A DNA stretch of 64,000 nucleotides. It comes from Thermoanaerobaculia bacterium. Lineage in GTDB: Bacteria; Acidobacteriota; Thermoanaerobaculia; Multivoradales; UBA5704. The notes under the pieces were generated by a model. The model was not told the DNA's origin and ran no database searches. It saw nothing but the letters and a program-made list of their open reading frames with translations. The translations under genes and the position numbers were made by a program. Location: contig JBJMHA010000085.1 of NCBI GenBank assembly GCA_045807625.1, forward strand, positions 38,831 to 102,830. Reading direction: 5' to 3'. How positions within the stretch are numbered: position 1 is the first letter of the stretch; each line of letters begins with the position of its first letter. Positions 1 through 64,000 of this stretch are shown here, one piece after another.

Positions 1-764
1 GGCGCGGCGGCGGTGGCCACCAGGGGGGCCGCCACAGGCACCGTCGGCGATGGGGCCGGCGGCGGCTCCGGAGGCTCGGGGGCGACCGCCGGCGCCGGCT
101 TGGGCGGGAACAGCTTCGCGGCCGAGAAGAGCTCGGGGTCGACCGGCGGCACCGGCCGCGGCGCCGGGGGCGGCGGGAGGTCCGGCGCCAGGTTGAGCTT
201 CGGCGGCGGGGCGAAGGGGCTGTCGAGCGGCGTCAGCAGCTCCTCGCCCGAGTGCGGCGGCGCCTTCTCGGCCGGTTTCTCCCAGAGGAAGCGGGCACGG
301 TTGAGCCGGTCGAGCACCAGGCCGAAGCGCGAGGGGCACTCCTCGTGGTAGTACCTCTCGAGCGCCTCCAGGATGCGGATCTCCCCGGCGACGAAGACCT
401 TCACCCGCTTGCCGGAGGCGAAGGCGATCTCGTCCTGGGCCGAGAGGTTGCGCGGGTCCATCAGCGCGAGGTCGAGCCGCCCCCCCTCGACGCGGAAGGG
501 GACGGCGCGGCAGCGGCGGGCGAGCTTCTCGGGGACGAGCGCGAGCACCTCGTCGGGGACCCCTCGCAGCTCGTCGGCGCCCGCCGCGGGGACGCCGAGC
601 TGCTCCGAGAGCCCCTTGAGCAGGAGCTCCTCGGTGAGCGCGTCCATCTCCAGCAGGCAGGTGCCGAGCCGGCCGCCGGCCACGTTCTGGTTCTTCAAGG
701 CCCGCGTGAGCTGCTGGACGGTGATCCAGCCGCGCGCCACGAGGAGCTGTCCTAGCTTCGCCAT
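1..764 (-). CDS. Type II secretion system protein E N-terminal-domain (T2SSE_N/GspE_N) protein, partial (runs off window start)
   Basis: Manual reverse-complement translation from ATG at 764 is open to position 1 (not in ORF track, presumably because no stop in window): MAKLGQLLVARGWITVQQLTRALKNQNVAGGRLGTCLLEMDALTEELLLKGLSEQLGVP... followed by a second similar repeat (RLDLALMDPRNLSAQDEIAFASGKRVKVFVAGEIRILEALERYY) and a Pro-rich linker; matches the T2SSE_N fold pattern. The + strand ORFs 252..755 and 373..867 are its antisense artefacts. Confidence 0.6.
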   Translation of the reverse strand, partial: MAKLGQLLVARGWITVQQLTRALKNQNVAGGRLGTCLLEMDALTEELLLKGLSEQLGVPAAGADELRGVPDEVLALVPEKLARRCRAVPFRVEGGRLDLALMDPRNLSAQDEIAFASGKRVKVFVAGEIRILEALERYYHEECPSRFGLVLDRLNRARFLWEKPAEKAPPHSGEELLTPLDSPFAPPPKLNLAPDLPPPPAPRPVPPVDPELFSAAKLFPPKPAPAVAPEPPEPPPAPSPTVPVAAPLVATAAA

Positions 765-940
765 GTCTTACCGCGGATTACCCCAAGCGTTGGAGCCGGT
801 TTTGGAGCCCGGTTTCGGGAGCCCCTGTTCGATCGCGTCTGTAACTCGTTCTGAGGTCTGTATTTAAGCGCAAGGGCGACATTATAGGTGCGGCTCTATA
901 GCCTTGTAAAGCGCCGAGTGGCGCTGGTATCCTGCGAGTC

Positions 941-2932
941 GTGAAGCTTTGTGCCTCCGCGGTTTGCGCCGCCAGCCTGTCCTTGCTCCCCACCGCCCTC
1001 GGCGCCGCCCCGGCTCCCCCCGGAGCGACCGCGCCCACCGCCTCCTACCAGTTCGCCCTCGGCAAGCTCCTCGCCGTCGAGGGCTCGGTCAACGACGCGC
1101 TCGCCGCCTTCGAGTCGGCGGAGAAGGCGGCCCCGCAGTCGCCGGACACCGCCTACGTGCTGGTCGAGCACGCCCAGCTCCTGGACCGCATGGCCCAGTA
1201 CGAGCGCAGCTCCCCCGTGCGCGACGACTCCCTGCGCAAGGCCGGGGAGAAGATCGCCGAGGCCCGCCGCCTGGCGCCGGACAACCTCGACGTGCTGCGC
1301 GCCGCGGGGGAGATCTACCTCGACCTCGCCACGGTCGACCCCGCCTCGCTGGCGGTGGCGCGCGACGCCCTGGAGACGGTGCGCAAGCGCGACCCCCAGG
1401 ACGCGCAGTCGTCCCTCACCCTGGGGCGGATCTACCTCGACCAGAACCAGCCGGACAAGGCGGCCGAGGTCTTCCGCGAGCTGGTCAACAACGTCCCCGA
1501 GCAGCGCATGGCCTACGCCCTGCTGGTCGAGTCGCTGATGCGGGCCAACAAGCCGGACGAGGCGCAGAAGGCCCTCCAGGAGATCGTCGGCTTCGATCCC
1601 AATTCGCTGGAGGCCCGGCTGACCCTGGCCGACCTGCAGACGCGGGCGGGCAGGACCGCGGCGGCCCTGGAGACCCTGCGCGGCGCTCCCGAGGAGCTGC
1701 GCGGCGACCCCCGGCTCAAGCGCCAGCTCGCCTGGGCCCTCTACCAGAACGGCGACCTCGACGAGGCGCTGAAGGCGCTCGACGCCGTGGCCGCCGCCAC
1801 CCCCGCTCCCGCCCCCGGCGGCAAGGCGGGGAAGGGGGAGGGGGAGAATCCCCAGGCGCTCAACCTCCTGCGCGGGCTGATCTACACCGCCCAGGGGCGC
1901 AACGAGGAGGCGATCGCCCTGCTCGGCAAGCTCCACGACGCCGATCCCAAGGACACCGGGATCGCCCTGACCCTGGCGCGGGTGATGGAGCGCGCCGGCC
2001 GCCGCGACGACGCCGTCCGTATGCTCTCCGGCCTCGCCGCCGCCTTGGAGAAGGACGGCAAGGCCAAGGATGCCCAGGGGGTCCGCCTGGAGGCCGCGCA
2101 GGTCTACGCCGGCGCCAAGCAGTGGGACCGGGTGGGGGAGTCGGTGCGCCCGCTGCTCGCCTCCCAGGACGACGCCGTCCGGCTCCCGGCCCTGTCGCTC
2201 CAGGTCGAGGCGCTGGTCCAGGACAAGCGCTACGACGAGGCGCTGGCGCTGCTCGGCAAGGAGAAAGAGACGCCGGCCATCGCCTCCAAGCGCGCCGAGG
2301 TGCTGAGCAAGGCCGGCCGCCAGGCGGAAGCGGAGAAGGTCCTCTCCGGGCTCGCCGCCGGGGACGAGACGTCGGCGCTCGCCGCCGCCCAGGCCTGGCA
2401 GCGGCTGGAGAAGTACCAGGAGTCGATCCCGGTGCTCGAGAAGCTCGCCGCCGCGCACCCCGACCAGGCCCCCACCGGCTTCCTGCTGGGGGCGGCCTAC
2501 GAGCGCTCCGGACAGCGCGACAAAGCGGTCGGCGAGCTCCGGCGCGTGCTCAAGATCGATCCCGACTTCCACGCCGCGCTAAACTATCTCGGCTACACCT
2601 TCGCCGAGGCGGGGGTGAACCTGGACGAGGCGCTGAAGCTGGTGAGCCGGGCGGTGGCGCTCGACCCCGACAACGGCGCCTACGTCGACTCGCTCGGCTG
2701 GACCTACTACCGGCTTGGCCGTCCGGAGCAGGCCCGCAACTACCTGGAGCGGGCCGCGCGTCTCGAGCCCGAGGACGCGACTTTGCAAGAGCACCTGGGG
2801 GATGTCTATGTGGCGTTGGGGCAGAAGGAGAGGGCGCGGCAGGCCTACCAGCGGGCGCTCGAGCTCGGAGGGGACAACGCCGATCAGGTCCGGCGCAAGC
2901 TGGGCGACCTCGGCAAGGCTCCGCACTCCTGA
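941..2932 (+). CDS. Secreted tetratricopeptide (TPR) repeat protein
   Basis: 663-aa ORF (GTG start) with N-terminal signal peptide (MKLCASAVCAASLSLLPTALGAAPAPP) followed by many TPR-like repeats (AxxxYxxAG...A..ALxLDP motifs). Confidence 0.8.
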   Translation: MKLCASAVCAASLSLLPTALGAAPAPPGATAPTASYQFALGKLLAVEGSVNDALAAFESAEKAAPQSPDTAYVLVEHAQLLDRMAQYERSSPVRDDSLRKAGEKIAEARRLAPDNLDVLRAAGEIYLDLATVDPASLAVARDALETVRKRDPQDAQSSLTLGRIYLDQNQPDKAAEVFRELVNNVPEQRMAYALLVESLMRANKPDEAQKALQEIVGFDPNSLEARLTLADLQTRAGRTAAALETLRGAPEELRGDPRLKRQLAWALYQNGDLDEALKALDAVAAATPAPAPGGKAGKGEGENPQALNLLRGLIYTAQGRNEEAIALLGKLHDADPKDTGIALTLARVMERAGRRDDAVRMLSGLAAALEKDGKAKDAQGVRLEAAQVYAGAKQWDRVGESVRPLLASQDDAVRLPALSLQVEALVQDKRYDEALALLGKEKETPAIASKRAEVLSKAGRQAEAEKVLSGLAAGDETSALAAAQAWQRLEKYQESIPVLEKLAAAHPDQAPTGFLLGAAYERSGQRDKAVGELRRVLKIDPDFHAALNYLGYTFAEAGVNLDEALKLVSRAVALDPDNGAYVDSLGWTYYRLGRPEQARNYLERAARLEPEDATLQEHLGDVYVALGQKERARQAYQRALELGGDNADQVRRKLGDLGKAPHS

Positions 2933-2951
2933 GGAGGGGCGAAATTCTTCT

Positions 2952-3053
2952 GTAGGGGCGGCCCTGCGTGGCCGCCCTGTTCCAGTCTCCACGGCGGTGC
3001 GGTCACGCGGGGCGGCCTCCAAAACAGGGCGGCCACACAGGGCCGCCCCTACA
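2952..3053. repeat. REPIN: two inverted GTAG-headed REP palindromes (GTAGGGGCGGCCCTGCGTGGCCGCCCTG ... CAGGGCGGCCACACAGGGCCGCCCCTAC)
   Basis: Inverted pair of ~28-nt palindromic units directly visible in sequence; same family recurs at 16748-16852, 47612-47627, 58777-58804, 61315-61412. Confidence 0.7.
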
Positions 3054-3782
3054 ATCGCCATCCTCCTCGTCCTGGCCGGCTGCGCAAGCGCCAAAACCCC
3101 CGTTCCCAGGCCGCTGCCGGCCCGCGGCGCCGCGCCGTGGGAGATCCCCCAGGGGGCCTACGGCTCCCAGCGGCTCTACCGGGTGAGCTACTCGGGGCCG
3201 GAAGGGGAGGGCTCCTTCCGCGTCACCCTCCGCCTGGTCTCCCCCGTCCGCTATCAGATCCAGGCCGTCGATCCGCTGGGCCGGTCCCTCTGGAGCCTGG
3301 ACGTGGTGAACGACTCCGGCCTCTCGCTCAACCACCGCAACCGCACCTTCTGTCATTTTGATGGGCGCATCGACGCCACCGGCGCCTCCCTGGGGCCGTT
3401 CCCGCTGCTGGCGCTCCCCTCGCTACTCCTCGGCCGGGTGCCCGCCGAGCCGGCGGCGGGCTCGCCCACGGCGGCGCCGCGCGGCCGGGCGTTCGACTTC
3501 CGCGACGACGCCAGCCGGCGCTGGTACGGCAACCTCGGGGAGGAGGGGCTGGTGACCAACTGGACTCTCGCCGACGGCAGCACCCCCAAGGTCTGGTGGA
3601 TGCGGCGCGACGACGAATCGATCCTCTCCGACCGCGAGCGGGGGGTGCAGGTGCGCTGGCGCGAGGTGCTGCGGGAGAACCTCGACAAGGAGCCACCGGC
3701 CCTCGGCACCCCCTCCGGCTATCATGAGACCGAGTGCGGCAATCCGGACCTTTCGGACTCCTCGACGCCGGACGAGGACTGA
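2997..3782 (+). CDS. Lipoprotein of unknown function (start uncertain, candidate GTG at 2997 inside the REPIN)
   Basis: In frame of ORF 2715..3782; after the TPR gene stop the only in-frame start is GTG 2997, giving n-region RSRGAASKTGRPHRAAPT + h-region IAILLVLAG + lipobox LAGC|ASAK. Rest of protein has no recognisable domain. Confidence 0.5.
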   Translation: MRSRGAASKTGRPHRAAPTIAILLVLAGCASAKTPVPRPLPARGAAPWEIPQGAYGSQRLYRVSYSGPEGEGSFRVTLRLVSPVRYQIQAVDPLGRSLWSLDVVNDSGLSLNHRNRTFCHFDGRIDATGASLGPFPLLALPSLLLGRVPAEPAAGSPTAAPRGRAFDFRDDASRRWYGNLGEEGLVTNWTLADGSTPKVWWMRRDDESILSDRERGVQVRWREVLRENLDKEPPALGTPSGYHETECGNPDLSDSSTPDED

Positions 3783-4155
3783 CCCTGATCTGGATGGGCG
3801 GTGGGCCCGCCCTTCCAGGCCGATTTGACAGCTTCGCCACGGGCCTCTAGCATAGGGGCCCCGCGGGGGGAGAGGTCTGCCCTGTGGGGCCGCCGCCACG
3901 AGGTGGCCGGTCCCAGGAATCGGCCCCGAGTGCTCTCCTGAGGTTCCGCCAGTATATAATGCCGGCATAGATGCCGACGCGTGTATAACCAGCGGTGTTC
4001 ACCCCGGCCGGCGGAGCTTCCATGGCCGCCATCCAGAGTGAGGACGCGAGACGATGGGAGCGGCGCCTGGGGCTGATGCCCCGAGAGGGCTCACCGGTCG
4101 GGTCTTTCATACACGCCGAGGTACGGCCAGGGATGACCCGGAGAGGACGCGGATT

Positions 4156-4569
4156 ATGGAGATCACAGAGGTCAAGGTCTTTCCGATTCAAGAAGAGAAG
4201 CTGAAGGCGTTTGTTTCGATCGTTTTTGACCATTGTTTCATGGTCAACGACATCAAGATCATTCAGGGGCGGGACGGGCTGTTCATCAGCATGCCGAGCC
4301 GGAAGAAGAAGAACGGCGAGTTCAAGGACGTCGCCCACCCGCTGAACAACGAGACGCGGCGGATGATCGAGGAGAAGGTCCTGGCCGAGTACGACCACGC
4401 CCTCGAGGAGCGTGGCGAGGCGCCGGCGGACCGGGGGGAGCGGGCCCTGCGGGCTCCCGCGGCGGCCAACGACGCCGAGGAGGCGCGACCCCTCGCCGCC
4501 GCCGTGCCGGAGAAGTCCCTGGAGGAGGTCGAGGAGATCCATCTCCGCGACTCCTTCTGGACCGTGTAA
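4156..4569 (+). CDS. spoVG: Septation protein SpoVG
   Basis: MEITEVKVFPIQEEKLKAFVSIVFDHCFMVNDIKIIQGRDGLFISMPSRKKKNGEFKDVAHPLNNETRRMIEEKVLAEY is a near-canonical SpoVG sequence; acidic Ala/Glu-rich C-terminal tail. Confidence 0.9.
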   Translation: MEITEVKVFPIQEEKLKAFVSIVFDHCFMVNDIKIIQGRDGLFISMPSRKKKNGEFKDVAHPLNNETRRMIEEKVLAEYDHALEERGEAPADRGERALRAPAAANDAEEARPLAAAVPEKSLEEVEEIHLRDSFWTV

Positions 4570-4614
4570 GCTAACGTCCCGTGCCCGGGGTCTCCCGGCC
4601 TCGGGTTTTGGCAC

Positions 4615-4689
4615 TGGGGCGTCGCCAAGTGGTAAGGCACCAGACTTTGGATCTGGCATCCGGAGGTTCGAATCCTCCCGCCCCAACCA
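4615..4689 (+). tRNA. tRNA-Gln (anticodon UUG)
   Basis: Cloverleaf folded by hand: acceptor TGGGGCG/CGCCCCA (U1-A72, typical of bacterial tRNA-Gln), D-arm GCC-AAGTGGTAA-GGC, anticodon stem CCAGA/TCTGG with loop CTTTGGA (anticodon TTG), T-arm GGAGG-TTCGAAT-CCTCC, discriminator A, encoded CCA. Confidence 0.85.
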
Positions 4690-4774
4690 ACTCGGTCCGT
4701 CCCGCCGCGTCGCTCGCGGGGCGCCTGCTCCGCGGGTTCGCCGTCGTATCCAGAGGAGCTTCTTAGAGGGGATC

Positions 4775-5716
4775 ATGGCTGGTGAGCTGAAAATCTTCGG
4801 CGGACGTGCGCACCCGGCGCTGGTGGCCGAGATCTGCGACTACCTCAACCTCGAGGCGGGCAAGGTGTCCGCGTTCAACTTCTCCGACGGCGAGACCTTC
4901 TGCCAGGTCGAGGAGAACGTCCGCGGCTCCGACGTCTTCGTCGTCCAGCCGACCTGCGGCCCGGTGAACGAGAACCTGATGGAGCTGCTGATCATGCTCG
5001 ACAGCTTCAAGCGCTCCTCGGCCTCGCGGGTGACGGCGGTGATCCCCTACTACGGCTACGCCCGGCAGGACAAGAAGGACCGCCCGCGCGTGCCGATCAC
5101 CGCCAAGCTGGTGGCCGACCTGATCTCGCGCGCCGGCGCCGATCGCGTGCTGACCATGGACCTCCACGCCGACCAGATCCAGGGGTTCTTCGACGTGCCG
5201 GTCGACCACCTGTTCGCCGCGCCGGTCCTCCTGGAGGCGGTGCGCGACCTGGAGATCCCCGACCTGGTGGTCGTCTCCCCCGACGCCGGCGGCGTCGAGC
5301 GCGCGCGGGCGATCGCCAAGCGCCTGGGCGCCGGCCTCGCCATCATCGACAAGCGCCGCACGGCGCCGAACGAGGCCGAGGTCATGCACCTGATCGGCGA
5401 CGTCGAGGGCTGCAACGCCCTGGTGGTGGACGACATCATCGACACCGCGGGCACCCTGACCAAGTCGGTCGAGGCCCTCAAGCAAAAGGGCGCCGAGCGG
5501 GTGCTGGCCGCGGGGGTCCACGGCATCCTCTCCGGCCCCGCCATCAAGCGCCTCGCCAGCTCCCCCCTGGAGATGGTCCTGATCACCAACACCACGCCGG
5601 TGGACGACAAGCTCGCCAAGCTCCCGAAGCTGCGCCCCCTCTCGGTGGCGCCCCTGCTCGGCGAGGCGATCCGCCGCATCCACGAGAACAGCTCGGTGAG
5701 CTCGCTGTTCGTCTGA
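4775..5716 (+). CDS. prs: Ribose-phosphate pyrophosphokinase (PRPP synthetase)
   Basis: 313-aa product MAGELKIFGGRAHPALVAEICDYLN...VVVSPDAGGVERARAIAKRLGAGLAIIDKRR...DDIIDTAGTL; classic Prs motifs and length; follows spoVG/tRNA-Gln as in many bacteria. Confidence 0.95.
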   Translation: MAGELKIFGGRAHPALVAEICDYLNLEAGKVSAFNFSDGETFCQVEENVRGSDVFVVQPTCGPVNENLMELLIMLDSFKRSSASRVTAVIPYYGYARQDKKDRPRVPITAKLVADLISRAGADRVLTMDLHADQIQGFFDVPVDHLFAAPVLLEAVRDLEIPDLVVVSPDAGGVERARAIAKRLGAGLAIIDKRRTAPNEAEVMHLIGDVEGCNALVVDDIIDTAGTLTKSVEALKQKGAERVLAAGVHGILSGPAIKRLASSPLEMVLITNTTPVDDKLAKLPKLRPLSVAPLLGEAIRRIHENSSVSSLFV

Positions 5717-5764
5717 TCTCAAGAGAGCTGATCCCAAGAAAGCCATAGAAGCGAGGAAATACCC

Positions 5765-6400
5765 ATGAGCGACACCATGCAGATCGAAGTCACCCCCCGG
5801 GAGGAGACCGGGAAGAACGCCAACCGGCGGGCCCGCGCGGCCGGCAAGATCCCCGCCGTGGTCTACGGCGGCGGCCGGGAGAGCGTGGCCATCCAGATCG
5901 ACCGCAAGACCCTGCTCGACACCATGAAGGGGCACAGCGGCGAGAACCCGATCTTCCTGCTGAAGCTCGGCGACAAGGAGCGGCACGCGATGATCCGCAA
6001 CATGGAGGTCGATCCGGTGAGCCGCCAGGTGATCCACATCGACTTCCAGCGGGTGGTCATGGACCAGAAGATCCGCGTCACCGTGCCGGTGGAGATCGTC
6101 GGCACCGCGGTCGGCGTGAAGACCGAGGGGGGCATGCTCGACTTCGTCACCCGCGACATCCACGTCGAGTGCCTGCCGGGCGACATCCCGAAGCATCTCG
6201 AGGTCGACGTCACCGACGTGCACGTGGGCCAGCACGTCGAGGCCAAGGATGTTCAGCTCCCGCAGGGGGTGACCCTGCTCGACGACCCCGACAAGGTCAT
6301 CATCTCGCTCAGCCACGGCCGTCTGGAGACCGAGGCCGAGGCGGCGGCGGCCGACCGCGCCGAGCCCGAGGTCATCAAGAAGACGAAGGCCGAGGAGTAG
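5765..6400 (+). CDS. rplY: 50S ribosomal protein L25 / general stress protein Ctc
   Basis: MSDTMQIEVTPREETGKNANRRARAAGKIPAVVYGGGRESVAIQIDRKTL... with acidic C-terminal extension; conserved prs-rplY-pth order. Confidence 0.9.
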   Translation: MSDTMQIEVTPREETGKNANRRARAAGKIPAVVYGGGRESVAIQIDRKTLLDTMKGHSGENPIFLLKLGDKERHAMIRNMEVDPVSRQVIHIDFQRVVMDQKIRVTVPVEIVGTAVGVKTEGGMLDFVTRDIHVECLPGDIPKHLEVDVTDVHVGQHVEAKDVQLPQGVTLLDDPDKVIISLSHGRLETEAEAAAADRAEPEVIKKTKAEE

Positions 6401-6415
6401 GGCTCACCCGCCCGC

Positions 6416-6985
6416 ATGCGCCTCATCCTCGGGTTGGGCAACCCGGGCGAGCCCTACCGCGACACCCGCCACAACGTGGGCTTCCGGGTCGTCGAGGAGC
6501 TCGCCCGGCGCTGGCAGGTCCCCGTCGATCGACTGGAGTGCAACTCCCTCGCGGGTCAGAAGGCAGGGTCCGAGGGGGAGGACGTTCTCCTGGTCAAGCC
6601 GCAGACCTACATGAATCGCAGCGGCTACGCGGCGCGCTGCCTCGCCGAGCGCCACACCCTGGATCCCGGAGCGGTGTTGGTGGTCTACGACGAGGTCAAC
6701 CTGCCGCTGGGGAAGCTCCGCGTCCGCCGGGCGGGGAGCCCCGCCGGCCACCGGGGCCTCGAATCGATCATCGAGAGCCTTCGCACCGCGGAGGTCCCCC
6801 GCCTGCGCCTGGGGGTGGCTCCGGAGGCAGGGGTGAGGTACGAGGATCTGGTCGACTTCGTCCTCGCCCCCTTCGCGCCCGAGGAGCTGGAGGCCGTCGA
6901 GGAGATGATCCGCCGCGCCGCCGACGCCTGCGAGGTGTGGGTGCGGGAGGGGGTGGAGGCGGCGATGCGGGGATTCAACGGGTAG
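6416..6985 (+). CDS. pth: Peptidyl-tRNA hydrolase
   Basis: MRLILGLGNPGEPYRDTRHNVGFRVVEELARRW...QTYMNRSGYAARCLAERHTLDPGAVLVVYDEVNLPLGKLRVRRAGSPAGHRGLESII matches Pth signature regions. Confidence 0.9.
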   Translation: MRLILGLGNPGEPYRDTRHNVGFRVVEELARRWQVPVDRLECNSLAGQKAGSEGEDVLLVKPQTYMNRSGYAARCLAERHTLDPGAVLVVYDEVNLPLGKLRVRRAGSPAGHRGLESIIESLRTAEVPRLRLGVAPEAGVRYEDLVDFVLAPFAPEELEAVEEMIRRAADACEVWVREGVEAAMRGFNG

Positions 6986-7035
6986 GGCCGCCCGGGAGAA
7001 CGGCCCGCTCCGCCCGGGCATTGATGCCCGGGCGG

Positions 7036-8367
7036 TCAATCTTCCCCAAACACCTCCCCGACCCGCTGGACGAGCTGGTTGGGCAGAATCCACTCCACCG
7101 CCGTCTCCCCAACCCGGACGCCGTGAGCGAGGCTGAGGTTGAGCACGAGGGCGGTGGCGGGCTGATAGGCTTCCAGGAAGCTGCGCAGGGACCGGGAGGG
7201 CAGCGGCCGTTCGCTGCGGCTGGCCTTGACCTCTACAGGCAGGAGGCGATCCCCGCGGGCCAGCACGAAATCCACCTCGGCTCCCGAAGCGCTGCGCCAG
7301 AAGTGGAGCGTGGCTCCGTCCGGAAGGATTTTCCACAGCTCCGTAGCCACCCAACTCTCCAGCAGGGCGCCGGCATCGGTCCTCTCCTCCAAAGGGCGGA
7401 AGTCATGGAGAAGACGGTTGCGCAGGCCGTTGTCCAGCAGGAAGACCTTCGGCCGTGCCGTGAGCTCCACGCGCTTTCCTCCCGCGAAGGGGGCGAGGAT
7501 CACGATCAGGTGGCTCGACTCCAGGATGTCCAGGTAGGAGGCCACGGTGTCGCGGCTGATCCCCAGCACGGAGGCCCATTCCGACAGGTTCACGAGGCTA
7601 CCGGCCTGTCCGGCCAGGAGCCGCAGGAGCTGGCGGAAGGCGTCGGGACGCGCGATCTTGAAGAGGTCGCTCGCGTCCCGCAGGACCATCGCCTCCAGCA
7701 GGTCGGTGAGCAGGGCCTCCGCGTTCCCGGACAGCCAGACGCCGGGGTAGCCGCCGAAGACCAGATGCCGCGCGAAGCGCTCTTCCTCCGCCCGTTCGCG
7801 CAGGATGGCGGGCTTGTCCGCGAGGTCCTGGCAGACCTCGGGGAAGGAGAGGGGGAGCAGGCGAGTGCGGGAGGCCCGGCCGGCGAGCGATTCGCGGGTG
7901 CGGGCTCCCAGGTGGTACGACGAGCTGCCGGTCACCAGGATCGGGACGCCGATCCTGCGGTCGATCAGCCCCTTGAGGAACAGGCCGGCCTCCTCGAGGT
8001 GCTGGATCTCCTCGAAGAAGAGGGTCACCGGGCGATCCACGAGCCCTTCGAGATCCGCGAGGAAGAGGGGGGACGAGCGGCACCACTCGCGGACGAGCGC
8101 CTGCTCGCAGTCGACGAAGAGCGCCGGCTCGCCGCGCTCGGCCAGGTAGGACCAGAGGGAGGTCGACTTCCCGGCCTGTCGCGGGCCGATCACCAGATGA
8201 GCGCGGTCCGCCTCGCTCCAGCGCTCCCGGGCCTTGGCCGCTGCGAAGCGGGGGAGATAGACGGGAGGCAGGCGCAGGCGAAGCCAGCCCGGGAGGCTCG
8301 CCGGGTCCTGGAGCCAGGGGTTGTCCCGCAGCAGGATCGTCTGGAGATTGCGGTCCACGATCCGCAA
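7036..8367 (-). CDS. AAA+ ATPase with C-terminal DUF4143 domain (ATP-binding protein)
   Basis: 443-aa ORF; Walker A GPRQAGKST, Walker B LLFVDCEQ-like/FFEEIQ region, C-terminal DUF4143-like segment (FLLDNGLRNRLL...). Common stand-alone ATPase family. Confidence 0.8.
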   Translation of the reverse strand: MRIVDRNLQTILLRDNPWLQDPASLPGWLRLRLPPVYLPRFAAAKARERWSEADRAHLVIGPRQAGKSTSLWSYLAERGEPALFVDCEQALVREWCRSSPLFLADLEGLVDRPVTLFFEEIQHLEEAGLFLKGLIDRRIGVPILVTGSSSYHLGARTRESLAGRASRTRLLPLSFPEVCQDLADKPAILRERAEEERFARHLVFGGYPGVWLSGNAEALLTDLLEAMVLRDASDLFKIARPDAFRQLLRLLAGQAGSLVNLSEWASVLGISRDTVASYLDILESSHLIVILAPFAGGKRVELTARPKVFLLDNGLRNRLLHDFRPLEERTDAGALLESWVATELWKILPDGATLHFWRSASGAEVDFVLARGDRLLPVEVKASRSERPLPSRSLRSFLEAYQPATALVLNLSLAHGVRVGETAVEWILPNQLVQRVGEVFGED

Positions 8368-8425
8368 TTATGTCTGAAAACCGCGGGTGGCGTTCCGCAA
8401 TTCTCAGGCATCATTGCGGAACGGT
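8364..8425. promoter_or_regulatory. Candidate operator: inverted repeat GTTCCGCAAT-N15-ATTGCGGAAC plus third TCCGCAATT half-site at the start codon of the AAA ATPase gene
   Basis: Seen directly: atCCGCAATtatg (8361-8373), gcGTTCCGCAATtctcaggcatcATTGCGGAACgg (8388-8422). Located immediately upstream of the minus-strand ATPase gene start (8367). Confidence 0.3.
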
Positions 8426-8517
8426 CCCGCCCGGGGCGGGGCCGGTAGTGTGATTTAGAGTGTTGCCGGACCTTGGCCCGCATGGCAGGCCCTTCACCGT
8501 CCGGGTGCGCCGCCGCT

Positions 8518-8808
8518 CTAGGTTCCACAGGCTCCAGTGGTGGGGCCTCCGCACAGGCTTTGCCCCGACGGGCAGGCCGGCAGGCAGCTGAGACAGGCGC
8601 TCCTGGCGGCAGAGCAACTGCTGCCGAGGCCGGTGCGGGTGTAGGTGGTGGTCACGCCCGGACCGCAGCACGTCTTCGAGCAGCCCACGAAGAAGTCTCC
8701 GGAGCCACAGGCCAACTGCGCCAACGCCGGACGTGGCAGAGTAAGGCCTAAGGTTGTGGAGAGGGCAAAGACGAGGACGGCCAGGCGCAACAGGAGGTTT
8801 CGGGTCAT
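8518..8808 (-). CDS. Small secreted cysteine-rich peptide (96 aa precursor; 12 Cys in ~65-aa mature region)
   Basis: Internal ATG at 8808 preceded by AAAGGAG RBS (spacing 5); MTRNLLLRLAVLVFALSTTLGLTLPRPALAQ signal peptide then LACGSGDFFVGCSKTCCGPGVTTTYTRTGLGSSCSAARSACLSCLPACPSGQSLCGGPTTGACGT. Confidence 0.55.
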   Translation of the reverse strand: MTRNLLLRLAVLVFALSTTLGLTLPRPALAQLACGSGDFFVGCSKTCCGPGVTTTYTRTGLGSSCSAARSACLSCLPACPSGQSLCGGPTTGACGT

Positions 8809-9048
8809 AACGTCTCCTTTCATCGGGGGATGTGACGCAATACTCCACTCTCTACTAAGAGGTGCTGATCGAGGCGGCGGCGGGACAACCGCCTCCCGCA
8901 CTACCGATGCCTTGCTTTCTGCCGCTATATGTGTAAAATCTATCCCCTTGTCACCGGGCGGGCCGGGCTCCGGCGCCGCCGACTTTCAACCTCTCTGTTC
9001 CGCATCCAGCGGGACCGACCCAGGCCATAGGGAGGCGATTCACCACCC

Positions 9049-9444
9049 ATGCGCACGTACGAGCTGATGTTCGTGGTCGACCCTCGCGTCGCCGACGAGG
9101 AAGTGGTCACCATGATGCAGGATTACAAAAACATGATCACGGCCGGCGGATCCCAGATCACCGGCGAAGAGAACTGGGGGCGGCGCAAGCTCGCCTATCC
9201 CATCAACAAGGTCAACGAGGGCAAGTACGTCCTGCTCTACGTCAGCAGCGAGGCCGGCAAGACCGCGCTGCCCGAGGTGGAGCACCGGATGCGCCAGAAC
9301 GACCGCATCCTCCGCTACCTGACGGTGCGTACCGACGAGGATCTCAAGCGGGCCGCCCGCCGGCAGCCGGCCAAGGGCGGCGCCCCGGCCGGCGACCGCG
9401 AGCGCGACGACCGGATGAACGGCGAGCCCGAGGAGGAGGTCTAG
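9049..9444 (+). CDS. rpsF: 30S ribosomal protein S6
   Basis: MRTYELMFVVDPRVADEEVVTMMQDYKNMITAGGSQITGEENWGRRKLAYPINKVNEGKYVLLYV; RBS AGGGAGG upstream; conserved rpsF-rpsR-rplI order. Confidence 0.95.
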   Translation: MRTYELMFVVDPRVADEEVVTMMQDYKNMITAGGSQITGEENWGRRKLAYPINKVNEGKYVLLYVSSEAGKTALPEVEHRMRQNDRILRYLTVRTDEDLKRAARRQPAKGGAPAGDRERDDRMNGEPEEEV

Positions 9445-9447
9445 ACC

Positions 9448-9681
9448 ATGGCGCGCGCAAGAAAGGTCTTCTTCCGCCGGCGCAAGGTGTGTAAGTTCTG
9501 CGCCGACAAGATCGACTACATCGATTACAAGGACGTCAAGCTCCTGCAGCAGTTCATCCCCGAGCGCTCCAAGATCCTGCCGCGGCGGATCTCGGGCACC
9601 TGCGCCAACCACCAGCGCCCCTTGCAGCAGGCGATCAAGCGGGCCCGCCACCTGGCGCTCATCCCGTTCACCACGGACTAG
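9448..9681 (+). CDS. rpsR: 30S ribosomal protein S18
   Basis: [74 protein letters not shown] is canonical S18. Confidence 0.95.
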
Positions 9682-9690
9682 GAGGGTAGC

Positions 9691-10137
9691 GTGAGAGTCA
9701 TTCTGCTCAGCGATCAGCGCCACCTCGGCCGCCGTGGCGAGGTGGTGGACGTCAAGCCGGGCTTCGGCCGCAACTACCTGGTCCCCCAGGGGCTTGCGCT
9801 CGAGGCCACGGACTCCAACATCAAGTACTTCGAGCACCAGCGGGCCAAGATCGACGCCCGGCACGGCAAGGAGCGCGAGGCCGCCCAGGAGATCGCCAAC
9901 CGGATGGCCAACGTCCGGGTGGAGATCCCCAAGCGGGTCGGCGAGACCGACACCCTCTACGGCTCGGTCACCGCGGGCGATGTCGCCGAGGCCCTGGAGA
10001 AGAAGGGCTTCACCATCGACCGCCGGCGCCTGGACCTCGAAGGGGGCATCAAGACCCTCGGCGATCATCCGGTGCGCATCGAGCTCCATCCCGAGGTGGT
10101 CGCCGAGGTGACCGTCTCGGTGGTGCGGGAAGAGTAG
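9691..10137 (+). CDS. rplI: 50S ribosomal protein L9
   Basis: MRVILLSDQRHLGRRGEVVDVKPGFGRNYLVPQGLALEATDSNIKYFEHQRAKIDAR... (GTG start) canonical L9. Confidence 0.95.
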   Translation: MRVILLSDQRHLGRRGEVVDVKPGFGRNYLVPQGLALEATDSNIKYFEHQRAKIDARHGKEREAAQEIANRMANVRVEIPKRVGETDTLYGSVTAGDVAEALEKKGFTIDRRRLDLEGGIKTLGDHPVRIELHPEVVAEVTVSVVREE

Positions 10138-10175
10138 ACCCATCATTTTTCTTATAAAAACGGGAGCGCCGGCGC

Positions 10176-11375
10176 ATGGCGGCGAGAGAAGAGAGCTCAC
10201 CTCCACGCCGGCCTTTGGGGCTCGACGACTTCCTCGTCGAGCCCACCCGCAACCTTGAAGACTGGCGCTGGCTGTGGTCGGGGGACCACGCGTTCCCCAT
10301 CCGCAGCCACCGCGGTGTCCTGGGCCGCCTTCTGGTCGGCTTCAAGCGCCTCCTGCGCCCGCTGGTCAAGACCCCCCAGAACGACCTCTGGGAGCGGCAG
10401 CGCACCTTCAACCTGATCCTCCTCGAACACCTGGAGCGCCTGGAAGCGGCCCGCGCCGACCACCAGCGGCGCATCGAGTATCAAGAGGCCCTCGACTCCG
10501 AGGGGATCCACGAGATCATGCGTCACAACGACGCCCTGTTCGCCCGCGCCGACCAGAAGCTCGACCGCTACCGGCGCGAGGCCCGCGACCTCCTGGGCAG
10601 CCTGGGAGCGGCGCTCGCCACCGTCCGCTCAGGCGCCCCCGCTCCGGAGGCGGTCGAGGCGGTCGCCCGGGCCCACGAAGAGCACGGCTACCTGGAGCTG
10701 GAGCGGCGCTACCGCGGCACCGAGGAGGAGATCCGCGAGCGGATCGCCGCCTATCTGCCCTATTTCCAGGACGTGCCCGGCCCGGTGCTCGACCTCGGCT
10801 GCGGCCGGGGGGAGGCGCTGGCCCTGCTGCGCGACCACGGCATCGCCGGCCGGGGGGTGGACGCCAGCGAGCGGATGGTCCAGCTCTGCCGCGAGCGCGG
10901 TCTGGAGGCCGAGGCGGGGGACCTTTTCGCGGTGCTGGCCGGCGTGGGGGAGGGGAGCCTGGGTGGGGTGGTCTCCTTCCACGTCATCGAGCACCTCCCG
11001 GCGGGAGCGCTCGACCGGCTGGTGCGGCTGGCGTACCGGGCGCTGCGCCCGGGGGGCGTGCTGATCCTGGAGACCCCGAACCCGCTCTCCGTGGTGGTGG
11101 CCGCCCGCAACTTCTGGCTCGACCCCACGCACGTCCGGCCGGTGCACCCCGACAGCCTGAAGCTGATGTACGAGCTCGCCGGCTTCGATCCGGTCGAGCG
11201 GCTGGACCTCCGCCCCTTCCCCGCGAGCCAGCGCCTCCCCGAGATCGACCTCGCCACCCTCCCGGCGGAGCAGCGCCCCCTGGCCGATCAGGTCAACCGC
11301 CTGCGCGACCGGCTGGACGAGGTGCTGTTCGGGTATCAGGATTTCGGGATGGTGGGGCGGAAGCCGCGCGGTTGA
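10176..11375 (+). CDS. Class I SAM-dependent methyltransferase with N-terminal helical extension
   Basis: Motif I VLDLGCGRGE, post-I acidic GVDASERM, motif II/III region VVSFHVIEHLP...GGVLILETPNP typical of Methyltransf_11/23-type enzymes. Confidence 0.75.
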   Translation: MAAREESSPPRRPLGLDDFLVEPTRNLEDWRWLWSGDHAFPIRSHRGVLGRLLVGFKRLLRPLVKTPQNDLWERQRTFNLILLEHLERLEAARADHQRRIEYQEALDSEGIHEIMRHNDALFARADQKLDRYRREARDLLGSLGAALATVRSGAPAPEAVEAVARAHEEHGYLELERRYRGTEEEIRERIAAYLPYFQDVPGPVLDLGCGRGEALALLRDHGIAGRGVDASERMVQLCRERGLEAEAGDLFAVLAGVGEGSLGGVVSFHVIEHLPAGALDRLVRLAYRALRPGGVLILETPNPLSVVVAARNFWLDPTHVRPVHPDSLKLMYELAGFDPVERLDLRPFPASQRLPEIDLATLPAEQRPLADQVNRLRDRLDEVLFGYQDFGMVGRKPRG

Positions 11376-11399
11376 TCCCCCGCCCGAACCCTCACCCCC

Positions 11400-11598
11400 G
11401 GCCCCTCTCCCAACCCCTCCCACCCACCCTCACTGGGAGAGGGAAAGCGGGAAGGGTTTTTCTGATCCGACCGATCGGACGGATCCGACGGATCGGTCGG
11501 ATCTAATTGGCCGGTAAGGGATTTTTGTTTTTCTCCCTCTTCTCCCGGTGTGGGAGGGCGGGAGGGGACGGGAGAAGAGGGCCGGGGTGATGAGGGCT
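11400..11598. repeat. Mosaic of intergenic palindromic elements: CCTCTCCC/GGGAGAGG hairpin, GATC-rich palindrome (GATCCGACCGATCGGACGGATCCGACGGATCGGTCGGATC, ~11462-11510), and CCCTCTTCTCCCGG...CGGGAGAAGAGGG hairpin
   Basis: Direct reading; ~11462-11596 recurs reverse-complemented at ~44995-45140; GATC palindrome also at 50150-50200; hairpin family also at 28699-28825. Lies between convergent methyltransferase and PBP genes. Confidence 0.6.
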
Positions 11599-11599
11599 T

Positions 11600-14116
11600 C
11601 TACGGCGGCGGGGGCTCCGTCGTGGGCGTATCCGCCGGGCCCGGGGTCGGCGGCGGCTCGGGTTGGGCGGGCTGGGCGCCGTTGGTCTTGTTCGGCATGT
11701 TCTCCCCTTCCTTCGGGATGTAGAACGCCTTCTGCTGGTACCAGGGGAGGCTGGCGATCGTCGACCACTGCGAGCTGTACTGCCGGTTGGGCTCCGTGCC
11801 GGCCACGAACGCCTCCTTGACCACCCGGGCTCCGTTGTCGGAGAGCAGGCCCGAGTAGTATTCGACGTCCTTCAGCAGCACGCCCGGCGGCACCTGGAAG
11901 CTGTCCCCCTTCTTCAGCCAGCCGGTCGCCAGGCCGTCCTCGGCGATCGACCGCCACATGGGGAGGGCGGCCACGGCGCCGCTCATGCCCGCGCCCAGCG
12001 AGCGCTTCTGGTCGTAGCCGATCCAGGTGAGGATCGTGTAGTGCGGGGTGAAGCCCACGAACCAGGCGTCCGAGTAGTCGTTGGTGGTGCCGGTCTTGCC
12101 CGCGATGTCGATCGGCAGGTCGTGGATGTCGTAGGCGGTGCCGTGGTCGATCACCCCCTCCATCATGTGGGTGAGCACGTAGGCGACCGGCGGCGCGAAG
12201 GCGATGTAGGTCGCCGGGAAGCGCTGGAACAGAATCTGGCCGTCGGGGCTCGTGATCTTCTCGATCAGATAGGGCTCGACGTGGGTCCCCTGGTTGGCGA
12301 TCGTGGCATAGGCCGAGGCCACCTCCATGGGGACGAGGTCGGCCGCGCCGAGCGCGATGCTGGGCCAGGTGGGGAGATTCGTCTTGACGCCAGCGCGGTG
12401 GGTGAAGTCGACCACCCGCTTGCCCCCCACCAGCTCGAACAACTTCACCGCCGGCACGTTGATCGACTGCTCCAGCGCCCGCCGCAGGGTCACGATCCCG
12501 TAGTGCTTGTGGTAGTAGTTCTCGGGCCGGTAGCTGAGCTTGCCGTCGGCGCCGATGAACGAGGTCGGCGCGTCGAGCAGGGTGTCGGCCGGGGTCCAGC
12601 CGGCCTCCAGGGCGGCGCCGTAGACGAACGGCTTGAACGACGAGCCCACCTGCCGCTGCGCCTGGGTGATGCGGTTGAACTTGTTGCGGTCGAAGTCCCA
12701 GCCGCCGACCATGGCGCGCACGGCGCCCGACTGGTTCTCCAGCACCAGGGCGGCGGCCTCCATCCGCGGCTCCTGCTCCAGCATCAGCCGCGGCTCGGCC
12801 GGCGCGGCGGGCGGCGGCGTCTGGCCGGCCTTGGCGCCCGCGGCGGCCTTCGGCTGCGGGATCTCGAAGCGGAACCAAGCCACCGCGCCGCGCTTCAGGA
12901 GCTCCCCCGGCTGCTTGCGGTTCGTCCAGGCGATCCCCTCGGGGCCGAGCGCGTAGGTCCCCTTGCCGATCCGGACGCTGGCGCTCTTCGGCCCCGACTC
13001 CAGCACCAGCCCCTGGTACCAGCGGCCGGGCACCGGCTTTCCCTGGTCCCAGGTGGGGAGCTGCTGGCTCTCGATCTCCGTCTCCTTGACCTCGGCGATC
13101 GGACCGCGCCAGCCGCGCCGGTGGTCGATCCTCAGCAGCCCCGCGCGGATGCCATTCTCGGCCGCCTTCTGGATCTGCGGGTCGAGGGTCGTCTGCACCT
13201 GCATCCCGCCCTCGTAGAGCTTGGTGTCGCCGTAATTCTGCTCCAGGTTCTTGCGCACGTCCTCGCTGAAGTAGGGCGCGAAGGTCTGCTCGGTCTGCTG
13301 CGGGGCCACCAGGGGCGGCTGGGCCACCGCGCGCTCGTAGTCGGCCTGGCCGATGTAGCGCTCGTCCAGCATGCGCCGCAGCACGCGGTCGCGCTGCCGG
13401 CGCACGAGGTCGGGGGTGCGGTAGGGGCTGTAGCGGCTGGGGGCGGGGATGATCCCCACCAGCATCGCCGCCTCGGGGAGGGTCAGCTTGGCGGCCGGCT
13501 TGCCGAAGTAGTAGCGCGAGGCGGCCTCCACCCCGTAGTTGCCGTGGCCGAGGTTCACCAGGTTCAGATAGAGGGTGAGGATCTGCTGCTTGGTGTAGCT
13601 CTTCTCGAGCTCGACGGCGACGAACGCCTCCTCGACCTTGCGGCGCCAGGTGCGCTCGCGGGAGAGGTAGAGGGTGCGGGAGAGCTGCATGGTGATCGTC
13701 GAGGCCCCCTCCTTCACCCGGTGCGAGCGCAGGTCGGTGAGCGCGGCGCGGGCGATGCCCAGGGCGTCGACGCCGCCGTGCTGGTAGAAGTTGGAATCCT
13801 CGGAGGCGAGCAGGGCGCCCTCCAGCACCTTGGGGATCTCGCTCTGCTTGAGCATCACCCGTCGCTCGCGGGCGAAGGTGGTGAAGACGTTGCCGTTCTT
13901 GTCGTAGAGCTGGGTGACCAGGCTCGGCCGGAAGTCGGCGAGCGCCTCCACCCGCGGCACGTGGATCGCCGCCGCCACCGCGACGCCGGTGATGGCGCCG
14001 ATCAGCAGCGCGGCGAGCACCGGCCAGACCCAGCGCAGCAGGCGCCGGGACTGGCGGGAGGGAGGGGCGGTGGGGGGGCGGCGCTCGGCATGCTCGGGCA
14101 ACGGTTCGTACTCCAT
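11600..14116 (-). CDS. mrcA: Class A penicillin-binding protein (bifunctional glycosyltransferase/transpeptidase, PBP1A-like)
   Basis: 838 aa; N-terminal TM anchor, GT51 motifs (EDSNFYQHGGVD, GASTITMQL, RKVEEAFVAVELEKSYTKQQIL), transpeptidase motifs (SSFKPF, SIN, KTGTT); Pro-rich C-terminal tail. Confidence 0.9.
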   Translation of the reverse strand: MEYEPLPEHAERRPPTAPPSRQSRRLLRWVWPVLAALLIGAITGVAVAAAIHVPRVEALADFRPSLVTQLYDKNGNVFTTFARERRVMLKQSEIPKVLEGALLASEDSNFYQHGGVDALGIARAALTDLRSHRVKEGASTITMQLSRTLYLSRERTWRRKVEEAFVAVELEKSYTKQQILTLYLNLVNLGHGNYGVEAASRYYFGKPAAKLTLPEAAMLVGIIPAPSRYSPYRTPDLVRRQRDRVLRRMLDERYIGQADYERAVAQPPLVAPQQTEQTFAPYFSEDVRKNLEQNYGDTKLYEGGMQVQTTLDPQIQKAAENGIRAGLLRIDHRRGWRGPIAEVKETEIESQQLPTWDQGKPVPGRWYQGLVLESGPKSASVRIGKGTYALGPEGIAWTNRKQPGELLKRGAVAWFRFEIPQPKAAAGAKAGQTPPPAAPAEPRLMLEQEPRMEAAALVLENQSGAVRAMVGGWDFDRNKFNRITQAQRQVGSSFKPFVYGAALEAGWTPADTLLDAPTSFIGADGKLSYRPENYYHKHYGIVTLRRALEQSINVPAVKLFELVGGKRVVDFTHRAGVKTNLPTWPSIALGAADLVPMEVASAYATIANQGTHVEPYLIEKITSPDGQILFQRFPATYIAFAPPVAYVLTHMMEGVIDHGTAYDIHDLPIDIAGKTGTTNDYSDAWFVGFTPHYTILTWIGYDQKRSLGAGMSGAVAALPMWRSIAEDGLATGWLKKGDSFQVPPGVLLKDVEYYSGLLSDNGARVVKEAFVAGTEPNRQYSSQWSTIASLPWYQQKAFYIPKEGENMPNKTNGAQPAQPEPPPTPGPADTPTTEPPPP

Positions 14117-14207
14117 GGAGATGGATTATAGGGCCGCCCGGGCGGGGGAGGGCGGGTTCTTTCATGATAGAAAGACGCTGGAGATCCACCCGACCCCTGG
14201 AGACCTC

Positions 14208-14678
14208 ATGGAACCCCCGCGCGTCGAGCCCGCTCCACCCCCCGCGTCCCCATTCAATCCCCAGGCCCGTCCGAAGGCGGGCGGCTGCCCCAAGCCGCTG
14301 ATCTTCGGCTGCCTCGGGTTGCTCGTGCTCGTGGGGCTGGGGTTCCTCGGCTTCTTCTTCTACGTGGGCACGCACGTCGGCCAGCTCCTCCAGTTTTCAA
14401 TGCGGCAGTCGGAGACCGCGATCACCGCGCAGCTCCCGCCGGAGGTGACGCCCGGCGACCGCCAGCGGCTCCATCAGGCCTTCGAGGCGGCGCGCCAGCG
14501 GGCCGGCCACACCGCCCGGGCCCAGGACATCGCCGAATCCAGCCAGCAGCTCCAGCTCAAGATGCTGCACGTCATCCGCAAGGGGCAGGATCACCAGCTC
14601 ACCCGCGCCGACGTCCAGGACCTCGCCAGCACCCTGGAGGAGTTCGCGCGCACCGGGACGGCTCCGGACGCGCGGTGA
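14208..14678 (+). CDS. Hypothetical single-pass membrane protein
   Basis: Internal ATG of ORF 13914..14678; MEPPRVEPAPPP... then hydrophobic helix LIFGCLGLLVLVGLGFLGFFFYVG; divergent from PBP gene. No recognisable domain. Confidence 0.5.
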   Translation: MEPPRVEPAPPPASPFNPQARPKAGGCPKPLIFGCLGLLVLVGLGFLGFFFYVGTHVGQLLQFSMRQSETAITAQLPPEVTPGDRQRLHQAFEAARQRAGHTARAQDIAESSQQLQLKMLHVIRKGQDHQLTRADVQDLASTLEEFARTGTAPDAR

Positions 14679-14701
14679 GCTTCGAGTAGACCGGCGAACG
14701 C

Positions 14702-16378
14702 TTACGGGCAGTGCTCGATCAGAAACTGGGCATCCGCCGTCAAGATGTCCGCGGCTCCAGGAGTGATCGATTTCCCTCTCTGGGCTTGCACTTCGTGGAG
14801 GAAAGCCTGATAGATATTGCCGGCGGTATCACACCTCTGGTCGTGGTATTGCCGCGCGGCGGCCTCGAGCTGGCCGAGCAGGGACTGGATCGGGTGCGTG
14901 ATCGCGCCGCTTGCCGCCAACTGACGGACGTCCTCCTCGAGGCTCTCCGGTGTGACGACGATCGAGAAGGTGACGGCGGCGGAGCTCTGGTTGCCCTGCC
15001 CGTCGACGGCGTTGACCGTGAACGTATGCTCCCCCAGGGACAGCTCGGTCAGCAGGTGGATCGGCTGGCCGTCCTGGAGGCCATGGCCCCCGACCGTCCC
15101 CGCCCCGTCCAGGCGCGGGCTGAAGCCGCGGACTCCCGTACACGCATCCGCCACCGTATAGTCGAGGACGAGCGTGTCGCTGTGGGTATAGGCGATCGGC
15201 TTCGGTTGCGCGATGGCGATTCCGGGCGCCCTGGAATCCACGACGCTCACCGCCAGGGTATCTCCCCCAAAGCTTCCCTGCCGGTCGGCGACGATGAGCT
15301 TCACCTCGTGCTGGCCGAGGCTCATCGGCACGTCGGCCTGGGATCCATTCGCCTCCTCCACGCCGTCCACATACCAGGTGAAGTGGTCGAGATCGTCGCT
15401 GCCGTCGGGATCCGAGGACGCGGCTCCGGAGAGTCTCGCCGTTCCGGTCTGGTTGCTGGCCGAGCACTCCACGGTCTGATCGGGGCCGGCCACCGCCCGC
15501 GGCGGCCGGTTGGCGAACTGGAAGACCAGGTCCACGGCGATGCTGATGTCGGCGCCCACGGCCTTCACCGTCCCGGCGAGGGTGAAGAGTCCGGCCGTTT
15601 CGTCATAGACGCCGCCGAGATTCGGGCTTTTGAGCGTCAGGGCGACCCGGCTCCCATCGATCTTGCCCGTGATGAAGAAGTTGGCCTCCGGAGGCAGGCT
15701 ATAACTCCCATCCGGCCCGAGCGTGGTCGAGAAGGGCGCGCCGTAGAGCTTGCCGTCCTCGATCGTGTGGGAGCTGTCGCCAAAGATGCCCCCCGAGGTG
15801 AAGCTGGTCGACCCCAGAGAGGCCTGCAGGAACGTGAAGGAGAGCGTCGAGCCGTCCTGGGTCGTCTGCGCGAGGAACGCCTGGGGCACGATCGTGAACG
15901 CGTGAATGTCGGAGCCCGAGATCCTCACCGTGGAGGGCGCCACGGCGTTGGCCAAGGTCTGGCCGAAGTCGCCGCTCTTGAATTCGCCACTGTCCGCGGG
16001 GCACCCATGGGAGGTCACGATAGGGGGCTGCGCGCTGCAGTTGGTGATCTTGCAGATGTTGAACCCGATCGTCTCTTTGCCGCTGCAAAGGGACTTGGTG
16101 GCCTCCGTGACATTGTCCGGCTTCGAGGCGTCGGTGCAGACGACTCCGCCGAGCCTGAGCTTCGCCCCGGCGTTGCACTGGTCGGTGCAAACACAGGTCG
16201 TTTCCACCAGATCGGGTCCTGGAGGGGGGCCGGAGCATCCTGGAAGCAGAACGGCCAGCCCGCCCAAGAGCAGCGCGCAGAGGATCCCACGAACGTTCCG
16301 AACAGCCTCCCCGGGGTCTTTGGGGCCGGCCGTCGCACGAGACAGCGGAAACGGTGGAGCTTGAAATATCGTTTTCAT
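14702..16378 (-). CDS. Lipoprotein with Ig-like/PKD-like beta domains and conserved C-terminal helical domain
   Basis: Start chosen at ATG 16378 (MKTIFQ...); signal peptide RGILCALLLGGLAVLLPGC|SG (lipobox); Cys-rich N-terminal region, beta-rich repeats (TFTVNAVDGQGNQSSAAVTFSIVV); C-terminal ~80 aa (ESLEEDVRQLAASGAITHPIQSLLGQLEAAARQYHDQ...AFLHEVQAQRGKSITPGAADILTADAQFLIEHC) resembles C-terminus of ORF 25565..28210. Confidence 0.7.
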   Translation of the reverse strand: MKTIFQAPPFPLSRATAGPKDPGEAVRNVRGILCALLLGGLAVLLPGCSGPPPGPDLVETTCVCTDQCNAGAKLRLGGVVCTDASKPDNVTEATKSLCSGKETIGFNICKITNCSAQPPIVTSHGCPADSGEFKSGDFGQTLANAVAPSTVRISGSDIHAFTIVPQAFLAQTTQDGSTLSFTFLQASLGSTSFTSGGIFGDSSHTIEDGKLYGAPFSTTLGPDGSYSLPPEANFFITGKIDGSRVALTLKSPNLGGVYDETAGLFTLAGTVKAVGADISIAVDLVFQFANRPPRAVAGPDQTVECSASNQTGTARLSGAASSDPDGSDDLDHFTWYVDGVEEANGSQADVPMSLGQHEVKLIVADRQGSFGGDTLAVSVVDSRAPGIAIAQPKPIAYTHSDTLVLDYTVADACTGVRGFSPRLDGAGTVGGHGLQDGQPIHLLTELSLGEHTFTVNAVDGQGNQSSAAVTFSIVVTPESLEEDVRQLAASGAITHPIQSLLGQLEAAARQYHDQRCDTAGNIYQAFLHEVQAQRGKSITPGAADILTADAQFLIEHCP

Positions 16379-16599
16379 CGGAGTGTTCCTCCTGCCAGAG
16401 AGTTGCGGTGGAATGACCTTTTCAGGGCCCTCAGAGGCTCGCGGCGCGCCCGAGAGGCGCTTCGCCGATCCCCGGCCCCTTTCAAGAGATCGCAACTCGC
16501 GGGAAAAAGACGACAGGAGGAAGCTCCCGGCCGGAAAGACCGCGAGCTCATCGGCTCGCAGCCGGGCGGCGGCATCTCAAAGGCGCGAAGAAATGTCCG

Positions 16600-16925
16600 G
16601 CCTACCGTGCCGCCGCCGAGAAGCTCCGGGCGGGGATCCGCGACGTGGTCTTCCCCCGAGGGGGACGCCGAAAGGCTCTTGGCGAGGGGCACCCGAGCGG
16701 GAGAGACTCTCATGCCGCAAGCGGCACCCGAGAGAGGTGAAAATTCCGTAGGGGCGGCCCTATGTGGCCGCCCTGGGAGGGGGGCCTGCTCCGGCCCTGC
16801 GACCCCACCCACCCAGGGCGGCCACATAGGGCCGCCCCTACATGACCTTCCCTATTTTCAGAACAGAGCGGAGAATAGGTGCCTATTGAGGATTGGCCAC
16901 GTAGATTAGGATGGCACCTGTTCGG
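16600..16925. repeat. Degenerate duplicate of the RAYT 3' end and its downstream region (left direct repeat), interrupted by a REPIN
   Basis: 16600-16712 matches 19384-19447 plus 19638-19680 (gagaagctccgggcNgggatccgcgacgtggtcttcccccg...gccgaaaggctcttggcgaggggcacccgagcggNagag); 16866-16925 matches 19681-19737 (agcggagaataggtgcctattgaggattggcNacgtagattaggatggcacctgttc). About 190 bp present at the right copy are missing here. Confidence 0.55.
16748..16852. repeat. REPIN (perfect inverted pair of GTAGGGGCGGCCCTATGTGGCCGCCCTG REP units around a 45-nt spacer)
   Basis: gtaggggcggccctatgtggccgccctg...cagggcggccacatagggccgcccctac read directly; inserted within the left direct repeat. Confidence 0.75.
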
Positions 16926-16946
16926 GACCAATTCTTTCGCGCTCGG

Positions 16947-17561
16947 CTAGGCTTGACCCACTGTGCCAAGCGCAATATCTCCAGCCGGAACATAGGTGCT
17001 CATCACGACGCCAGATGCTGAGACCTTCGAAGCCACGAGCCGCAGTGCACATGGCCTTGCGCCTTTTTCAAACAATCGCTTCCCACGGCCAAGGACGACG
17101 GGGTACGTCCATACGTGGTATTCGTCAATGAGAGATGCGGCTTGTAGCGTCTGAATTAGATTGCCGCTGCCAATGATTTGAAGATCGTGTCCGGGCTGCC
17201 CCTTGAGCGCGGTGATGGCAGAAACGACGTCACCGCCAAGTACCGATGAGTTGTTCCATTTCAATGACTTCAACGTGCGGGACGCCACATGTTTTTTTGC
17301 CGCGTTGAACGTCCGCGCAATCGCATTATCCTCTGCTTGGTGAGGCCAATAAGCCGCGAACATTTCGTAGGTTTTTCGGCCGAGTACAAGCTCTCGATCT
17401 TTACCATCGAAACCTGCCGCAGAAAGATCCGTTGTTTCGTCCCAGAAAGCCGAGGTCCAACCACCTAACGTAAAATTTCCGGTTGGATCTTCGTCCGGTC
17501 CGCCTGGCGCCTGCATGACACCGTCCAGTGATGTAAATGTGGACGCGATGAGTTTTCTCAT
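16947..17561 (-). CDS. Dihydrofolate reductase family protein (RibD C-terminal-domain type)
   Basis: MRKLIASTFTSLDGVMQAPGGPDEDPTGNFTLGGW...LVLGRKTYE...GSGNLIQTL pattern of the RibD_C/YwjB family; GC content visibly lower (~52%) than surroundings. Confidence 0.75.
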   Translation of the reverse strand: MRKLIASTFTSLDGVMQAPGGPDEDPTGNFTLGGWTSAFWDETTDLSAAGFDGKDRELVLGRKTYEMFAAYWPHQAEDNAIARTFNAAKKHVASRTLKSLKWNNSSVLGGDVVSAITALKGQPGHDLQIIGSGNLIQTLQAASLIDEYHVWTYPVVLGRGKRLFEKGARPCALRLVASKVSASGVVMSTYVPAGDIALGTVGQA

Positions 17562-17700
17562 ATAACTCTCCTATGATTGGATTACATCGTGCTCGCTAAC
17601 GCTTGAGCTGAGCGGCACACCGCAGCGACCGAGCGTCAGCGAGGGCGCGAGGATGTGTCCGCTCGAGCGAGTGTTAGGCGGCGACCTGTCCAGCCAGTTG

Positions 17701-18171
17701 TTACTCCCAATCCTTTTTCAGCATCAGCTCATCTATCCTGTAGGCGTGAAGCATCTCATGCATCAGCATATGCCTGAACATTATATACACCGAGTAGTGG
17801 CTGAACGCCTCATGCTCGGCCGTCCGCTGCCAATCGTCTGCGGATAGCTCCTTCAACCGCTTAACGACCAGCGTCCGCTCCCGCACGTACCGGCCCAGCG
17901 CTTCGTCCAGATCAACGCTCAGTAGTGAGCCGGCCTCCTCGTCCGGTGATGGTTCCATAGACTTTATTTGGGGGAGCGGGTCAGAGAGCATCAACTCCAA
18001 GCGTGCGAGGAATGTCGCCTGCCCGGTAGATATGTGACAGGCATGCTCGTGAGCGGACCACTTGTTCGGCGCAGGGCGGCGCTTGAGGTTCTGGGGTGGC
18101 ACCTCGCGGACGAGGCCAATGATAATGCCAGGCGCGGCCTCTAAAGTAGCTATCAACGTTTGCGTATTCAT
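17701..18171 (-). CDS. DinB/YfiT-like (DinB_2) family metal-dependent protein
   Basis: 156 aa with HEHACHISTGQATFLARL ... MLMHEMLHAYRIDELM four-helix-bundle His motifs typical of DinB_2; low GC like neighbour. Confidence 0.75.
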   Translation of the reverse strand: MNTQTLIATLEAAPGIIIGLVREVPPQNLKRRPAPNKWSAHEHACHISTGQATFLARLELMLSDPLPQIKSMEPSPDEEAGSLLSVDLDEALGRYVRERTLVVKRLKELSADDWQRTAEHEAFSHYSVYIMFRHMLMHEMLHAYRIDELMLKKDWE

Positions 18172-18561
18172 AATCTCCTCCTTAGTCGCGCGCCGCCAGC
18201 AAGCCGCCGCCGAGTAGGCCAGGGGGCCTTACGGCCCCCCAGCCCCTCTAAGAACCGTACGTGCGAGTTTCCCCGCATACGGCTCAAGCACCTCAAAGGC
18301 CGATCCCTTGATCGAACCCGGCTGCCCCTTACGGGACAACCTTCGCGATACTAACATGGTAGGCACCAGGCTCTGGACTCGCCAGAGGAGGGGCTGCACC
18401 GGCGGGTGGTCGAACCACCTCCACCTCTCTTTGCTCTTCCCGTTTAAGGGTGTTCTCGGGGGGCGAGGTGCCATCCGATTCGCGGCGGTTTACCCCCCTC
18501 GCAAACCCAAGTGGTTCTAGGGTGAATCAGATTCGGGACCGATTTTACGTCTTCATAGGGT

Positions 18562-19482
18562 ATGAGCCGACGACTCCGCTTCATCCCCGAAGGAGGAGCC
18601 CTGGTGGAGGTGACCTGCCGGTCGCTCCACAGCCGTCTCCTGTTCCGTCCCAGTCCCGTGCTGAACCAGATCATCATCGGGACTCTCGCCCGGGCCAAGC
18701 AGCGCCACCAGGTCCGGGTCTGTTTCTTCGTCGGCGTCTCCAATCATATGCATCTCTTGCTATGGGTTGAGGACGCCCAAGTGCTATCCAAGTTTATGGG
18801 CTACTTCCTATCGAAGCTGGCGCGGGAGGTCGGGCGCCTGACCGGCTGGAAGGAGAAGATCTTCGGCCGGCGCTACCAGGCCATCGTGGTCAGCCCCGAG
18901 GAGGCCGCCCAGGTCGAGCGACTCCGCTACGGGCTCGCGCACGGCGCGAAAGAGGACCTTGTGGACCGGCCCCGGGATTGGCCCGGAGTCCACGCCGTGC
19001 GGGCGTTGCTCGAAGGCGAGGTCCTGGAAGGGCTCTGGTTCGACCGCACCCAGGAGTACCTGGCGCGCCGCCGTGGCGAGAAGTTTGACCGCCTTCAGTA
19101 CGCGACGCGGGAGGTGCTGGAGCTCGATCCGCTGCCCTGCTGGGAGCACCTGACGGCAGAGCAGAGGCGCGTCCGGATCGCGGCCCTGGTGGAGGACATC
19201 GAGTCCGAGGTCGCCGTCCGGAGGAAGAAGACGGGCGCCAAGCCTCTGGGTGTGGCGGCCGTCCTGGCCAAGAATCCGCTCCAGCGACCGAAGAAGACCA
19301 AAAAGTCGCCCGCGCCGGCTTTCCATGCGGCGAGCAGGGCCGTGCGCCGCGGGCTCTGGGACGCCTACTCCCTGTTCGTCGCGGCCTACCGTACCGCGGC
19401 TGAGAAGCTCCGGGCCGGGATCCGCGACGTGGTCTTCCCCCGGGGGAGCTTCCCGCCACCGTTGCCGTTCGTGGGTGGATAG
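18562..19482 (+). CDS. REP-associated tyrosine transposase (RAYT; IS200/IS605-like Y1 HuH transposase family)
   Basis: 306 aa; HuH motif in VSNHMHLLLWVED, downstream catalytic-Tyr region GRRYQAIVV; window contains multiple GTAG-headed REP/REPIN palindromes, the known substrates of RAYTs. Confidence 0.7.
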   Translation: MSRRLRFIPEGGALVEVTCRSLHSRLLFRPSPVLNQIIIGTLARAKQRHQVRVCFFVGVSNHMHLLLWVEDAQVLSKFMGYFLSKLAREVGRLTGWKEKIFGRRYQAIVVSPEEAAQVERLRYGLAHGAKEDLVDRPRDWPGVHAVRALLEGEVLEGLWFDRTQEYLARRRGEKFDRLQYATREVLELDPLPCWEHLTAEQRRVRIAALVEDIESEVAVRRKKTGAKPLGVAAVLAKNPLQRPKKTKKSPAPAFHAASRAVRRGLWDAYSLFVAAYRTAAEKLRAGIRDVVFPRGSFPPPLPFVGG

Positions 19483-19637
19483 GCCGGCGCAGCAGTGTTC
19501 TTGACCTGATGGAAACTGACCACGGCGCTCCGGGAGGAGTGGACAGCGGAGGTGTGTCCAGGTGAACTGTTCGGGCGAGGATACCGGAAGCGGATGTCGG
19601 CAATCTCGGTCGAATTTGGGGTAGGGAGATACCCGGA

Positions 19638-19737
19638 GGACGCCGAAAGGCTCTTGGCGAGGGGCACCCGAGCGGAAGAGAGCGGAGAATAGGTGCCTAT
19701 TGAGGATTGGCTACGTAGATTAGGATGGCACCTGTTC
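19638..19737. repeat. Right direct repeat (intact copy of the sequence duplicated at 16669-16925)
   Basis: gccgaaaggctcttggcgaggggcacccgagcggaagagagcggagaataggtgcctattgaggattggctacgtagattaggatggcacctgttc; the upstream part of the repeat (19384-19447) lies inside the RAYT 3' coding end. Confidence 0.55.
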
Positions 19738-19850
19738 CCCCCTGGATCTGTAGAGGCTCGCCTCGCGGATTTGGCGGCTCGCCTCGCGGGGCGAGCCGCG
19801 CACGCCGCGGGCGGGAACAAAGCGGCCCCCCTCCCGGTTACAATCTCTCT

Positions 19851-21851
19851 ATGGCAGGCTTCCAGCTCGTATCCAAGTTCACCCCCCAGGGGGACCAGCC
19901 CGAGGCGATCCGCCAGCTCACGGAGGGGCTGGAGCGGGGGGACAAGGAGCAGGTGCTGCTCGGAGTCACCGGCTCCGGCAAGACCTTCACCATCGCCAAG
20001 GTCATCGAGAAGGTCAACCGGCCGACGCTCGTCCTCTCCCACAACAAGACCCTCGCCGCGCAGCTCTTCCAGGAGTTCCGCAGCTTCTTCCCCCACAACT
20101 CGGTCGAGTATTTCGTCTCCTACTACGACTACTACCAGCCGGAGGCCTACGTCCCAGCCACCGACACCTACATCGAGAAAGAGACCAGCATCAACGAGGA
20201 GATCGACCGCCTCCGCCTGCGCGCCACCAAATCCCTGTTCGAGCGGCGGGACGTGATTATCGTGGCTTCCGTCTCCTGCATTTATGGTCTGGGCTCCCCC
20301 GAGGCCTTCTTCGGCATGCTCCAGTTCTTCAGCCAAGGGGACACCGAGGGGATGGACGCCGCGCTCAAGCGGCTGGTCACCATGCAGTACGAGCGCACCC
20401 AGCTCGACCTCTACCACGGCAGCTTCCGGGTGCGCGGCGACGTGCTGGAGATCCTCCCGTCCTACGAGGAGGTCGGCATCCGGGTCGAATATTTCGGCGA
20501 CGAGGTCGAGCGCATCACCCGCTTCGACGTGCTGCGGGGGGAGACCCTCCAGCAGATCGACCGCATCGCGGTCTATCCCAAGACCCACTACGTCACTCCC
20601 AAGTCGCGGCTGGAGCGGGCCGTCGAGACCATCGCCGAGGAGCTGAAGGAGCGGCTCGACGTGCTGGAGGCCGAGGGCAAGCTCCTCGAGCGCCAGCGCC
20701 TGGAGCAGCGCACCCGCTTCGACCTCGAGATGCTCAAGGAGATCGGCTATTGCCACGGCATCGAGAACTACTCGCGCCACCTCTCCGGCCGCGCCCCGGG
20801 CGAGCCGCCGCCGACCCTCTTCGACTACTTCCCCGACGACTTCCTCCTGGTGGTCGACGAGAGCCATCAGTCCCTGCCGCAGGTGCGCGGCATGTACGCC
20901 GGCGACCGCTCGCGCAAGCAGACGCTGGTCGACTTCGGCTTCCGCCTCCCCTCGGCGCTCGACAACCGGCCGCTCACCTGGGACGAGTTCGACGCCCGCA
21001 TGGGGCAGCGGATCTACGTCTCGGCCACGCCGGCCCCGATGGAGCTGGAGCGCACGGGGGGCGTGATCGTCGAGCAGCTCATCCGTCCCACCGGCCTGCT
21101 CGATCCGGTGATCGACATCCGTCCGGCCCAGGGGCAGGTGGACGACCTCGTGGGCGAGGTCCGCAAGGTGGTGGCCAACAAGGAGCGGGTGCTGGTGACC
21201 ACGCTGACCAAGCGGATGGCCGAGGAGCTCACCCAGTACCTCAACGAGCTGGGGGTCCGCGTCCGCTACATGCACAGCGACATCGAGACCCTGGAGCGGG
21301 TGGAGATCGTGACCGGCCTGCGCCGCGGCGACTTCGACGTCCTGGTGGGGATCAACCTGCTGCGCGAGGGGCTCGACCTGCCGGAGGTCTCGCTGGTGGC
21401 CATCCTCGACGCGGACAAGGAGGGGTTCCTGCGCAGCGAGACCTCGCTGATCCAGACCTCCGGCCGGGCCGCCCGCAACGTCAACGGCCGGGTGATCTAC
21501 TACGCCGACCACATGACCGACTCGATGCAGAGGGCGATCGGCGAGACCGAGCGCCGCCGCGTCAAGCAGGGGGAGTACAACCAGGAGCACGGGATCGAGC
21601 CGGCGACCATCCTGAAGGACATCCACAACCCGCTGGTCCAGATGATGAACCTCGACCTCTACGCCGCGGGCGGCCCGCCGCGCCTGCGCGCCGGGGCCGA
21701 TGGCGACGGCTCGGAGCTGCCGATCGCCGAGCGCATCTCCCGTCTGGAGAAGGAGATGCGCGCCGCCGCCAAGCGCCTGGAGTTCGAGGAGGCCGCGGCG
21801 ATGCGCGACCAGATCCGGGAGCTGCGGGAGCTCCAGATCTACGCCGGATAA
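19851..21851 (+). CDS. uvrB: Excinuclease ABC subunit B
   Basis: [49 protein letters not shown]... full-length UvrB with helicase motifs and C-terminal UvrC-interaction helix; GGTTACAAT -10-like element ends 6 nt before the ATG. Confidence 0.95.
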
Positions 21852-21894
21852 CTGCGCCCGACAACCGCCAGCCGATCCGGAGCGTCCGTCTCCG

Positions 21895-22132
21895 GGGGGA
21901 GCTTTGCGTCTTTTGGGGAGCCCCGCGTCCCATCGGGGGGAAGTCTTCCCCTTTTTTGGGGAGCCTTCCCCTTTTTAGGAGGAGCCCTCCCCTCTTTTGG
22001 GGAGCCTTCCCCTTTTTTGGGGGACCGTTCCCCACTTTTGGGGAACCCTCCCCCTTTTTTGGGGAGGCCTCCCCTTTTTGGGGGAATCATTCCCCAATTT
22101 TGGGGAGCCTTCCCCTTTTTGGGGAGACCCCT
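21895..22132. repeat. Tandem array of ~10 degenerate 20-21-bp units, each a mini-hairpin plus T-run (consensus TTCCCCTTTTTTGGGGAGCC)
   Basis: cttttggggagcc ttcccctttttaggaggagccc tcccctcttttggggagcc ttccccttttttgggggaccg ttccccacttttggggaaccc tcccccttttttggggaggcc tcccctttttgggggaatca ttccccaattttggggagcc ttcccctttttggggagaccc; contiguous, no spacers. Immediately downstream of uvrB. Confidence 0.8.
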
Positions 22133-22180
22133 CGTCCAAAATGGGCGGCGATTGCCCCGTGAGAATCCGTGGCCCGTCGA

Positions 22181-23533
22181 TTACGAGGTGCCGTTCCCGG
22201 CTTCGAACGGGAGCCCGGGATCTCCCTCGGCGCGCCGGAGATAGGCGGCGACCTTCGCCACGAGCTCCGCGCCGGCTCTTTCGGCATCCACGGCCTGCCG
22301 GAAGAAGGTGAGGGCGGCCAGGGCCTCCCGGTGGATGTGCCGCGAGGCGAAGATCGGCACCATCTCGGCGGCCAGCCGCTTCAGATCCTCCGTCCGGCCC
22401 TGCTCGGCGTAGAGCAGCGCGAGCTCCAGCGAGACCAGGGCCGTATCGTACGGGATTCCCTCCGCGATGAAGCCGTCCCGGGCGGCCAGGAAAAGAGATT
22501 CGGCCTGCCGAAGGTGTCCTAACCCGAGCGAGATTTGCCCCTTCAGCCACTTCCTGCGGTTTTGAATCCAGGCTTCGTTGAAGCTTCTGTAGAGTGAGCG
22601 AGCTTCTTGGTAGACTTTCTGAGCTTCCAGAAACCGACCTGCGCTGGCTGTGTAGGCCGCGAGGTTGTGACGCGCACAGAGGAGAAGGCGGGGTTCTCTC
22701 TCTGGATCGACCAACTTGATTGCCCTTTGTAGGGCTGGAATAGCATCAAGAGCTTTGCCCATCTGGTTGAAGACAATCGATAGACCAACAAGAGACCGGC
22801 CCGCTCTGTGTCGCTCTCCAAGGCTGGTGAAAAGTTCCACTGCCCGCCGAAGGAGACGAAGCGCCTCTTCAAAGCGGCGCTGATCTCGGCGTAGTGAAGC
22901 CTTCAAGTCCAAGAGTATGGCTCTCTCCAGACCATCCCGCGTCCCTTTCTTCAGTTGCTGGTAGGCCTGTCCAAAGGCTTCTTCCGCCCCCTGGAAGTCG
23001 AACCGGAGCCGGCAGGCGTTGCCGACGAAGGCCCAGGCCCGCGCCCGGAGGTCCGCGATCCGCTCGGCACCATAGCGTCCGCGGTCGAGATGATCGGAGA
23101 GCCGGAGCGCCAGCAGGCCCAGACGCTCGCCGAAGGCGGGATCCTGAACGCTGGCTTCGAGGCTCCGCTCCACCAGCAGCTCGAAGACGCCCCAGGTCTG
23201 GAAACGGGGTGAATCGCGGAGAAGAAGGTCGCGGATCTCGGCGGGCTGCTCGAAGAGCTCGACGAAAAGCCCCGGCGCGTCGTCCCGCTCCCTTTCGAGG
23301 ACGGCCTCCCACTCGGAGAGCGCGCGCCGGCTCTCCGCCAGGCCCGCCTCGTAACTCCCGGCCCTGGGGTTTCCGATCGCGTCCCGCGGGTGGAGGGGAA
23401 GGGGGCGGGGGAGATAGTGGAGCTTTGATCGGCAGTAGCCGCACCAGGCAAGGTGCCGCAGGAGCGACCGGTGCCCTTCGTCGAGCGACAGCACGAGCTC
23501 CTCCAAGACATCGTCATTCGGGTGGATCTTCAC
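22181..23533 (-). CDS. Zinc-binding (HxxxCxxC, ZAS-like) TPR-repeat regulatory protein, anti-sigma-factor-like
   Basis: Start assigned to GTG 23533 (VKIHPNDDVLEELVLSLDEGHRSLLRHLAWCGYCRSKL: H-x3-C-x2-C motif); remainder is TPR-like helical repeats. Upstream part of ORF 22181..23788 looks non-coding. Confidence 0.6.
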   Translation of the reverse strand: MKIHPNDDVLEELVLSLDEGHRSLLRHLAWCGYCRSKLHYLPRPLPLHPRDAIGNPRAGSYEAGLAESRRALSEWEAVLERERDDAPGLFVELFEQPAEIRDLLLRDSPRFQTWGVFELLVERSLEASVQDPAFGERLGLLALRLSDHLDRGRYGAERIADLRARAWAFVGNACRLRFDFQGAEEAFGQAYQQLKKGTRDGLERAILLDLKASLRRDQRRFEEALRLLRRAVELFTSLGERHRAGRSLVGLSIVFNQMGKALDAIPALQRAIKLVDPEREPRLLLCARHNLAAYTASAGRFLEAQKVYQEARSLYRSFNEAWIQNRRKWLKGQISLGLGHLRQAESLFLAARDGFIAEGIPYDTALVSLELALLYAEQGRTEDLKRLAAEMVPIFASRHIHREALAALTFFRQAVDAERAGAELVAKVAAYLRRAEGDPGLPFEAGNGTS

Positions 23534-23759
23534 GCTCCTCCTCCTTCTGCCACCTCCGGCAGCTCTCGATGATGGTCCGTAGCAGCCACCCTTCCGGGTC
23601 CTCGTGCCGCAGCCGCCGCTTGGCGAGAAGCGTGCGGCAGGCGTCGTCGACGATCTCCCGGGCCCGGGGCTCCGGCACGCGATAGGCGTTGAGCACCGCC
23701 GGCAGCACCGGAGAGAGCCGTTCGAGGATCTCGACGCACGAGTCGGCCGGTCGCTCCAT
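23514..23759 (-). CDS. Small protein resembling sigma-70 region 2 of ECF sigma factors only (possible truncated sigma factor)
   Basis: 82 aa from internal ATG 23759: MERPADSCVEILERLSPVLPAVLNAYRVPEPRAREIVDDACRTLLAKRRLRHEDPEGWLLRTIIESCRRWQKEEERE; pattern resembles ECF region 2.1-2.2 (DxxQETFL...W..LY.IARN); overlaps downstream ZAS gene by ~20 nt. Weak. Confidence 0.4.
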   Translation of the reverse strand: MERPADSCVEILERLSPVLPAVLNAYRVPEPRAREIVDDACRTLLAKRRLRHEDPEGWLLRTIIESCRRWQKEEEREDPPE

Positions 23760-23821
23760 GGCGCGAAAGGGTAGCACCTCTCCACCATATCTGTTGCCGC
23801 AAAGCCGCAATTCGTGACAAG

Positions 23822-23868
23822 GAGAAAGAAGAAAAACGCCGGTTCCTGGAAACCGGGGACCGGCGTCT
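23822..23868 (-). terminator. Rho-independent terminator (minus strand)
   Basis: Minus-strand hairpin ACGCCGGT-ccccggtttccagga-ACCGGCGT followed by TTTTTCTTCTTTCTCC; located just after the 3' end (23885) of the small secreted-protein gene. Confidence 0.5.
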
Positions 23869-23884
23869 TCTGGATCGGCTACTG

Positions 23885-24139
23885 CTAGCCGTTGGGGTCT
23901 ATTTCGACTCCCCCATCGGTCGTGGGGAGCGGGGTGAGGAGGTTGGGGCGGGTGCCATTGGGGTCCATCGAGCTCCCCTCCTTGACCCGACTGGGGACAT
24001 ACGCGAGGACCCACTGCCAGAGCCCATCGAGAAAGCCCGCCGGGGCGGAACGGACGGCGAGTGGCCGGGCATGGACCGCGCCAGCCGCCAGGACGAGCAG
24101 GACCAGGGCGAGCACAAAGGAACGGATCGTTCGCTGCAT
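23885..24139 (-). CDS. Small secreted protein (84 aa), unknown function
   Basis: ATG 24139 preceded by GGAGAGGAGAGG RBS; MQRTIRSFVLALVLLVLAAGAVHA signal peptide; ends ...LTPLPTTDGGVEIDPNG. Confidence 0.5.
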   Translation of the reverse strand: MQRTIRSFVLALVLLVLAAGAVHARPLAVRSAPAGFLDGLWQWVLAYVPSRVKEGSSMDPNGTRPNLLTPLPTTDGGVEIDPNG

Positions 24140-24265
24140 CAGACCTCTCCTCTCCAGGGGGCCGCGCGCCCGGCCCCCATGGCCGGACGGGACCGCCCCA
24201 GGAGAAGAGTGGCACCTTTTCCGCGGAGAGAGGCCTGGGTGTACGATCGGCCCGGAGGAACGATC

Positions 24266-24670
24266 ATGGGCACCCAGCGCCGTTTTCCGGACGATATCGT
24301 TGCCGCGATCCGGGACGGGAAGATCCTCGGCATCCGGGCCGGAGCTCAGCCGCACCGCTTCATCGGGATCTGGGCCGTGGTGGTGGAGGGCCGGGTCTTC
24401 GTGCGCTCGTGGAGCCTCAAGCCGCGGAGCTGGTATCGCACGTTCCTCGTAGAGCCGCATGGGGCGATCCAGGCCGCCGGGCGCGAGATCCCCGTCCGCG
24501 CCGTCCACACCAGGAGCGAACGCCTGAAGGCCGCCGTCGACCAGGCCTATCTGGAGAAGTACAAGACCCCGGGATCGATCAAGTACGCCCGGGATCTCGG
24601 CGCCGAGCCGTCCCGAAATACGACTACAGAGCTCGTGCCGGAACAGGCGCCAACTCCTACTCAGAGCTGA
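24266..24670 (+). CDS. DUF2255-like small protein
   Basis: MGTQRRFPDDIVAAIRDGKILGIRAGAQPHRFIGIWAVVVEGRVFVRSWSLKPRSWYRTF matches the conserved pattern of DUF2255 family proteins. Confidence 0.55.
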   Translation: MGTQRRFPDDIVAAIRDGKILGIRAGAQPHRFIGIWAVVVEGRVFVRSWSLKPRSWYRTFLVEPHGAIQAAGREIPVRAVHTRSERLKAAVDQAYLEKYKTPGSIKYARDLGAEPSRNTTTELVPEQAPTPTQS

Positions 24671-24706
24671 CACCTGCCGGCGCCGGTGTTGATGCAGGGC
24701 CAGGCT

Positions 24707-25447
24707 TTAATCATCATCGCCCTCTCCGACGATCAACGTGTAGTTGACCCCCGTTTCCGATTGATCAGGATTGATCATGCGGAAGCTGAGGGTGTGCTCG
24801 CCGGGCTTCAGCGGTTTGAGGAGCAGGAAGTACCCGTCCGCCACCGCGGGGGAGCGATTCCCCGCGGCCACCCCGAGATCGGTGAGAAAGGACGGATTGG
24901 GAACCCGCAGGGTGAAGCCCCCAGGCTGGCTCTGGGCGCGGAAGGCGAAGAGGTCCTCCACGGGTGCTCCGTCTAGAGTGGCCTGCAAAGAGATGGCGGG
25001 CGCCACGGGGACGTCATTGTTGACGTCACACCGAACCTTCCCTACGCTGGTCGCGATTTGAAGGCAGGGATCGCCCGCCGCCGGGAAGTCGGGCGAGAAG
25101 CTCACGAACACTCCTCCCAGGGACAGGAAGATCGCCTTGCCGGCAGGCACCACGCACGTCCGGTCGGCAACGCCCTCGAAGGTGCTCGCCAGAAACCACA
25201 CCTTCCCTGCCTGGTTCCTGCCACAGAACCTTCCATCGGGGTCGAACGCCGGATTGGTCGCGATCGGCTCCGCGACCAGCCAGTTGGTCCATTCGCCGGC
25301 CAGCTCATTGTATGACTTGCCGAAGAGCTCCTGGCCGGGCTGAACGACCCTGAGCTTGTTCGTGTTTTCGTCGGCGGACGCCACCGCCGCCATCAGAAGT
25401 CCCATCACCACGACTGTGCTTTGCCAAAGTTTCCTGTTCAGTTTCAT
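24707..25447 (-). CDS. Secreted protein of unknown function
   Basis: ATG 25447 with AAGGAGA RBS (spacing 6); signal peptide MKLNRKLWQSTVVVMGLLMAAVASA; 246 aa, beta-rich, no recognisable domain. Confidence 0.6.
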   Translation of the reverse strand: MKLNRKLWQSTVVVMGLLMAAVASADENTNKLRVVQPGQELFGKSYNELAGEWTNWLVAEPIATNPAFDPDGRFCGRNQAGKVWFLASTFEGVADRTCVVPAGKAIFLSLGGVFVSFSPDFPAAGDPCLQIATSVGKVRCDVNNDVPVAPAISLQATLDGAPVEDLFAFRAQSQPGGFTLRVPNPSFLTDLGVAAGNRSPAVADGYFLLLKPLKPGEHTLSFRMINPDQSETGVNYTLIVGEGDDD

Positions 25448-25564
25448 GGCCATTCTCCTTATGAGCTCAAGAGGGATGCGCCGGTCCGTGTCATGGACGT
25501 CCGGCAGGGGATCGGGGGTGCACAATTGCTGATTCATTTTCGTTTCCTTTCCTTCAAGTCCGGT

Positions 25565-28210
25565 TTACGAGGCGGACAGGGAAGCCACCACCTGCTCCAG
25601 AAGCGCGATCAGAGTCGTGACGTCCGCACCGTCCGCCTGGGCCTTGCGCAGCGAGGAGGTGGCCTGTTGCAGGAAGGCGATCGCCGCCTGGGTATTGCCG
25701 TTTCGGATCTTCTCCAGCGCCCCGTTGCTGCCGTTGGGGTTTCCGAACAGGGCCTTGCGGGCCTTCTCCAGATCCTTGAGGACCTTCGGGTCCGTCGTGC
25801 CCGCGATGGCGCTGTCGAGCAGGCCGACGATCTCCTGGACCGCCTGCTGGGGAGTGACCACGCGGACGGTCGTGGATTGAGCTCCCACGCCGCCGTCGTC
25901 ATCCACCACCGAAAGCACGACCGGGAACGTGCCCGCCTGGGTGTACCGGTGCCGTTGCGACACGGCGCCGGTGCCGTCGCCGAAGGCCTCGTCGAAGGCC
26001 GTGAAGGCGGTCTGGGGCTCGACCGAGCCGTCGCCCCAGGCGAGCGTGGCGGTCTGATGATCAAGCCGTCCCGGATCGCTGAAGCTCGCGCTGGTGGTCA
26101 CCGGCACGTTGGTGAGCACGAAGGGCACCTCGACGTTCACCTGCCGCCCCGCGCTGTCGGCGACGCGGAACTGCGTGAGCTGGGGCGCCACGTTGCGGAC
26201 GTGGATTTTGGCGAACGCCTGACCCACGGGGCCCCCGGAAGGATGTTGCGCCTGCACCGGAACCGTGACGTCCGACGGACCGTCGAAGGCGGCGGCGTTG
26301 AAGGTGACGGAAGATCCCGTGGTCTCGTAGCTGCCGTTGAGGTCGAGGTCCCACGCGAGAGTGAACGGCGTGGCGTAGTACCGGTCGCAATCATCCAGGA
26401 AGTCGACCGCGTCCAATTCCTGATCGATGTCGTCCGTGCCGCCGTCGTTCAGAACGAATTTCAGGTCGGGGTCCTGGCGCGTGATCCCATCGCCGGCGAG
26501 GGTCCGCGCCTCGTCGATGGTGCCCTGCTCGTGATCGATGGCGAAGATGGAGCAGCCGGCCGGCGCGAACCACCTCCACGACCGGGCCTTGTCGGCGCGG
26601 GTGACGAGGAACGGAGGGTTGGAGAACACGATCCGGGGCTCCAGGGCGAAGAAGTTGTCGAAGTTGTCGAGATCGAAATCGGCAAAGTCGACGACCGTGT
26701 CGAACGAATGGAAGTCGGTCTCGTCGTAGAGCTGGATCCACGCCTTGGTGATCGGGGGCGCGGCGGTTCCGCTGAGGCTCACGCTGCCTCCCTCGTCGAC
26801 CTCATAGGGACCATTCACCACCGCGGTCGGCAGCAGCGTCGGGCTGCCTTCGCGCGCCATGTCCTGATGCCGCCACTCGCCGGCCTTGACGGTCTCGTCG
26901 GGCCCGTCGTTGTCATGCTCGGTGGCGTAGAAAATCAGCTCGCCGCTCGGGGTGACGTGGAAGCCGGTCGCCGCCGCGAGGTTGGCCAGCCGGGTTCCGC
27001 CGTTGCTCGGGAAGGGGGAGATCCGCTTCCCGTGGACGATCACCGTAAAGTGGACCTCCTCGCCGGGAGCGCAGTCCGGCGTGTCGCACTCCACGCGATA
27101 GAGATCGATGCGGTCGTGATCGCCGAAAATCGGATTGCCGCGGGCGCCGGCCATGTACAGGTCGCCGTTGATGCTGCCTTCCCGCAGGAATTGGAAGGTT
27201 TGATGGGAGTCCTCGACTTCCGGCACCTTGGTGCGCGCCACGAATTCCCATTGGAGATCGGGGCTCGCCAGGTCTCCGCTCGTGGAGCGGTAGAAGAAGA
27301 TGGGGTCTTCGTCCTCGAAACCGCCCTTGACCGCCAACAGGTAGCGCCCTCCGGGCAACGGCGTGACGCCGACCCCGTCGGCGGCCTGCAGGGGCTTTCT
27401 CGCGGGATCGCCCTCCGGCCCGTCGAACGGCGCGAGTTGGCTCTTGAACACCGGAGCCTCCGGATCGCTGGCGTCGAAGAACAGCACCACCGCGGGGTGA
27501 GGCGCCACGTCGTAGTTGGGGTCGGGAATCGGCGGCAGCGGGAATTGCGGGGTCGAATTCGGATTGGGAATGGTCGGCCGCTTCGGGGTATCGGCCCCCA
27601 CGGCCAGCATGTGGCCGACGAGCTGCATGCCGCCCGGATGCCCGTAGACGCGCTGCACGGGCCCGGGGCCTTCGCCGTCGCGGAAGACAAGGCCCGGACG
27701 CTTGGCCGGGTCCGGATCGCCGGGATCACCGCCCACGACCGTGAAGAAGATCGTGGCGACGTCCTCCGCGGGCGGCGCGGTGGCGTCGACGTGAACGCCC
27801 TTGCGCAGGCGGTTGCTCCGCAGGCGCTCGCGGTTCTTGTCGCGGGAGCCCATGCGGAAAACGATCAGGTTTCCGTCGCGTTTCTCGTGCGGGGAATCAT
27901 CGCACACGAGCTCGTCGGGCAGGATCGGGATGTCCGGCGTGTTGCCGCTGCGGGTGACCAGAAAGAAGGGCGTGCCGTCCGCCCCATCCACGCGGGTGAT
28001 CGCCTGATAGTGCCTGCACATGCTCGGGTTCGGCGTGGTGCTGATGTGGAATCCGAGCGGGTCCGCGCGCTCGGTCAGCGCCTGGAACTGCTCGATCACG
28101 TTGGGTACGAAGCGCATGCCGTCGGCCCGGTCGCTCTGCTGAGCGCCGGCGGGCGGCGGAGCCAGCAGCGACGCGAGCGCCGCGGCTTTCAGGAACGTCT
28201 GTATTCTCAT
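25565..28210 (-). CDS. Large secreted protein with PKD domain and conserved C-terminal helical domain
   Basis: 881 aa; signal peptide MRIQTFLKAAALASLLAPPPAGAQQ; PKD-type segment (TATLAWGDGSVEPQTAFT...HRYTQAGTFPVVLSVVDDDGGVG); C-terminal ~85 aa (AVQEIVGLLDSAIAGTTDPKVLKDLEKARKALFGN...AIAFLQQATSSLRKAQADGADVTTLIALLEQVV) similar to C-terminus of lipoprotein 14702..16378. Confidence 0.8.
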   Translation of the reverse strand: MRIQTFLKAAALASLLAPPPAGAQQSDRADGMRFVPNVIEQFQALTERADPLGFHISTTPNPSMCRHYQAITRVDGADGTPFFLVTRSGNTPDIPILPDELVCDDSPHEKRDGNLIVFRMGSRDKNRERLRSNRLRKGVHVDATAPPAEDVATIFFTVVGGDPGDPDPAKRPGLVFRDGEGPGPVQRVYGHPGGMQLVGHMLAVGADTPKRPTIPNPNSTPQFPLPPIPDPNYDVAPHPAVVLFFDASDPEAPVFKSQLAPFDGPEGDPARKPLQAADGVGVTPLPGGRYLLAVKGGFEDEDPIFFYRSTSGDLASPDLQWEFVARTKVPEVEDSHQTFQFLREGSINGDLYMAGARGNPIFGDHDRIDLYRVECDTPDCAPGEEVHFTVIVHGKRISPFPSNGGTRLANLAAATGFHVTPSGELIFYATEHDNDGPDETVKAGEWRHQDMAREGSPTLLPTAVVNGPYEVDEGGSVSLSGTAAPPITKAWIQLYDETDFHSFDTVVDFADFDLDNFDNFFALEPRIVFSNPPFLVTRADKARSWRWFAPAGCSIFAIDHEQGTIDEARTLAGDGITRQDPDLKFVLNDGGTDDIDQELDAVDFLDDCDRYYATPFTLAWDLDLNGSYETTGSSVTFNAAAFDGPSDVTVPVQAQHPSGGPVGQAFAKIHVRNVAPQLTQFRVADSAGRQVNVEVPFVLTNVPVTTSASFSDPGRLDHQTATLAWGDGSVEPQTAFTAFDEAFGDGTGAVSQRHRYTQAGTFPVVLSVVDDDGGVGAQSTTVRVVTPQQAVQEIVGLLDSAIAGTTDPKVLKDLEKARKALFGNPNGSNGALEKIRNGNTQAAIAFLQQATSSLRKAQADGADVTTLIALLEQVVASLSAS

Positions 28211-28366
28211 GATCCATCTCCTGTGTCGAAAGGTTTGCGCGAAGCGTGCGCACAGGAGAAATCGGAATGAGTGGAGAAAAGACGACAGCGAAGGATGCCC
28301 AGGAAGCGAAGAGCCGGCCGGATGGGCCCGGCCGGCTCCTCTCCTACGGAGGCTCAGCGCCGTCAG

Positions 28367-28510
28367 TTACTGCGGGCAGGACACGACGACGGAAAAGATG
28401 GTGGTGATGGTATCGGTGAAAATACCGCCGCCGACGCCGGCGAGCTTGTCGTGGTCGAGCTGGCGGAGCGTCTCGCGGGACAACTGAAGCGGCTGGAGCT
28501 TCCTTTTCAT
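28367..28510 (-). CDS. Small ORF (47 aa) with double-glycine-type leader-peptide-like N-terminus
   Basis: ATG 28510 preceded by GGAAGGAGAG RBS (~7 nt); MKRKLQPLQLSRETLRQLDHDKLAGVGGG|IFTDTITTIFSVVVSCPQ: charged leader ending in GG followed by hydrophobic Thr/Ser-rich core with one Cys. Confidence 0.45.
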   Translation of the reverse strand: MKRKLQPLQLSRETLRQLDHDKLAGVGGGIFTDTITTIFSVVVSCPQ

Positions 28511-28787
28511 GGGTTTCTCTCCTTCCAAGAGCTTGGGTTTATCGATCTTTGATGCTCGTCTGTGCCGTGCCAGTAGGGGGTGGCGACGACACCCGGATGC
28601 TCTGGAGATCGGAATTCGTGGGGAAAAGACGACAGGGGTCTTCAATCTGCCTGGATTTGGCGTTCTCGGCAGGTTGGCCCTCATTTGATCCCCACTGGGC
28701 CCGGCCCTCTTCTCCCGGCCTCCCCTCCGGCCTGACGGGAGAAGAGGGAGAAGTTAGCTCAGCTTGTCAAAAGCCCCCTCTCTCCCG

Positions 28788-31309
<2,522 letters not shown>

Positions 31310-31313
<4 letters not shown>

Positions 31314-31885
31314 TGGAGGAGCCCCGGGCGCAGGGCGTGGCGAAGGTAGATCCGTGCCTTGTCCCAATGCCGCTGCACCGTGCGCTCGCTGGACCCCCGG
31401 AGGCTGGCGATCTCGGCGAAGGTGAAGCCGCAGAAGAACTTGAGCTCGACGACTTGCGCGATTTCGGGCTCCACGGCGGCGAGCTCGTCGAGAGCCTGGC
31501 TGAGCCGCTCCATCTCCTCGGCCTCGTCCGAAGGGGTTGCGTCGCCCAGATCCTTGCCGTCGAGAGAGGTCATCGCGAAATCGCCGCCGCGCTTCTGAGC
31601 CTGCCGGCGGCGCAGGCCGTCGACGATCAAGCCGCGCATGACCCGGGCCGCATACCCGAGGAACCGGGCGCGGTCGGGGAAAGCCAGGTCCTCGCGGCGG
31701 GCCAGATCGAGATAAGCCTCATGAAGCAGGCTGGTCGCGCCGAGCGAAGCGCCCGGACCCGACCGCGCGAGCTCGCGGCGGGCGAGCCCGCGGAGCTCCC
31801 GGTAGAACGCCGAGAAAAGTGCTTCGGAGCCTTGGCCGTCGCCGCGATTGGTGGGGGGGATCGGAATTGAGAAGGAGCGTTCCAT
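31310..31885 (-). CDS. ECF-type RNA polymerase sigma factor (kinase-associated subfamily, TIGR02999-like)
   Basis: 191 aa from ATG 31885: ...LFSAFYRELRGLARRELAR...LLHEAYLDLARR... region 2 and ...AQVVELKFFCGFTFAEIASLRGSSERTVQRHWDKARIYLRHAL region 4 HTH; immediately upstream of the STK. Confidence 0.8.
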
Positions 31886-32035
31886 GGGTCGCCTCGCTGT
31901 CCCTACGGAAGCGTGCCGAGGCCGCGAAGCTTGCGGTCTCGCACTGTCGAGGAGGGAACGCTCGGGAGGGGGATTTCCCCTCACACTGGGAGGGACCGCC
32001 ATGGGCCATGCCGCGGATGGGGAACGCGCGGTGTG

Positions 32036-32272
32036 ATGTATGATAGAGCCATGCAACTCGCTACCGGTATCGTTGTGAAGGGAAAAGTCGTCGTGGAGGG
32101 AGAACCCCTGCCCGAGGGCACCGTGGTCACCATTCTTGCCCGTGAAGCGGACGAGACCTTCGAAGTGCCGCCGGAGCTCGAGGCCGAGCTTTCGGCGTCC
32201 ATTGCTGAAGCCGACCGTGGCGAGACCATCGCCGCAGACGAGCTGATCGATCGCCTGCGGCGGATCGCTTGA
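32036..32272 (+). CDS. Putative type II antitoxin (addiction-module component, TIGR02574-like C-terminus)
   Basis: MYDRAMQLATGIVVKGKVVVEGEPLPEGTVVTILAREADETFEVPPELEAELSASIAEADRGETIAADELIDRLRRIA; C-terminal acidic EIE..AE...GE.I.A.E...RL pattern of that family; stop overlaps TTG start of a ParE-like remnant. Confidence 0.55.
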   Translation: MYDRAMQLATGIVVKGKVVVEGEPLPEGTVVTILAREADETFEVPPELEAELSASIAEADRGETIAADELIDRLRRIA

Positions 32273-32403
32273 GCAAAGGTCTAGAGGTCGAGGTCACACC
32301 GCGAGCCGCGGCGCAGATCGAGCGGGCCGCGGCATGGTGGGCTGAGAACCGGCGCAGCGAACATGCTGTAGACTCTGGCAGGCTTGTTCATCTAGCGTTG
32401 TAG
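32269..32403 (+). pseudogene. Truncated ParE/RelE-family toxin gene (N-terminal ~35 codons retained)
   Basis: TTG-start ORF LSKGLEVEVTPRAAAQIERAAAWWAENRRSEHA... matches ParE N-terminus pattern (V.WTP.A..D...I..YIA..NP.AA) then diverges into low-GC sequence and stops at 32401-32403; start overlaps antitoxin stop (TTGA). Confidence 0.45.
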
Positions 32404-32544
32404 ACTGGAGAGAGGCTAGAGTAGTGGCACCAAATCCCCCTGAAGAAATGCTCTAGTCCCTTGCAGGCTATAATATGTTTGATCATGATAAGCCAAGCTC
32501 CGATGTCGCTAAGCCGGGACATTGCTGATCGAGATCGGTGAGCG

Positions 32545-35500
32545 ATGCTGGGGCTTACGGCAGCACATCGGGGTTATGAATATCAGGATCTTCTCGTCGC
32601 TTGCCGCCTTGTCGACGTACTTTTAGGCACCCTCGTCCAGGTCCATGTAGATGAGAAGTTGATTCCTGGTGACCGCTTTGACGATCTTACAACCGTAGAT
32701 ATCAGTGGTCACCGTGAGCGGATTCAATTCAAACACACAGATAACGACGACAAACCTCTAACACTCGCGACGTTTACGAGCGACGATAGAGGTCTTCGGC
32801 TTGATCGCCTCATCGCCGCGATACTCACCGACCGTTTAGGCCCAGGAAGTCATTCTAAGCATCATAGCTTTCGCGTGATTCTTCGGGATAAGCCGCCCTT
32901 AGATCCGCGCCTCACGGCCGTCCTAGCTCCCACCGCAGTTGATCCAGGGCCATTCATACCGGCCATGCCGACAATACGACTGGCCTTTGATGCTGAGGCC
33001 TTGTGGAAACACGTCGAGCAAAAGTCCAACATAGATTCACCCCCTGGTGAGGGTTATTTCGGATTCCTTTCTAATGAAGAGATGCCTATGTTGCGAGCTG
33101 ACCTCGAATGGGCGTGCCAGCACCTCATAATCGAGGTAGCGGCTCCAGCAGCAAGTGGAGACCTGACAACCCCTGAGATAGCCGAACGCCTGCTCCTAAT
33201 GCGAGTCCGTACCGACGTTGGCGCGGAGGCATACCCTAATGTGAACCGCTCTGCGATTGATGTCGCTGCGGCGATGATTGGAGCTGCCCGCGCAGCCCGT
33301 CAGAGGCGACTTATTATTTCCTCTGACGAGTTACTTCGCTGGGCGCAGTTGCGCCACGATTTCGGGGCCGTCTCACGCGCTCATCCGGTTGATCGTAGCG
33401 TCGAGGTTTTAAGAACAATAACAGTCCGAAAGCTTGCAGAGTCTACGGCTGAGCTAGCAAATATCGGAGGGCGACTTCTTGTGGTCGGTCCGCCTGGTCA
33501 AGGTAAGTCGTGGGTTTGTCAGCAACTTCTAGACGAGCTGTCATCCCGCGGATGGCTTACTTCGGAGCACTACTGCTATTTGGGCGATGCCGATGGTGAG
33601 CGATTGGCGCGAGTTCTCGCAGAAACAGTCTTTGGAAGTCTCCTCGGTCGGCTCGCTGATGCCGATCCCAGGTTAGTCGTCGACCATCGGCCACGTTTCG
33701 CAGCTGACGAGGAGGCGCTCATCGGTTGTCTCACTCGGTCCCTCCAATATGATCCGCAACGCCCAGTGGCACTTCTAGTGGACGGAATCGATCACATAAC
33801 TCGAATTCGTTCTAGAGGTGGCAACTTTGATCCTTCCTTGAACCTTGCTGAGGCACTTAGCGCCCTGGCGTTGCCGAAGGGTAGCGTGCTAATCGTCTTG
33901 AGTCAACCTGGGGTACATCTAAAGCCCCTCGAAGAGGCGGGAGCTACAACACTTACCATCCCCGGGTTAGACGAGATTGAGATTCGTTCGCTCGCTGCAC
34001 GTCTCCGTGTCGTGCCTCCGATAGGCATGGCCTCTTACAATGGCGACAGACCATTGCTCGAGACTGACGAAGCTGTATCTGAGTTTCTTTCGGCGCTAGC
34101 AGATCGATCAGCAGGCAACGCTCTGTATGCCACGTATCTTTGCAGGGAGGCCCTCCGTCAGGACTCCACACCTGCGGACCCGGCTACCATAGTGAGAAGC
34201 TTCCCTCCATTCGATGGAACACTCGAGAGCTACTATCAATACTTGCATTCAACGCTTGGTGCCGAAAGTGGGTGGGTTGCCGATGTCATTGCCTTAATAG
34301 ACTTTGCTGTCAACCGTTCCGAGTTACTTGAGATCAGGCCAGATGCATCGCATCATATCGACAAGGCTCTCGAAGTTCTTGCTCCAGTTCTCGTAGAGCG
34401 AGCTGCTCAAGGCGGCGTTCGTATATACCATGAATCCTTTGCTAGATTCCTGCGTCGCCCATTTCAGAACGATCCTATCGCGCTCGGTGCTCTCCTCAAT
34501 CTGATCGCTGCTTGGTTGGAGAGAAAAGGCTTCTTCTCAGACCCTCGAGCTTTCAGCTCTCTCCTTCCGACTCTTACCGAAGCTGGTCGCGATGCTGAAG
34601 TGGTCACTCTCATAGAGCGAGGCTTCGTGGTTCGTGCAGTAGCCGCCGGTTTCTCGGCATCTTCTATTAACAACAACCTCGCAACTGCAATTGGATCCGC
34701 AGCGCGGATCAAGAATTGGCCGGCTGTTGCCCGTTATGTAGAGCTGTCGCGAGCTGCGGATGCTTATCAGGACGAACGCTTTGATTCCAGTTTAGTGCAA
34801 TTCGCCGATATACCGATGGCGTTACTCGGACCAGGAGTTGTTTCGGATCGCTTACTGCATAACGATCGGCTTGTAATGCCCGCGAGGTCTGGGCTTCAGA
34901 TGTGTGCCGCTGTCGACGAACTCGGTGCGGTTGCACCTTGGAGTCAGTACATGAGAGGGTATCTGCGCGAAGCTAAAGCTGACAATACCTCTTATGGTGC
35001 AGAATCCGACCGCAAAGTGGCTCTGGCATGGTTGCGCGGTCGGCTTCGCCTCTCAGTGTTGTTGGAGAGCTCAGAACATCAAGCTAATCTTGGGAGCCAC
35101 GATGATGATAACGATGGCGAGCCGAATGACAGAGAATGGAACCCGGCTAGCCCGCTGGATTGGAACCGTTTAGTGCATTGGGTGAATAGGCGAAGGCTTC
35201 CTGCATTCGATGTGGTCAAGGCTATCTACGATACCTATGGCCTGCCGAGCGTGATTAAGTTTATTCGAATGCTTGATCGTCCGGGAGATATGTATTTGGC
35301 GCTCGCTGAGTTAACCATGGTTAATGGAGCTGTTGATAGCACTATCAATGCGCGACAGTGGGCAATCAATGCCGCATCTTGCGGAGTGGTGCCAGGTTCA
35401 GCGTATCGGATGCTGGCGCTTGGAGTAGATCTATCAAATCTTGCAATCTTATCTGTTAGTGATGCCCGTGATCGCTTGCTATCTCTGACGCAGGATCTCC

Positions 35501-38500
35501 AACATCGATCCGCTCAGTGGGAAGGTTCGAGTATTGGTGAGTGGCTAGATGCGTGTGCCGTTGCTGCCCGTCGAGATTTACTTGGTCTTAACTCCGCCGA
35601 GGCGCTTATTTGTGGAGAAGGATGGTACCGATGCTGGCTTCGATTCTGTGTGGCACTCGTGCGTGCGGAGTCCGCCCACGTCGCTGATCAATCAGTCCTC
35701 GCTCTGGATGCGCTCCGTTGCCTTACTGAAGACCTAAATCCTTTTTCGGGCGAGCCCCGATCGTGCGATCTTTATTCGATCCATGGACGAATAGAGGATA
35801 CAATCCGACGGGCCATGGGCCTCCTTAACGATTCTGGATGGTCGGAAGCTCTTTTGCTGCTGAGAGGAGTTAGTCGATCAATAACAACGACCATCCAAGG
35901 AGAGTTGGGCGGTCCACTTCCGCCTAGTTTGCTTCTCCGGATCGCTCTCGATGGGGCAACGCCAACGCGCCGAGAGGTTGCCACCGATTTTGTCGCAGAA
36001 GAGATTGAGAACGGATCTGCACGTCGATACTATTCAGATCTGGCAGAGTATCGTCTCCTTGGATCCCGGCTCGCGCTTGCTTCGGGTGAAAGAGTAGAAG
36101 CAACTCGACTGTGGCATGAGGCTTGTGAGATGCTTACGGCTTATGGGTGGCACAAAGATATTACAATTTACGAGCTACTTGATCCCTTGCCGGCTCTTAT
36201 TGCTGCGGACCCGGCTCGTAGCCGTAACTGCGTAGCACGCGTGCAACCGGTATGCGAGAGAGTTCCCATCCACACTGACGGAAAGGGAACTCGCCAAGTT
36301 TGGGAGCGCTGGTGGGAACTGCTAGCCAAAGCGGATCCAGTAGCCCTTGCACACCTTGCAGCAAGTCGTCTGCTATGTGAATGCAATGATCCCAACTGGT
36401 TGCTGCATGGTGCACTGGTAGACCTTTGGCGTGAGTGGCAGGAGAGAACAGATCCGATCATTGCGGGCGCTCTCCGGCTTACTCTTGATATCGCATTAGA
36501 TCCTAGAGATCCTCTCGCGCTCGCCCGTCTGACGGATCGAATTAACAGAGGCGACAGTAGCTGTAATGAGCTAATGGCTCTGCTCCTGGCGAGAGCAGAT
36601 GAGCGCCCAGTGGAATATAGCTACTCAAATAGCAGTGAGTTGCTCGCGAAAGACGATGCGCGCATGGCGGAGTTCAACCTCGTGGCGCAACAAGCGAATT
36701 TACCACAAGCTATGCCCGTTCGCGAATTCCGTGATGGAGCATCGCCGTCGCGGTCCCTGCGCGGCGCTGTACGCCGTTCCTTATCTAAAGCTGCTTTTGT
36801 CTTCACGGATATTACTGCTTGTTTTCCTGCCGGCGCTGTTGGGCTCGCTTATGCGACACGGGCATGGCGTAGCCGCCCCTATGATGCGCCAGAGGCAAAC
36901 TGGAGTGTGGATCGCTTCGCAAACATCATTGGCTACCGAATGATAGAGCTCATAAATACCGGAAGAGAGGGGGACATGGTGGCCTCACTGTTATCACTTG
37001 CCGAGGCAACGAGGTTCTATGACCAATTCGGCATACTACGAGCAGTAGCAGAGGGACTGGAGCGCCATCGTCAGCATCGCCTTGCGGCTATGGCTTATAC
37101 GCTTGCCTGGACGAGGGCGCGCAACCACGGTGGTTGGCTGAGGTTCGGAGGAGAAACTGAGATCGATTCGTTGCACCGTGCCACTCAGTTGGATCATGGA
37201 CTCGTACTCAGTGTTGTCGCGGATGAGGTTCAGAGAACTGTTGCCGGAGGTTACGGCACCTACGGAATCTCCCAAGCTCTCATCTACGGTTTTGGGGTCG
37301 GAGCACTTTCCTCCTGCGGCACCTCATCCTTAGATACAGCGTTTGGTGTATGGGACGAAATTTTTTCTGTCATTGCAAGTAGGGCACCGCGGGTACACCC
37401 GTCGGATGACCCCGATGATACGTACACTCCACCCGATCCGGATGATGGCACCGCCGCTCCAGGTGACCTGGACGCTGCGTTGGCCCTGAGCACTCTTGCA
37501 GGTCTTGCCCATCCCGCCCGTGAGAAGAAGCGGCGAACATTGTTAGCGGTGCAACTTCTATTGTCCGAACGCCCGACCCAATCAGCACTCGCCGTAGACC
37601 TTGCCCTTGCCAATCTTTCAGACCCGGCAACACTTACTTGGTTACTTCGGGTGGTAGAGCAGTCGGGTGAGCCGAGGGAGATCGTGGTTGCTAAGTGTCA
37701 GGAAACTCTTACACGACTAGCTACTGGGCCGTACTTGACGATCCGCGCACTTGCACGGCGCCTTCTGCGGGGAGCCGAACCGCCCTTGCCACCGCCGACA
37801 CCTGCGGATAGAGCGCTCGTTGAAGACTGCTCAGTAGACCTCTGGACCCCGCATGGAAATAACTATGAGCCTCTACAGCCGCCTGGACGAAATGAAGAGT
37901 TCTTGGATCTAGTGGCTGGGTTAAGGCTGGAAGAAGCCGAGTCTCTATTGCCGGGGCTTCGAAAAGGTGTGCTCACCCGCCTATCCACTGCAATCCACGA
38001 TGAAACTCGTCAGAAACGGCTGCGTGCACAACTTGATGCCTTCGCCGATCGCCTCGGTCAACAATGGCCAAATGCTTATTTGATACCAGAGCAGACTGTC
38101 GAGGAAATGCTACAACTTGTAGCAACTGGCGGACGTGCGGCTCGGATCGTAAAGGGCAACCCAAGCACTGATCCGGTGCGATGGGAAGATACGCTCGCCT
38201 CTAAGCTTCTCGACGACCCAATGCTACCGATCCGAGTTGAAGGTTGCCGACAGCCACGACCACTAATCCCACCACCACCGGCGCTTCGGGATCCAATCTG
38301 GAGTGATGTTGCGAGTGAACGTGAGCAGGTACTAGCCGCAACTTTGACAGTGGAGTCCTTTGACACTGCTGCAATTATGGCCGGAGGTCGGTTCCATGGT
38401 TGGCGAGTTATTGCTACTGTAGAGACACGAATGGTTAAGCATCCCGATCCAAATATACGCAAGGAACTCGTCGCCAAGCGCTATAGAGCCCTCGAAGTCA

Positions 38501-38976
38501 GAAAGCCTGGTGATCGACGGGGACTAACTTTACCACCCTTTGCAGGGGGTGATATACGTTGGTGGAGCACCTCAGTCGAAGATTTTTCTAATTCGAAGCC
38601 ACACACTCTTAGTGGAAGCCACCCTGTTATTGGTCTAGATAATGATGTCGAGGCGGCAGGCGACGGCCTCCAGAGTCTCGGAATCCCGATACCACTCCTC
38701 TGTCCTACCATTTGGTTGATGGCAACTTTGGGCCTTCGTCCGGGAGAGCCGTTTATACTCGACGCTGAGGATGGCCCTGGCCTTTCGCTCGTTATATGGC
38801 GTACGGATTACGACACCAGTGAGTACTATCTAACGCGCCCTCGTATTTGGGGAGCGGCGATCTTTATGCGGCAAGCTATGCTCGATCGACTAGTTGATGC
38901 GGTCGGTAGTGCTCTCAGCATTCGGGACTTCATCGTTGGTGACTTGGATCTAAGCTCTCCTGCGAGAGAGACTTAG
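32545..38976 (+). CDS. Giant (2143 aa) STAND-type P-loop NTPase with N-terminal nuclease-like domain and long helical C-terminal region; Avs/AVAST-like candidate anti-phage protein
   Basis: Single uninterrupted ORF in a ~53% GC island. N-term GYEYQDLLVACRLVDVL...HVDEKL...DLTTVDISGHRERIQFKH (restriction-endonuclease-fold-like, Cap4/DUF4297-like); Walker A VVGPPGQGKSW (~aa 314-324); Walker B ALLVDGIDH (~aa 402-410); then ~1600 aa of Leu/Ala/Arg-rich helical sequence. Confidence 0.85.
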   Translation: MLGLTAAHRGYEYQDLLVACRLVDVLLGTLVQVHVDEKLIPGDRFDDLTTVDISGHRERIQFKHTDNDDKPLTLATFTSDDRGLRLDRLIAAILTDRLGPGSHSKHHSFRVILRDKPPLDPRLTAVLAPTAVDPGPFIPAMPTIRLAFDAEALWKHVEQKSNIDSPPGEGYFGFLSNEEMPMLRADLEWACQHLIIEVAAPAASGDLTTPEIAERLLLMRVRTDVGAEAYPNVNRSAIDVAAAMIGAARAARQRRLIISSDELLRWAQLRHDFGAVSRAHPVDRSVEVLRTITVRKLAESTAELANIGGRLLVVGPPGQGKSWVCQQLLDELSSRGWLTSEHYCYLGDADGERLARVLAETVFGSLLGRLADADPRLVVDHRPRFAADEEALIGCLTRSLQYDPQRPVALLVDGIDHITRIRSRGGNFDPSLNLAEALSALALPKGSVLIVLSQPGVHLKPLEEAGATTLTIPGLDEIEIRSLAARLRVVPPIGMASYNGDRPLLETDEAVSEFLSALADRSAGNALYATYLCREALRQDSTPADPATIVRSFPPFDGTLESYYQYLHSTLGAESGWVADVIALIDFAVNRSELLEIRPDASHHIDKALEVLAPVLVERAAQGGVRIYHESFARFLRRPFQNDPIALGALLNLIAAWLERKGFFSDPRAFSSLLPTLTEAGRDAEVVTLIERGFVVRAVAAGFSASSINNNLATAIGSAARIKNWPAVARYVELSRAADAYQDERFDSSLVQFADIPMALLGPGVVSDRLLHNDRLVMPARSGLQMCAAVDELGAVAPWSQYMRGYLREAKADNTSYGAESDRKVALAWLRGRLRLSVLLESSEHQANLGSHDDDNDGEPNDREWNPASPLDWNRLVHWVNRRRLPAFDVVKAIYDTYGLPSVIKFIRMLDRPGDMYLALAELTMVNGAVDSTINARQWAINAASCGVVPGSAYRMLALGVDLSNLAILSVSDARDRLLSLTQDLQHRSAQWEGSSIGEWLDACAVAARRDLLGLNSAEALICGEGWYRCWLRFCVALVRAESAHVADQSVLALDALRCLTEDLNPFSGEPRSCDLYSIHGRIEDTIRRAMGLLNDSGWSEALLLLRGVSRSITTTIQGELGGPLPPSLLLRIALDGATPTRREVATDFVAEEIENGSARRYYSDLAEYRLLGSRLALASGERVEATRLWHEACEMLTAYGWHKDITIYELLDPLPALIAADPARSRNCVARVQPVCERVPIHTDGKGTRQVWERWWELLAKADPVALAHLAASRLLCECNDPNWLLHGALVDLWREWQERTDPIIAGALRLTLDIALDPRDPLALARLTDRINRGDSSCNELMALLLARADERPVEYSYSNSSELLAKDDARMAEFNLVAQQANLPQAMPVREFRDGASPSRSLRGAVRRSLSKAAFVFTDITACFPAGAVGLAYATRAWRSRPYDAPEANWSVDRFANIIGYRMIELINTGREGDMVASLLSLAEATRFYDQFGILRAVAEGLERHRQHRLAAMAYTLAWTRARNHGGWLRFGGETEIDSLHRATQLDHGLVLSVVADEVQRTVAGGYGTYGISQALIYGFGVGALSSCGTSSLDTAFGVWDEIFSVIASRAPRVHPSDDPDDTYTPPDPDDGTAAPGDLDAALALSTLAGLAHPAREKKRRTLLAVQLLLSERPTQSALAVDLALANLSDPATLTWLLRVVEQSGEPREIVVAKCQETLTRLATGPYLTIRALARRLLRGAEPPLPPPTPADRALVEDCSVDLWTPHGNNYEPLQPPGRNEEFLDLVAGLRLEEAESLLPGLRKGVLTRLSTAIHDETRQKRLRAQLDAFADRLGQQWPNAYLIPEQTVEEMLQLVATGGRAARIVKGNPSTDPVRWEDTLASKLLDDPMLPIRVEGCRQPRPLIPPPPALRDPIWSDVASEREQVLAATLTVESFDTAAIMAGGRFHGWRVIATVETRMVKHPDPNIRKELVAKRYRALEVRKPGDRRGLTLPPFAGGDIRWWSTSVEDFSNSKPHTLSGSHPVIGLDNDVEAAGDGLQSLGIPIPLLCPTIWLMATLGLRPGEPFILDAEDGPGLSLVIWRTDYDTSEYYLTRPRIWGAAIFMRQAMLDRLVDAVGSALSIRDFIVGDLDLSSPARET

Positions 38977-39055
38977 AGTTTTTCAAACGCCCTCCAGTCC
39001 AGCGGAGGTGCAGTCAAAAGGTGCCAGGCAACTTCCCAGACGGTAAGATCCCCCC

Positions 39056-39904
39056 ATGAAGCGAATCCTGGTCACCGGAGCCACCGGCACGATCGGCCGC
39101 CATGTGGTCTCCCAACTGCTGGCCACAGAGCCCCAAGTCCGCGCGATGACCCGCAACCCGGGCTCCGCAGGCCTGCCGTCTGGGATCGAGGTGGCGCGCG
39201 GCGATCTTACCGATCCCGCGAGCCTCGATGAGTGCCTGGAGGGCGTCGATTCGGTGTTCCTCGTGTGGACCGCCCCGGCCGATGCCTTCCCGGCCGCCTT
39301 GGACCGGATCGCCCGGCAGGCCCGGCGCGTCGTGCTCCTGACCTCTCCGCACAAGACGCCGCACCCGCTCTTCCAGCAGGCCAACCCGATGGCGGCGATG
39401 TATGCGGAGATCGAACGGCGGATTGAGGCGTCGGGCCTCCAGTGGACATTTTTGCGGCCGGGGATGTTCGCCGCCAACGCTCTGGCCTGGTGGGGACCCC
39501 AGATCCGTGCCGGAGGCGTCGTGCGCTGGCCCTATGGCGAGGCTCCGACGGCTCCCATCCATGAACGGGACGTCGCGGCAGTCGCGGTCCGCGCCCTGCT
39601 GGAGGACGGGCACGGCAGGGCGGAATACGTTCTGACCGGCCCCGAATCGTTGAGCCAGCGCGAGCAGGTGACCGCGATCGGCGAGGGGATCGGCAGGCCC
39701 TTGCGTTTCGAGGAGATCTCGTCGGAGGAGGCGCGGCGCGAGCTCCCCTTTCCAGCGTCCGCCCTGGACATGCTGCTCAAGGCCTGGGCCGCCGCCCTCG
39801 GGCACCCCGCGCTCGTTACCTCCACGGTCGAAGAGGTCACCGGAAAGCCGGCGCGATCGTTCCGGGACTGGGTGAGCGATCACACCGGAGAGCTCCGGGC
39901 ATAG
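39056..39904 (+). CDS. NAD(P)H-binding NmrA-like/atypical SDR family oxidoreductase
   Basis: MKRILVTGATGTIGRHVVSQLL (Rossmann GxxGxxG) ... family-typical layout, 282 aa. Confidence 0.8.
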   Translation: MKRILVTGATGTIGRHVVSQLLATEPQVRAMTRNPGSAGLPSGIEVARGDLTDPASLDECLEGVDSVFLVWTAPADAFPAALDRIARQARRVVLLTSPHKTPHPLFQQANPMAAMYAEIERRIEASGLQWTFLRPGMFAANALAWWGPQIRAGGVVRWPYGEAPTAPIHERDVAAVAVRALLEDGHGRAEYVLTGPESLSQREQVTAIGEGIGRPLRFEEISSEEARRELPFPASALDMLLKAWAAALGHPALVTSTVEEVTGKPARSFRDWVSDHTGELRA

Positions 39905-39933
39905 AATCTCGACCCGACCAGGGAGGTGAGCCG

Positions 39934-40301
39934 ATGAGCGTTCCCAGACTGTCCGCCGTGCTTCTCAACGCTACCATCCTCGTCGCCGGGCTGAGCCAGG
40001 CGACGCTGGCCTTCGCCCAGGGCGCGCCGCCTGCCGCGCCTCCGTCTTCCACGGCGGCTCCGAAGGCGGCCCCGGTCCCCCCGGCATCCGCGCGAGACGA
40101 GAGCCTGCCTCCCTCCGAGGGGCAGGCCAAGGCCGCGCTGGAGAAGTCGCCTCGCTGGGGAAGGCCTACGAGCCCCACGTCTACGACGGCGCCGGTCACG
40201 GCTTCCTGCGGGCCCAGGACGACCGCGCGGGCGCCAACCTCAAGGCGGTGCAGAGCGCTTGGCCGCGCACGGTGGCCTTCCTGCGCGAGCACCTGAAGTG
40301 A
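39934..40301 (+). pseudogene. Dienelactone hydrolase-family gene remnant with internal deletion/frameshift
   Basis: Frame 1 encodes signal peptide MSVPRLSAVLLNATILVAGLSQATLAFAQG...; another frame ending at 40301 encodes GEVASLGKAYEPHVYDGAGHGFLRAQDDRAGANLKAVQSAWPRTVAFLREHLK*, the conserved C-terminus of DLH. Only ~120 codons total vs ~250-290 expected. Confidence 0.5.
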
Positions 40302-40741
40302 TGGAAGCCTTTGAGGTCAAGGAGCCTGACACGGGCGAACTGATCGCGATGATGCGGGATTTCTACGCGGAGCTCGGGGAACCCTTCGACAAAAATCGCG
40401 CGGAGCGGGCGTTGCGGGCTCTGTTGGAAGACCCGTCCCATGGCGCGGTCTGGGTGTTTCGCGAGGACGGCCGCGCGAGCGGGTATCTCGTCGTCACCCA
40501 TGGCTACAGCTTGGAGTTTGCTGGGCGTATCGCGGTCGTCGACGAGGTGTACGCGGTGCCGGAGACGCGCGGCCAGGGGATCGGCGCTCAGGCGCTCGCC
40601 TTGGCGGAAGAGCACTGCCGCCGCAATGGGATCGAAGCGCTGCGCCTGGAGGTGCATCATGAGAACCATCGCGCCCTGGCTCTCTACGAGCGAAATGGAT
40701 TCGAGGCACACGACAGGTACCTGATGACGAAGTGGTTGTAA
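40301..40741 (+). CDS. GNAT family N-acetyltransferase
   Basis: From ATG 40301 (MEAFEVKEPDTGEL...); acetyl-CoA motif RGQGIGAQALALAEEHCRRNG, ...LEVHHENHRALALYERNGF. Confidence 0.8.
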   Translation: MEAFEVKEPDTGELIAMMRDFYAELGEPFDKNRAERALRALLEDPSHGAVWVFREDGRASGYLVVTHGYSLEFAGRIAVVDEVYAVPETRGQGIGAQALALAEEHCRRNGIEALRLEVHHENHRALALYERNGFEAHDRYLMTKWL

Positions 40742-40813
40742 CCTTTGGCGGCGGGTTGGCATAGGATGCCCCTGTAGTCGGGGTTTTTCCTTTAATCTTC
40801 AAAGGAGCGCACG

Positions 40814-41266
40814 ATGAGCCTTTCCAGAAAGTCCGCCGTCCTCCTCAGCGCCCTGCTGTCCTTGACATCGCTCGGCGTTGCCGGAGCCGCCGAGGCGCCG
40901 AAGACCGAGATCAAGGGCGCCGCGATCCTCGATCATCCGTGCGGCAAGGTCGCCGTCAAGCAGATGGGATTGATCCACGCCGGCAAGTTCGAGGAGGCCA
41001 ACAAGCTCACCTCGAAGGAGATGCAGGAGCAGTGGAAGGGCCTCTCCGCCAAGGACCGCGAGATGATGACCGGAATGATGAAGGAGATGTCGAAGTCCGA
41101 GGCGGATTTCGCGAAAGACATCAAGGCTTCCGGGGTCCTGGTCATCGAAGGCAACAAGGGAACGCTGACGATCGAGCAGAAGCACAAGGACGACAACGGG
41201 TCAAGCACCGAGAAGATGACCCAGCGCTATACGATCGACGGCGACAAGTGCCTGATCTCGCGGTAG
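40814..41266 (+). CDS. Secreted protein of unknown function (Lys/Glu-rich, lower GC)
   Basis: Signal peptide MSLSRKSAVLLSALLSLTSLGVAGAA; 150 aa; no recognisable domain. Confidence 0.6.
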   Translation: MSLSRKSAVLLSALLSLTSLGVAGAAEAPKTEIKGAAILDHPCGKVAVKQMGLIHAGKFEEANKLTSKEMQEQWKGLSAKDREMMTGMMKEMSKSEADFAKDIKASGVLVIEGNKGTLTIEQKHKDDNGSSTEKMTQRYTIDGDKCLISR

Positions 41267-41292
41267 ATGGGCCGGAAGGCGAAGATCCCGTA

Positions 41293-41910
41293 ATGGCCCG
41301 GAGCGCGGCTGAGGAGTACTTCGCCAGAGAGTTCGAGCCCGCGATCCCGGGCTACCGCTCGCGGAAGGCCGGGGACCGCGATCTGCTGTCCATGACCAAG
41401 GTGGCGCTCCTGGAGGCGGTGGAGACCGTGGAGGATCTCCCGCGATCCCACTGGGTCTGGCAGCCCGGCTATGCGGTCCAGACCGTGAACGTCTACCGCA
41501 TCCGGGATCTCTGCACGTTTCGCTTGCGCGAGAATCCCCTGGACGAGCGGGCCTTGTGGACGCGGATTGGGCTCGCCCTGCAGTGCCCGCCGGACGATTT
41601 CGACCGCGACGCCTTCGACAGGCTCCGGAAACTGGATGGCTTCGAGGTGTGCTGGCCGGTCTACGCGGCCTGCTTCATTCAGCAGGCCTGGGCGGCCTCG
41701 CAATCGGTGGGGCTGGGGAAATTCCTGCGAGAGGCGGGGCTCCTCGCCGCGGCCGGTCCGGTCCTCGCGGCCATCCGGGAGCGCCGGGATCCTTATATCG
41801 ACGTCTTTGAATCGGAAGAGCTCACGAGAGAATATGCCGCCGAGTGCCTGGAGATCGCGCTCTGGGAGCCCCCGGCCGATGAGGAGAGCCATGGACGAAG
41901 AGACCCGTAA
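41293..41910 (+). CDS. Hypothetical protein
   Basis: Internal ATG of ORF 40939..41910 (MARSAAEEYFAREFEPAIPGYRSRKAGDRDLL...); start of ORF is inside previous gene so trimmed; overlaps downstream deaminase start. Confidence 0.55.
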   Translation: MARSAAEEYFAREFEPAIPGYRSRKAGDRDLLSMTKVALLEAVETVEDLPRSHWVWQPGYAVQTVNVYRIRDLCTFRLRENPLDERALWTRIGLALQCPPDDFDRDAFDRLRKLDGFEVCWPVYAACFIQQAWAASQSVGLGKFLREAGLLAAAGPVLAAIRERRDPYIDVFESEELTREYAAECLEIALWEPPADEESHGRRDP

Positions 41911-42361
41911 CGATCCCGATTTCGAGCTCATGACGGCCGCTCTGGAGCAGGCGGAGAAGTCCTACCGGGAAGGGGGGCTGCCGATCGGCGCGGTGATGGT
42001 CGAGGACGGCCGGATCGTGGCGCGGGGCCACAACAAGCGGGTCCAGGAGGGGGACCCCATCGCCCATGGGGAGATGGACTGCCTGCGCAACGCTGGCCGG
42101 CGCCGCCGCTACGACAACGTCACCCTGTACACCACCCTGAGCCCCTGCATGATGTGCTCGGGGACGGTCCTCCAGTTCGGCATCCCCCGGGTGGTCGTGG
42201 GGGAGGACGTGACCTTCCCGGGCAATCCCGACTTCCTGCGCCAGCACGGGGTCGAGGTGCGGCTGCTGAACGATGAGCGGTGTAAGCAGCTGATGGAGCG
42301 CTTCATCCGAGAGAAGCCGGAGCTCTGGGACGAGGACATCGCGGGACGGGAGCGGGTGTAG
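41891..42361 (+). CDS. Nucleoside deaminase (CMP/dCMP-type zinc deaminase; TadA/guanine deaminase-like)
   Basis: From ATG 41891: MDEETRNDPDFELMTAALEQAEKSYREGGLPIGAVMVEDGRIVARGHNKRVQEGDPIAHGEMDCLRNAG...TLYTTLSPCMMCSGTVLQFGI: H(A)E and PCxxC zinc motifs. Confidence 0.8.
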   Translation: MDEETRNDPDFELMTAALEQAEKSYREGGLPIGAVMVEDGRIVARGHNKRVQEGDPIAHGEMDCLRNAGRRRRYDNVTLYTTLSPCMMCSGTVLQFGIPRVVVGEDVTFPGNPDFLRQHGVEVRLLNDERCKQLMERFIREKPELWDEDIAGRERV

Positions 42362-42366
42362 GAAGC

Positions 42367-42570
42367 TCAGGTCTCTCCGATAACTCGGCCCAACCGGGCT
42401 CGTCCCTGAAGCCGCCGCATCTCGTCGACCGTCTCCTCCAGCCACTTGAGACGTTCTGAAGGAGTCAACCGCAACCCGCTCCGGATGTGATGGCGGCGGG
42501 TTCCGGCAAAATCCCAGACTTGGTCGGGACCAGCTTCCGTTTTTGGCTTTGAGGGCTCTCTCATGATCAT
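42367..42570 (-). CDS. Small protein (67 aa) co-encoded with nucleotidyltransferase, possible cognate partner
   Basis: ATG overlaps stop of upstream gene (ATGA, 42567-42570); ...LRLTPSERLKWLEETVDEMRRLQGRA. Confidence 0.45.
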   Translation of the reverse strand: MIMREPSKPKTEAGPDQVWDFAGTRRHHIRSGLRLTPSERLKWLEETVDEMRRLQGRARLGRVIGET

Positions 42571-43058
42571 TCCTCCGAGAGCTCGGAAAGCGCCGCGACG
42601 TCTTCCAGGTCCTGGACCCGTCCGGCGGCACGTTTCATCTCCATCAGGTCGTTACGCGAGACGACTGTAGCCTCGACTCCCTCGAGAGGTACCCTGAGAG
42701 CGCGGCGGTACACCACCTCGAAGTCGAAGGGCTCCCGAACAAACAAATCGACGGCAAATCCTGGATGAGCCGGGTGCCATAGCGAAAAGACCTTCATGTT
42801 TTTCTCGCGGAACCAAGTCTCACGATTCTCAGGATTGGCAAAGGAGCTCATCGGAACCGGTGCTTGGGGAGTGAATCCTAAGGCTTCGAAGGCCTTCAAA
42901 GCTCTCTCCAAGTTATTGCGATCGAGGTGAAGGACCAGATCCAGGTCTATGGTCGTGCGAAGATATCCATGGAGCACGACAGCAACTCCGCCGACCACCA
43001 GATAGCGGACGTTCGCCTCTTCTAAGGCGGTCAGGATCCACTCAACTCTGCCGCTCAC
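42567..43058 (-). CDS. Nucleotidyltransferase-fold protein (minimal NTase, DUF6036/AbiEii-like)
   Basis: VRYLVVGGVAVVLHGYLRTTIDLDLVL contains the G[GS]...D.D signature of pol-beta-type NTases; 163 aa. Confidence 0.65.
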   Translation of the reverse strand: MSGRVEWILTALEEANVRYLVVGGVAVVLHGYLRTTIDLDLVLHLDRNNLERALKAFEALGFTPQAPVPMSSFANPENRETWFREKNMKVFSLWHPAHPGFAVDLFVREPFDFEVVYRRALRVPLEGVEATVVSRNDLMEMKRAAGRVQDLEDVAALSELSEE

Positions 43059-43200
43059 GGCGAGATTCTAACCCGGTCGGTCGCCGATCTCTTCAAGAAG
43101 AGAAATCCCCGTTGTCCCGTATCGTCATAGCGATACTCTAAGCAGATACGGTCCGCGGCCCGGTTGGCATTTCCACCCCCGTCCGTTTGTTCTCTATGCT

Positions 43201-45084
43201 TTGGCCATGTCGGACCACGAGCAGCTCGCAGAACGCATCCGGGCCCTGCCCGACCGCCCCGGGATCTACGTCTTCAAGGACGCCGAGGGGAAGGTGCTGT
43301 ACGTCGGCAAGGCGAAGTCCCTGCGCAAGCGAGCGTCGTCGTATCTGGTGCGGGACCATGAGCCGCGGCTGGCCGCGATGGTCTCCGAGGCGGTGGACCT
43401 GGAGTACGTGGTCACCGACTCCGAGTCCGAGGCGCTCCTGCTCGAGAACAACTGGATCAAGCGCCAGCGCCCCCGCTACAACGTCCTGCTGCGGGACGAC
43501 AAGACCTATCCCTATCTGAAGCTGACGATGCGGGAAGAGTTCCCCCGCATCGCCTTCACCCGCCGGATCTCGAATGACGGCGCCGAGTATTTCGGACCCT
43601 TCCTGCCCGGCGGCCTCGCCCGCAAGGCGATCAAGCTGGTGCAGAAGCTCTTCAAGGTGCGCGTCTGCCGGATCGAGGTGGACGGCTCCTGGGCCCGCCC
43701 GTGCCTCTACTACGACATGCACCGCTGCCTCGGGCCCTGCGTGGCGAAGCTCACTACCAAACAGGTCTACGACGAGGCGGTGGAGCAGGCGCGGCTGTTC
43801 CTCTCCGGGCGGACCGAGCCGCTGCTGAAGACCATCAAGCGGGAGATGTGGGAGGCCGCCGAGGCCATGGACTATGAGCGCGCGGCCCAGCTCCGCGACA
43901 CCCTGAACGAGGTCGAGGCGGTGAGCCAGCGGCGCAAGCTCTCCTCGGTGGACGAGGAGGACCTCGACGTCTATGGGGTCCACGTCTCGGGGGGCAACGC
44001 GGCCGTGGTCTCCCTGATCATGCGCGAGGGGCAGGTGCTCGACCGCCGGGAGCTGTTCTGGGAAGGGGTGGGGCACATCTCGCCGGAGCTCCTACTCTCC
44101 GAGGTGCTCCCCCAGATCTACGATCGCACAACCTTCATCCCCAAGGAGATCCACCTGCCGGTGCCGATCGAGGGGGAGGAGGCGCTGGTCGACTGGCTGT
44201 CGGAGAAGAAGGACGAGCGGGTCTATCTGCGCCTGCCGTCGCGGGGGCCGAAGGCGGAGCGGGTGAAGCTCGCCATGCACAACGCCGAGCTGGCCCACAA
44301 GCGCCGGTTCCGGGCTGGCGGAGTGGAATCCCCGGGCGCCTCCTCCCTGGAGAGGCACCTCGACCTCTCCGAGCCGCCGCGGCGGATCGAGGGTTTCGAC
44401 ATCTCCCACTTCCAGGGGGGCGAGACGGTGGCGTCGATGGTGGTCTGGGAGGAGGGGAAGATGCGGAAGGGGGAGTACCGCTCCTTCAACATCAAGGATC
44501 TCACCCAGCCGGACGACTTCGCGTCGATGCGCCAAGCGGTCGAGCGCCGCTACCGGCGGGTGCTGGAGGAGGTCGGCGCCATGCCGGACCTGATCCTCAT
44601 CGACGGCGGCATCGGCCAGCTCAACGCCGCGCTGGGAGCGCTGGCCGAGCTCGGAGTGGAGGAGACGTCGATCGTCTCGCTGGCCAAGCGGGAGGAGGAG
44701 ATCTACGTCCCGGGAGTGCCGGAGCCGCTCCGGCTGCGGCGGGACGATCCCGGCCTGCGGCTGCTCCAGGAGATCCGCGATGAGGCCCACCGCTTCGCCG
44801 TCTCCCGCCACCGTGCGCGCCGCTCGGCCCGCACCCTCCACAGCCGTCTCGACGAGCTGGCCGGCGTCGGCCCCCGCCGCCGCAAGCTGCTGATCCAGAC
44901 CTTCGGCAGTGTGCAGGGGGTGCGCGAGGCGCGGTTGGAGGATCTGCAGAACGTGCTCGGGACTCTGATGGGGCGGAAGATTTTTGAGCAGCTCCACGCG
45001 GAAGAGCCCTCATCACCCCAGCCCTCTTCTCCCGGCCCCTCCCTCCCTCCCGCACCGGGAGAAGAGGGAGAAAAACAAAATTAA
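43201..45084 (+). CDS. uvrC: Excinuclease ABC subunit C
   Basis: GIY-YIG domain (PGIYVFKDAEGKVLYVGKAKSLRKR), UvrBC-interaction and endoV/RNaseH-like domains, C-terminal HhH; TTG 43201 or ATG 43207 start. Confidence 0.95.
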   Translation: MAMSDHEQLAERIRALPDRPGIYVFKDAEGKVLYVGKAKSLRKRASSYLVRDHEPRLAAMVSEAVDLEYVVTDSESEALLLENNWIKRQRPRYNVLLRDDKTYPYLKLTMREEFPRIAFTRRISNDGAEYFGPFLPGGLARKAIKLVQKLFKVRVCRIEVDGSWARPCLYYDMHRCLGPCVAKLTTKQVYDEAVEQARLFLSGRTEPLLKTIKREMWEAAEAMDYERAAQLRDTLNEVEAVSQRRKLSSVDEEDLDVYGVHVSGGNAAVVSLIMREGQVLDRRELFWEGVGHISPELLLSEVLPQIYDRTTFIPKEIHLPVPIEGEEALVDWLSEKKDERVYLRLPSRGPKAERVKLAMHNAELAHKRRFRAGGVESPGASSLERHLDLSEPPRRIEGFDISHFQGGETVASMVVWEEGKMRKGEYRSFNIKDLTQPDDFASMRQAVERRYRRVLEEVGAMPDLILIDGGIGQLNAALGALAELGVEETSIVSLAKREEEIYVPGVPEPLRLRRDDPGLRLLQEIRDEAHRFAVSRHRARRSARTLHSRLDELAGVGPRRRKLLIQTFGSVQGVREARLEDLQNVLGTLMGRKIFEQLHAEEPSSPQPSSPGPSLPPAPGEEGEKQN

Positions 45085-45140
45085 GCTTGAACAAGCCTTA
45101 TCAGACCGATCCGACGGATCCGTCGGATCGGTCTGATCAA
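44995..45140. repeat. Composite palindromic element (reverse-orientation copy of 11462-11596): CCCTCTTCTCCCGG/CCGGGAGAAGAGGG hairpin + AAAAACAAAA linker + perfect GATC palindrome TCAGACCGATCCGACGGATCCGTCGGATCGGTCTGA
   Basis: gccctcatcaccccagccctcttctcccggcccctccctccctcccgcaccgggagaagagggagaaaaacaaaa... is the reverse complement of 11517-11596; sits between convergent uvrC and GT39 genes; GT39 stop codon lies in the palindrome arm. Confidence 0.6.
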
Positions 45141-46741
45141 GAGGGAGGATGGGAGGGGTCGGGAGAGGAGTCGGGGGCGGGGGGCCGCGGCATCCTTTTC
45201 AGCACGTAGATCAACTGATCGTTCCCCCGGAAGGTATCCGTCGCGGGGTTGGTGGCGGTCGATCCGAACCGCGCCGCGACCTGATAGTTGGCCAGGATCC
45301 ACCGGCGGACGAACCGGGGGATCTCGGCCTTGCCGTCCTGGCCGATCACCGCTCCCAGGATCAGGTAGTGGTCGCGCCGCTCGATCACCCGTGCCCGCGC
45401 CTTCTCCCAGAGGCGGACCTGGACCTTGGCCGGCAGCGTGTCGAGCCGCGAGGGGAGGAAGGCGAGCTCTCTCAGGAAGAGCACGCGGTCGGTGGGTTTC
45501 ACCTGGCCGGCGAGCCAGCGGACCGCCTTCTCGCGAGAGTCCACGATGGTGAGCTGGAGCCTGCCGTATTCGTAGAGCGCCGGGGCGAAGAGGAGGACGG
45601 GCAGGACCGCGGCGGCGAGGTCGAGCCAGAGGCGATGGGAGGTCCTCTCGCGCAGCCAGGCGTAGAGCAGGGCGATGGCGGCGCAGGCCAGAGGGACGAG
45701 CGCGAGCAGGTTCCGGAACGCCCGGAACTGGTAGGAGGCCACCAGCAGCCCGGTGGCGGCGCCGAAGAGGAGCCAGCCCGCCACCGCGCCCGACCAGCGG
45801 CGATCCCGCAGGCCCACGGCGAGCCCCGCCACCATTAATAGCAGGAAGACGGTTCCCACCTCGGCGTGGGTCGTCGGCAGGTCCCATTCCGCCCGGTGGA
45901 CCGCCTGGTCCCAGTAGGAGCCGGCCTCTTGAGAGCCGTAGATCGAGCCCATGTCGCGCACGCTGTGGAGCACGGTCTCCGTCCGCAGCGCCAGGGCCGG
46001 CATGGCGAGGAGGAGGGCGAGGATCGACGCGGCTCCCGCCAGAAACAGCCGGCGGAGCCTCTCCAGCCAGGAGGCCGGCGCGAGCAGGATCGCCAGCGCG
46101 ACGGCGAGGCAGACCAGGGCGGCCGGATATTTGGTGGCCCCCGCGAGGCCGGCCATCACCCCCGCCAGGATCGCGTCGCGCCGCGGATGCTCAGCCGTGC
46201 GGCTCTTCTCGGCGAAGAAGAGCGCGGCCATGACGAAGAAGGCCACCAGCGGATTGATGTTGACGATCGAGCTGCGCATCACCAGGGCCGGGACCAGGGC
46301 CGCCAGCCACGCCGCGAAGAGGCCCGCCGCGGGGCCAGCGAGGCGCCGGACCAGGAGGCCGGTCAGCAGGACAGTCCCGAGCGAGAAGGCCAGGGTGACG
46401 AGGCGGCCGAGGACGATCACCGCCGGGGGCTCCAGGATGTCGTAGTACTCCGGAGGCGAGGGGGAGAGGTCGTCGAGGAGCGGGTGGCCGTGGGTGAGCG
46501 CGTAGGCCGGCGACCAGGCCAGGGCCGCGCCGGCCACGAGATAGAAGGGGAGGGAGGGGTAGCTGTAGCTGTCCGGCTCCCAGGTGCGGTGCGCGAGCAG
46601 ATAGGTGGCGTGATGGAGGACGTGCCCCTCGTCGACGTAGCTCATGTAGGGGAGGCCCGAGGTGAGCGCGGGCAGGCGGATCCCGGCGGCGACGGTCAGG
46701 ACGGCCAGCCACGGCAGGAGGGATCTCAAGCGGCTCGTCAT
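45137..46741 (-). CDS. Polytopic membrane glycosyltransferase family 39-like (ArnT/PMT-type) protein
   Basis: 534 aa with ~10 predicted TM helices, N-terminal loop with acidic motif (SYVDEGHVLHHA), typical GT-C fold layout. Confidence 0.65.
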   Translation of the reverse strand: MTSRLRSLLPWLAVLTVAAGIRLPALTSGLPYMSYVDEGHVLHHATYLLAHRTWEPDSYSYPSLPFYLVAGAALAWSPAYALTHGHPLLDDLSPSPPEYYDILEPPAVIVLGRLVTLAFSLGTVLLTGLLVRRLAGPAAGLFAAWLAALVPALVMRSSIVNINPLVAFFVMAALFFAEKSRTAEHPRRDAILAGVMAGLAGATKYPAALVCLAVALAILLAPASWLERLRRLFLAGAASILALLLAMPALALRTETVLHSVRDMGSIYGSQEAGSYWDQAVHRAEWDLPTTHAEVGTVFLLLMVAGLAVGLRDRRWSGAVAGWLLFGAATGLLVASYQFRAFRNLLALVPLACAAIALLYAWLRERTSHRLWLDLAAAVLPVLLFAPALYEYGRLQLTIVDSREKAVRWLAGQVKPTDRVLFLRELAFLPSRLDTLPAKVQVRLWEKARARVIERRDHYLILGAVIGQDGKAEIPRFVRRWILANYQVAARFGSTATNPATDTFRGNDQLIYVLKRMPRPPAPDSSPDPSHPPS

Positions 46742-46801
46742 CTTTCTTCATCATATGAAAAGAACCACCGGAGCGCCGGCCGGGTTACAATGTGTTTCAT
46801 C

Positions 46802-47615
46802 GATGGAATCTGACGTTCACCGACCGACGCAAGACGAGCTCCGGGTTTTCTCGGAAAGGATCGCCAGACGGCTCGCCGAGCGCCCGCTCGATCTCGACCC
46901 CGGCTTCCACCGGGAGCGGGTGGCCGGCCTGCTGCGGCAGGCGGGGGAGGCGGGTTTCTATGAGCTCCTCGACCTGCCGCCCACCGCGGCGGCCCAGGAG
47001 ATCCACGACGCCTACGAGCAGATCGCCCGCCTGGTCCATCCGCTGAACGCCCGGCAACTGGGGTTGGAAGGCCGGGAGGGGGTGCTCGAGATGCTCTTCG
47101 AGCGGATCACCCAGGCCTATCTGAACCTCTCCCAGCCGGACCGCCGCAAGGCCTACGACCGCGGGATGTCCTCGCAGGCCTGGTCGGCCGCCCTGGGCCC
47201 CGCTCCTGGCCAGCGCCGGGACGAGGTCCGCGACGTGGCCGACCGCTATCACAAGCGGGCCCTGGAGCTGATCGCCAAGGACGAGCTCTATCTCGCCATC
47301 GAGCTGTTGCGGGAGGCGGTGCGCATCTCGCCGCAGGCGGATCTCTATGCCCTGCTCGGCAAGCTCCAGACGAAGAACCCCCGCTGGCTGCGGGCGGCGG
47401 CGGAGAGCCTGCAGCAGGCGATGGCGCTCGGCTCCCGCGATCCCGAGCTCCCGGCCGCCCTCCACGACGCGCAGGCGCGGCTCGACGCTGGCGAATGGCG
47501 CGCCACCGATGCCACCACCGGGGTGAGCTCCCGGGCTGCCCGCGCCGGCAAATGGGAGGACGCTCCGGACGTCGAGGTGTTCGATCCGGAGGAGGAGATC
47601 GGGGGGCGGCGGTAG
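46802..47615 (+). CDS. J-domain (DnaJ-like) protein with C-terminal TPR-like helical region
   Basis: FYELLDLPPTAAAQEIHDAYEQIARLVHPLNARQ...EMLFERITQAYLNLSQPDRRKAYD matches J-domain helices II-III (HPL in place of HPD). Stop codon TAG is the TAG of a GTAG REP head. Confidence 0.65.
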
Positions 47616-47633
47616 GGGCGGCCCTGTTACAAT
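47612..47633 (+). promoter_or_regulatory. REP half-unit (GTAGGGGCGGCCCT) fused to GTTACAAT -10-like element, positioned as the rnpB promoter
   Basis: ggtaggggcggccctGTTACAATatccgag; TACAAT ends ~5-8 nt before the predicted 5' end of RNase P RNA. Confidence 0.4.
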
Positions 47634-47636
47634 ATC

Positions 47637-48052
<416 letters not shown>

Positions 48053-48054
48053 CT

Positions 48055-48975
48055 TTGATCCCCCCCGCCAAGCTCCCCCCGCCCGCCGGCCCCGGCGACC
48101 GGGTCGGGGTCGCGGCACTCTCGGGCCCCGTCGATCCGGAGCGGCTCGCCCGCGGCGTCGAGGCCCTGCGGCGGCTCGGCTTCGAGCCGGTGCTCGCCGA
48201 TAACCTCCAGGCGCGCCACGGCCTGTTCGCGGGGAGCGACGCCGAGCGGCTGGCCGCCTTCCACCGCCTGGCGGCCGATCCGGCCTTGAGCGCCATCTTC
48301 TTCGCCCGCGGCGGCCACGGCCTGATGCGCGTGCTCACCCATATCGACTGGGACCTGCTGCGGCGCCACCCCCGGGCCTATGTGGGTTATTCGGACCTCA
48401 CCCCGCTCCTCCTGGAGATCGTGCGCCGGCTCGGGCTTGTCACCTTCCACGGGCCGCTGGTCGCCGCCGACCTCGCCCGCGGGCTGTCGCGCGAGGAGGA
48501 GGACTCGCTCCTGGGCGCGCTCGCCGGGTGCTATCCGGCCGACCAGCCGTTCACCCGCTGGCTGCGCGAGCCGCGGGACGGCGAGGTGCGCGGGACGCTG
48601 CTGGGCGGTTGCCTCAGCCTGCTCACGGCCACGCTCGGCACGCCGTTCGCCCCGGACCTCGAGGGGGGGATCGTCTTCTGGGAGGACGTCGACGAGCCCC
48701 CCTACCGGCTGGACCGCATGTTGACCCACCTGGGGCTCTCGGGTACTCTCGGAAACATCGCGGGCATGATCGTCGGCCACCTCGGAGAGAGCCAGGACCC
48801 GGACGGTGAGCCGGTCGACTGGCCGGCGTTGATCGCCGACGGTCTGGCGCGTTTCTCCTGGCCGCTCGCCTGGGGGCTCGAAAGCGGGCACGCCGCGCCC
48901 AACCGCACGCTCCCGGTGGGGCTGCCGGCGCGGCTGGACGCGGAGGCCCGCCGGCTCGTGCTCGGCGAAGACTAG
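48055..48975 (+). CDS. ldcA: LD-carboxypeptidase (peptidase S66, muramoyltetrapeptide carboxypeptidase)
   Basis: GDRVGVAALSGP...ARGGHG...YVGYSDLTPLL (GxSDxT nucleophile motif) ... FWEDVDEPPYRLDRML; TTG start as listed, true start uncertain. Confidence 0.8.
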   Translation: MIPPAKLPPPAGPGDRVGVAALSGPVDPERLARGVEALRRLGFEPVLADNLQARHGLFAGSDAERLAAFHRLAADPALSAIFFARGGHGLMRVLTHIDWDLLRRHPRAYVGYSDLTPLLLEIVRRLGLVTFHGPLVAADLARGLSREEEDSLLGALAGCYPADQPFTRWLREPRDGEVRGTLLGGCLSLLTATLGTPFAPDLEGGIVFWEDVDEPPYRLDRMLTHLGLSGTLGNIAGMIVGHLGESQDPDGEPVDWPALIADGLARFSWPLAWGLESGHAAPNRTLPVGLPARLDAEARRLVLGED

Positions 48976-48988
48976 ATCGAGGTTTCGC

Positions 48989-49804
48989 ATGGCGAACCCA
49001 GTGTTCAAGACCACCGGCAACGGCCCCACCGGCCCCAACCCCGTACCGTCCGCCTCGGGTGGCGCGGGCAAGAAGGGCTATGCGGCCGAATACAAGGCCG
49101 GCGAGCACATCTTCCGCGAGGGGGACCTCGGGACGGAGATGTACATCATCAACGAGGGGAAGGTGGAGATCCTCAACCAGGTCGGCGACGAGGAGCAGGT
49201 GCTCGCCGTGCTGGAGAAGGGGGACTTCTTCGGCGAGATGTCGGTGCTGGAGGACCTCCCCCGGGCCGCCACGGCGCGGGCCGCCACGGACGTCCGGCTG
49301 TTGCAGATCAACGGCTCGACCTTCGACCAGCTCCTGCAGGGGAACCCCGAGATCGCCGTCCGCATGATGCGCAAGCTCTCGCGCCGGCTGCGCGAGACGG
49401 ACGAGATGATCAAGTCGCTGCTAGGCACCAAGATCTCTTCGCGGGAGATGCCGAGGCCGGACGTCCAGGTGCCGGCCGAGGGGCCGGAGCGGCTGGTGCA
49501 CGCGCCGTCCGGCATGGAGTTCCACCTCTCGAACGGCTCGGAGACCACGATCGGCCGCAAGGACCCGGTGACCGGCATCTACCCCGACATCGACCTCACC
49601 CCCGTGGACAACCAGCGCTCGATCAGCCGCCGCCACGCCAAGATCTACCGCCGCGGCAGCAAGTATTTCTTCGGCGAGGAGATCGGCACCATGAACGCCA
49701 CCTTCCTCAACGGCCGCCGCCTGGACACCGGCATCCCCTCCGAGATCAAGACGGGCGACGAGCTCCGCTTCGGCGTGGTCGTCCTCCGCTTCGAGGGGGT
49801 TTGA
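48989..49804 (+). CDS. Cyclic nucleotide-binding domain / FHA domain protein
   Basis: cNMP-binding motifs (FREGDLGTEMYIINEGKVEIL...FFGEMSVLE...RAATARAATDVRLL) followed by FHA domain (TTIGRKDPVTGIYPDIDLT...ISRRHAKIYRRGSKYFFGEEIGTMNATFLNGRRL...GDELRFG). Confidence 0.8.
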   Translation: MANPVFKTTGNGPTGPNPVPSASGGAGKKGYAAEYKAGEHIFREGDLGTEMYIINEGKVEILNQVGDEEQVLAVLEKGDFFGEMSVLEDLPRAATARAATDVRLLQINGSTFDQLLQGNPEIAVRMMRKLSRRLRETDEMIKSLLGTKISSREMPRPDVQVPAEGPERLVHAPSGMEFHLSNGSETTIGRKDPVTGIYPDIDLTPVDNQRSISRRHAKIYRRGSKYFFGEEIGTMNATFLNGRRLDTGIPSEIKTGDELRFGVVVLRFEGV

Positions 49805-49868
49805 GCGCGCTGGAAACGGCGCTGGATCTCCGCTGGATCTCGATGCTCCCCTCCGGACGGTCCGCGGC

Positions 49869-51923
49869 GTGGGACCCGCTCGCGCCAGGGATCTCGCCGA
49901 CGCCGGCCTCCACACGGTTCGCGATCTGATCCTCCACCTCCCCTTCCGCTATGAGGACCGGCGCGGCGTCCTGCCGGTGGCCGCGGCCACGGCCGGGGTC
50001 TCCGCCACTTTCCGGGGGCGCCTGGTGGAGGTGCGCCGCATCCGCACCCGCCGCCGGAGCTTCTCGCTGGTCCGCGGCTTCGTGGAGGACGATTCGGGCC
50101 GGCTGCCGGTGGTGTGGTTCAATCGGCCGTATCTGGCGAGCCAAGTGAATCCGACGGATCCGACGGATCCGACGGATCCGACCGATCCGTCTGATCGCGA
50201 GGAATATGTCCTCCACGGCCCGGTGCGGCCCGCGAAAGAGGGCCTGGAATTGGTGAATCCCTCCTGCGAGCGGGCGGCGGCGGAGGCCGTCCACGGCGAC
50301 CGGATCGCGCCCGTCTATCCGGCGGCCGGCAAGGTGGGGCCGGCGGCCCTGCGGCGGATTCTGGACGGCATCCTTCAGCAAGTCGACCTGCCGGGGGAGG
50401 TGCCGGAGACGGTGCCCACGGAGCTTCTCCAGCGCCACGGGCTGCCGCCGCTGGGGGAGGCCCTGGAGGATCTCCATCACCCGGGAGCGGACGCGGACGT
50501 CGAATCCTTGAATGAACGGCGCACCCCGGCTCATCGCAGGCTGATCTACGGCGAGCTCCTGGAGCTCCAGGTGGCGTTGGCCCTCCTGCGCCTGCGGGAG
50601 GAAGCGGAGCCGCGGACCCGGCGCTACCGGACCGGCCCCCGGCTCCGGAAGCTTCTCGCGGAGATCCCGCCGTTCCCGCTGACCGGCGCCCAGAAGCGGG
50701 TGGTGACGGAGATCCTGGCCGACCTGGCCCGCCCCCACCCCATGCTCCGGCTGCTTCAAGGGGACGTGGGGAGCGGCAAGACGGTCGTGGCGGCCCTGGC
50801 GCTCGCCGCCGCCCTGGAGAGCGGCTACCAGGGGGCCTTCATGACGCCCACCGAGCTGCTGGCCGAGCAGCACCACGAAGGCCTGGCGCGGCTGCTGGGG
50901 GACCGCTGGCGGACGGTCCTGCTGACCGGCTCGGCCGCGGAGGCGGACCGCCGCCGCGCGGAGCTCGCCTCGGGGGAGGCGCGGCTGGCCGTGGGGACCC
51001 ACGCGCTGATCCAGGAGACCGTCGAATTCCAGGACCTGGGGCTGGTGGTGATCGACGAGCAGCACCGCTTCGGCGTGGCCCAGCGCGAGCTCCTGCGCCG
51101 CAAGGGGGACCGGCCGGACTTGCTGGTGATGACCGCCACGCCCATCCCCCGCTCCCTCGCCATGACAGTGTATGGCGACCTCGCCGTCTCCACCCTGGAC
51201 GAGCTGCCGCCGGGCCGCTCGCCGGTGCGGACCGAGGTGGTGCCGGCGCGCCGGCGCGAGGAGGTCTACCGCCGGCTGCGGGCGGCGGTCCAGGCCGGGG
51301 AGCGGGCCTACGTGGTGGCCCCCCTGATCGAGGAGAGCGGGCGGATCGATGCCGCCTCGCTGGCCGAGGTGGAGGCGCGGGTGCGCGAGGCCCTGGAGGG
51401 GTTCCCGGTCGCGATGGTCCACGGCCGTATGCTGTTCCCTGAGCGGGAGCGGGCCCTGCGCGCCTTCGCCAAGGGGGAGGTCCGGGCGCTGGTGGCGACC
51501 ACGGTGATCGAGGTCGGGCTCGACGTGCCCGCGGCCACCTGGATGGTGATCGAGAGCGCCGAGCGCTTCGGCCTCGCCCAGCTCCACCAGCTCCGGGGAA
51601 GGGTAGGGCGGGGATCGGCGCCCGCCACCTGTGTCGCCCTCCACGGACGGCTCTCGGAGACGGCCCGCCAGAGGCTGGAGATCTTCGCCTCGACCACGGA
51701 CGGCTTCGAGATCGCCGAGCGGGACCTCGCCCTGCGCGGCCCCGGCGACCTCCTGGGGACCCGCCAGGCCGGCCTGCCGTCCCTCAAGGCCGCCCGCCTG
51801 CCGGAGGACTGGGACTGGCTGGTGCGGGCGCGCGACGATGCCCGTGAGATGCTGGGGCGGCTGGACGCGGCGGCCTTGCGGGAGCTGGAGAAGGCGGTGG
51901 CTTCCAGGAGCGGAGGGGTATGA
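49869..51923 (+). CDS. recG: ATP-dependent DNA helicase RecG
   Basis: GVGPARARDLADAGLHTVRDLILHLPFRYEDR N-terminus, wedge domain, helicase motifs (GDVGSGKT, DEQHRFGV, TATPIPR, etc.). True start probably a non-ATG codon a few codons upstream of GTG 49869. Contains in-frame NPTDPTDPTDPTDPSDRE insertion. Confidence 0.9.
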   Translation: MGPARARDLADAGLHTVRDLILHLPFRYEDRRGVLPVAAATAGVSATFRGRLVEVRRIRTRRRSFSLVRGFVEDDSGRLPVVWFNRPYLASQVNPTDPTDPTDPTDPSDREEYVLHGPVRPAKEGLELVNPSCERAAAEAVHGDRIAPVYPAAGKVGPAALRRILDGILQQVDLPGEVPETVPTELLQRHGLPPLGEALEDLHHPGADADVESLNERRTPAHRRLIYGELLELQVALALLRLREEAEPRTRRYRTGPRLRKLLAEIPPFPLTGAQKRVVTEILADLARPHPMLRLLQGDVGSGKTVVAALALAAALESGYQGAFMTPTELLAEQHHEGLARLLGDRWRTVLLTGSAAEADRRRAELASGEARLAVGTHALIQETVEFQDLGLVVIDEQHRFGVAQRELLRRKGDRPDLLVMTATPIPRSLAMTVYGDLAVSTLDELPPGRSPVRTEVVPARRREEVYRRLRAAVQAGERAYVVAPLIEESGRIDAASLAEVEARVREALEGFPVAMVHGRMLFPERERALRAFAKGEVRALVATTVIEVGLDVPAATWMVIESAERFGLAQLHQLRGRVGRGSAPATCVALHGRLSETARQRLEIFASTTDGFEIAERDLALRGPGDLLGTRQAGLPSLKAARLPEDWDWLVRARDDAREMLGRLDAAALRELEKAVASRSGGV
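50150..50200. repeat. GATCCGACG-type palindromic repeat inserted in-frame within recG
   Basis: gaatccgacggatccgacggatccgacggatccgaccgatccgtctgatcg encodes NPTDPTDPTDPTDPSD; same sequence family as intergenic palindromes at 11462-11510 and 45100-45140. Confidence 0.6.
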
Positions 51924-53068
51924 TGCGCGTCCTTTTCATCGTCAACACCCTGCCGCCGAAGGACGTTTCCGGCGTCGGTGAACAGGTGCTACAGTTGGCC
52001 GCCGGCCTGCGGGAGCTTGGAGACGAGGTGGAGGTGCTGGGCCGCGGTCCGCAGGGAGCTGCGGGCCCCAAGATCCTCTTCCCCCTGACGGTCGTTCCGG
52101 CGGCCTGGCGGGCGCTCCGCCGCTTCCGTCCCGACGTGGTGCAGGTGCACGAGTCGGACGGCGCGCTGGCGGCCCTGCTGGTCCGGGCGACGCGGAATCT
52201 GATGGAGCCGCGCCCGCTCCTCGTGTCCCTGCTCCAGGTGAGCTACGTCGAGGAGCTGCGGGCGGTAAGGCCGCTGGTGGCGGGGGGGAAGGTGCTCGGC
52301 CGGCCGGGGAGCGTCGAGAGGCGCTTCCGCTGGCTCAAGGCGCCGTTCCACATCCTGCTCGGCATGATCAGCGCGCGCGCCGCCGACGTGGTGCTGGCGC
52401 CCAGCGAGGCCACCGCCTCCGAGATCCGCCGCGACTACCGGGTCGAGGAGGTCGGAGTGATCCCCAACGTCACGGGCGGGCTCGGGATCGAGCCCGGGGA
52501 GGTCGAGGGGCCCACGGGTTACCTGCTGTACGTCGGGCGCCTGCGCATCCGCAAGGGGGTGGAGGTGCTGCTGGAAGCCCTTCGCGAGCTGCGCCGCGGG
52601 GTCCCCGGGGCGGTGCTGAGGATCGCCGGCAACGGCGAGCACCGGGCCGCTCTGGAGCGCGCGGCGGCGGACCTGGGGCTTGTTGGGCCCGCCGTGACCT
52701 TCCTCGGCACCCAGAGCGCCGCCCAGGTGCGGACGCTGCTCCACGGGGCGGCGGCCCTGGTCATCCCCTCGACCTACGAGGGGATGCCGCTGGTGGTGGT
52801 CGAGGCCATGGACGCGGGGGTGCCGATCGTCGCCAGCGCGGTGAGCGGCATTCCGGAGGTGGTGGAGGACGGGGAGACCGGCTGGCTGGTGCCGCCGGAA
52901 GACCCGGAAGCCCTCGCCCGCGCGCTGGAGGAGGTCCTCGCGGACCCCGCCGAGGCGCGGCGGCGGGGGGAGGCGGGGCGGCGGCGGGCCGCCGAGCGCT
53001 ATCGTCCGGCGGTGGCGGTGGAGCGCTGGCGCGCGGCGGTCGAACGAGGATTGGAAGGAGCTCGATGA
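51920..53068 (+). CDS. Glycosyltransferase family 4 (GT-B, retaining)
   Basis: MMRVLFIVNTLPPKDVSGVGEQV... N-terminal domain; C-terminal GT1/GT4 motif (AAALVIPSTYEGMPLVVVEAMDAGVPIVASAVSGIPEVVEDGETGWLV). Confidence 0.8.
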   Translation: MMRVLFIVNTLPPKDVSGVGEQVLQLAAGLRELGDEVEVLGRGPQGAAGPKILFPLTVVPAAWRALRRFRPDVVQVHESDGALAALLVRATRNLMEPRPLLVSLLQVSYVEELRAVRPLVAGGKVLGRPGSVERRFRWLKAPFHILLGMISARAADVVLAPSEATASEIRRDYRVEEVGVIPNVTGGLGIEPGEVEGPTGYLLYVGRLRIRKGVEVLLEALRELRRGVPGAVLRIAGNGEHRAALERAAADLGLVGPAVTFLGTQSAAQVRTLLHGAAALVIPSTYEGMPLVVVEAMDAGVPIVASAVSGIPEVVEDGETGWLVPPEDPEALARALEEVLADPAEARRRGEAGRRRAAERYRPAVAVERWRAAVERGLEGAR

Positions 53069-53562
53069 TGGGACGTTCGTTGTGGTTTCTGGGCGCCCTG
53101 GCCACCGCCGGGATCGCCGTCACGGCCGCGCTCGGCTACGGTCTGAGCTCGCCGGCCGATCCCGGCATGCCCCGCCACATCATCGCGGCGCTCGCGTCGA
53201 GCCTGCTGCTGATGCTCTCCCAGTGCTGGATCCTGCTCTACCTGCTCGGCACGGGCAAGGTGATCCGGGACGCCGTGCGGGAGGGGGGGCTCGATCCGGC
53301 CCCCCTGGACCGGCTGCGCCGCCTGCGGCGGGTCTGCTATCCCGCGCTCCTGCTGGCCATGGCGCTGGTCCTGGGCACCTTCCTGGTGGGCGGCGTGGTG
53401 GCCGCCAAGGGGGCTCCGCCCTGGGTCCATCACGCGCTGTTCTGGGCCGCCATCGCCACACAGGCGGGCGCCCTGTGGATCGAGTGGTGGGGCCTCGCCG
53501 GGAACGAGAGCCTGCTGGTGGAGGTCGACCGGCGGCTGGTCGCGGCGGCCCCGGCCTCCTGA
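53065..53562 (+). CDS. Hypothetical integral membrane protein (4 TM helices)
   Basis: ATGATG overlap with preceding gene; hydrophobic helices LWFLGALATAGIAVTAALGYGL, IIAALASSLLLMLSQCWILLYLLG, etc. Confidence 0.55.
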   Translation: MMGRSLWFLGALATAGIAVTAALGYGLSSPADPGMPRHIIAALASSLLLMLSQCWILLYLLGTGKVIRDAVREGGLDPAPLDRLRRLRRVCYPALLLAMALVLGTFLVGGVVAAKGAPPWVHHALFWAAIATQAGALWIEWWGLAGNESLLVEVDRRLVAAAPAS

Positions 53563-53648
53563 CGCTTCCGCAAACGACTTTCCGGCGCTTATGATTCGGG
53601 GCTCCGGCCGGCCGGGCCTGAGGAATCCACCCTCCGAGGAGGAGACGA

Positions 53649-54674
53649 GTGACTGAACAGAAGATTGTGCTGTCGGGGATGCGCTCGACGGGCAAGATCC
53701 ATCTGGGCAACTATTTCGGCGCCCTGAAGAACTGGGTCGAGCTGCAGGACCGCTACCGCTGCTACTACTTCGCGGCCGACTGGCACGCCCTGACCAGCGA
53801 CTACGCCGACCCCTCGCAGATCGCCCAGAACACGGTCGAGATGGTGATCGACTGGATCTCGGCCGGCCTCGATCCGGAGCGCTCGACGATCTTCATCCAG
53901 TCGATGGTGCCCGATCACGCCGAGCTCCATCTGCTGCTCTCGATGCTCACCCCCCTCGGCTGGCTGGAGCGGGTGCCGACCTACAAGGAGCAGATCCAGC
54001 AGATCGAGAACAAGGATCTCTCGACCTACGGCTTCCTCGGCTACCCCGTGCTGCAGACGGTGGACATCGCCATCTACCGCGCCCACTTCGTGCCGGTGGG
54101 GGAGGACCAGGCGAGCCACCTGGAGATCAGCCGCGAGATCGTGCGCCGGTTCAACTACCTGTACGGCGCCGAGGTCTTCCCCGAGCCGCAGGCCCTCTTC
54201 ACCCCGGCCGCCAAGGTGCCGGGGATCGATGGCCGCAAGATGTCAAAGTCCTACGGCAACGCCATCAACCTCTCGGATTCGCCCGAGGTGATCCTCCAGA
54301 AGTGCAAGCAGATGTTCACCGATCCGCAGCGGCTGAAGCGCAGCGATCCCGGGCGCCCCGAGGTGTGCAACCTCTACGACTTCCACAAGCTGCTCTCGCC
54401 GCTGGACATCCAGGAGCGGGTGGCCCATCAGTGCAGGGCGGCGCAGATCGGCTGCGTGGACGACAAGAAGCTGCTGGCGCAGATCCTCACCGACTACCTG
54501 GAGCCGTTCCGCCGCCGCCGCGCCGAGTTGGAGAGCGACCGCGACACGGTGTTCGACATCCTTCTCGAAGGGTCCCGCAAGGCCCGCGAGCGCACGGCGG
54601 AGACCATGGAGGCGGTGCGCTCGGCCATGGGGCTCGATTATCGTAAGGCCCTGCAGAAAGTGGTCACCGGATGA
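53649..54674 (+). CDS. trpS: Tryptophan--tRNA ligase
   Basis: GTG start; class I motifs SGMRSTGKIHLGNY (HIGH region) and KMSKSYGNAI (KMSKS). Confidence 0.95.
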   Translation: MTEQKIVLSGMRSTGKIHLGNYFGALKNWVELQDRYRCYYFAADWHALTSDYADPSQIAQNTVEMVIDWISAGLDPERSTIFIQSMVPDHAELHLLLSMLTPLGWLERVPTYKEQIQQIENKDLSTYGFLGYPVLQTVDIAIYRAHFVPVGEDQASHLEISREIVRRFNYLYGAEVFPEPQALFTPAAKVPGIDGRKMSKSYGNAINLSDSPEVILQKCKQMFTDPQRLKRSDPGRPEVCNLYDFHKLLSPLDIQERVAHQCRAAQIGCVDDKKLLAQILTDYLEPFRRRRAELESDRDTVFDILLEGSRKARERTAETMEAVRSAMGLDYRKALQKVVTG

Positions 54675-55489
54675 GCGACGAGAACGAGACGCCGGAAGGC
54701 GGAGCGGAGGGCCCGGCGGGCCTGCCGGAGTCCTGGCAGGTCCACCTGCCGATCTTCGACGGGCCGCTCGACCTCCTGCTGCACCTGATCAAGCTCAACC
54801 GGGTGGAGATCACCGACATCCCGGTCGCCACGATCTGCGATCAGTTCCACGCCTACCTCCAGCTCATGGAGGTGCTGAACCTGGACGTGGCCGGCGAGTA
54901 CATCTACGAGGCGGCGCTGCTGATCCACCTCAAGTCCAAGATGCTCCTGCCGCGCCCGCCCAGGGCGGAGGGGGAGCCGGAGGAGGACCCGCGCCAGGAG
55001 CTGGTCGACCGCCTGCTCGAATACCGGCGCCTGAAGGAGGTAGCCCAATCGTTCGCCGAGGTGGATCGGCTGCGCATGGGGATCTGGACGCGCAAGCCAC
55101 AGCCCCTGCCCGCTCTTCCCGAGGATGAGGAGCAGACGATCGACCTGGGCGAGGTCTCGCTCTTCGACCTCCTGGGGGCCCTGAAGACCGCCCTCGTCCG
55201 CTACGACCGCGAGCATCCGCCGCCGATCCAGCTCTCCCTGGAGGCGTACTCGGTGCGCGGTCAGTTCGACCGGCTGCTGGGCTTCCTCGACGCCGGGCAT
55301 CCTTATGATCTGATCGCCGACCTCAAGGAGCGCACCTGCCGGGCGGAGGCCATCGCCACCTTCCTGGCCGTGCTGGAGCTGGCGCGTCTCAACCTGATCC
55401 GGGTCCACCAGACCGAGAGCGGTGACATCCTGCTCTACCGCACCACGCGCGAGCTGGGGGATGTCGACCGGGAGGCGATCGGCGTATGA
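54671..55489 (+). CDS. scpA: Segregation and condensation protein A
   Basis: VHLPIFDGPLDLLLHLIKLNRVEITDIPVATICDQFHAYL... canonical ScpA N-terminus; followed by scpB. Confidence 0.9.
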   Translation: MSDENETPEGGAEGPAGLPESWQVHLPIFDGPLDLLLHLIKLNRVEITDIPVATICDQFHAYLQLMEVLNLDVAGEYIYEAALLIHLKSKMLLPRPPRAEGEPEEDPRQELVDRLLEYRRLKEVAQSFAEVDRLRMGIWTRKPQPLPALPEDEEQTIDLGEVSLFDLLGALKTALVRYDREHPPPIQLSLEAYSVRGQFDRLLGFLDAGHPYDLIADLKERTCRAEAIATFLAVLELARLNLIRVHQTESGDILLYRTTRELGDVDREAIGV

Positions 55490-56169
55490 CGGAGCGGAGC
55501 GAAATGGAGGCGGCTCTGGAGGCGATCCTCTTCGTCTCCTCCGAGCCGGTGCCGCGGATCAAGCTCCTGGAGCTGTTCGAGGAGGAGGAGCGCGAGCAGG
55601 CGGCCGAGGCGCTGGAGGCGGTGCTCGCCCGCTACTCGGGGGACGAGGGGCGGGGCGTGCTGGTGGAGGACGTGGCCGGCGGCGTGCGCCTGGCGACCCG
55701 TCCCGAGGTGGTAGGCTGGCTGCGCCGTTTCTTCGACGTCTCGGGAGGAAACAAGCTCTCGATGGCGGCGCTGGAGACCCTCGCCATCATCGCCTACCGC
55801 CAGCCGGTCACCGGTCCGGAGATCCAGGAGCTGCGCGGCGTCAGCGCGGTCGGGGTGCTCAAGACCCTGCTCGAGCGGCGCCTGGTGCGCATCGTCGGCC
55901 GCAAGGAGGTGGTGGGCAAGCCCTTCCTCTACGGCACCACGCGGGAGTTCCTGGTCCACTTCGGTCTCAACAGCCTGAAGGACCTGCCGCCGCTCGAGGA
56001 GCTCGAGGAGAGCTTCGGCTCGGGCGACGCCGGCGAGGTGGCCCGGCTCGCCGAGCTGGCGGGTATCTCGTCAGGCGGCGAGGTGGCAGCCGCGGCCGGC
56101 GAGGACCAGGAGGAGGCGTTCCTGCGCGAGGTGGCCGAGTTGGAGGAGCGGGAGGCGGAAATTCCATGA
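55486..56169 (+). CDS. scpB: Segregation and condensation protein B
   Basis: EAILFVSSEPVPRIKLLELF...VRLATRPEVVGWLRRFF...LSMAALETLAIIAYRQPVTGPEIQELRGV winged-helix pair. Confidence 0.9.
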   Translation: MTERSEMEAALEAILFVSSEPVPRIKLLELFEEEEREQAAEALEAVLARYSGDEGRGVLVEDVAGGVRLATRPEVVGWLRRFFDVSGGNKLSMAALETLAIIAYRQPVTGPEIQELRGVSAVGVLKTLLERRLVRIVGRKEVVGKPFLYGTTREFLVHFGLNSLKDLPPLEELEESFGSGDAGEVARLAELAGISSGGEVAAAAGEDQEEAFLREVAELEEREAEIP

Positions 56170-57131
56170 GCGAGGAGCGCATCCAGAAGATTCTGGCCCG
56201 CGCCGGGGTCGCCTCGCGCCGCAAGGCCGAGGAGCTGATCGAGCAGGGTCTCGTCACCGTCAACGGCCGGGTGGCCGGGCTGGGCGACAAGGCGGACCCG
56301 GAGCGGGACGCCATCAAGGTGGACGGCAAGCGGGTGCAGCCGGCCTCCCAGGAGCACCGCTACCTCCTCCTCAACAAGCCCAAGGAGGTGATGTCCACCG
56401 TCTCCGACCCGGAAGGGCGGAAGACCGTCATGGACTTCGTGCCGCCCGGGATGCGCAAGGCGCTGGTCCCCGTGGGCCGTCTCGACTACAACACCGAGGG
56501 CCTGCTGCTGCTCACCGACGACGGCGAGCTCGCCCAGCGGATCGCCCACCCACGCTACGGCAGCACCAAGACCTACGAGGTCAAGGTCAGGGGGACACCC
56601 CCCGAATCGCAGCTCGACCGCCTCCGCAACGGCGTGCTGATCGAGGGGCGGCGTACCGCTCCGGCCAAGATCACCGCCCGCAACCCCTACAAGCCGCTGG
56701 GGGGACGCCGCCGGGGGGAGCCCGAGAGCGACAACTCCTGGTGGATCGTCGAGATCGCCGAGGGACGCACCCGCCAGATCCGTGAGATGTTCTTCCAGAT
56801 CGGCCACCCCGTGCAGAAGCTCCGCCGGGTGGCGATCGGCCCGCTCCGCGATCCCGAGCTGCCGCTGGGAGCCCTGCGGGAGCTGAGCGAGCAGGAGGTC
56901 CGCAAGCTCCTGAGGTCGGCTCGCGCCCCAGAGGAGAAGAAACAGGAGAAGAGGCCGGCTCCCAGGAAGGCCGCTCCCAAGAAGGCCGCCGAGGGCGCCA
57001 GGCCGAAGCCGTCGCCGGAGAAGCCCGCGCGGCCGGCGGCGAAGAAGAGATCCGCGCCGGCCAAGCGGGCCGGCGCGAGAAAAGGGACGCCGGTACGGAA
57101 AGCGGCCCGCAAGCCCAAGGGGGGCCGGTGA
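56166..57131 (+). CDS. rluB: 23S rRNA pseudouridine synthase (RluB/RsuA family) with Lys/Ala/Pro-rich C-terminal tail
   Basis: From ATG 56166 (ATGA overlap with scpB stop): S4 domain MSEERIQKILARAGVASRRKAEELI..., catalytic GRLDYNTEGLLLLTDDGE; the long upstream ORF 55422.. is an artefact. Confidence 0.9.
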   Translation: MSEERIQKILARAGVASRRKAEELIEQGLVTVNGRVAGLGDKADPERDAIKVDGKRVQPASQEHRYLLLNKPKEVMSTVSDPEGRKTVMDFVPPGMRKALVPVGRLDYNTEGLLLLTDDGELAQRIAHPRYGSTKTYEVKVRGTPPESQLDRLRNGVLIEGRRTAPAKITARNPYKPLGGRRRGEPESDNSWWIVEIAEGRTRQIREMFFQIGHPVQKLRRVAIGPLRDPELPLGALRELSEQEVRKLLRSARAPEEKKQEKRPAPRKAAPKKAAEGARPKPSPEKPARPAAKKRSAPAKRAGARKGTPVRKAARKPKGGR

Positions 57132-57805
57132 GCCGCTCTCCGCTGATCGTGGCCATCGACGGCCCCTCCGGCGTGGGCAAGAGCACCGCGGCGCGCCGGC
57201 TCGCCCAGCGGCTGGGAGTCCCCTTCCTCGACACCGGCGCCATGTACCGGGCGATCGGCCTCAAGGTGCTGGAGAGCGGCGTCGATCCGCTCGACCGGGG
57301 GGACGTGATCGCCATCGCCGCCGAGGCCGACGTGCGGCTGGGCCGGAGGGAGGACGGCAGCTTCGAGGTCCTGCTCGACGGCGAGCCGGTCGAGGCGCGC
57401 ATCCGCACCCCGGAGGTGGGGGAGGCGGCCTCGGCGATCGCCTCCTACCCCGAGGTGCGCCAGCGCATGGTCCTCCTCCAGCGCGACGCCGCGGAGCACT
57501 TCGGCGCCGTCCTCGAGGGGAGAGACATCGGCACCCGGGTCTTCCCCGACACCCCGTACAAGTTCTTCCTCGACGCCCGCTCCGACGTCCGCTTCAAGCG
57601 CCGCTACGAAGAGCTGACCGCCGCTGGTCAGCCCGTCACCTTCGATCAGGTGATCGCCGAGATCAGCCGCCGCGACCTGCGCGACAGCACCCGCACCGAC
57701 TCCCCCCTGACCCGCGACGCCTCCTACAACTTCATCGACTCCTCGGACCTGACGATCGATCAGGTGGTGGAGAAGATGGCGGAAGAGATCGGGCGGCGGG
57801 GGTAG
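57128..57805 (+). CDS. cmk: Cytidylate kinase
   Basis: GTG start; IVAIDGPSGVGKSTAARRLAQRLGVPFLDTGAMYRA P-loop and CMP-binding motifs. Confidence 0.9.
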   Translation: MSRSPLIVAIDGPSGVGKSTAARRLAQRLGVPFLDTGAMYRAIGLKVLESGVDPLDRGDVIAIAAEADVRLGRREDGSFEVLLDGEPVEARIRTPEVGEAASAIASYPEVRQRMVLLQRDAAEHFGAVLEGRDIGTRVFPDTPYKFFLDARSDVRFKRRYEELTAAGQPVTFDQVIAEISRRDLRDSTRTDSPLTRDASYNFIDSSDLTIDQVVEKMAEEIGRRG

Positions 57806-57828
57806 AGGGGTTCGGCTATCATGGTGCC

Positions 57829-58044
57829 ATGTCACAACCGTTGATCGACCTTCAATACGTCTCGGACGAAGAAGGCAACCCGACCGCGGTCATCGTCCCG
57901 ATCGATCTCTGGCGCGAGATCGCGTCTGAGCGGGAGACCGCTTACCTCCTCCAGAGCGAAGCCATGAAGCGGCGCCTCCTCGAAGCCAGGGAGCGCCGGG
58001 AGGGGATGTCGCTGGAGGAGGTCCGTGAGAAGCTTGGAATTTGA
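57829..58044 (+). CDS. YefM/Phd-family type II antitoxin-like protein
   Basis: MSQPLIDLQYVSDEEGNPTAVIVPIDLWREIASERETAYLLQSEAMKRRLLEARER: C-terminal ETAYLL.S..N..RLLE pattern of YefM. Confidence 0.6.
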   Translation: MSQPLIDLQYVSDEEGNPTAVIVPIDLWREIASERETAYLLQSEAMKRRLLEARERREGMSLEEVREKLGI

Positions 58045-58160
58045 TCCGGCGGCGTTCTCTGATCTCGCCTGGTGGGTGGAGCAGGATCGGAAGAGAGCGC
58101 TGAAGGTTATGAAGCTCATCGAATCTGTACAGCGCGACCCGTTCAGCCGGCAACCATCTT
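58025..58160 (+). pseudogene. Truncated YoeB-family toxin gene (N-terminal ~40 codons)
   Basis: GTG-start ORF overlapping antitoxin end: VRSLEFDPAAFSDLAWWVEQDRKRALKVMKLIESVQRDPFSRQP matches YoeB N-terminus (W.E....YW...D.K...KI..LI.....PF.G.GKPE) then loses homology; no YoeB C-terminal catalytic segment in any frame. Confidence 0.45.
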
Positions 58161-58241
58161 GCAATCTCCTTCCGGGAGGAACGGCGGCCGGGCCGCCAGC
58201 TCTCCACTCCAGGAATGCCAGCACAGCAGAAGGAGGACCGC

Positions 58242-58772
58242 ATGGGTCTCATCGATTTCGTCAAGAACGTCGGTCATAAGCTCGACCTCGGCCATAACCA
58301 GCACCAGCAGGCACAGTCTCCCGCCCAGGCGTCTCAGGCCAGCCAGGGGCCGTCCCAGCAGCAGGCCGCGCAGCTTCAGGAGAAGCAGAAGGAGACCGCG
58401 CTCGCCAACCTCGTCAACCAGATGGGGTTCCACGTCCAGGACCTGTTCCTCGACGTCGAGGGGGACAAGGTCACGGTCAGGGGCAAGGCCAACAGCCAGG
58501 AGCAGAAGGAGAAGATCGTCCTGCTGCTCGGCAACAGCGAGGGGATCGGCTCCGTGGACGACCAGCTCCAGGTGGCGAATCCCGAGCCCGCGGCCCAGTA
58601 CTACGACGTCAAGCCGGGGGACAACCTCTCCAAGATCGCCAAGCAGGTCTACGGCGACGCCAACAAGTACCACCAGATCTTCGAGGCCAACCGCCCGATG
58701 CTCAAGGACCCGGACGCGATCTTCCCCGGACAGAAGCTCCGCATCCCGGCCGCGGCGGCGGTCCACGCCTGA
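58242..58772 (+). CDS. BON domain / LysM peptidoglycan-binding domain protein
   Basis: ATG 58242 (ORF-track arithmetic) with AGGAGG RBS; Gln-rich linker; BON-like segment (GFHVQDLFLDVEGDKVTVRGKANSQEQKEKIVLLLGNSEGIGSVDDQL); C-terminal LysM (YYDVKPGDNLSKIAKQVYGDANKYHQIFEANRPMLKDPDAIFPGQKLRIP). Confidence 0.75.
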   Translation: MGLIDFVKNVGHKLDLGHNQHQQAQSPAQASQASQGPSQQQAAQLQEKQKETALANLVNQMGFHVQDLFLDVEGDKVTVRGKANSQEQKEKIVLLLGNSEGIGSVDDQLQVANPEPAAQYYDVKPGDNLSKIAKQVYGDANKYHQIFEANRPMLKDPDAIFPGQKLRIPAAAAVHA

Positions 58773-58776
58773 TTTT

Positions 58777-58804
58777 GTAGGGGCGGCCCTATGTGGCCGC
58801 CCTG
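58777..58804. repeat. Single REP unit (GTAGGGGCGGCCCTATGTGGCCGCCCTG)
   Basis: Direct reading, 5 nt after the LysM gene stop; between convergent genes. Confidence 0.6.
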
Positions 58805-58807
58805 TCT

Positions 58808-59950
58808 CTATTTCGCCGCCGTCTTCAACGGCACGAACCGGGGCTCCGAGACGGTCTTGCCGTCGAACACCCGCAGCACCAGCCCGGACCCCTGGGCCGT
58901 GGCCGCGCAGCCGGTGAGCAGGATCCAGTCGTCCCCCTTGGGGACCAGGATCTGGGTGATGCCCAGCTTCTCGCCGTTCTTGGTCTTCACCTCGCCGGGC
59001 ATCTCGGTCAGCTTCAGCCAGTCGCCGCTCTGGGTGAGACGGGAGAGGACGATCTTCTCCTCCGAGGGGACCCGGTGGTCGTACCAGACGAGGCGGAGGG
59101 CGCCGCGGTGGTCGCCGAAGGGGAAATCCACCCAGTAGTCCTTCCCCTGCCGCCAGATTCCGACCGTGCCCTGCGTCCCCCAGGGGGTCCAGGTCGAGCG
59201 GCGCCAGGTCTTCCCCGAGTCGGACGAAAGATAGACCACCCCGTCCCCGGAGACGTAGGCCGCCGAGGTGCCGGTCAGCGCGATGAGCTGGCCCCGCCGC
59301 TCCACCTTGATCCCGGGGAGGCCGGTCACCCACGTCTCCGGCGGGCCGGAGGCGGAGAAGAGGCCGGTGCCGGTGAGGACGCCGTCCTTGCGCTGCGGAG
59401 CGGGGAGCGCCGAGGGATGGCCCACGGCGGCGACGATCATCGATCCCCGGTTCCGCCAGTCCTTCCCCTCGTAGCGGAAGGCCCAGGCCTGCTCCTGGCC
59501 GGCTTGGCCGCTCACCCCATGGAGGAGGAACCAGGGGGCCCCGGTCTGGTCGTAGGTGGGGTCCGCGGTCGAGGCGATCGGCGCGGAGAGTGAATCGCCC
59601 AGGGGCTCCCAGGTCCCCGAGCTCCAGCGGACCGGCTGGATGCACGAGGGCCCGCAGGGGACGACCGCGATCACCGGCCCGGGTCCCACCGAGCCGCCGT
59701 AGCGCCCCTTGGGGTCGTCCGGCCAGGCGCGGGCCTCCCGGCCGTCGCCGTCGAGCTCCACGATCCAGCTCGATTGGCCGTCGGCGATGGGGGGAACGGA
59801 GAAGAGGGTGCGGCCGGACGAGGTGTCCATGCCGATCAGCGTCAGGGCCGTCGAGCCGTCGCAGATCGGGGGAGCGGCGGCGACCGGGATCGCTCCCAGG
59901 GAGAGAGTCAAGAGAGCCGCCGCGGAGCGAAGAAGAACACGAGAGCTCAT
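58808..59950 (-). CDS. Secreted BNR/Asp-box repeat protein (sialidase-like beta-propeller), unknown function
   Basis: Signal peptide MSSRVLLRSAAALLTLSLGAIPVAAA; Asp-box SxDxGxTW (LSSDSGKTWRR); beta-rich, W/G-rich repeats. Confidence 0.65.
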   Translation of the reverse strand: MSSRVLLRSAAALLTLSLGAIPVAAAPPICDGSTALTLIGMDTSSGRTLFSVPPIADGQSSWIVELDGDGREARAWPDDPKGRYGGSVGPGPVIAVVPCGPSCIQPVRWSSGTWEPLGDSLSAPIASTADPTYDQTGAPWFLLHGVSGQAGQEQAWAFRYEGKDWRNRGSMIVAAVGHPSALPAPQRKDGVLTGTGLFSASGPPETWVTGLPGIKVERRGQLIALTGTSAAYVSGDGVVYLSSDSGKTWRRSTWTPWGTQGTVGIWRQGKDYWVDFPFGDHRGALRLVWYDHRVPSEEKIVLSRLTQSGDWLKLTEMPGEVKTKNGEKLGITQILVPKGDDWILLTGCAATAQGSGLVLRVFDGKTVSEPRFVPLKTAAK

Positions 59951-59998
59951 GGGAATCCCTCCCGGGGAAATTCAGGAAAGCTGGTCAGGGACCACAGA

Positions 59999-60090
59999 GA
60001 CTCCAGAGACAGCAGGGACAAAAAACACCGGTTCCGGAGGCATAGTACTCCTGTCGTCCCTGAAGTCTCTGGTGTCCCTGCTGTCCCTTT
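59999..60090. repeat. Large imperfect inverted repeat rich in CAGGGAC/CAGAGAC motifs (~37-nt arms, ~15-nt loop); probable terminator/regulatory hairpin
   Basis: cagggaccacagagactccagagacagcagggacaaaaaacaccggttccggaggcatagtactcctgtcgtccctgaagtctctggtgtccctgctgtccct; lies between the 3' end of the leucine dehydrogenase gene and the 5' end of the BNR protein gene (both minus strand). Confidence 0.45.
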
Positions 60091-60096
60091 CTCGAC

Positions 60097-61188
60097 TCAG
60101 AGCTCGGCGCGCCGCCGGATCGTCCGCACCCAGTGCTGCCCGCCGAGCCCCTTCACCCGGGCGATGCGCTCCTCGGCCAGCCGGTCGGCGGCGAGGTAGG
60201 TGGGGATCGACTGCGTGCGGGCGATCTCGAACAGGCGCGCCATGTTGGCGAAGATGCCGCGGGCCATCCGCATGGCCACCTCGCGGTTGTAGCCCACCAG
60301 CTCGTTGTAGACGTTGATCAGGCCGCCGGCGTTGATCACGAAGTCCGGGGCGTAGAGGATCCCCCGGTCGTGCAGCTCCTGGCCGTGGCGGTCCTCCTTG
60401 AGCTGGTTGTTGGCGGCCCCGGCCACGATGCGGCAGCGGAGCCTGGGGATCGAATCGTCGTTGATCACCGCCCCGAGGGCGCAGGGGGCCACCACGTCGC
60501 ACTCGACCTCCAGGATCTCGTGGACCGGGACGATCTCGACCCCGAGCTCCTCGCGCGCCCGGGCCGTGGTCTCGGGATCGATGTCGGTGCCGAAGACCTT
60601 GGCCCCCTCGTCGCGCAGGAACCGCGCCAGGTTGTAGCCGACGCTGCCGAGGCCCTGGATGGCGACCGAGCGCCCCTTGAGCGAGTCGTCGCCCAAGTGC
60701 TGGACGGCGGCCTTGATCCCCTGGAGGGTGCCGAAGGCGGTCACCGGGGAGGGGTCGCCGCCGCCGCCCGCCTCGGGGGGGAGCCCCGTGACCCAGCGGG
60801 TTTCGTGCTGGACGACCTCCATGTCCTCGGTATTGGTGCCGATGTCCTCGGCGGTGATGTAGAAGCCGTTGAGCGACTCGACGTAGCGGCCGAAGGCGCG
60901 GAGCAGCTCCTCGGTCTTGTCCTTCTTGGCGTCGCCGATGATCACCGCCTTGCCGCCGCCCAGGTTGAGGCCGGCCGCCGCCGCCTTGTAGGTCATGCCG
61001 CGGGAGAGGCGGAGGACGTCGAGCATGGCCTCCTCGGTGCTGCCGTAGGGCCACATCCGGCACCCGCCGAGCCCGGGGCCGAGCACGGTCGAGTGGACCG
61101 CGATGATGGCCTGGAGACCGACGTCCGGATTGGAGCAGAAGAGCACCCGCTCGTGACCCATCTCCACCATCTGCTGGAAGAAATCCAT
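60097..61188 (-). CDS. ldh: Leucine (branched-chain amino acid) dehydrogenase, Glu/Leu/Phe/Val dehydrogenase family
   Basis: MDFFQQMVEMGHERVLFCSNPDVGLQAIIAVHSTVLGPGLGGCRMWPY...KAAAAGLNLGGGKAVIIGD and Rossmann GLGSVGYNLARFL; start at internal ATG 61188 by alignment logic (ORF track starts at 61197). Confidence 0.85.
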   Translation of the reverse strand: MDFFQQMVEMGHERVLFCSNPDVGLQAIIAVHSTVLGPGLGGCRMWPYGSTEEAMLDVLRLSRGMTYKAAAAGLNLGGGKAVIIGDAKKDKTEELLRAFGRYVESLNGFYITAEDIGTNTEDMEVVQHETRWVTGLPPEAGGGGDPSPVTAFGTLQGIKAAVQHLGDDSLKGRSVAIQGLGSVGYNLARFLRDEGAKVFGTDIDPETTARAREELGVEIVPVHEILEVECDVVAPCALGAVINDDSIPRLRCRIVAGAANNQLKEDRHGQELHDRGILYAPDFVINAGGLINVYNELVGYNREVAMRMARGIFANMARLFEIARTQSIPTYLAADRLAEERIARVKGLGGQHWVRTIRRRAEL

Positions 61189-61314
61189 CACAATCAATCC
61201 CTTTCTGTCGGGGAGGAACCCTGGAGAGGGGTCCGGTATCAGAGGCCCTGCGGCGCGTAGTCTACCCGATGGCGGGGTGGGGGAGAAGGGTGGGGGGAGG
61301 AGGCCGTCAGGTTT

Positions 61315-61412
61315 GTAGGGGCGGCCCTATGTGGCCGCCCTGGGCGGGGGAAATTCCCTAACAGACAACGCGCCCACCCCCCCTGTGCGGCCACATCGGG
61401 CCGCCCCTGCAA
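61315..61412. repeat. REPIN with degenerate right arm (GTAGGGGCGGCCCTATGTGGCCGCCCTG ... CTGTGCGGCCACATCGGGCCGCCCCTGCA)
   Basis: Direct reading; right REP head mutated GTAG->GCAG; between leucine dehydrogenase gene start and bcp gene end. Confidence 0.65.
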
Positions 61413-61424
61413 CAGGTCGAAGAC

Positions 61425-61895
61425 CTACAGCGACCCCAGAGCCGCCAGCACCGCCTCGTCGTGGCCGTCCACATTGACCTTCTTCCAGACCTTGCGGACC
61501 TTGCCGTCGCCGTCGATCAGGAAGGTGGAGCGCTGGATGCCCATCGATATCTTGCCGTACATGTTCTTCTCCCGCCAGGCGCCGTAGCGCTCGGCCACCT
61601 GGTGGCCGGCGTCGGCGAGGAGGGGGAAATTGAGGCTGTACTTGTCGCGGAACCGGCCGTGGCTGGCCACGTCGTCCGGGGAGACTCCGAGGACCACGGC
61701 CCCCTTGGCCTGGAGGTCCTGGCTGCGGTCGCGGAAGGCGCAGGCCTCCCTGGTGCAGCCGGGCGTATCGTCCTGCGGATAGAAATAGAGCACCACGGGG
61801 TTGCCGCGGAGTTCGGATAGCTTGACCTGCTTGCCGTCATCGGCGGGCAGGGTGAAATCCGGGGCGGTCTCGCCCTCTTCGACCCAATCGGACAT
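61425..61895 (-). CDS. bcp: Thioredoxin-dependent peroxiredoxin Bcp
   Basis: From ATG 61895: MSDWVEEGETAPDFTLPADDGKQVKLSELRGNPVVLYFYPQDDTPGCTREACAFRD; peroxidatic Cys in TPGCT motif. Confidence 0.85.
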   Translation of the reverse strand: MSDWVEEGETAPDFTLPADDGKQVKLSELRGNPVVLYFYPQDDTPGCTREACAFRDRSQDLQAKGAVVLGVSPDDVASHGRFRDKYSLNFPLLADAGHQVAERYGAWREKNMYGKISMGIQRSTFLIDGDGKVRKVWKKVNVDGHDEAVLAALGSL

Positions 61896-62076
61896 TCCGG
61901 ATTCTCCTCTCGAAGTGAAAAGTCGCGGCGCGAGGCCACGGAGCGGCCCGGCGGGATGGGGAGAGTGTACAAGATCGCGCGGCAGATCGTTCAAGGGCAT
62001 TCTTTTTTTAGGATGGCATGGTATATTTCGATTATAACTTAGGGGCTAAAAATCCCTGGCTCAGAAAGGAGCTTCG

Positions 62077-62298
62077 ATGAGAACGAGAAGGTTGACGATG
62101 ACCGTCCTGGCTCTCCTCCTGACCGTCGGCGCCGTCATCAGCTCAACTCCCGCAAAGGCCATCGTCTACCCACCCTGCGATGAAATCTGCCCGGATCAAC
62201 CCGGGTCGACCAAGTGCTCGTGCCCGGCCGGGACCAACCTGGCAGGTCGGACGGTGACCTGCAGCAGCGCGGATTGGGACTGCTTCTACATCGATTAG
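62077..62298 (+). CDS. Small secreted cysteine-rich peptide A (73-aa precursor, 6 Cys)
   Basis: AAAGGAG RBS; MRTRRLTMTVLALLLTVGAVISSTPAKA|IVYPPCDEICPDQPGSTKCSCPAGTNLAGRTVTCSSADWDCFYID; AT-rich upstream region; paralogous to 62546..62752. Confidence 0.55.
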   Translation: MRTRRLTMTVLALLLTVGAVISSTPAKAIVYPPCDEICPDQPGSTKCSCPAGTNLAGRTVTCSSADWDCFYID

Positions 62299-62545
62299 AG
62301 AGGCGGTAGGCAAGGTGAAATCGGCGAGGCGGCGATTTCGCCTTGCCGGTTCGATCGGAATCCGGGGCCGGCTCTGGACTGCGTTGCCTCCCGCATCCGG
62401 AACGCCACCCCATCCCAAATCTTGAACGGCTCACGGAAGGGGGTCTCCACCACCTCCGGATCGACTTGGAGCTCGTCTCCTTTCTGCCGTCCGGAGCACC
62501 GTGTAGAGAGAGGACCGGAGCCTCCGGCCTCGAAAGGAGGAACCC

Positions 62546-62752
62546 ATGAGAAAGCTGTTCGGTCTTGCGGTCCTGCTCGGTCTCGCGGCGCTCGTGCCGG
62601 CGCCCCGCGCCGAGGCGATCGGCTATCCACGGTGCGATCTCTACTGTCCGACCACGACCGGCAACTGCTCGTGCCCGTCCTGGACGGACCGGCCCGGGCA
62701 TCTCACCATCTGCACGTCCTGGAATTCCGTGGGTGGTTGCTGGTACGAATGA
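62546..62752 (+). CDS. Small secreted cysteine-rich peptide B (68-aa precursor, 6 Cys), paralog of peptide A
   Basis: AAAGGAGG RBS; MRKLFGLAVLLGLAALVPAPRAEA|IGYPRCDLYCPTTTGNCSCPSWTDRPGHLTICTSWNSVGGCWYE; same Cys spacing pattern (AI.YP.CD..CP...CSCP......T.C.S....C). Confidence 0.55.
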   Translation: MRKLFGLAVLLGLAALVPAPRAEAIGYPRCDLYCPTTTGNCSCPSWTDRPGHLTICTSWNSVGGCWYE

Positions 62753-62761
62753 TCTTTCTGA

Positions 62762-63712
62762 CTACCCCTTCCGCATCCGGAACGCCACCCCATCCCACAG
62801 CCTGAACGGCTGGGCCCCGTTCATCACCAGCACGAAGCCGGCGGCGCGGCTGAGCTTGCGGACCTCGGCGCGGTCCTCCTCGGTGCTGTCCCGATAGGAG
62901 AAGTGGAGGATGACGAACTCGCCGCCGGGCTTTAAAACCCGGGCCGCCTCGTGGAAGTGGGTCTCCACCACCTCCGGTCCCGCCTGGTGGACGTAGGGGA
63001 AGGAGTCCACCGCGTAGACGAGGTCGAAGCGCTCGGCCGGGAAGTCGGCGAGGTCGCGGCCGGAGCTGACGGAGAAGAAGACGTTGGGGAGCCCCGCGCA
63101 GCGCCGGCGGGCGGTCTCGACCATCTTCGGCGAGATGTCGATCCCGTGCGCCTCGCCAACATAGGGGGAGAGCGCCGCCTGCATGCGGCCGATGCCGCAG
63201 CCGATCTCCAGGGTCGACCGGCCGGGGCCGAGGAGATTCCAGTCCTGGAGCTGGGCGACGACCTCCTCTGTGACCCGGGAGAGGATTCCGGGGTCGCCGA
63301 GGGAGTAGGCGGCCACGCTCGCCTCCTCGTTGCGGGTGACCGAGCGGTCGAAAAAGCGGCGGAAGGTGGCGACGATCTCCTCGGGCGGGCCGGACATCCG
63401 CATCGGATCGGGGTGCTCGCGCAGCATGTCCGCCACCCGCTCGCACCCCTCCCGGTGGTCGTGGAGGAGGACCGCCATCTCCCGCAGCCGGGGATCGAGG
63501 GGGCGCCCCCAGCGCCGGGCCACGGAGGCGAGGAGCTCGTCAGTCTCCTCGGCGCCGCCGAGGGCGAGGAGGAGGCGGGAGAGCGCGATCACCGGCGAGA
63601 TGTCGTCCGTGAGCAGGTCGAGCAGCACCTCGCGGGCGATCTCCGGCTCGACCTCGCCCAGGCGGACATCGATCTCCTTCCAGTCGAGCGCCGCGTCGTC
63701 CATGGCCCGCAT
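62762..63712 (-). CDS. Class I SAM-dependent methyltransferase with N-terminal helical domain
   Basis: From ATG 63712 (MRAMDDAALDWKEIDVRLGEVEPE...); motif I TLEIGCGIGRMQAAL, ...GIDISPKMVETARRR..., VYAVDSFPYV, LKPGGEFVI. Confidence 0.75.
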   Translation of the reverse strand: MRAMDDAALDWKEIDVRLGEVEPEIAREVLLDLLTDDISPVIALSRLLLALGGAEETDELLASVARRWGRPLDPRLREMAVLLHDHREGCERVADMLREHPDPMRMSGPPEEIVATFRRFFDRSVTRNEEASVAAYSLGDPGILSRVTEEVVAQLQDWNLLGPGRSTLEIGCGIGRMQAALSPYVGEAHGIDISPKMVETARRRCAGLPNVFFSVSSGRDLADFPAERFDLVYAVDSFPYVHQAGPEVVETHFHEAARVLKPGGEFVILHFSYRDSTEEDRAEVRKLSRAAGFVLVMNGAQPFRLWDGVAFRMRKG

Positions 63713-63730
63713 TCTGCCTGAAATCCCCTG

Positions 63731-63880
63731 AAATATTGTTGAAAGCTGTAAAACAATGTTTGGAGGGCTCAAACATTGTTTCTCCGTCCCAAACAATGAA
63801 AAAAGCTCCCGGACATTGTTTTTTCGTCCCAAACATTGTTTGAAGCCACCAAACAATGTTTGAAGCGGCCGAACAATGTT
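63731..63880. repeat. Array of eight AACA(A/T)TGTT palindromic cores at exact 20-bp periodicity (20-bp tandem units), AT-rich in a 70% GC background
   Basis: aatattgtt(63731) aaacaatgtt(63751) aaacattgtt(63771) aaacaatgaa(63791) ggacattgtt(63811) aaacattgtt(63831) aaacaatgtt(63851) gaacaatgtt(63871): same offset in every 20 nt; begins 19 bp upstream of the methyltransferase start codon; a probable divergent gene begins ~63895. Confidence 0.8.
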
Positions 63881-64000
63881 CTAGCCTCTTTCCGTGGAAG
63901 CCGCCGTCGATCTCCTCACATCCTGGGCTCTCGAAGCCGGCTTCGACCGCGCCGGGGTGGCCCGGCTGGAGCCTCTGGAGCATGCAGAAGCCCTGGCGAG

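Follow-up and report, generated by a model that had tools for sequence, protein, structure and literature searches.

A resident toxin-antitoxin (TA) cassette of the ParE type was most probably cut by an incoming low-GC block with an Avs-like gene, in a hotspot between an ECF sigma factor gene and an NmrA-like gene, which left an orphan antitoxin behind. The window analyzed here comprises 64,000 nt of contig JBJMHA010000085.1 from a Thermoanaerobaculia metagenome-assembled genome (MAG; assembly GCA_045807625.1), and all coordinates below are window positions. In the proposed history, the sigma-NmrA interval would once have held a complete type II cassette, consisting of a 73-aa antitoxin and a 101-aa ParE-family toxin with a TTGA overlap between the two genes. 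A foreign block of ~6.7 kb (32354-39053) would then have been joined by illegitimate recombination, so that it begins behind toxin codon 28 and stops immediately 5' of the NmrA-like start codon. The same event would have deleted toxin codons 29-101, i.e. the last three quarters of the gene, plus anything beyond. We infer both the order of these events and whether they took one step or several.

The variable interval has a conserved gene on either side. Its left flank is the ECF sigma factor gene (31310..31885, minus strand; Pfam Sigma70_ECF, E = 1.5e-39), with 88% nucleotide identity to locus L073 and 81% to L009 by blastn, and its right flank is the gene for an NmrA-like NAD(P)-binding protein (39056..39904, plus strand; Pfam NmrA, E = 1.5e-23; NAD_binding_10, E = 7.7e-24), with 87% nucleotide identity to L073. 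Three compositional classes were apparent from GC3: host genes have values of 0.84-0.87, whereas the antitoxin gene has 0.70 and the island ORF 0.49. The overall GC content was 0.64 in the TA stub, 0.54 in the block (32354-39053), and 0.65-0.69 in the host flanks. The initial annotation had asked for a comparison with an empty site, and such a site was found in L073, where only ~220 bp separate the sigma gene from its NmrA-like neighbor, with neither TA pair nor island between them (flanks 87-88% identical at the nucleotide level). The more distant L009, which is syntenic on the left flank, has the TA pair at this place with a full-length but frameshifted toxin, followed by a 902-aa gene. In L075, the same interval holds a 371-aa gene and a VapBC module, and in L074 it holds the 371-aa gene without VapBC. 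The relatives thus have the flanking genes in common and carry differing cargo or none. Since L073 is empty, L009 has a full-length toxin, and L074 and L075 have other cargo, the sigma-NmrA interval is, judged by these gene contents, a strain-variable hotspot, and the toxin truncation is derived. It resembles the core-gene-flanked defence and integration hotspots described elsewhere, in that the flanks are ECF sigma factor and NmrA-like genes, the cargo changes from relative to relative, and no dedicated integrase is present. The cargo here consists of TA modules (a ParE-type cassette and VapBC) together with a defence-like gene. In contrast to the described hotspots, five metagenomic assemblies make up the whole of the present case.

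L073 is the closest relative with both flanks, and its lack of both the TA pair and the island is an observation that runs against our main account; hence, the TA stub could have come in together with the island. In that case related strains would have exchanged the antitoxin, the toxin stub and the Avs-like gene as one ready-made block, its toxin truncated earlier in another genome, and the conserved sigma and NmrA flanks would have served as sites of homologous recombination. Such an import would fit the wholesale differences in hotspot contents among relatives, as well as a block that brings along neither mobility genes nor repeats. However, the same TA pair, with its toxin at full length, occupies this locus in L009, where homology to the window starts at 31989, ~40 nt to the left of the cassette limit. 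Moreover, GC3 steps from 0.70 in the TA stub to 0.49 in the island exactly at the breakpoint. The sharpness of this step indicates that stub and island differ in origin, although composition does not indicate the place where they were joined. We regard import as a single block as possible, though unlikely.

The source is a metagenome-assembled genome, a caveat that applies to both junctions. Mis-assembly of a low-GC segment into the host contig would agree with this source and with the sharp compositional edges, but it appears highly improbable. Both flanks are host-like and collinear with L073 on one contig, so that two ordered chimeric joins would be needed. In addition, the ORF at 32545-38976 is complete and matches full-length homologs from end to end, and the interval is variable in four other assemblies.

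The antitoxin gene (32051..32272, plus strand) is intact, encodes 73 aa, and now has no functional toxin partner. It is preceded by the leader of the TA cassette (32030..32050, plus strand), which begins with GGTGTATGATAGAGCC and marks the left limit of cassette homology: when 11 loci with unrelated surroundings were aligned, conservation began ~20 nt 5' of the antitoxin ATG. The left ends of the blastn matches were at 32026-32051 for the closest TA loci and at 31989 for L009, and for some more distant TA loci the match began within the antitoxin gene. More than 1200 homologs of the antitoxin were found, and the best 120 share 79-99% identity. In 39 of 70 informative related loci, spread over several phyla, a ParE gene lies directly downstream of the antitoxin gene and overlaps it. 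The small ORF 5' of the toxin, the TTGA overlap and the conserved pairing across genomes correspond to the gene order of type II antitoxins. Pairwise dN/dS values between family members ranged from 0.03 to 0.25, and remained at 0.03-0.11 even between loci whose toxins died independently.

A TIGR02574-like assignment, made in the initial annotation, found no support, as no curated family matched. Searches of the window antitoxin against NCBIfam, Pfam and PADLOC HMMs gave no match at E ≤ 1. When 30 family members were searched against Pfam, isolated single-member matches were obtained (best E = 0.056), with no family common to them. A profile built from these 30 members gave weak matches to PDB sequences, the best of which (E = 0.0098) was an unrelated pirin-family protein, while the C-terminus of YefM was matched only locally (E = 0.3-0.6). 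Assignments to TIGR02574, ParD, RHH or Phd/YefM were rejected, as no HMM tested matches. The antitoxin family is outside curated HMM libraries. The AF2 monomer model was of low confidence (pLDDT 69, pTM 0.28), too low for a fold search; it hints at a beta-hairpin in the N-terminal part and at two helices towards the C-terminus. From its reading frame and its homologs, the window antitoxin is classed as an orphan antitoxin, with an intact gene and the strong protein-level conservation typical of its family.

The antitoxin ORF runs by TTGA into a 44-aa ORF with a TTG start (32269-32403, plus strand), as initially described. About 35 ParE-like codons had been proposed for the latter. Homology to the ParE N-terminus was recovered, but it extends over 28 codons only. 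These codons (MSKGLEVEVTPRAAAQIERAAAWWAENR), which constitute the remnant of the parE toxin gene (32269..32353, plus strand), are 89% identical by tblastn to residues 1-28 of toxins of 97-101 aa found at the same position in relatives. The full-length toxins of L001, L002, L003 and L008 match Pfam PF05016 (ParE_toxin) with E-values of 7e-7 to 9e-11 and scores of 30-43 bits (gathering cut-off 23). The proposed ParE HMM check therefore succeeded for the toxins of relatives and failed for the window product, which had no Pfam match at E ≤ 1, did not reach the ParE_toxin gathering score, and was likewise unmatched in NCBIfam and PADLOC. Toxin residues 29-101 were absent from the locus and from all 64 kb by tblastn, so the ParE fold is incomplete here; the claim that no ParE C-terminus exists beyond the island was thus extended to the whole window. 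A second ParE-like gene at 24394-24588 was hinted at by permissive tblastn and disappeared under default statistics. The cassette was also considered as an integron-type cassette; this was rejected, as nothing is conserved 3' of the toxin stop and no attC-like element was seen.

Judged by its sequence, the 44-aa ORF is a relic of a ParE gene and not a ParE protein. The stub would retain approximately helix 1 and a portion of helix 2, would lack the entire beta-sheet core and the C-terminus, and would end in 16 unrelated residues. As it should thus be unable to fold into ParE, the locus is presumably non-toxic. The tail of the ORF outside the homology (32354..32403, plus strand; RSEHAVDSGRLVHLAL, then stop) is read from island DNA, and RSEHA is already island-derived. 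That the 44-aa ORF might instead be a true small gene of ancestral origin, or might work as a mini-toxin or a regulator, is scarcely credible, even though its start codon overlaps the antitoxin stop, the frame has been kept open, and a comparable 53-aa ORF exists in L006 and L007. The breakpoint and tail of those two ORFs differ from those in the window, the last 16 residues come from unrelated island DNA, the product has no Pfam match, and the gene is full-length in the syntenic L009 and in 39 other loci. The full-length toxin of L009 shows that, at this locus, the short ORF is a derived state. None of 86 loci had the 44-aa sequence conserved with its tail.

The position of the breakpoint was defined by comparison with related TA loci. 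The closest TA loci (L001-L009) have 86-93% blastn identity to the window and end at 32352-32353. Nearly all close TA loci end at 32349-32353; the remainder end earlier, apart from L013 at 32358. The homology had been said to stop where GC drops, at ~32370; the coincidence is real, but its site is 32353/32354, with 64-69% GC before it and 54% after it. A toxin killed first by a deletion, with the Avs-like block landing later beside the dead stub, would be compatible with independent truncations at codons 31, 40 and 43 in island-free loci and with the obvious selection for toxin loss. However, the end of toxin homology equals the compositional step to the base, and no sequence of a third class or of host-like character lies between the two. 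Because homology end and composition step coincide at 32353/32354, one event is more parsimonious, and we consider two events improbable.

The initial suggestion was that the island either entered the 3' part of the toxin gene or replaced it, with the antitoxin left intact. The comparative data support this, and "replaced" is the appropriate term. A simple insertion is disfavored because the toxin 3' end is missing both from the right junction and from the rest of the window. The suggestion as a whole is further supported by the full-length ParE genes 3' of the same antitoxin in 39/70 loci, by the full-length toxin of L009, and by the empty site of L073.

The low-GC block (32354-39053, ~6.7 kb) holds a single ORF, with no second ORF and no integrase or transposase gene. 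Its 5' non-coding end (32354..32544) has a GC content of 0.51 and contains TATAAT at 32469-32474. Its 3' tail together with the right junction (38977..39055; GC 0.57) is unmatched in relatives until the NmrA-like ATG, and the right-side blastn homology of L073, L074 and L075 starts at 39054-39056. Neither non-coding end had a blastn homolog among all fetched loci. No Rfam match, tRNA, or promoter or terminator consensus call was obtained at either junction. The short inverted motifs reported to flank the island are present, with GACTGGAG at 32403 rather than 32423 and CTCCAGTC at 38992, but in 14% of shuffles (P = 0.14) the non-coding segments at the two junctions had an inverted 8-mer in common, which places this pair at chance level. 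The suggested search for att-like repeats at the junctions likewise gave chance-level 8-mers only, and no longer direct or inverted repeats flank the block ends. Hence, with no recombinase gene, no repeats beyond chance and no tRNA target, the block does not qualify as an island borne by an integrase or transposase.

The sole ORF of the block (32545..38976, plus strand) encodes an Avs-like STAND NTPase of 2143 aa. The protein has a Cap4-like nuclease of the PD-(D/E)xK type at residues ~1-300, a P-loop NTPase at ~309-450 (nt ~33469-33894) and a long C-terminal region. Its Walker A motif reads GPPGQGKS, and its conserved D/E-x-K residues are those of the RERIQFKH motif. Pfam AAA_22 was matched at 27.2 bits (cut-off 27.0), AAA_16 at 30.5 (32.6) and NPHP3_N at 24.4 (24.8), and NACHT weakly (E = 0.004). 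All NTPase matches fall within residues 309-484, indicative of a STAND-type P-loop NTPase core. The AF2 model of residues 1-300 had a pLDDT of 86 and a pTM of 0.81. Its best Foldseek match in the PDB was Avs3 (8dgc_A, E = 1.3e-5), followed by HamA of Hachiman (8zue_A), Cap4 (7yib) and LmuA (9nxx), with E-values up to 3e-3. The nuclease motifs D..D...RE.xQFK are conserved across 20 homologs; the protein thus has an N-terminal Cap4-like nuclease effector, as in Avs3. Homologs numbered 343 at E ≤ 1e-5. Among the best 120 of these, most are full length and the closest non-self homolog has 57% identity. Neighbors of the homologs include other STAND/TPR ATPases, QueC, a FokI-domain protein, RecD2 and radical-SAM genes, and other homologs adjoin the conjugation genes TrwC and SSB. 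The Avs1-5 profiles were not matched, apart from a local Avs1b match (PADLOC 21.4 bits; NCBIfam 22.2 against a cut-off of 1500), and phmmer against PDB sequences gave no meaningful match.

On the basis of domain content and predicted fold, the island gene is of Avs-like defence architecture, outside any defined Avs family. The N-terminal fold is common to Avs3 (PDB 8DGC), Cap4 (7YIB), HamA (8ZUE) and LmuA (9NXX). Avs3 has the same order of a nuclease, a P-loop STAND NTPase and a very long C-terminus, at a similar size (2143 aa against a 2028-residue Avs3 chain), and is likewise a single-gene system with homologs in defence-island or mobile-element neighborhoods. At the level of sequence, however, the island protein matches neither Avs3 nor any other PDB chain. 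By analogy, from fold and domain order only, the C-terminal region would be a putative sensor, and the protein would oligomerize upon recognition of a phage protein and then cleave DNA.

Toxin loss is common in the antitoxin family, having occurred in 31 of the 70 informative loci: 39 had an intact toxin, 11 a frameshift, stop or indel, 4 a truncation, and 16 no toxin. The four truncations with a detectable stub lie at codons 28, 31, 40 and 43, the last three in the island-free loci L006/L007, L053 and L020, respectively. With only four events, and with shorter stubs less likely to be detected, we do not claim this clustering at codons 28-43 as a recombination hotspot. The highly mobile ParE cassettes of the family circulate across phyla at 72-93% nucleotide identity. 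They resemble ParDE-type type II modules of the RelE/ParE superfamily in having the antitoxin first, a 4-nt overlap and a toxin of ~100 aa in relatives, whereas the window keeps 28 of 101 toxin codons and the antitoxin is not ParD by HMM.

Orphan antitoxins are abundant, and anti-addiction and trans-regulation have been proposed as their roles (PMC10790755). The window shares with the decayed TA loci of that E. coli survey (PMC10790755) an intact antitoxin whose cognate toxin is lost. In contrast to those loci, the present one has an exactly placed breakpoint, identified incoming DNA and a relative with the empty site; its family has no annotation and comes from environmental bacteria (Thermoanaerobaculia, Burkholderiales and others). 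The orphan antitoxin could at most act in trans, neutralizing paralogous or incoming ParE cassettes, or repress its own promoter. Two observations hint at retention, namely the low antitoxin dN/dS between dead-toxin loci and the position of all stub truncations within codons 28-43. The Avs-like gene lies 270 bp 3' of the antitoxin on the same strand. It is quite doubtful that antitoxin and stub are kept under selection, be it as trans anti-addiction immunity or as a promoter and repressor now controlling the Avs-like gene.

Toxin decay, orphan antitoxins, and the presence of TA and defence genes in common variable islands are well-known phenomena. The toxin loss described here is gene decay of an ordinary kind, at a hotspot that varies between strains. 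It offers a clean, base-resolved case of a defence gene that would have entered a core-flanked hotspot and disarmed the resident TA module, with an empty-site relative and a full-length relative both at hand for comparison. For TA catalogues, an unannotated family that merits inclusion is a widespread ParE-cognate antitoxin without a curated model. For defence catalogues, it is another such family, in which a Cap4-like nuclease and a STAND NTPase are combined in a protein of ~2150 aa with at least 340 members.

The stop of the 73-aa antitoxin ORF (32051-32272, + strand; product MQLATGIVVKGKVVVEGEPLPEGTVVTILAREADETFEVPPELEAELSASIAEADRGETIAADELIDRLRRIA) overlaps, as TTGA, the TTG codon at which a 44-aa ORF (32269-32403, + strand) begins. 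Neither product had a Pfam, NCBIfam or PADLOC match at E ≤ 1, and the TIGR02574-like affiliation given to the antitoxin in the initial annotation found no support in any profile test. More than 1200 homologs of the 73-aa protein were recovered, the best 120 of them at 79-99% identity. In relatives, the downstream gene shares the TTGA overlap with the antitoxin and encodes 97-101 aa; these products pass the ParE_toxin model of Pfam (E 7e-7 to 9e-11; 30-43 bits, cut-off 23 bits). DNA alignments and blastn showed that homology to the window ends at 32349-32353, after GAGAACCGGC, in nearly all close toxin-antitoxin (TA) loci; hence, the window retains toxin codons 1-28 (...AAWWAENR), and the last 16 codons of the 44-aa ORF come from low-GC DNA. 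These data bear out the initial annotation on two points: the ParE-family toxin gene breaks off at the left-hand boundary of the foreign low-GC block, where GC falls from 0.64 to 0.54, and the antitoxin is complete. The ParE N-terminal homology was likewise recognized correctly but spans 28 rather than ~35 codons, and the breakpoint, previously placed at ~32370, lies at 32353/32354, as judged from the end of homology in relatives.

The GC content was 0.69 in the left flank, 0.64 across the pair of small ORFs, 0.54 at 32354-39053, and 0.65-0.70 in the right flank. Third-position GC fell into three classes: 0.84-0.87 in host genes, 0.70 in the antitoxin and 0.49 in the large ORF, the single gene of the low-GC block (32545-38976, + strand, 2143 aa). 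Searches of all 64 kb with a full-length toxin (tblastn, default statistics) found nothing beyond toxin residues 1-28, in agreement with the earlier observation that no ParE C-terminus follows the island. A weak toxin match at 24.4 kb, seen in a permissive tblastn search, was spurious and disappeared at default statistics. Of the two routes first proposed, insertion into the toxin gene or replacement of its 3' part, replacement is thus retained and splitting is not; the toxin 3' end was deleted, not displaced.

No recombinase gene was present in the block, no tRNA was located at window positions 28-43 kb, and an Rfam scan matched no element. Among at least 60 direct-repeat families and 112 inverted pairs (7.3 kb), none formed prominent flanking repeats, and the search for att-like repeats at the island junctions gave nothing beyond chance. 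The short inverted motifs noticed earlier do exist as an inverted 8-mer (GACTGGAG at 32403, CTCCAGTC at 38992), but 14% of shuffles produced such a pair between the two junction segments (192 and 79 bp), and it is attributed to chance. The block may have entered by illegitimate recombination, or by exchange via the conserved flanks, and its junction with the toxin gene may date from this lineage or have come in already formed.

The 2143-aa product has an exact counterpart at NCBI, derived from a Thermoanaerobaculia MAG, and 343 homologs at E ≤ 1e-5, of which the best 120 are mostly full length, at most 57% identical, and include Blastocatellia and Acidimicrobiia. Residues 309-484 form a P-loop STAND-type NTPase (Pfam), with AAA_22 just above the cut-off, AAA_16 and NPHP3_N just below, and NACHT weak. 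Conservation is strong across the N-terminal 300 residues, with HRGYEYQD, DRFDDLTT and RERxQFKH among the conserved stretches, and the region was modeled confidently (pLDDT 86, pTM 0.81). The best PDB fold match of this model was Avs3 (8dgc_A, E 1.3e-5), followed by the Hachiman complex structure 8zue_A, Cap4 (7yib) and LmuA (9nxx), all Cap4-type nucleases of defence systems. The protein did not pass the Avs1-5 profiles, its sole match being a local one to Avs1b (21-22 bits), and had no sequence-level PDB match; it therefore has an Avs-like architecture outside the defined Avs families. Genes neighboring the homologs encode either further ATPases of the STAND/TPR kind, QueC, a protein with a FokI domain, RecD2 and radical-SAM proteins, or the conjugation proteins TrwC and SSB. 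We infer a defence function.

The interval that contains the block, between the ECF sigma gene (31310-31885, - strand) and the NmrA-like gene (39056-39904, + strand), differed among relatives. L073 is a 3.7-kb contig from soil whose two matches to the window, 30037-31895 (kinase and ECF sigma; 88%) and 39056-39944 (NmrA-like; 87%), lie only ~220 bp apart: an empty site without TA or island. L009, from a Thermoanaerobaculia MAG, aligns collinearly over window 28814-31891 (81%) and has the TA with a full-length yet frameshifted toxin; a gene for a 902-aa protein and others that the window lacks come after it. By this comparison, the 44-aa ORF is a derived, not an ancestral, state. L075 has the order sigma, 371-aa gene, VapBC pair (opposite strand), NmrA, and L074 the 371-aa gene followed by NmrA. 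In none of the relatives does right-hand homology restart before the start codon of NmrA (39054-39056); the sigma-NmrA interval, with its differing cargo, is therefore a strain-variable hotspot. Rather than an integrase-borne element, the island is one Avs-like defence gene occupying this hotspot.

Further observations concern this interval. Between sigma and TA, L009 (3864-4620) carries ~610 bp with a PIN-like gene remnant, and its positions 4475-4547 duplicate a 72-bp sigma-gene fragment (window 31707-31778); both would be evidence for repeated hotspot rearrangement. A 351-371-aa protein without Pfam match (L005 1464-2115, L074 2-1057, L075 733-1848) occupies the hotspot in L074 and L075; in L005, where the upstream sigma gene is a different one, it also lies 3' of the same TA in decayed form. 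Cargo genes appear to travel together. A perfect palindrome of REP-like type, GCCCGGGCATTGATGCCCGGGC, has a single copy in the window (7012-7033), and L073 carries an almost identical one (1991-2012) in its empty spacer between sigma and NmrA; the hotspot might thereby be marked out as a REP site.

Elsewhere, window 25466-28813 is ~3.3 kb of extra DNA relative to the syntenic L009, containing an 881-aa ORF (25565-28210, minus strand), and is probably a second strain-variable segment. A second low-GC patch (16900-19500; GC 0.55 at 17-18 kb) holds RibD_C-like (16947-17561) and DinB-like (17701-18171) ORFs and adjoins an IS200/RAYT-like ORF (18562-19482), all labeled by eye from translations. Right of the NmrA-like gene, more indels separate the window from L074 (window 41267-41910 and 40742-40798), with ~640 bp of the window missing in L074 and ~1.26 kb of L074 missing in the window.

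The cassette recurs in unrelated contexts, in Thermoanaerobaculia, Burkholderiales, Ramlibacter and others. Its nucleotide identity is 72-93%, also between different phyla, and its homology limits are razor-sharp, from ~20 nt before the antitoxin ATG to the toxin stop. The conserved GGTGTATnATnGAG upstream of this ATG (window 32030-32050; loci L001-L013) shows a TATGAT-like -10 but lacks an obvious RBS; the mRNA may therefore be leaderless. The toxin was intact in 39 of 70 informative loci, carried frameshifts, stops or indels in 11, was truncated in 4 (at codon 28 in the window, 31 in L006/L007, 40 in L053 and 43 in L020) and was not recognizably present in 16; sequencing errors in MAGs and divergence of the partner toxins raise the counts of the last classes. 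The L006 breakpoint lies only ~8 nt past that of the window but joins different DNA, and is therefore an independent truncation.

Antitoxin dN/dS was 0.03-0.25 between the window and other loci and 0.03-0.11 where both toxins are dead, values that would fit either ongoing selection or an inactivation in the recent past. Well-studied genomes contain many orphan antitoxins, for which a role in anti-addiction or in regulation has been suggested (PMC10790755). Further orphan copies of this antitoxin adjoin different TA-like genes (L011 3159-3693, BrnT/BrnA-like neighbors; L055 8271-8546, DUF433-like neighbor; labels by eye from translations), which suggests TA-rich variable islands. Toxin decay beside a foreign block is an ordinary phenomenon; the two protein families involved here, the antitoxin and the 2143-aa type, are unannotated.

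Follow-up and report, generated by a model that had tools for sequence, protein, structure and literature searches.

A predicted stand-alone Avs-type immune receptor with a Cap4-like nuclease domain, encoded by a low-GC single-gene insert in a Thermoanaerobaculia bacterium

Background

What does a single giant gene of foreign base composition encode, and how did it come to interrupt an otherwise GC-rich stretch of 64 kb (here termed the window) in the genome of a Thermoanaerobaculia bacterium? A first-pass annotation proposed that its product is an antiviral STAND (Avs) protein, possibly an undescribed variant. Avs proteins are bacterial counterparts of NLR immune receptors, with one conserved phage protein fold per family, and are built to a tripartite plan (PMC12803255; 10.64898/2026.04.30.721860), taken here in the broad sense of an N-terminal effector, a central STAND NTPase and a mostly TPR-like C-terminal sensor that is 400 aa or longer.

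Results

Domain architecture of the protein

The ORF is uninterrupted over its full 6.4 kb, as had been claimed; its ATG is the first start codon past the upstream stop, and its 2143-aa product is 100% identical to NCBI MFL6263058.1, "MAG: ATP-binding protein [Thermoanaerobaculia bacterium]". All motifs quoted by the first-pass annotation are present in the translation, among them GYEYQDLLVACRLVDVL (aa 10-26), HVDEKL (aa 34-39), GPPGQGKS and LLVDGIDH; IQFKH is found at aa 60-64. One polypeptide carries an effector (aa 1-280), an NTPase (aa 281-640) and a helical region from aa 641 onwards, and so has the broad Avs plan; each element of the proposed order of nuclease, STAND NTPase and long sensor was tested and each held. 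The three-part architecture, the folds of effector and switch, and the invariance of the candidate catalytic and the nucleotide-binding residues are set out below, with coordinates in Table 1.

Table 1. Features of the insert, its gene and the adjoining host genes (positions in the window; residues of the 2143-aa protein)
Feature	Residues	Position	Strand	Basis or detail
Conserved small gene, 73 aa, antitoxin-like position, host GC		32051..32272	+	1208 homologues, at most 99% identity
Truncated toxin-like partner, first ~29 codons matching a 97-aa ORF in L086		32269..32403	+	DNA alignment
Low-GC inserted block, ~6.7 kb, single gene		32355..39050	.	GC profile (50 nt); homology to L086 ends at ~32354
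Complete ORF, 2143 aa plus stop: Cap4-like nuclease, STAND NTPase, helical sensor (Avs-like)	1-2143	32545..38976	+	translation
Cap4-type PD-(D/E)xK nuclease domain, putative effector	1-280	32545..33384	+	AF2, Foldseek, PF14130 in relatives
Candidate catalytic core: D46/D47 at beta2 start, E58..Q61-x-K63 in beta3	46-63	32680..32733	+	alignments and AF2
STAND NTPase module (NBD, helical domain, winged-helix domain)	281-640	33385..34464	+	
Walker A, GPPGQGKS	315-322	33487..33510	+	G315, P317, G318, G320, K321 invariant
Walker B, LLVDGIDH	410-417	33772..33795	+	D413, G414, D416, H417 invariant
YHESF, just past the WHD beta-hairpin	628-632	34426..34440	+	Y628, H629, E630, S631, F632 invariant
Long alpha-helical repeat (TPR-like) sensor region	641-1930	34465..38334	+	AF2 model to aa 1480
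C-terminal region	1931-2143	38335..38973	+	family alignment

The N-terminus had been assigned to the PD-(D/E)xK nucleases of Cap4/DUF4297 type, and structure prediction upholds this: an AF2 model of aa 1-300 (pLDDT 91.2) has an alpha-beta-beta-beta-alpha-beta core (H13-27, E30-35, E48-52, E56-63, H86-98, E106-113), and its top Foldseek matches in the PDB are HamA (8zue, E 1.3e-5), SeAvs3 (8dgc, 1.9e-5), Cap4 (7yia, 2.6e-4; 7yib was also matched) and LmuA (9nxx), with alignments of ~290-330 columns each. Pfam PF14130 (Cap4_nuclease / DUF4297) does not match the window protein even at E<=10, and matches 6 of 19 family N-termini weakly (best E 1.4e-4). Residues D36, K38, D46, D47, Q61 and K63 are invariant in alignments of 31, 76 and 19 sequences, which included plasmid relatives at 25-30% identity, and neither the N-terminal helix with GYxYQD nor the D...QxK core varies within the family. 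By analogy with the PD-(D/E)xK fold, D46/D47, Q61 and K63 would be the catalytic residues; the core, its conserved acidic residue, the QxK and the structural similarity to Cap4 together place the domain with the Cap4-type nucleases.

The central module is a STAND NTPase, as had been read from its P-loop: an NBD with Walker A and B motifs is followed by helical (HD) and winged-helix (WHD) domains. When aa 281-700 were scanned alone, AAA_16, AAA_22 and NPHP3_N scored above their Pfam cut-offs, and Foldseek, which recovered both the nuclease and the STAND fold, matched the switch to MalT, NRC2, Apaf-1, CED-4, plant NLRs and SeAvs3. The same isolated module scored 21.2 bits against Pfam NACHT (PF05729; cut-off 26.7), a domain that 3 out of 120 homologues listed have on record, which leaves the protein outside the NACHT clade (bNACHT). 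The WHD beta-hairpin lies at model residues 336-347 (aa 616-627), and the invariant, His-containing YHESF after it sits where NLRs and Apaf-1 have their MHD/LHD motif, the ADP-contacting motif of the WHD, to which it may be equivalent.

The claim of a long helical sensor is confirmed across aa 640-1480, where the AF2 model is all-alpha up to the end of the modelled part. The sensor region almost matches the enzyme domains in conservation (mean pairwise identity 0.48-0.57), apart from three poorly conserved linkers (~aa 841-900, 1391-1430 and 1761-1790; identity 0.18-0.30), and no Pfam family matched it or aa 1931-2143. The latter, C-terminal region is well preserved inside the family, with invariant residues (W1953, E1960, E1984, W2007, G2046, W2085, R2086, Y2089); across the broader superfamily no other part is less conserved, and it was detected in 60 of 84 full-length representatives.

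A foreign insert in an ordinary neighbourhood

A GC content of ~53% against ~70% in the flanks had been reported, and base composition agrees: the ORF has a GC of 0.544 against 0.681 for the remainder of the window, with 500-nt windows at 0.51-0.57 within the ORF and 0.68-0.73 in the flanks, and a GC3 of 0.487, far beyond the host ORF range of 0.85-0.97. Both GC and GC3 are foreign to the host; the ORF is the sole large low-GC block within the window, and its gene-to-flank GC gap (-0.137) is the largest among all loci examined. Recent horizontal acquisition is accordingly part of the reading of this gene that we hold to be probable.

The insertion junction truncates a host gene. At an intact locus, L086, the homologue of the toxin-like gene shares ~93% DNA identity, which ends at ~32354 after ~29 of 97 codons; low-GC DNA begins exactly there, and the sequence from ~32355 is unrelated. 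The toxin-like gene overlaps its upstream neighbour by 4 nt at both loci, and that 73-aa neighbour matched no Pfam family. The first-pass annotation was right that a toxin-like gene is cut off; its ParE label found no database support, and in place of the "other decayed TA loci" just one truncated TA-like pair was verified. Nor is the setting the typical defence island that had been described, a context found instead for the homologues: the scanned window neighbours are ordinary genes (an ECF sigma factor, a Ser/Thr kinase-TPR protein, an NmrA-like protein, a deaminase and UvrC), and no defence gene was found among them.

A search of the block ends revealed no significant direct or inverted repeats, and the insert contains neither an integrase nor a tRNA (the sole tRNA of the window is at 4615). 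The ~190 bp of AT-rich DNA upstream of the ORF came in together with the gene; a scan upstream of the ORF for the sigma-70 consensus found no promoter-like site. Because the codon usage is so foreign, expression in the host is uncertain.

Distribution and genomic setting of the family

More than 100 full-length homologues share 47-57% identity with the window protein, and 766 clusters (50% identity) reach E<=1e-3. All long clusters are collinear, and the Cap4-like N-terminus is present in 84 of 84 full-length representatives, among which no effector swapping was seen. Across 185,579 species genomes, 90 relatives were found in more than 10 phyla; the closest belong to other phyla, and a copy from Thermoanaerobaculia is just 50% identical. 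Rather than being the syntenic core genes that would have spoken against a defence role in the first-pass annotation, the relatives are patchy and non-syntenic even inside Streptomyces. Distant relatives are plasmid-borne, and no homologue was found in phage and viral collections.

Homologues reside in defence islands and mobile elements, and the family has a single-gene organisation. At all seven annotated homologue loci, defence-type genes (RM-type, OLD/AAA_15, NACHT) lie within 8 kb, some with TA pairs or recombinases, and homologues are mostly found among RM, CBASS, Shedu, Hachiman, Lamassu and Gabija-like genes, integrases and transposases. Immediate neighbours at 65 loci include a CBASS cyclase, type I and II restriction enzymes, SduA, HamB, LmuA, ShosA, BrxH, DrmD, GmrSD and six integrases and transposases; strong PADLOC matches are present among 125 immediate neighbours of homologues, and some family members adjoin a relaxase or TrwC. 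The family thus has the defence-type effector and/or defence neighbourhood by which Avs proteins have been delimited (PMC12803255). There is no conserved partner gene, the 245 flanking ORFs falling into 221 clusters.

Discussion

Place among known systems

PADLOC, NCBIfam and PDB sequence searches assigned no named Avs type to the window protein. The only named defence model that matched significantly was Avs1b (PADLOC PDLC02159; aa 504-637, E 8e-6, ~21 bits), and this match was local. The corresponding NCBIfam model, NF041810, scored 22.2 bits over aa 504-636, so that the protein falls outside the Avs1b equivalog, for which the cut-off is 1500 and a member scores at least that; distant family members match Avs1b collinearly over the whole NTPase module at 29-45 bits. 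Avs1b is called a protease by NCBIfam, whereas the window protein has a Cap4 nuclease instead, and Avs1b gives no match across its sensor. Several genes make up type 1 AVAST, unlike the lone gene of this family.

By structure, SeAvs3 is by far the best Foldseek match to a model of aa 281-1480 (E 3.2e-13, 1343 columns), and like the window protein it combines a Cap4-type nuclease, a STAND NTPase and a very long TPR-like sensor (8DGC). By sequence, the protein does not belong to Avs3 (AVAST type 3): no PADLOC Avs3 model was matched at E<=1, HMM searches of PDB sequences came back empty, and SeAvs3 was unmatched in PDB sequence searches with the window protein, family profiles and a distant member as queries. 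The protein, described as larger than most Avs proteins, is only slightly so (2143 aa against 2028 aa for the SeAvs3 chain and 1931 positions for the Avs1b profile). Avs3, whose sensor fold binds the ATPase and nuclease domains of the phage large terminase, is a terminase sensor, as is Avs1; a very similar structure has been predicted for the two (10.64898/2026.04.30.721860).

SeAvs7, a sensor of the major capsid protein that tetramerises and consists of a Cap4 effector and a short linker followed by STAND NTPase and TPR sensor modules (PMC12803255), resembles the window protein in its Cap4 nuclease, STAND NTPase and TPR sensor; its structure was absent among the Foldseek matches. The Avs7 sensor is common to Dsr1, to which PADLOC gave no match for the window protein, and occurs with at least 20 different effectors; many Avs families swap effectors in this way, whereas the present family is fixed on its Cap4-like N-terminus. 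Cap4 (CBASS), HamA (Hachiman) and LmuA (Lamassu) share the fold of the entire N-terminal 300 aa and differ in control, which is exerted by a SAVED domain and cyclic oligonucleotide, by the HamB helicase and by LmuB/C, respectively, and in the window protein by the fused STAND NTPase. MalT, Apaf-1, CED-4 and the plant NLRs NRC2, ZAR1 and RPP1 have the STAND/NB-ARC switch in common with it and carry other effectors and sensors; the window protein is without HTH, CARD, TIR or LRR. We judge its family to be uncharacterised but of an established kind, the Cap4-STAND Avs proteins.

Proposed mechanism and competing explanations

The gene probably encodes a stand-alone antiviral STAND immune receptor of Avs type, NLR-like and recently acquired by horizontal transfer. 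At rest, its NBD-HD-WHD switch would be closed with ADP and its nuclease monomeric and inactive; the AF2 model of the switch resembles resting MalT, NRC2 and Apaf-1. During infection, the ~1500-aa helical C-terminal sensor would bind a conserved phage protein, whereupon the NTPase would open, exchange ADP for ATP and oligomerise, probably into a tetramer like SeAvs3 and SeAvs7, both of which have a Cap4 nuclease activated by tetramerisation (PMC12803255; 10.64898/2026.04.30.721860). As in Cap4 and these two proteins, the oligomer would bring together the PD-(D/E)xK domains for indiscriminate cutting of double-stranded DNA, aborting the infection. The leading guess for the trigger would be the phage large terminase, because Avs1b, the nearest known relative in sequence, and Avs3, the nearest in structure, both sense terminase.

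That the same conflict-system nuclease answers instead to a plasmid or ICE protein, a stress-modified host factor, or a nucleic-acid or small-molecule ligand is unlikely. Such a signal, which would mean competition between mobile elements or general stress suicide, agrees with the relaxase, TrwC, integrase and transposase genes beside relatives, the plasmid-borne distant members, the lack of homologues in phage or viral collections and a C-terminal 210 aa that matches no Pfam family; however, every Avs family with an identified trigger senses a phage protein, according to a survey preprint (PMC12803255), the neighbours are mainly anti-phage systems, and Avs1 and Avs3, the nearest relatives, are terminase sensors (10.64898/2026.04.30.721860). 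More improbable still is that the gene is silent cargo in this host, an intact recent arrival that is unexpressed or non-functional: its GC3 of 0.49 against ~0.9 in the host and its extreme GC gap, the lack of a sigma-70-like promoter upstream and its position outside any defence island suit this explanation, but nothing interrupts the 6.4-kb frame and all conserved motifs are preserved in it, the promoter scan was confined to the sigma-70 consensus, and AT-rich upstream DNA co-arrived.

We give least credence of all to a regulatory role outside immunity, as a STAND protein of the MalT, AfsR or LuxR type or as some other signalling ATPase, with an N-terminus that binds DNA or is an inactive nuclease-like fold used for regulation. 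The protein has neither an HTH nor any other output domain, all candidate catalytic residues are invariant within a Cap4/HamA/LmuA nuclease fold, family members occur patchily and lack synteny even in Streptomyces, and the homologues lie among defence and mobile-element genes, the window copy being a foreign single-gene insert.

Within the favoured reading of an Avs-type receptor, it is conceivable, though doubtful, that the family forms a separate, previously uncharacterised Avs lineage of at least 766 clusters, Cap4-fixed, whose sensor, together with the C-terminal ~210 aa that match no Pfam family, sees a phage component outside the Avs1-21 assignments or sees terminase in a new way. The proposed lineage is spread over Actinomycetota, Acidobacteriota, Chloroflexota and others.

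Conclusions

This large family consists strictly of single genes, is conserved full-length across phyla, and is absent from routine defence annotation of Streptomyces, Acidobacteriota and many MAGs because PADLOC 2.0 and NCBIfam miss it. The window offers a clean case of a putative defence gene just after transfer: GC3 changes sharply, and the junction, which lies inside a toxin-like gene, could be placed to a few bases. If the family is a separate lineage, it would represent a new pattern-recognition specificity in hosts far from the Enterobacteriaceae, the focus of published Avs trigger screens. Its trigger, once identified, would extend the known receptor-ligand pairs to hosts other than enterobacteria and would show whether the terminase sensing of Avs1 and Avs3 extends to this lineage.

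A single foreign gene and its insertion site

In a 1-kb GC profile of the 64 kb, only one extensive low-GC segment is seen, and it corresponds to a single open frame of 2143 codons plus stop (GC 0.544, versus 0.681 for the remainder of the window; GC3 0.487, versus 0.85-0.97 for the listed host ORFs). The uninterrupted 6.4-kb low-GC ORF described in the first-pass annotation is thereby confirmed, and the motifs quoted for it are all present at the positions reported. The left edge of the insert can be located within a few bases by comparison with a locus of another genome (L086), in which a 93%-identical copy of a 73-aa gene with 1208 homologues overlaps by 4 nt with a 97-aa ORF downstream. 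The two gene pairs share ~93% DNA identity until ~29 codons into the second gene, beyond which the likeness is lost and GC falls, indicating that the foreign DNA truncated a small toxin-like gene. The cut-off parE-like gene noted earlier is thus truncated as described, although its name is unverified: neither Pfam nor PDB searches support a ParE identity. Around the insert, searches for repeats (direct or inverted), tRNA genes, integrases, promoters and terminators returned nothing above chance, so that no repeat, tRNA or recombinase was found to mark the insert.

The 73-aa gene and the 97-aa ORF form a 4-nt-overlapping bicistron in other genomes. Neither protein matches Pfam or the PDB; therefore, this abundant toxin-antitoxin (TA)-like pair seems to represent a family that lacks annotation.

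The scanned neighbours in the window are ordinary genes, encoding an ECF sigma factor, a Ser/Thr kinase with TPRs, an NmrA-like protein, a deaminase and UvrC. At this site the gene consequently stands as a lone insert outside any defence island, contrary to the defence-island context first proposed. The kinase (859 aa, fused to many TPR_12/TPR_10 repeats) is encoded by a gene that overlaps the end of the sigma factor gene (Sigma70_ECF), forming a kinase-sigma signalling pair directly upstream of the insert. The deaminase-like protein (264 aa; cytidine/deoxycytidylate type, dCMP_cyt_deam_1, MafB19-like) is encoded 2.6 kb downstream of the insert and is preceded by two ORFs of no family; it may be a housekeeping enzyme or a toxin or defence deaminase. 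A second, small low-GC patch contains two minus-strand ORFs that by eye are dihydrofolate reductase/RibD_C-like (204 aa) and DinB-like (156 aa), and adjoins a 306-aa ORF resembling REP/IS200-type Y1 transposases; the patch could represent a further short stretch of acquired DNA.

Coordinates of features in the window and in compared loci of other genomes
Feature	Sequence	Positions	Strand
Nuclease-STAND ORF	window	32545-38976	+
End of similarity to L086 (left edge of insert)	window	~32354	
73-aa gene	window	32051-32272	
TA-like pair (73-aa gene and truncated second gene)	window	32051-32403	
TA-like pair (73-aa gene and 97-aa ORF)	L086	6001-6524	
Kinase-sigma pair (Ser/Thr protein kinase and ECF sigma factor)	window	28788-32056	-
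ORF of no family	window	39934-40296	
ORF of no family	window	40814-41266	
Deaminase-like gene	window	41567-42361	
Region of small low-GC patch	window	16947-19482	
Part of small low-GC patch with GC 0.55	window	17001-18000	
Homologue, Actinomycetota MAG	L020	8001-16711	
Homologue, Streptomyces okerensis plasmid	L081	8001-16340	
Tandem STAND array with distant relative, Moraxella osloensis plasmid pSKB0120-2	L084	4199-12758	

Domain architecture and conserved residues

Sequence libraries do not name a family for this protein: the whole sequence has only sub-threshold P-loop matches in Pfam and a local match of aa 504-637, at 21-22 bits, to Avs1b as modelled in PADLOC and NCBIfam, where the cut-off is 1500 bits, with no match in PHROGs or among PDB sequences (phmmer and two profile searches). 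When aa 281-700 are scanned alone, AAA_16, AAA_22 and NPHP3_N exceed their Pfam cut-offs and NACHT falls below its own; aa 1481-2143 match no Pfam family, and Pfam Cap4_nuclease matches weakly in 6 of 19 family N-termini. Bridging to Avs3 through distant relatives (four in PADLOC, one in PDB sequences) gave just weak Avs1b matches, this being the sole match of distant superfamily members (29-45 bits, over the whole NTPase).

Structure prediction is more informative. The model of aa 1-300 (76-sequence alignment; pLDDT 91.2, pTM 0.86) has an alpha-beta-beta-beta-alpha-beta core, and its best Foldseek matches in the PDB are HamA of Hachiman (8zue, E 1.3e-5), SeAvs3 (8dgc, E 1.9e-5), Cap4 (7yia and 7yib, E 2.6e-4 and 6.3e-3) and LmuA (9nxx, E 6e-3), all of them Cap4-type PD-(D/E)xK nucleases and each aligned across essentially all 300 residues, followed at lower rank by classical restriction or repair nucleases. 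These four matches and the model itself bear out the N-terminal nuclease suspected from motifs. Invariant residues of this domain (H8, G10, Y11, Y13, Q14, D15, D36, K38, D43, D46, D47, R59, Q61, K63) are kept even in plasmid relatives with 24-29% identity; among them, D46/D47, which open strand 2, and Q61-x-K63, which lie within strand 3, occupy canonical positions and, judging from the fold, are the putative catalytic residues.

The model of aa 281-1480 (pLDDT 82.9, pTM 0.71) consists of a P-loop nucleotide-binding domain (NBD), a helical domain (HD), a winged-helix domain (WHD) hairpin and thereafter helices only, in what is predicted to be a closed, resting-like conformation. Its top Foldseek match is SeAvs3 (E 3.2e-13, 1343 columns); the next matches, weaker by seven orders of magnitude, comprise MalT, Apaf-1, the archaeal STAND-TPR protein PH0952, CED-4, plant NLRs and ORC/Cdc6. 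On this model the STAND assignment is secure, and both the STAND NTPase and, as far as aa 1480, the long helical region of the earlier description are upheld, the former also by the Pfam matches of aa 281-700; a special closeness to Avs3 is suggestive, based as it is on one local alignment between repeat-rich proteins. The Walker A (G315-S322) and Walker B (D413, G414, D416, H417) residues are invariant, as is a YHESF motif that directly follows the WHD hairpin.

Family size, distribution and genomic context

More than 100 full-length homologues (2110-2200 aa) are 47-57% identical to the window protein, which has an identical NCBI entry (MFL6263058.1, Thermoanaerobaculia MAG). Its size, at first described as above that of most Avs proteins, is not exceptional. 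Conservation is even along the chain apart from three short variable linkers, with mean pairwise identities of 0.57 in the nuclease, 0.56-0.62 in the NTPase, 0.48-0.57 in the sensor blocks and 0.42 at the C-terminus. An exhaustive HMMER search with aa 281-1480 yields 766 clusters (50% identity, E<=1e-3); among the best 150 of these, the 84 representatives that reach 1900 aa or more are without exception collinear: each retains the NTPase, sensor blocks S1-S3 and a Cap4-like N-terminus, and divergence is limited to the last ~350 aa. Many short sequences (224-848 aa), encoded on long contigs of up to 1.1 Mb, share a 90%-identity cluster with one full-length homologue (P0091) and could be truncations or fragments from related genomes. 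The copies in L020 and L081 have tblastn spans of ~8.3-8.7 kb versus ~6.4 kb, which suggests that they are interrupted or extended, for example by an insertion inside the gene.

Relatives occur in 90 stretches among 185,579 species (one genome each), in hosts that include many Streptomyces and Kitasatospora, Acidimicrobiales, Chloroflexota, several Acidobacteriota, Alpha- and Gammaproteobacteria, Gemmatimonadota, Rhodothermales, Desulfobacterales, Bipolaricaulota, Elusimicrobia and a Streptomyces plasmid. Among the Streptomyces copies is one at 1583769-1590095 of NZ_CP188184.1. The relatives most similar to the window protein belong to other phyla, and another Thermoanaerobaculia copy is only 50% identical. 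More distant relatives are on plasmids of Pseudanabaena, Moraxella and Pseudoalteromonas; phage carriage was rejected, since 50,697 phage records and IMG/VR contain no relatives. A consistently low GC content of the gene was likewise ruled out: across 66 loci, gene GC (0.41-0.72) tracks that of the flanks with a mean difference of -0.004, the window being the largest mismatch. On the Moraxella plasmid, a 1586-aa distant relative sharing the Cap4-like and NTPase parts directly follows a 1248-aa PD-Lambda-4 (Avs8)-like STAND protein with an Avs4-type N-terminus, with a CARF-like 709-aa protein upstream, the whole forming a tandem array of STAND sensors.

Homologues of the gene stand alone at their various loci and are mostly set in defence and mobile surroundings. 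Clustering of 245 flanking ORFs from 65 loci gives 221 groups, of which the largest reaches five loci, and flanks are unconserved even within Streptomyces; thus, a conserved partner gene is ruled out. All seven loci with precomputed annotation have defence-type genes within 8 kb, some also having TA pairs, recombinases or insertion sequences; the genes at these loci comprise type I restriction-modification, MmeI- or Eco57I-type methyltransferases, OLD/AAA_15 ATPases, DUF4238, a 1518-aa NACHT protein, TA pairs, and an integrase with a resolvase. For comparison, ~1.5% of random non-defence genes are reported to lie no more than 5 kb from a defence system (PMC12803255). Strong PADLOC matches among 125 immediate neighbours are to a CBASS cyclase, type I and II restriction enzymes, SduA, HamB, LmuA, ShosA, BrxH, DrmD, PDC-M23B and HEC-06, and raw Pfam counts include six phage-type integrases, transposases, two GmrSD, two NACHT, MazG_C and AGS_C.

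Proposed mechanism and classification

By analogy with SeAvs3 and SeAvs7, as described in the available portions of two sources (PMC12803255; 10.64898/2026.04.30.721860), the resting protein would hold its NBD, HD and WHD closed around ADP until the long helical sensor clamps a conserved phage protein; nucleotide exchange would then lead to oligomerization, probably as a tetramer, bringing Cap4 domains side by side to degrade dsDNA and abort infection, and so to protect against phage. The leading candidate for the trigger, put forward tentatively and at somewhat less than even chances, would be the large terminase, for the sole reason that it is what the nearest relatives sense. According to a recent paper, Avs1 is predicted to resemble Avs3 very closely in structure, and both sense large terminase (10.64898/2026.04.30.721860); hence, the weak sequence similarity to Avs1b is in line with the structural similarity to Avs3.

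The window protein has the structure that defines STAND NTPases and, with its defence effector and the defence context of its homologues, that of an Avs-type tripartite receptor. By sequence definitions, it falls outside Avs3 (no match to a model or a PDB sequence), Avs1b (22 bits versus 1500) and NACHT (below the cut-off); Avs7 shares its sensor with Dsr1, whereas the window protein has no PADLOC match to Dsr1. Accordingly, on structural but not sequence definitions, it may be likened to Avs3 and Avs7 in its working and belongs in neither class. The Avs-like interpretation is supported overall, with size, local context and the ParE name corrected. A recent survey of 589 STAND clades and 684 sensor clusters used Cap4-based seeds (PMC12803255), and with such seeds it may well already include this family. 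The family is an uncharacterized one of a known kind, unsurprising to a specialist, and its use lies in being overlooked by current annotation tools.

Follow-up and report, generated by a model that had tools for sequence, protein, structure and literature searches.

A 20-bp-phased palindromic array between queG and a methyltransferase gene in Thermoanaerobaculia: a probable copy of a dispersed element and a putative platform for a homodimeric DNA-binding protein

Introduction

BOX elements of Streptococcus pneumoniae and MIRUs of Mycobacterium tuberculosis are modular interspersed intergenic repeats, and they can alter the expression of their neighbors. They occupy tens of intergenic loci, are built of an end module, tandem internal units and another end module, and often abut or overlap stop or start codons. 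In these respects, they resemble a family of arrays, designated here type-A, that we describe in Thermoanaerobaculia (Acidobacteriota). The type-A unit, however, is 20 bp long, compared to 45 bp in boxB and 46-101 bp in MIRUs, and it is centered on an AT-rich, perfect palindrome of 11 bp, the core. Type-A cores are selected while the spacers between them vary, the phase is exact to the base pair, the unit number is stable rather than variable, and no stable stem-loop is implied.

Extragenic, regularly spaced palindromic arrays are also formed by BIME-2/REP clusters, which are bound by the architectural proteins gyrase and IHF and, like type-A arrays, vary in presence and absence at orthologous intergenic sites. 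REPs are hairpin-forming imperfect palindromes of ~35 bp that alternate in orientation, carry a GTAG-type tag, are associated with a RAYT transposase and occur in hundreds of copies. In contrast, type-A cores are 11 bp long, form no useful hairpin and appear to be low-copy. Assignment to the REP/BIME class was rejected because the arms beyond the 11-bp core do not covary (0.393 vs 0.392 after re-pairing).

The coliphage 186 repressor CI is a heptamer of dimers, and Lrp/AsnC (FFRP) octamers bind palindromes of the form abcde-WWW-edcba. Both systems share with type-A arrays short dyad sites with 5-bp arms and an A/T center, placed about two helical turns apart, and in both an oligomer of dimers wraps 100-200 bp of DNA. 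Such wheel- or disc-wrapping multi-operators appear to be the best functional analogy for type-A arrays, although the latter have a single W in the center instead of WWW, carry eight sites in a strict 20-bp register, and reside on a dispersed element without a linked CI-like or Lrp-like partner.

Tandem repeats with dyad symmetry that are bound cooperatively into a superhelical nucleoprotein filament are also known from Type II/Ib centromeres, i.e., parC of pSK41 (4 x 20 bp), parC of R1 (10 x 11 bp) and sopC of F (12 x 43 bp, with a 7-bp inverted repeat). The type-A period is identical to that of pSK41 parC, but type-A arrays are chromosomal, occur at many loci, have no adjacent partition genes and consist of cores amid variable spacers, not of identical whole repeats. 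CRISPR arrays are similar in having conserved palindromic repeats, variable spacers of constant length, a polar organization and degenerate terminal repeats. However, repeat and spacer are 11 and 9 bp in type-A arrays, compared to at least 23 and at least 21 bp in CRISPR, and type-A spacers have a GC-rich consensus and change by point substitution in orthologs, unlike spacers gained by CRISPR acquisition. A CRISPR identity was discarded because these lengths are outside the accepted ranges (repeat 23-55 bp, spacer 21-72 bp) and no cas genes are present in the neighborhood. Literature searches on the core sequence and on intergenic palindromic repeats with a 21-bp phase found no relevant description.

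In this study, we analyzed one type-A array in a 64-kb stretch of Thermoanaerobaculia DNA (the window), its orthologs in relatives and its counterparts at other loci.

Results

Array anatomy

The array occupies positions 63731-63890 of the window and contains eight units, each composed of an 11-bp core, AAACA[A/T]TGTTT, and a 9-bp GC-rich spacer. The cores start at 63731 (AAATATTGTTG), 63751 (AAACAATGTTT), 63771 (AAACATTGTTT), 63791 (AAACAATGAAA), 63811 (GGACATTGTTT), 63831 (AAACATTGTTT), 63851 (AAACAATGTTT) and 63871 (GAACAATGTTC, spanning 63871-63881). AACAWTGTT is perfect in five of the eight; those at 63731, 63791 and 63811 are degenerate. Start-to-start spacing, by direct reading and with a repeat finder, is exactly 20 bp, so that the palindromic cores at identical offsets reported in the original prediction were reproduced, as was their regular spacing upon re-check. 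The true core is the 11-bp odd palindrome AAACA-W-TGTTT.

With at most one mismatch, AACAWTGTT occurs nine times in the window, and seven of these occurrences are inside the array; dinucleotide-shuffled controls had a mean of 1.5, and none of 100 shuffles reached nine. Nowhere else in the window, which averages ~68% GC, does the GC content stay below 42% over as long a stretch as in the array region, in agreement with the earlier remark that the array is strikingly AT-rich for its genome.

Two additional motifs mark the array. A head motif, AAATCCCCTG (63721-63730), abuts the first core, with its reverse complement CAGGGGATTT facing the methyltransferase gene. A degenerate unit, AAACAATGAAAAAAGCTCCC (63791-63810), corresponds to the reverse complement of GC-TTTTTT-CAWTGTTT, the tail unit with which many arrays at other loci end; it divides the array into 4+4 and is kept in all orthologous arrays, where it reads GAGC-TTTTTT-CATTGTTT. 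Array, head motif and degenerate unit are not assigned to a strand.

Flanking genes and putative promoters

The array fills the gap between two divergent genes. On the minus strand, positions 62762-63703 code for a class I SAM-dependent methyltransferase with a Methyltransf_11/25 domain at residues ~160-290. On the plus strand, queG (epoxyqueuosine reductase) starts with GTG 63894, and its 5' end (63894-64000) is cut by the window end. Its translation, VEAAVDLLTSWALEAGFDRAGV, matches the N-terminus of PF08331 QueG genes in L001 and L096, which adjoin orthologous methyltransferase genes; the truncated divergent gene suspected beyond the array is thus queG. The methyltransferase start was previously placed 19 bp from the array. 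This distance is correct for ATG 63712, which is in frame in the window; in L006 and L007, however, its counterpart lies in another frame, and ATG 63703, which is 28 bp from the first core, was therefore taken as the conserved start in the ortholog comparison. Exact-protein look-up of the methyltransferase with either start returned no record, while its homologs assign the source organism to the Thermoanaerobaculia within the Acidobacteriota. A 187-aa ORF downstream of the methyltransferase gene, considered as a co-varying regulator, proved to be a spurious Arg/Pro-rich frame. The wider surroundings in the window consist of chromosomal housekeeping genes, among them uvrB and the gene for RNase P RNA.

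A strict sigma-70 and terminator scan of 63500-64000 gave no match, and the promoter elements described here are derived only from conservation in relatives. For the methyltransferase gene, a predicted -10-like hexamer, CAGAAT (63711-63716, minus strand), lies 7 nt upstream of ATG 63703, and orthologs have GACAAT, AACAAT or CACAAT at the same distance. In relatives, CTTGCCAGG-N15-(G/A)ACAATG is located ~8 nt before the methyltransferase ATG, and the version CTTGCCAGG-N15-GACAATG...ATG is conserved in L008-L013, L018, L019 and L022. By this alignment, the -35 position would fall inside the first core. The putative queG promoter (63860-63887, plus strand) consists of TTGAAG (63860-63865), a 16-nt spacer that contains the last core, and TAGCCT (63882-63887), 6 nt before GTG 63894; relatives have a -10-like TATCCT or TAGCAT 6-8 nt before the queG start. 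Both mRNAs would be leaderless or have very short leaders.

The array occupies all sequence between the two putative -10 elements, and its terminal cores would therefore lie on -35/spacer positions of both promoters. In relatives without an array, only ~25-65 bp separate queG from the divergently oriented methyltransferase gene, so the array in the window must carry or overlap both promoters. In this regard, the earlier interpretation is supported.

Selection on cores and phase

We compared six orthologous type-A arrays, those of the window, L006, L007, L096, L009 and L013. They align unit by unit, with no indel that breaks the phase. Relative to the window, divergence was 0.07-0.17 in cores, 0.14-0.43 in spacers and 0.14-0.38 at four-fold degenerate sites of the adjacent methyltransferase gene. 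When all pairs were considered, inner core positions 2-5 and 7-9 differed by 0-0.08 and spacer positions by 0.23-0.51. Judged by these divergences, the 9-bp spacers evolve neutrally, at the synonymous-site rate of the neighboring gene, whereas the cores and their exact spacing are held by purifying selection. The unit number at the methyltransferase locus is also stable (8, 8, 8, 8, 8 and 9), which is not the behavior of a hypervariable minisatellite.

A logo built from 218 interior units showed A-A-C-A-W-T-G-T-T at 97-100% and was dyad-symmetric to about ±7, with weaker flanks (C at -6, G at +6). At -2 and +2, C and G, respectively, are invariant to 99-100%, which favors base-specific recognition over mere AT-richness or curvature. 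The left and right flanks of the core do not covary: their complementarity was 0.393, compared to 0.392 after flanks were re-paired. This argues for a consensus that is read twice, as a homodimer would do, and against a stem as the source of the symmetry.

The queG/methyltransferase locus in relatives

The locus was compared in 33 orthologous loci from species-representative genomes, with more from assemblies. A type-A array occurs at this site also in L006/L132, L007, L096, L009 and L013, whose methyltransferases are 81-96% identical to that of the window; among close relatives, it may be present or absent. Other relatives have, in the same spot, arrays that are unrelated in sequence and have a period of 21 or 42 bp. 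These include ~25 units of TCCCCCAATCATCTGGGACAT (L016), arrays with the common core RGGGCSC(A)C (L018, L010, L022 and L008), CCACAGCCGCTGCGCCACATG (L024), TGGACGGCCTCGTTTTTCCT (L005), an 84-bp higher-order repeat made of four 21-mers (L033), and CCAGGATTCGG with a 21/42-bp period (L032). A dyad is found within most of these non-A units as well. The occurrence of relatives with unrelated arrays or with none indicates that no particular array is essential for queG or the methyltransferase gene. A search with strict regular expressions in a small DNA sample detected no copies of the non-A families outside their original loci.

A second class of array is present elsewhere in the window, at 21945-22126, 3' of uvrB. 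On the plus strand, it reads as tandem mini-terminators, GGGGA-GCCT-TCCCC-T6, and its dyad is kept in L208 despite changes on both arms.

Occurrence at other loci

When metagenome contigs were scanned for core pairs at a 20-bp distance, at least 120 stretches were returned. About half of these were chance pairs in AT-rich genomes, whereas at least 45 high-GC contigs (0.55-0.71) contained 4-9 cores in phase; among the matches listed, only L096 and L132 of these contigs represent the methyltransferase locus. With genome-derived loci included, the array was found, in the same 20-bp phase, at about 58 or more high-GC Thermoanaerobaculia loci. Spacings between neighboring cores, 320 in total over 58 loci, were 20 bp in 261 cases (one such pair per locus is expected from the search design), 40 bp in 26, 21 bp in 14, 41 bp in 14 and 19 bp in three.

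Flanking sequences were clustered by blastn, as tblastx generated a false giant cluster in high-GC DNA, and formed at least 27 unrelated groups. Among the matches listed, the largest were the SP116 locus (10 contigs, see below), the methyltransferase locus (seven) and a type III polyketide synthase locus (three). The neighboring genes have no common theme and include gltX, folE, fic, purC, lepA/SUI1, gvpK, TPR/NB-ARC and others, as well as a sigma-54 activator gene followed by a histidine kinase gene. According to rough gene calls, ~8 arrays lie between divergent, seven between tandem and two between convergent genes, a distribution that does not depart significantly from random placement in intergenic DNA. 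The arrays of L188, L191, L201 and L161 start at the stop codon of the gene upstream, where a conserved GAATTC(C/T)CCTGA supplies the last codons, ...[E/K]-F-[P/S]-stop, and the junction reads GAATTCCCCTGA followed directly by AACA.

Viral contigs yielded no type-A array, only two chance matches in AT-rich contigs, and plasmid records had no similarity to the array. The window contains a single array, and 533 kb of related DNA contained none besides that at the methyltransferase locus, which suggests that the element is low-copy.

Array polarity and homology between loci

Most arrays are polar. One end carries the head, AATTCCCCTG or GATTCCCTA (a further version flanking one end at other loci is AATTCTCCTG), which is often preceded by a decayed unit, GAACACGCTCC; the opposite end carries the tail unit. 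In the window, the head points toward the methyltransferase gene and the tail-like unit is in the middle of the array. Some other arrays slip in phase by +1 bp after the fourth unit. Head-like motifs occur at both ends of the L201 array but at only one end of most arrays.

A subfamily (L105, L113, L116, L122, L135, L139 and L168) is homologous over ~250-330 bp at different loci. Its copies share unit order, spacers, decayed outer units and a right-hand hairpin, CTGTCCTC-N4-GAGGACAG, for which L105 shows a compensatory change. Across the whole family, mean spacer similarity between loci was 0.463, compared to 0.454 in a permutation control; the pairs L096-L152 (0.72) and L129-L007 (0.71), with collinear spacers, were outliers above this control. 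At the array ends examined, no target-site duplication was recognized, nor a clear terminal inverted repeat accompanied by one.

The head/tail polarity and the homologous copies at different loci point to spread by copying rather than to selection for regulation at each site. As judged from the sequences, they indicate that whole arrays were copied and then resided for a long time while their spacers drifted neutrally, and the array in the window is probably one copy of a dispersed, once-mobile element.

SP116, a candidate partner

Among the loci surveyed, no DNA-binding gene consistently adjoins the arrays. The commonest neighbor is SP116. It is a 125-aa protein that is found only in Thermoanaerobaculia (125 clusters), and its gene is preceded by a small conserved ORF (M-x-R-N-R-G-P-P...). 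Arrays are conserved upstream of the SP116 operon promoter in 10 of 10 contigs that have upstream sequence, and among the matches listed this operon is the only locus that always has type-A cores, either intact or decayed. The distance from the array end to this promoter, a near-consensus TTGACA-N17-TAnnnT, is 55-100 bp. An AlphaFold model of SP116 (pLDDT 81) consists of a long helical hairpin and a basic disordered tail with a conserved FGVRPRKTGPRGPRK; neither a Pfam domain nor a PDB fold match with E < 4 was detected, and SP116 was dropped as a recognizable DNA-binding fold. Among the targets of an autoregulated DNA-binding protein, its own gene is often the most conserved, and for this reason SP116 is retained as a lead only; that it binds type-A arrays is unlikely, if worth considering.

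Discussion

In its workings, a type-A array would be most like a multi-operator for an oligomer of dimers, whereas in organization and distribution it is most like BOX, MIRU and BIME. It has dyad sites of one consensus that are conserved in orthologous promoters, as operators do; however, the promoters do not belong to a functionally coherent gene set, as there are at least 27 flank groups with unrelated neighbors. It also has what is expected of an interspersed repeat, i.e., homologous copies at unrelated loci and a modular, polar build.

The interpretation that we favor, and to which we give an even chance of being correct, is that the array is a multi-site platform for a putative homodimeric DNA-binding protein, located in this case over both core promoters. 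The sequences directly show the anatomy, dispersal and polarity of the arrays, selection on cores and phase, and a lack of hairpin covariation; we infer protein binding, an oligomeric mode and an effect on transcription. The element would be a low-copy interspersed family of Thermoanaerobaculia, present as a polar module of a head, ~8 units of 20 bp and a tail. The functional part of each unit would be an 11-13-bp palindrome, (C)AAACA-W-TGTTT(G), and the palindromes would form a row of sites for one homodimeric, sequence-specific protein. With sites 20.0 bp, or ~1.9 helical turns, apart, adjacent dimers would be on nearly the same face of the DNA, with a rotation of about -34 degrees per step (calculated from the geometry of B-DNA with 10.5 bp per turn). 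Eight dimers could then follow a slowly left-handed spiral and assemble a cooperative complex of ~160 bp, either a filament or a wrapped wheel. Precedents for cooperative assembly of this kind include the wheel of 186 CI, the discs of Lrp/AsnC, and ParR bound to pSK41 parC with its 20-bp repeats. With end cores on -35/spacer positions, occupancy may couple the control of queG to that of the methyltransferase gene, for which occlusion is the simplest mechanism; the array of the SP116 locus could serve as an upstream element.

The earlier proposal of a cooperative array for a dimeric regulator is therefore retained in part. Dyad sites, strict phase, selection on cores and spacing, and neutral spacers fit a dimer; an operator dedicated to the methyltransferase gene does not fit an array that recurs at 27 or more unrelated loci. 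Several observations also weigh against the platform itself. The neighboring genes have no common function; the two arrays between convergent genes and the several that start at a stop codon suit an interspersed element better than a regulon; polarity and the long homologous copies point to copying; relatives have unrelated arrays with a 21-bp period, or none, at the same locus; and the promoters, for which the strict sigma-70 scan was empty, are known from sequence only.

Many of these observations are those expected of an interspersed repeat, selfish or neutral, of the MITE, BOX or MIRU type, which would spread, or would once have spread, by transposition or recombination, with the palindromes serving as sites of the mobilizing enzyme and the promoter position being accidental. 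The dispersal over unrelated flank groups and all intergenic contexts, convergent pairs included, is consistent with such a repeat, as are the insertions at gene 3' ends that supply a stop codon, the head and tail motifs of a modular polar build, and the presence/absence variation at the methyltransferase locus among close relatives. So are the subfamily that keeps unit order, spacers, decayed flanking units and the end hairpin across loci, and the few cross-locus pairs with collinear spacers above the permutation control. However, purifying selection on cores and phase in place, next to neutral spacers, is not expected of an inert insertion. Copy number appears to be low, no clear terminal inverted repeat with target-site duplication was found, no transposase gene is associated with the arrays, and the unit number is stable. 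A dispersed repeat with no positional link to promoters had been named at the outset as the finding that would speak against a regulatory array, and the numerous unrelated intergenic loci, with the two convergent pairs and the sites directly after stop codons, largely agree with it; the cores and spacing are nevertheless under selection. We consider a selfish or neutral repeat a serious but rather doubtful explanation.

A structural DNA element without a dedicated partner is improbable. Here, phased A/T tracts and flexible CA/TG steps would make the DNA curved or wrappable, and the array would either recruit gyrase or general nucleoid proteins or serve as a buffer for supercoiling between divergent promoters, a role of the sort that was proposed for BIME/REP clusters. 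AT-rich cores in a ~68% GC genome are compatible with this explanation, as is an array placed between divergent promoters, and the recurrence of a 20-21-bp period in several unrelated families, at the same locus and elsewhere, suggests that periodicity outweighs sequence. On the other hand, the invariance of C-2 and G+2 and near-zero divergence of the inner core point to base-specific readout, while curvature alone would tolerate many A/T-rich variants, and relatives have GC-rich arrays without A-tracts. The same bases make a generic AT-rich nucleation site for nucleoid proteins, as suggested in the original prediction, a poor fit: the AT-rich island is there, but invariant C-2/G+2 is not expected for the minor-groove shape readout of H-NS/Lsr2-type proteins.

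A broader and speculative scenario, with little probability in our view, takes the other array families into account. Thermoanaerobaculia may have several orthogonal families of 20-21-bp phased dyad arrays, e.g., type A (AAACAWTGTTT), type B (TCCCC-T6-GGGGA) and, at the queG/methyltransferase site in relatives, GGGCGCAC, TCCCCC...TGGGACAT and CAGCCGCTG. Each could be a landing pad for its own filament- or wheel-forming chromatin protein, and SP116 could be the partner of type A. Arrays and proteins would turn over like centromere satellites, with the arrays moved on small elements. If true, this would represent a new kind of bacterial chromatin-organizing system.

Function at the RNA level, with the array in a 5' UTR or small RNA whose hairpins bind a protein or affect stability or termination, is very improbable. 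As single-stranded RNA, the array folds at -56.8 kcal/mol, compared to -31.2 kcal/mol in shuffles (z = -6.7), and the array after uvrB does read as mini-terminators with a dyad kept in L208. However, a strong type-A fold is automatic from tandem palindromes, and the stem available to one core on its own is limited to 4-5 A-U base pairs, with 1-3 nt in the loop. Since the flanks beyond the core also lack covariation, a hairpin or cruciform function was rejected. Moreover, arrays occur in both orientations relative to their neighbors, and Rfam contained no matching family at the gathering threshold (the permissive mode gave only a meaningless miRNA match, E = 0.07).

Finally, it is hardly credible that the array represents the replication iterons, also raised in the original prediction, or the partition centromere of a plasmid or chromid that became integrated: tandem ~20-bp repeats with dyad cores do resemble pSK41 parC or F sopC, but the gene tables of L001-L005 and an ORF/Pfam survey of the window revealed no rep, parA/parB or parM/parR genes and no centromere-binding operon beside the window array or related arrays, the flanks are queG and a methyltransferase gene in housekeeping chromosomal surroundings (uvrB, the RNase P RNA gene), each lineage has many loci, and there is no plasmid similarity and only the two chance viral matches.

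If the platform interpretation is right, uncultured Acidobacteriota that are abundant in soil place ready-made platforms of ~8 sites beside promoters by means of small dispersed elements. Copying of sites followed by selection is well known for eukaryotic transposable elements and poorly documented in bacteria, and type-A arrays would be a case in which bacterial cis-regulatory or architectural sites spread by copying and were later held by selection. A strict register of 20.0 bp, spacers that drift neutrally and array families that replace each other in a single promoter gap would offer a clean natural system for the assembly and evolution of multi-site nucleoprotein complexes, and the defined 11-bp core provides a practical handle for fishing out the DNA-binding protein in a lineage with almost no genetics.

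Other repeat arrays in the window

A second phased array, of about nine units of 20-21 bp (TTCCCC-T5/6-GGGGAGCC), occupies window positions 21945-22126, in the gap that separates the facing 3' ends of the convergent uvrB (+) and TPR (-) genes. Read on the plus strand, every unit looks like a miniature terminator, with the hairpin GGGGA-GCCT-TCCCC and then T6. In a related locus (L208, 4880-5080), the orthologous gap from uvrB to the TPR gene carries an array of the same kind, in which the arms are altered to GTCC...GGAC and the dyad is kept.

In addition, 9-bp tandem repeats (GATCCGACG / GATCGGTCG), in which GATC recurs every 9 bp, form three clusters in the window (11464-11503, 45100-45138 and 50149-50189), and the one that starts at 45100 forms a long, perfect palindrome (CAGACCGATCCGACGGATCCGTCGGATCGGTCTG). 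These clusters may represent either a further family of dispersed phased repeats or clusters of methylation sites.

The SP116 operon

The operon of SP116, a 125-aa lineage-specific protein that regularly has type-A cores upstream, combines a near-consensus sigma-70 promoter with a leader of roughly 190 nt, which codes for a small, basic, conserved peptide whose N-terminus reads M-x-R-N-R-G-P-P. The upstream regions are those of the related loci L167 (2700-3010), L152 (860-1190), L112, L121, L203 and L205. The gene neighborhood of SP116 varies from genome to genome, and at least one MAG has two copies (locus tags VIA62_15635 and VIA62_21315).

Low-GC blocks and the ahpC neighborhood

A single plus-strand ORF of 2143 aa (window 32545-38976) lies inside a 7-kb block with a GC content of 53-57%, compared with about 68% for the genome, and was probably acquired horizontally. 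Within another low-GC stretch (about 16900-18300, minus strand; 55% GC at 17-18 kb), a domain of a group II intron (RF00029) maps to 18209-18287 on the minus strand. L139, another array-bearing contig, likewise has the gene for a group II intron reverse transcriptase close to its array.

The interval from ahpC to the methyltransferase gene contains two small paralogous plus-strand ORFs of 73 and 68 aa (62077-62298 and 62546-62752). Their N-termini resemble signal peptides and their C-termini are rich in Cys; one of the two gives a sub-threshold match to the EGF-like Pfam family FXa_inhibition. A 187-aa minus-strand ORF that spans this region looks spurious. In the AT-rich region upstream of ahpC (62001-62137, minus strand), the sequence TTATAATCGAAATATA is similar to a PerR/Fur-type 7-1-7 half-site and may be a peroxide-regulator operator.

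Variation at the queG/methyltransferase locus

The queG/methyltransferase region forms a variable island. Some relatives carry an inserted cassette, composed of an AAA_21 ATPase gene and genes for 187-aa and 79-aa proteins, that separates queG from the array, and in some a PhdYeFM/PIN toxin-antitoxin pair is found after the methyltransferase gene (these regions are L001 3088-4887 and 6995-7722, and L005 1508-2244). In L001, the 3' end of the 79-aa gene is duplicated, and its two copies flank an insert of roughly 500 bp.

The gap between queG and the methyltransferase gene in related genomes holds arrays of wholly different unit sequence, still with a period of 21 or 42 bp and usually with a dyad in each unit (L005 210-440; L001/L010 about 5550-5900; L016 9407-9990; L018 9620-9900; L022 9700-9950; L024 9740-9930; L008 8860-9200; L033 about 9670-9960; L032 about 9800-9970). 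The L033 array is a higher-order repeat of 84 bp made of four different 21-mers. Either array elements have a hot spot in this gap, or arrays turn over there in situ in a satellite-like manner.
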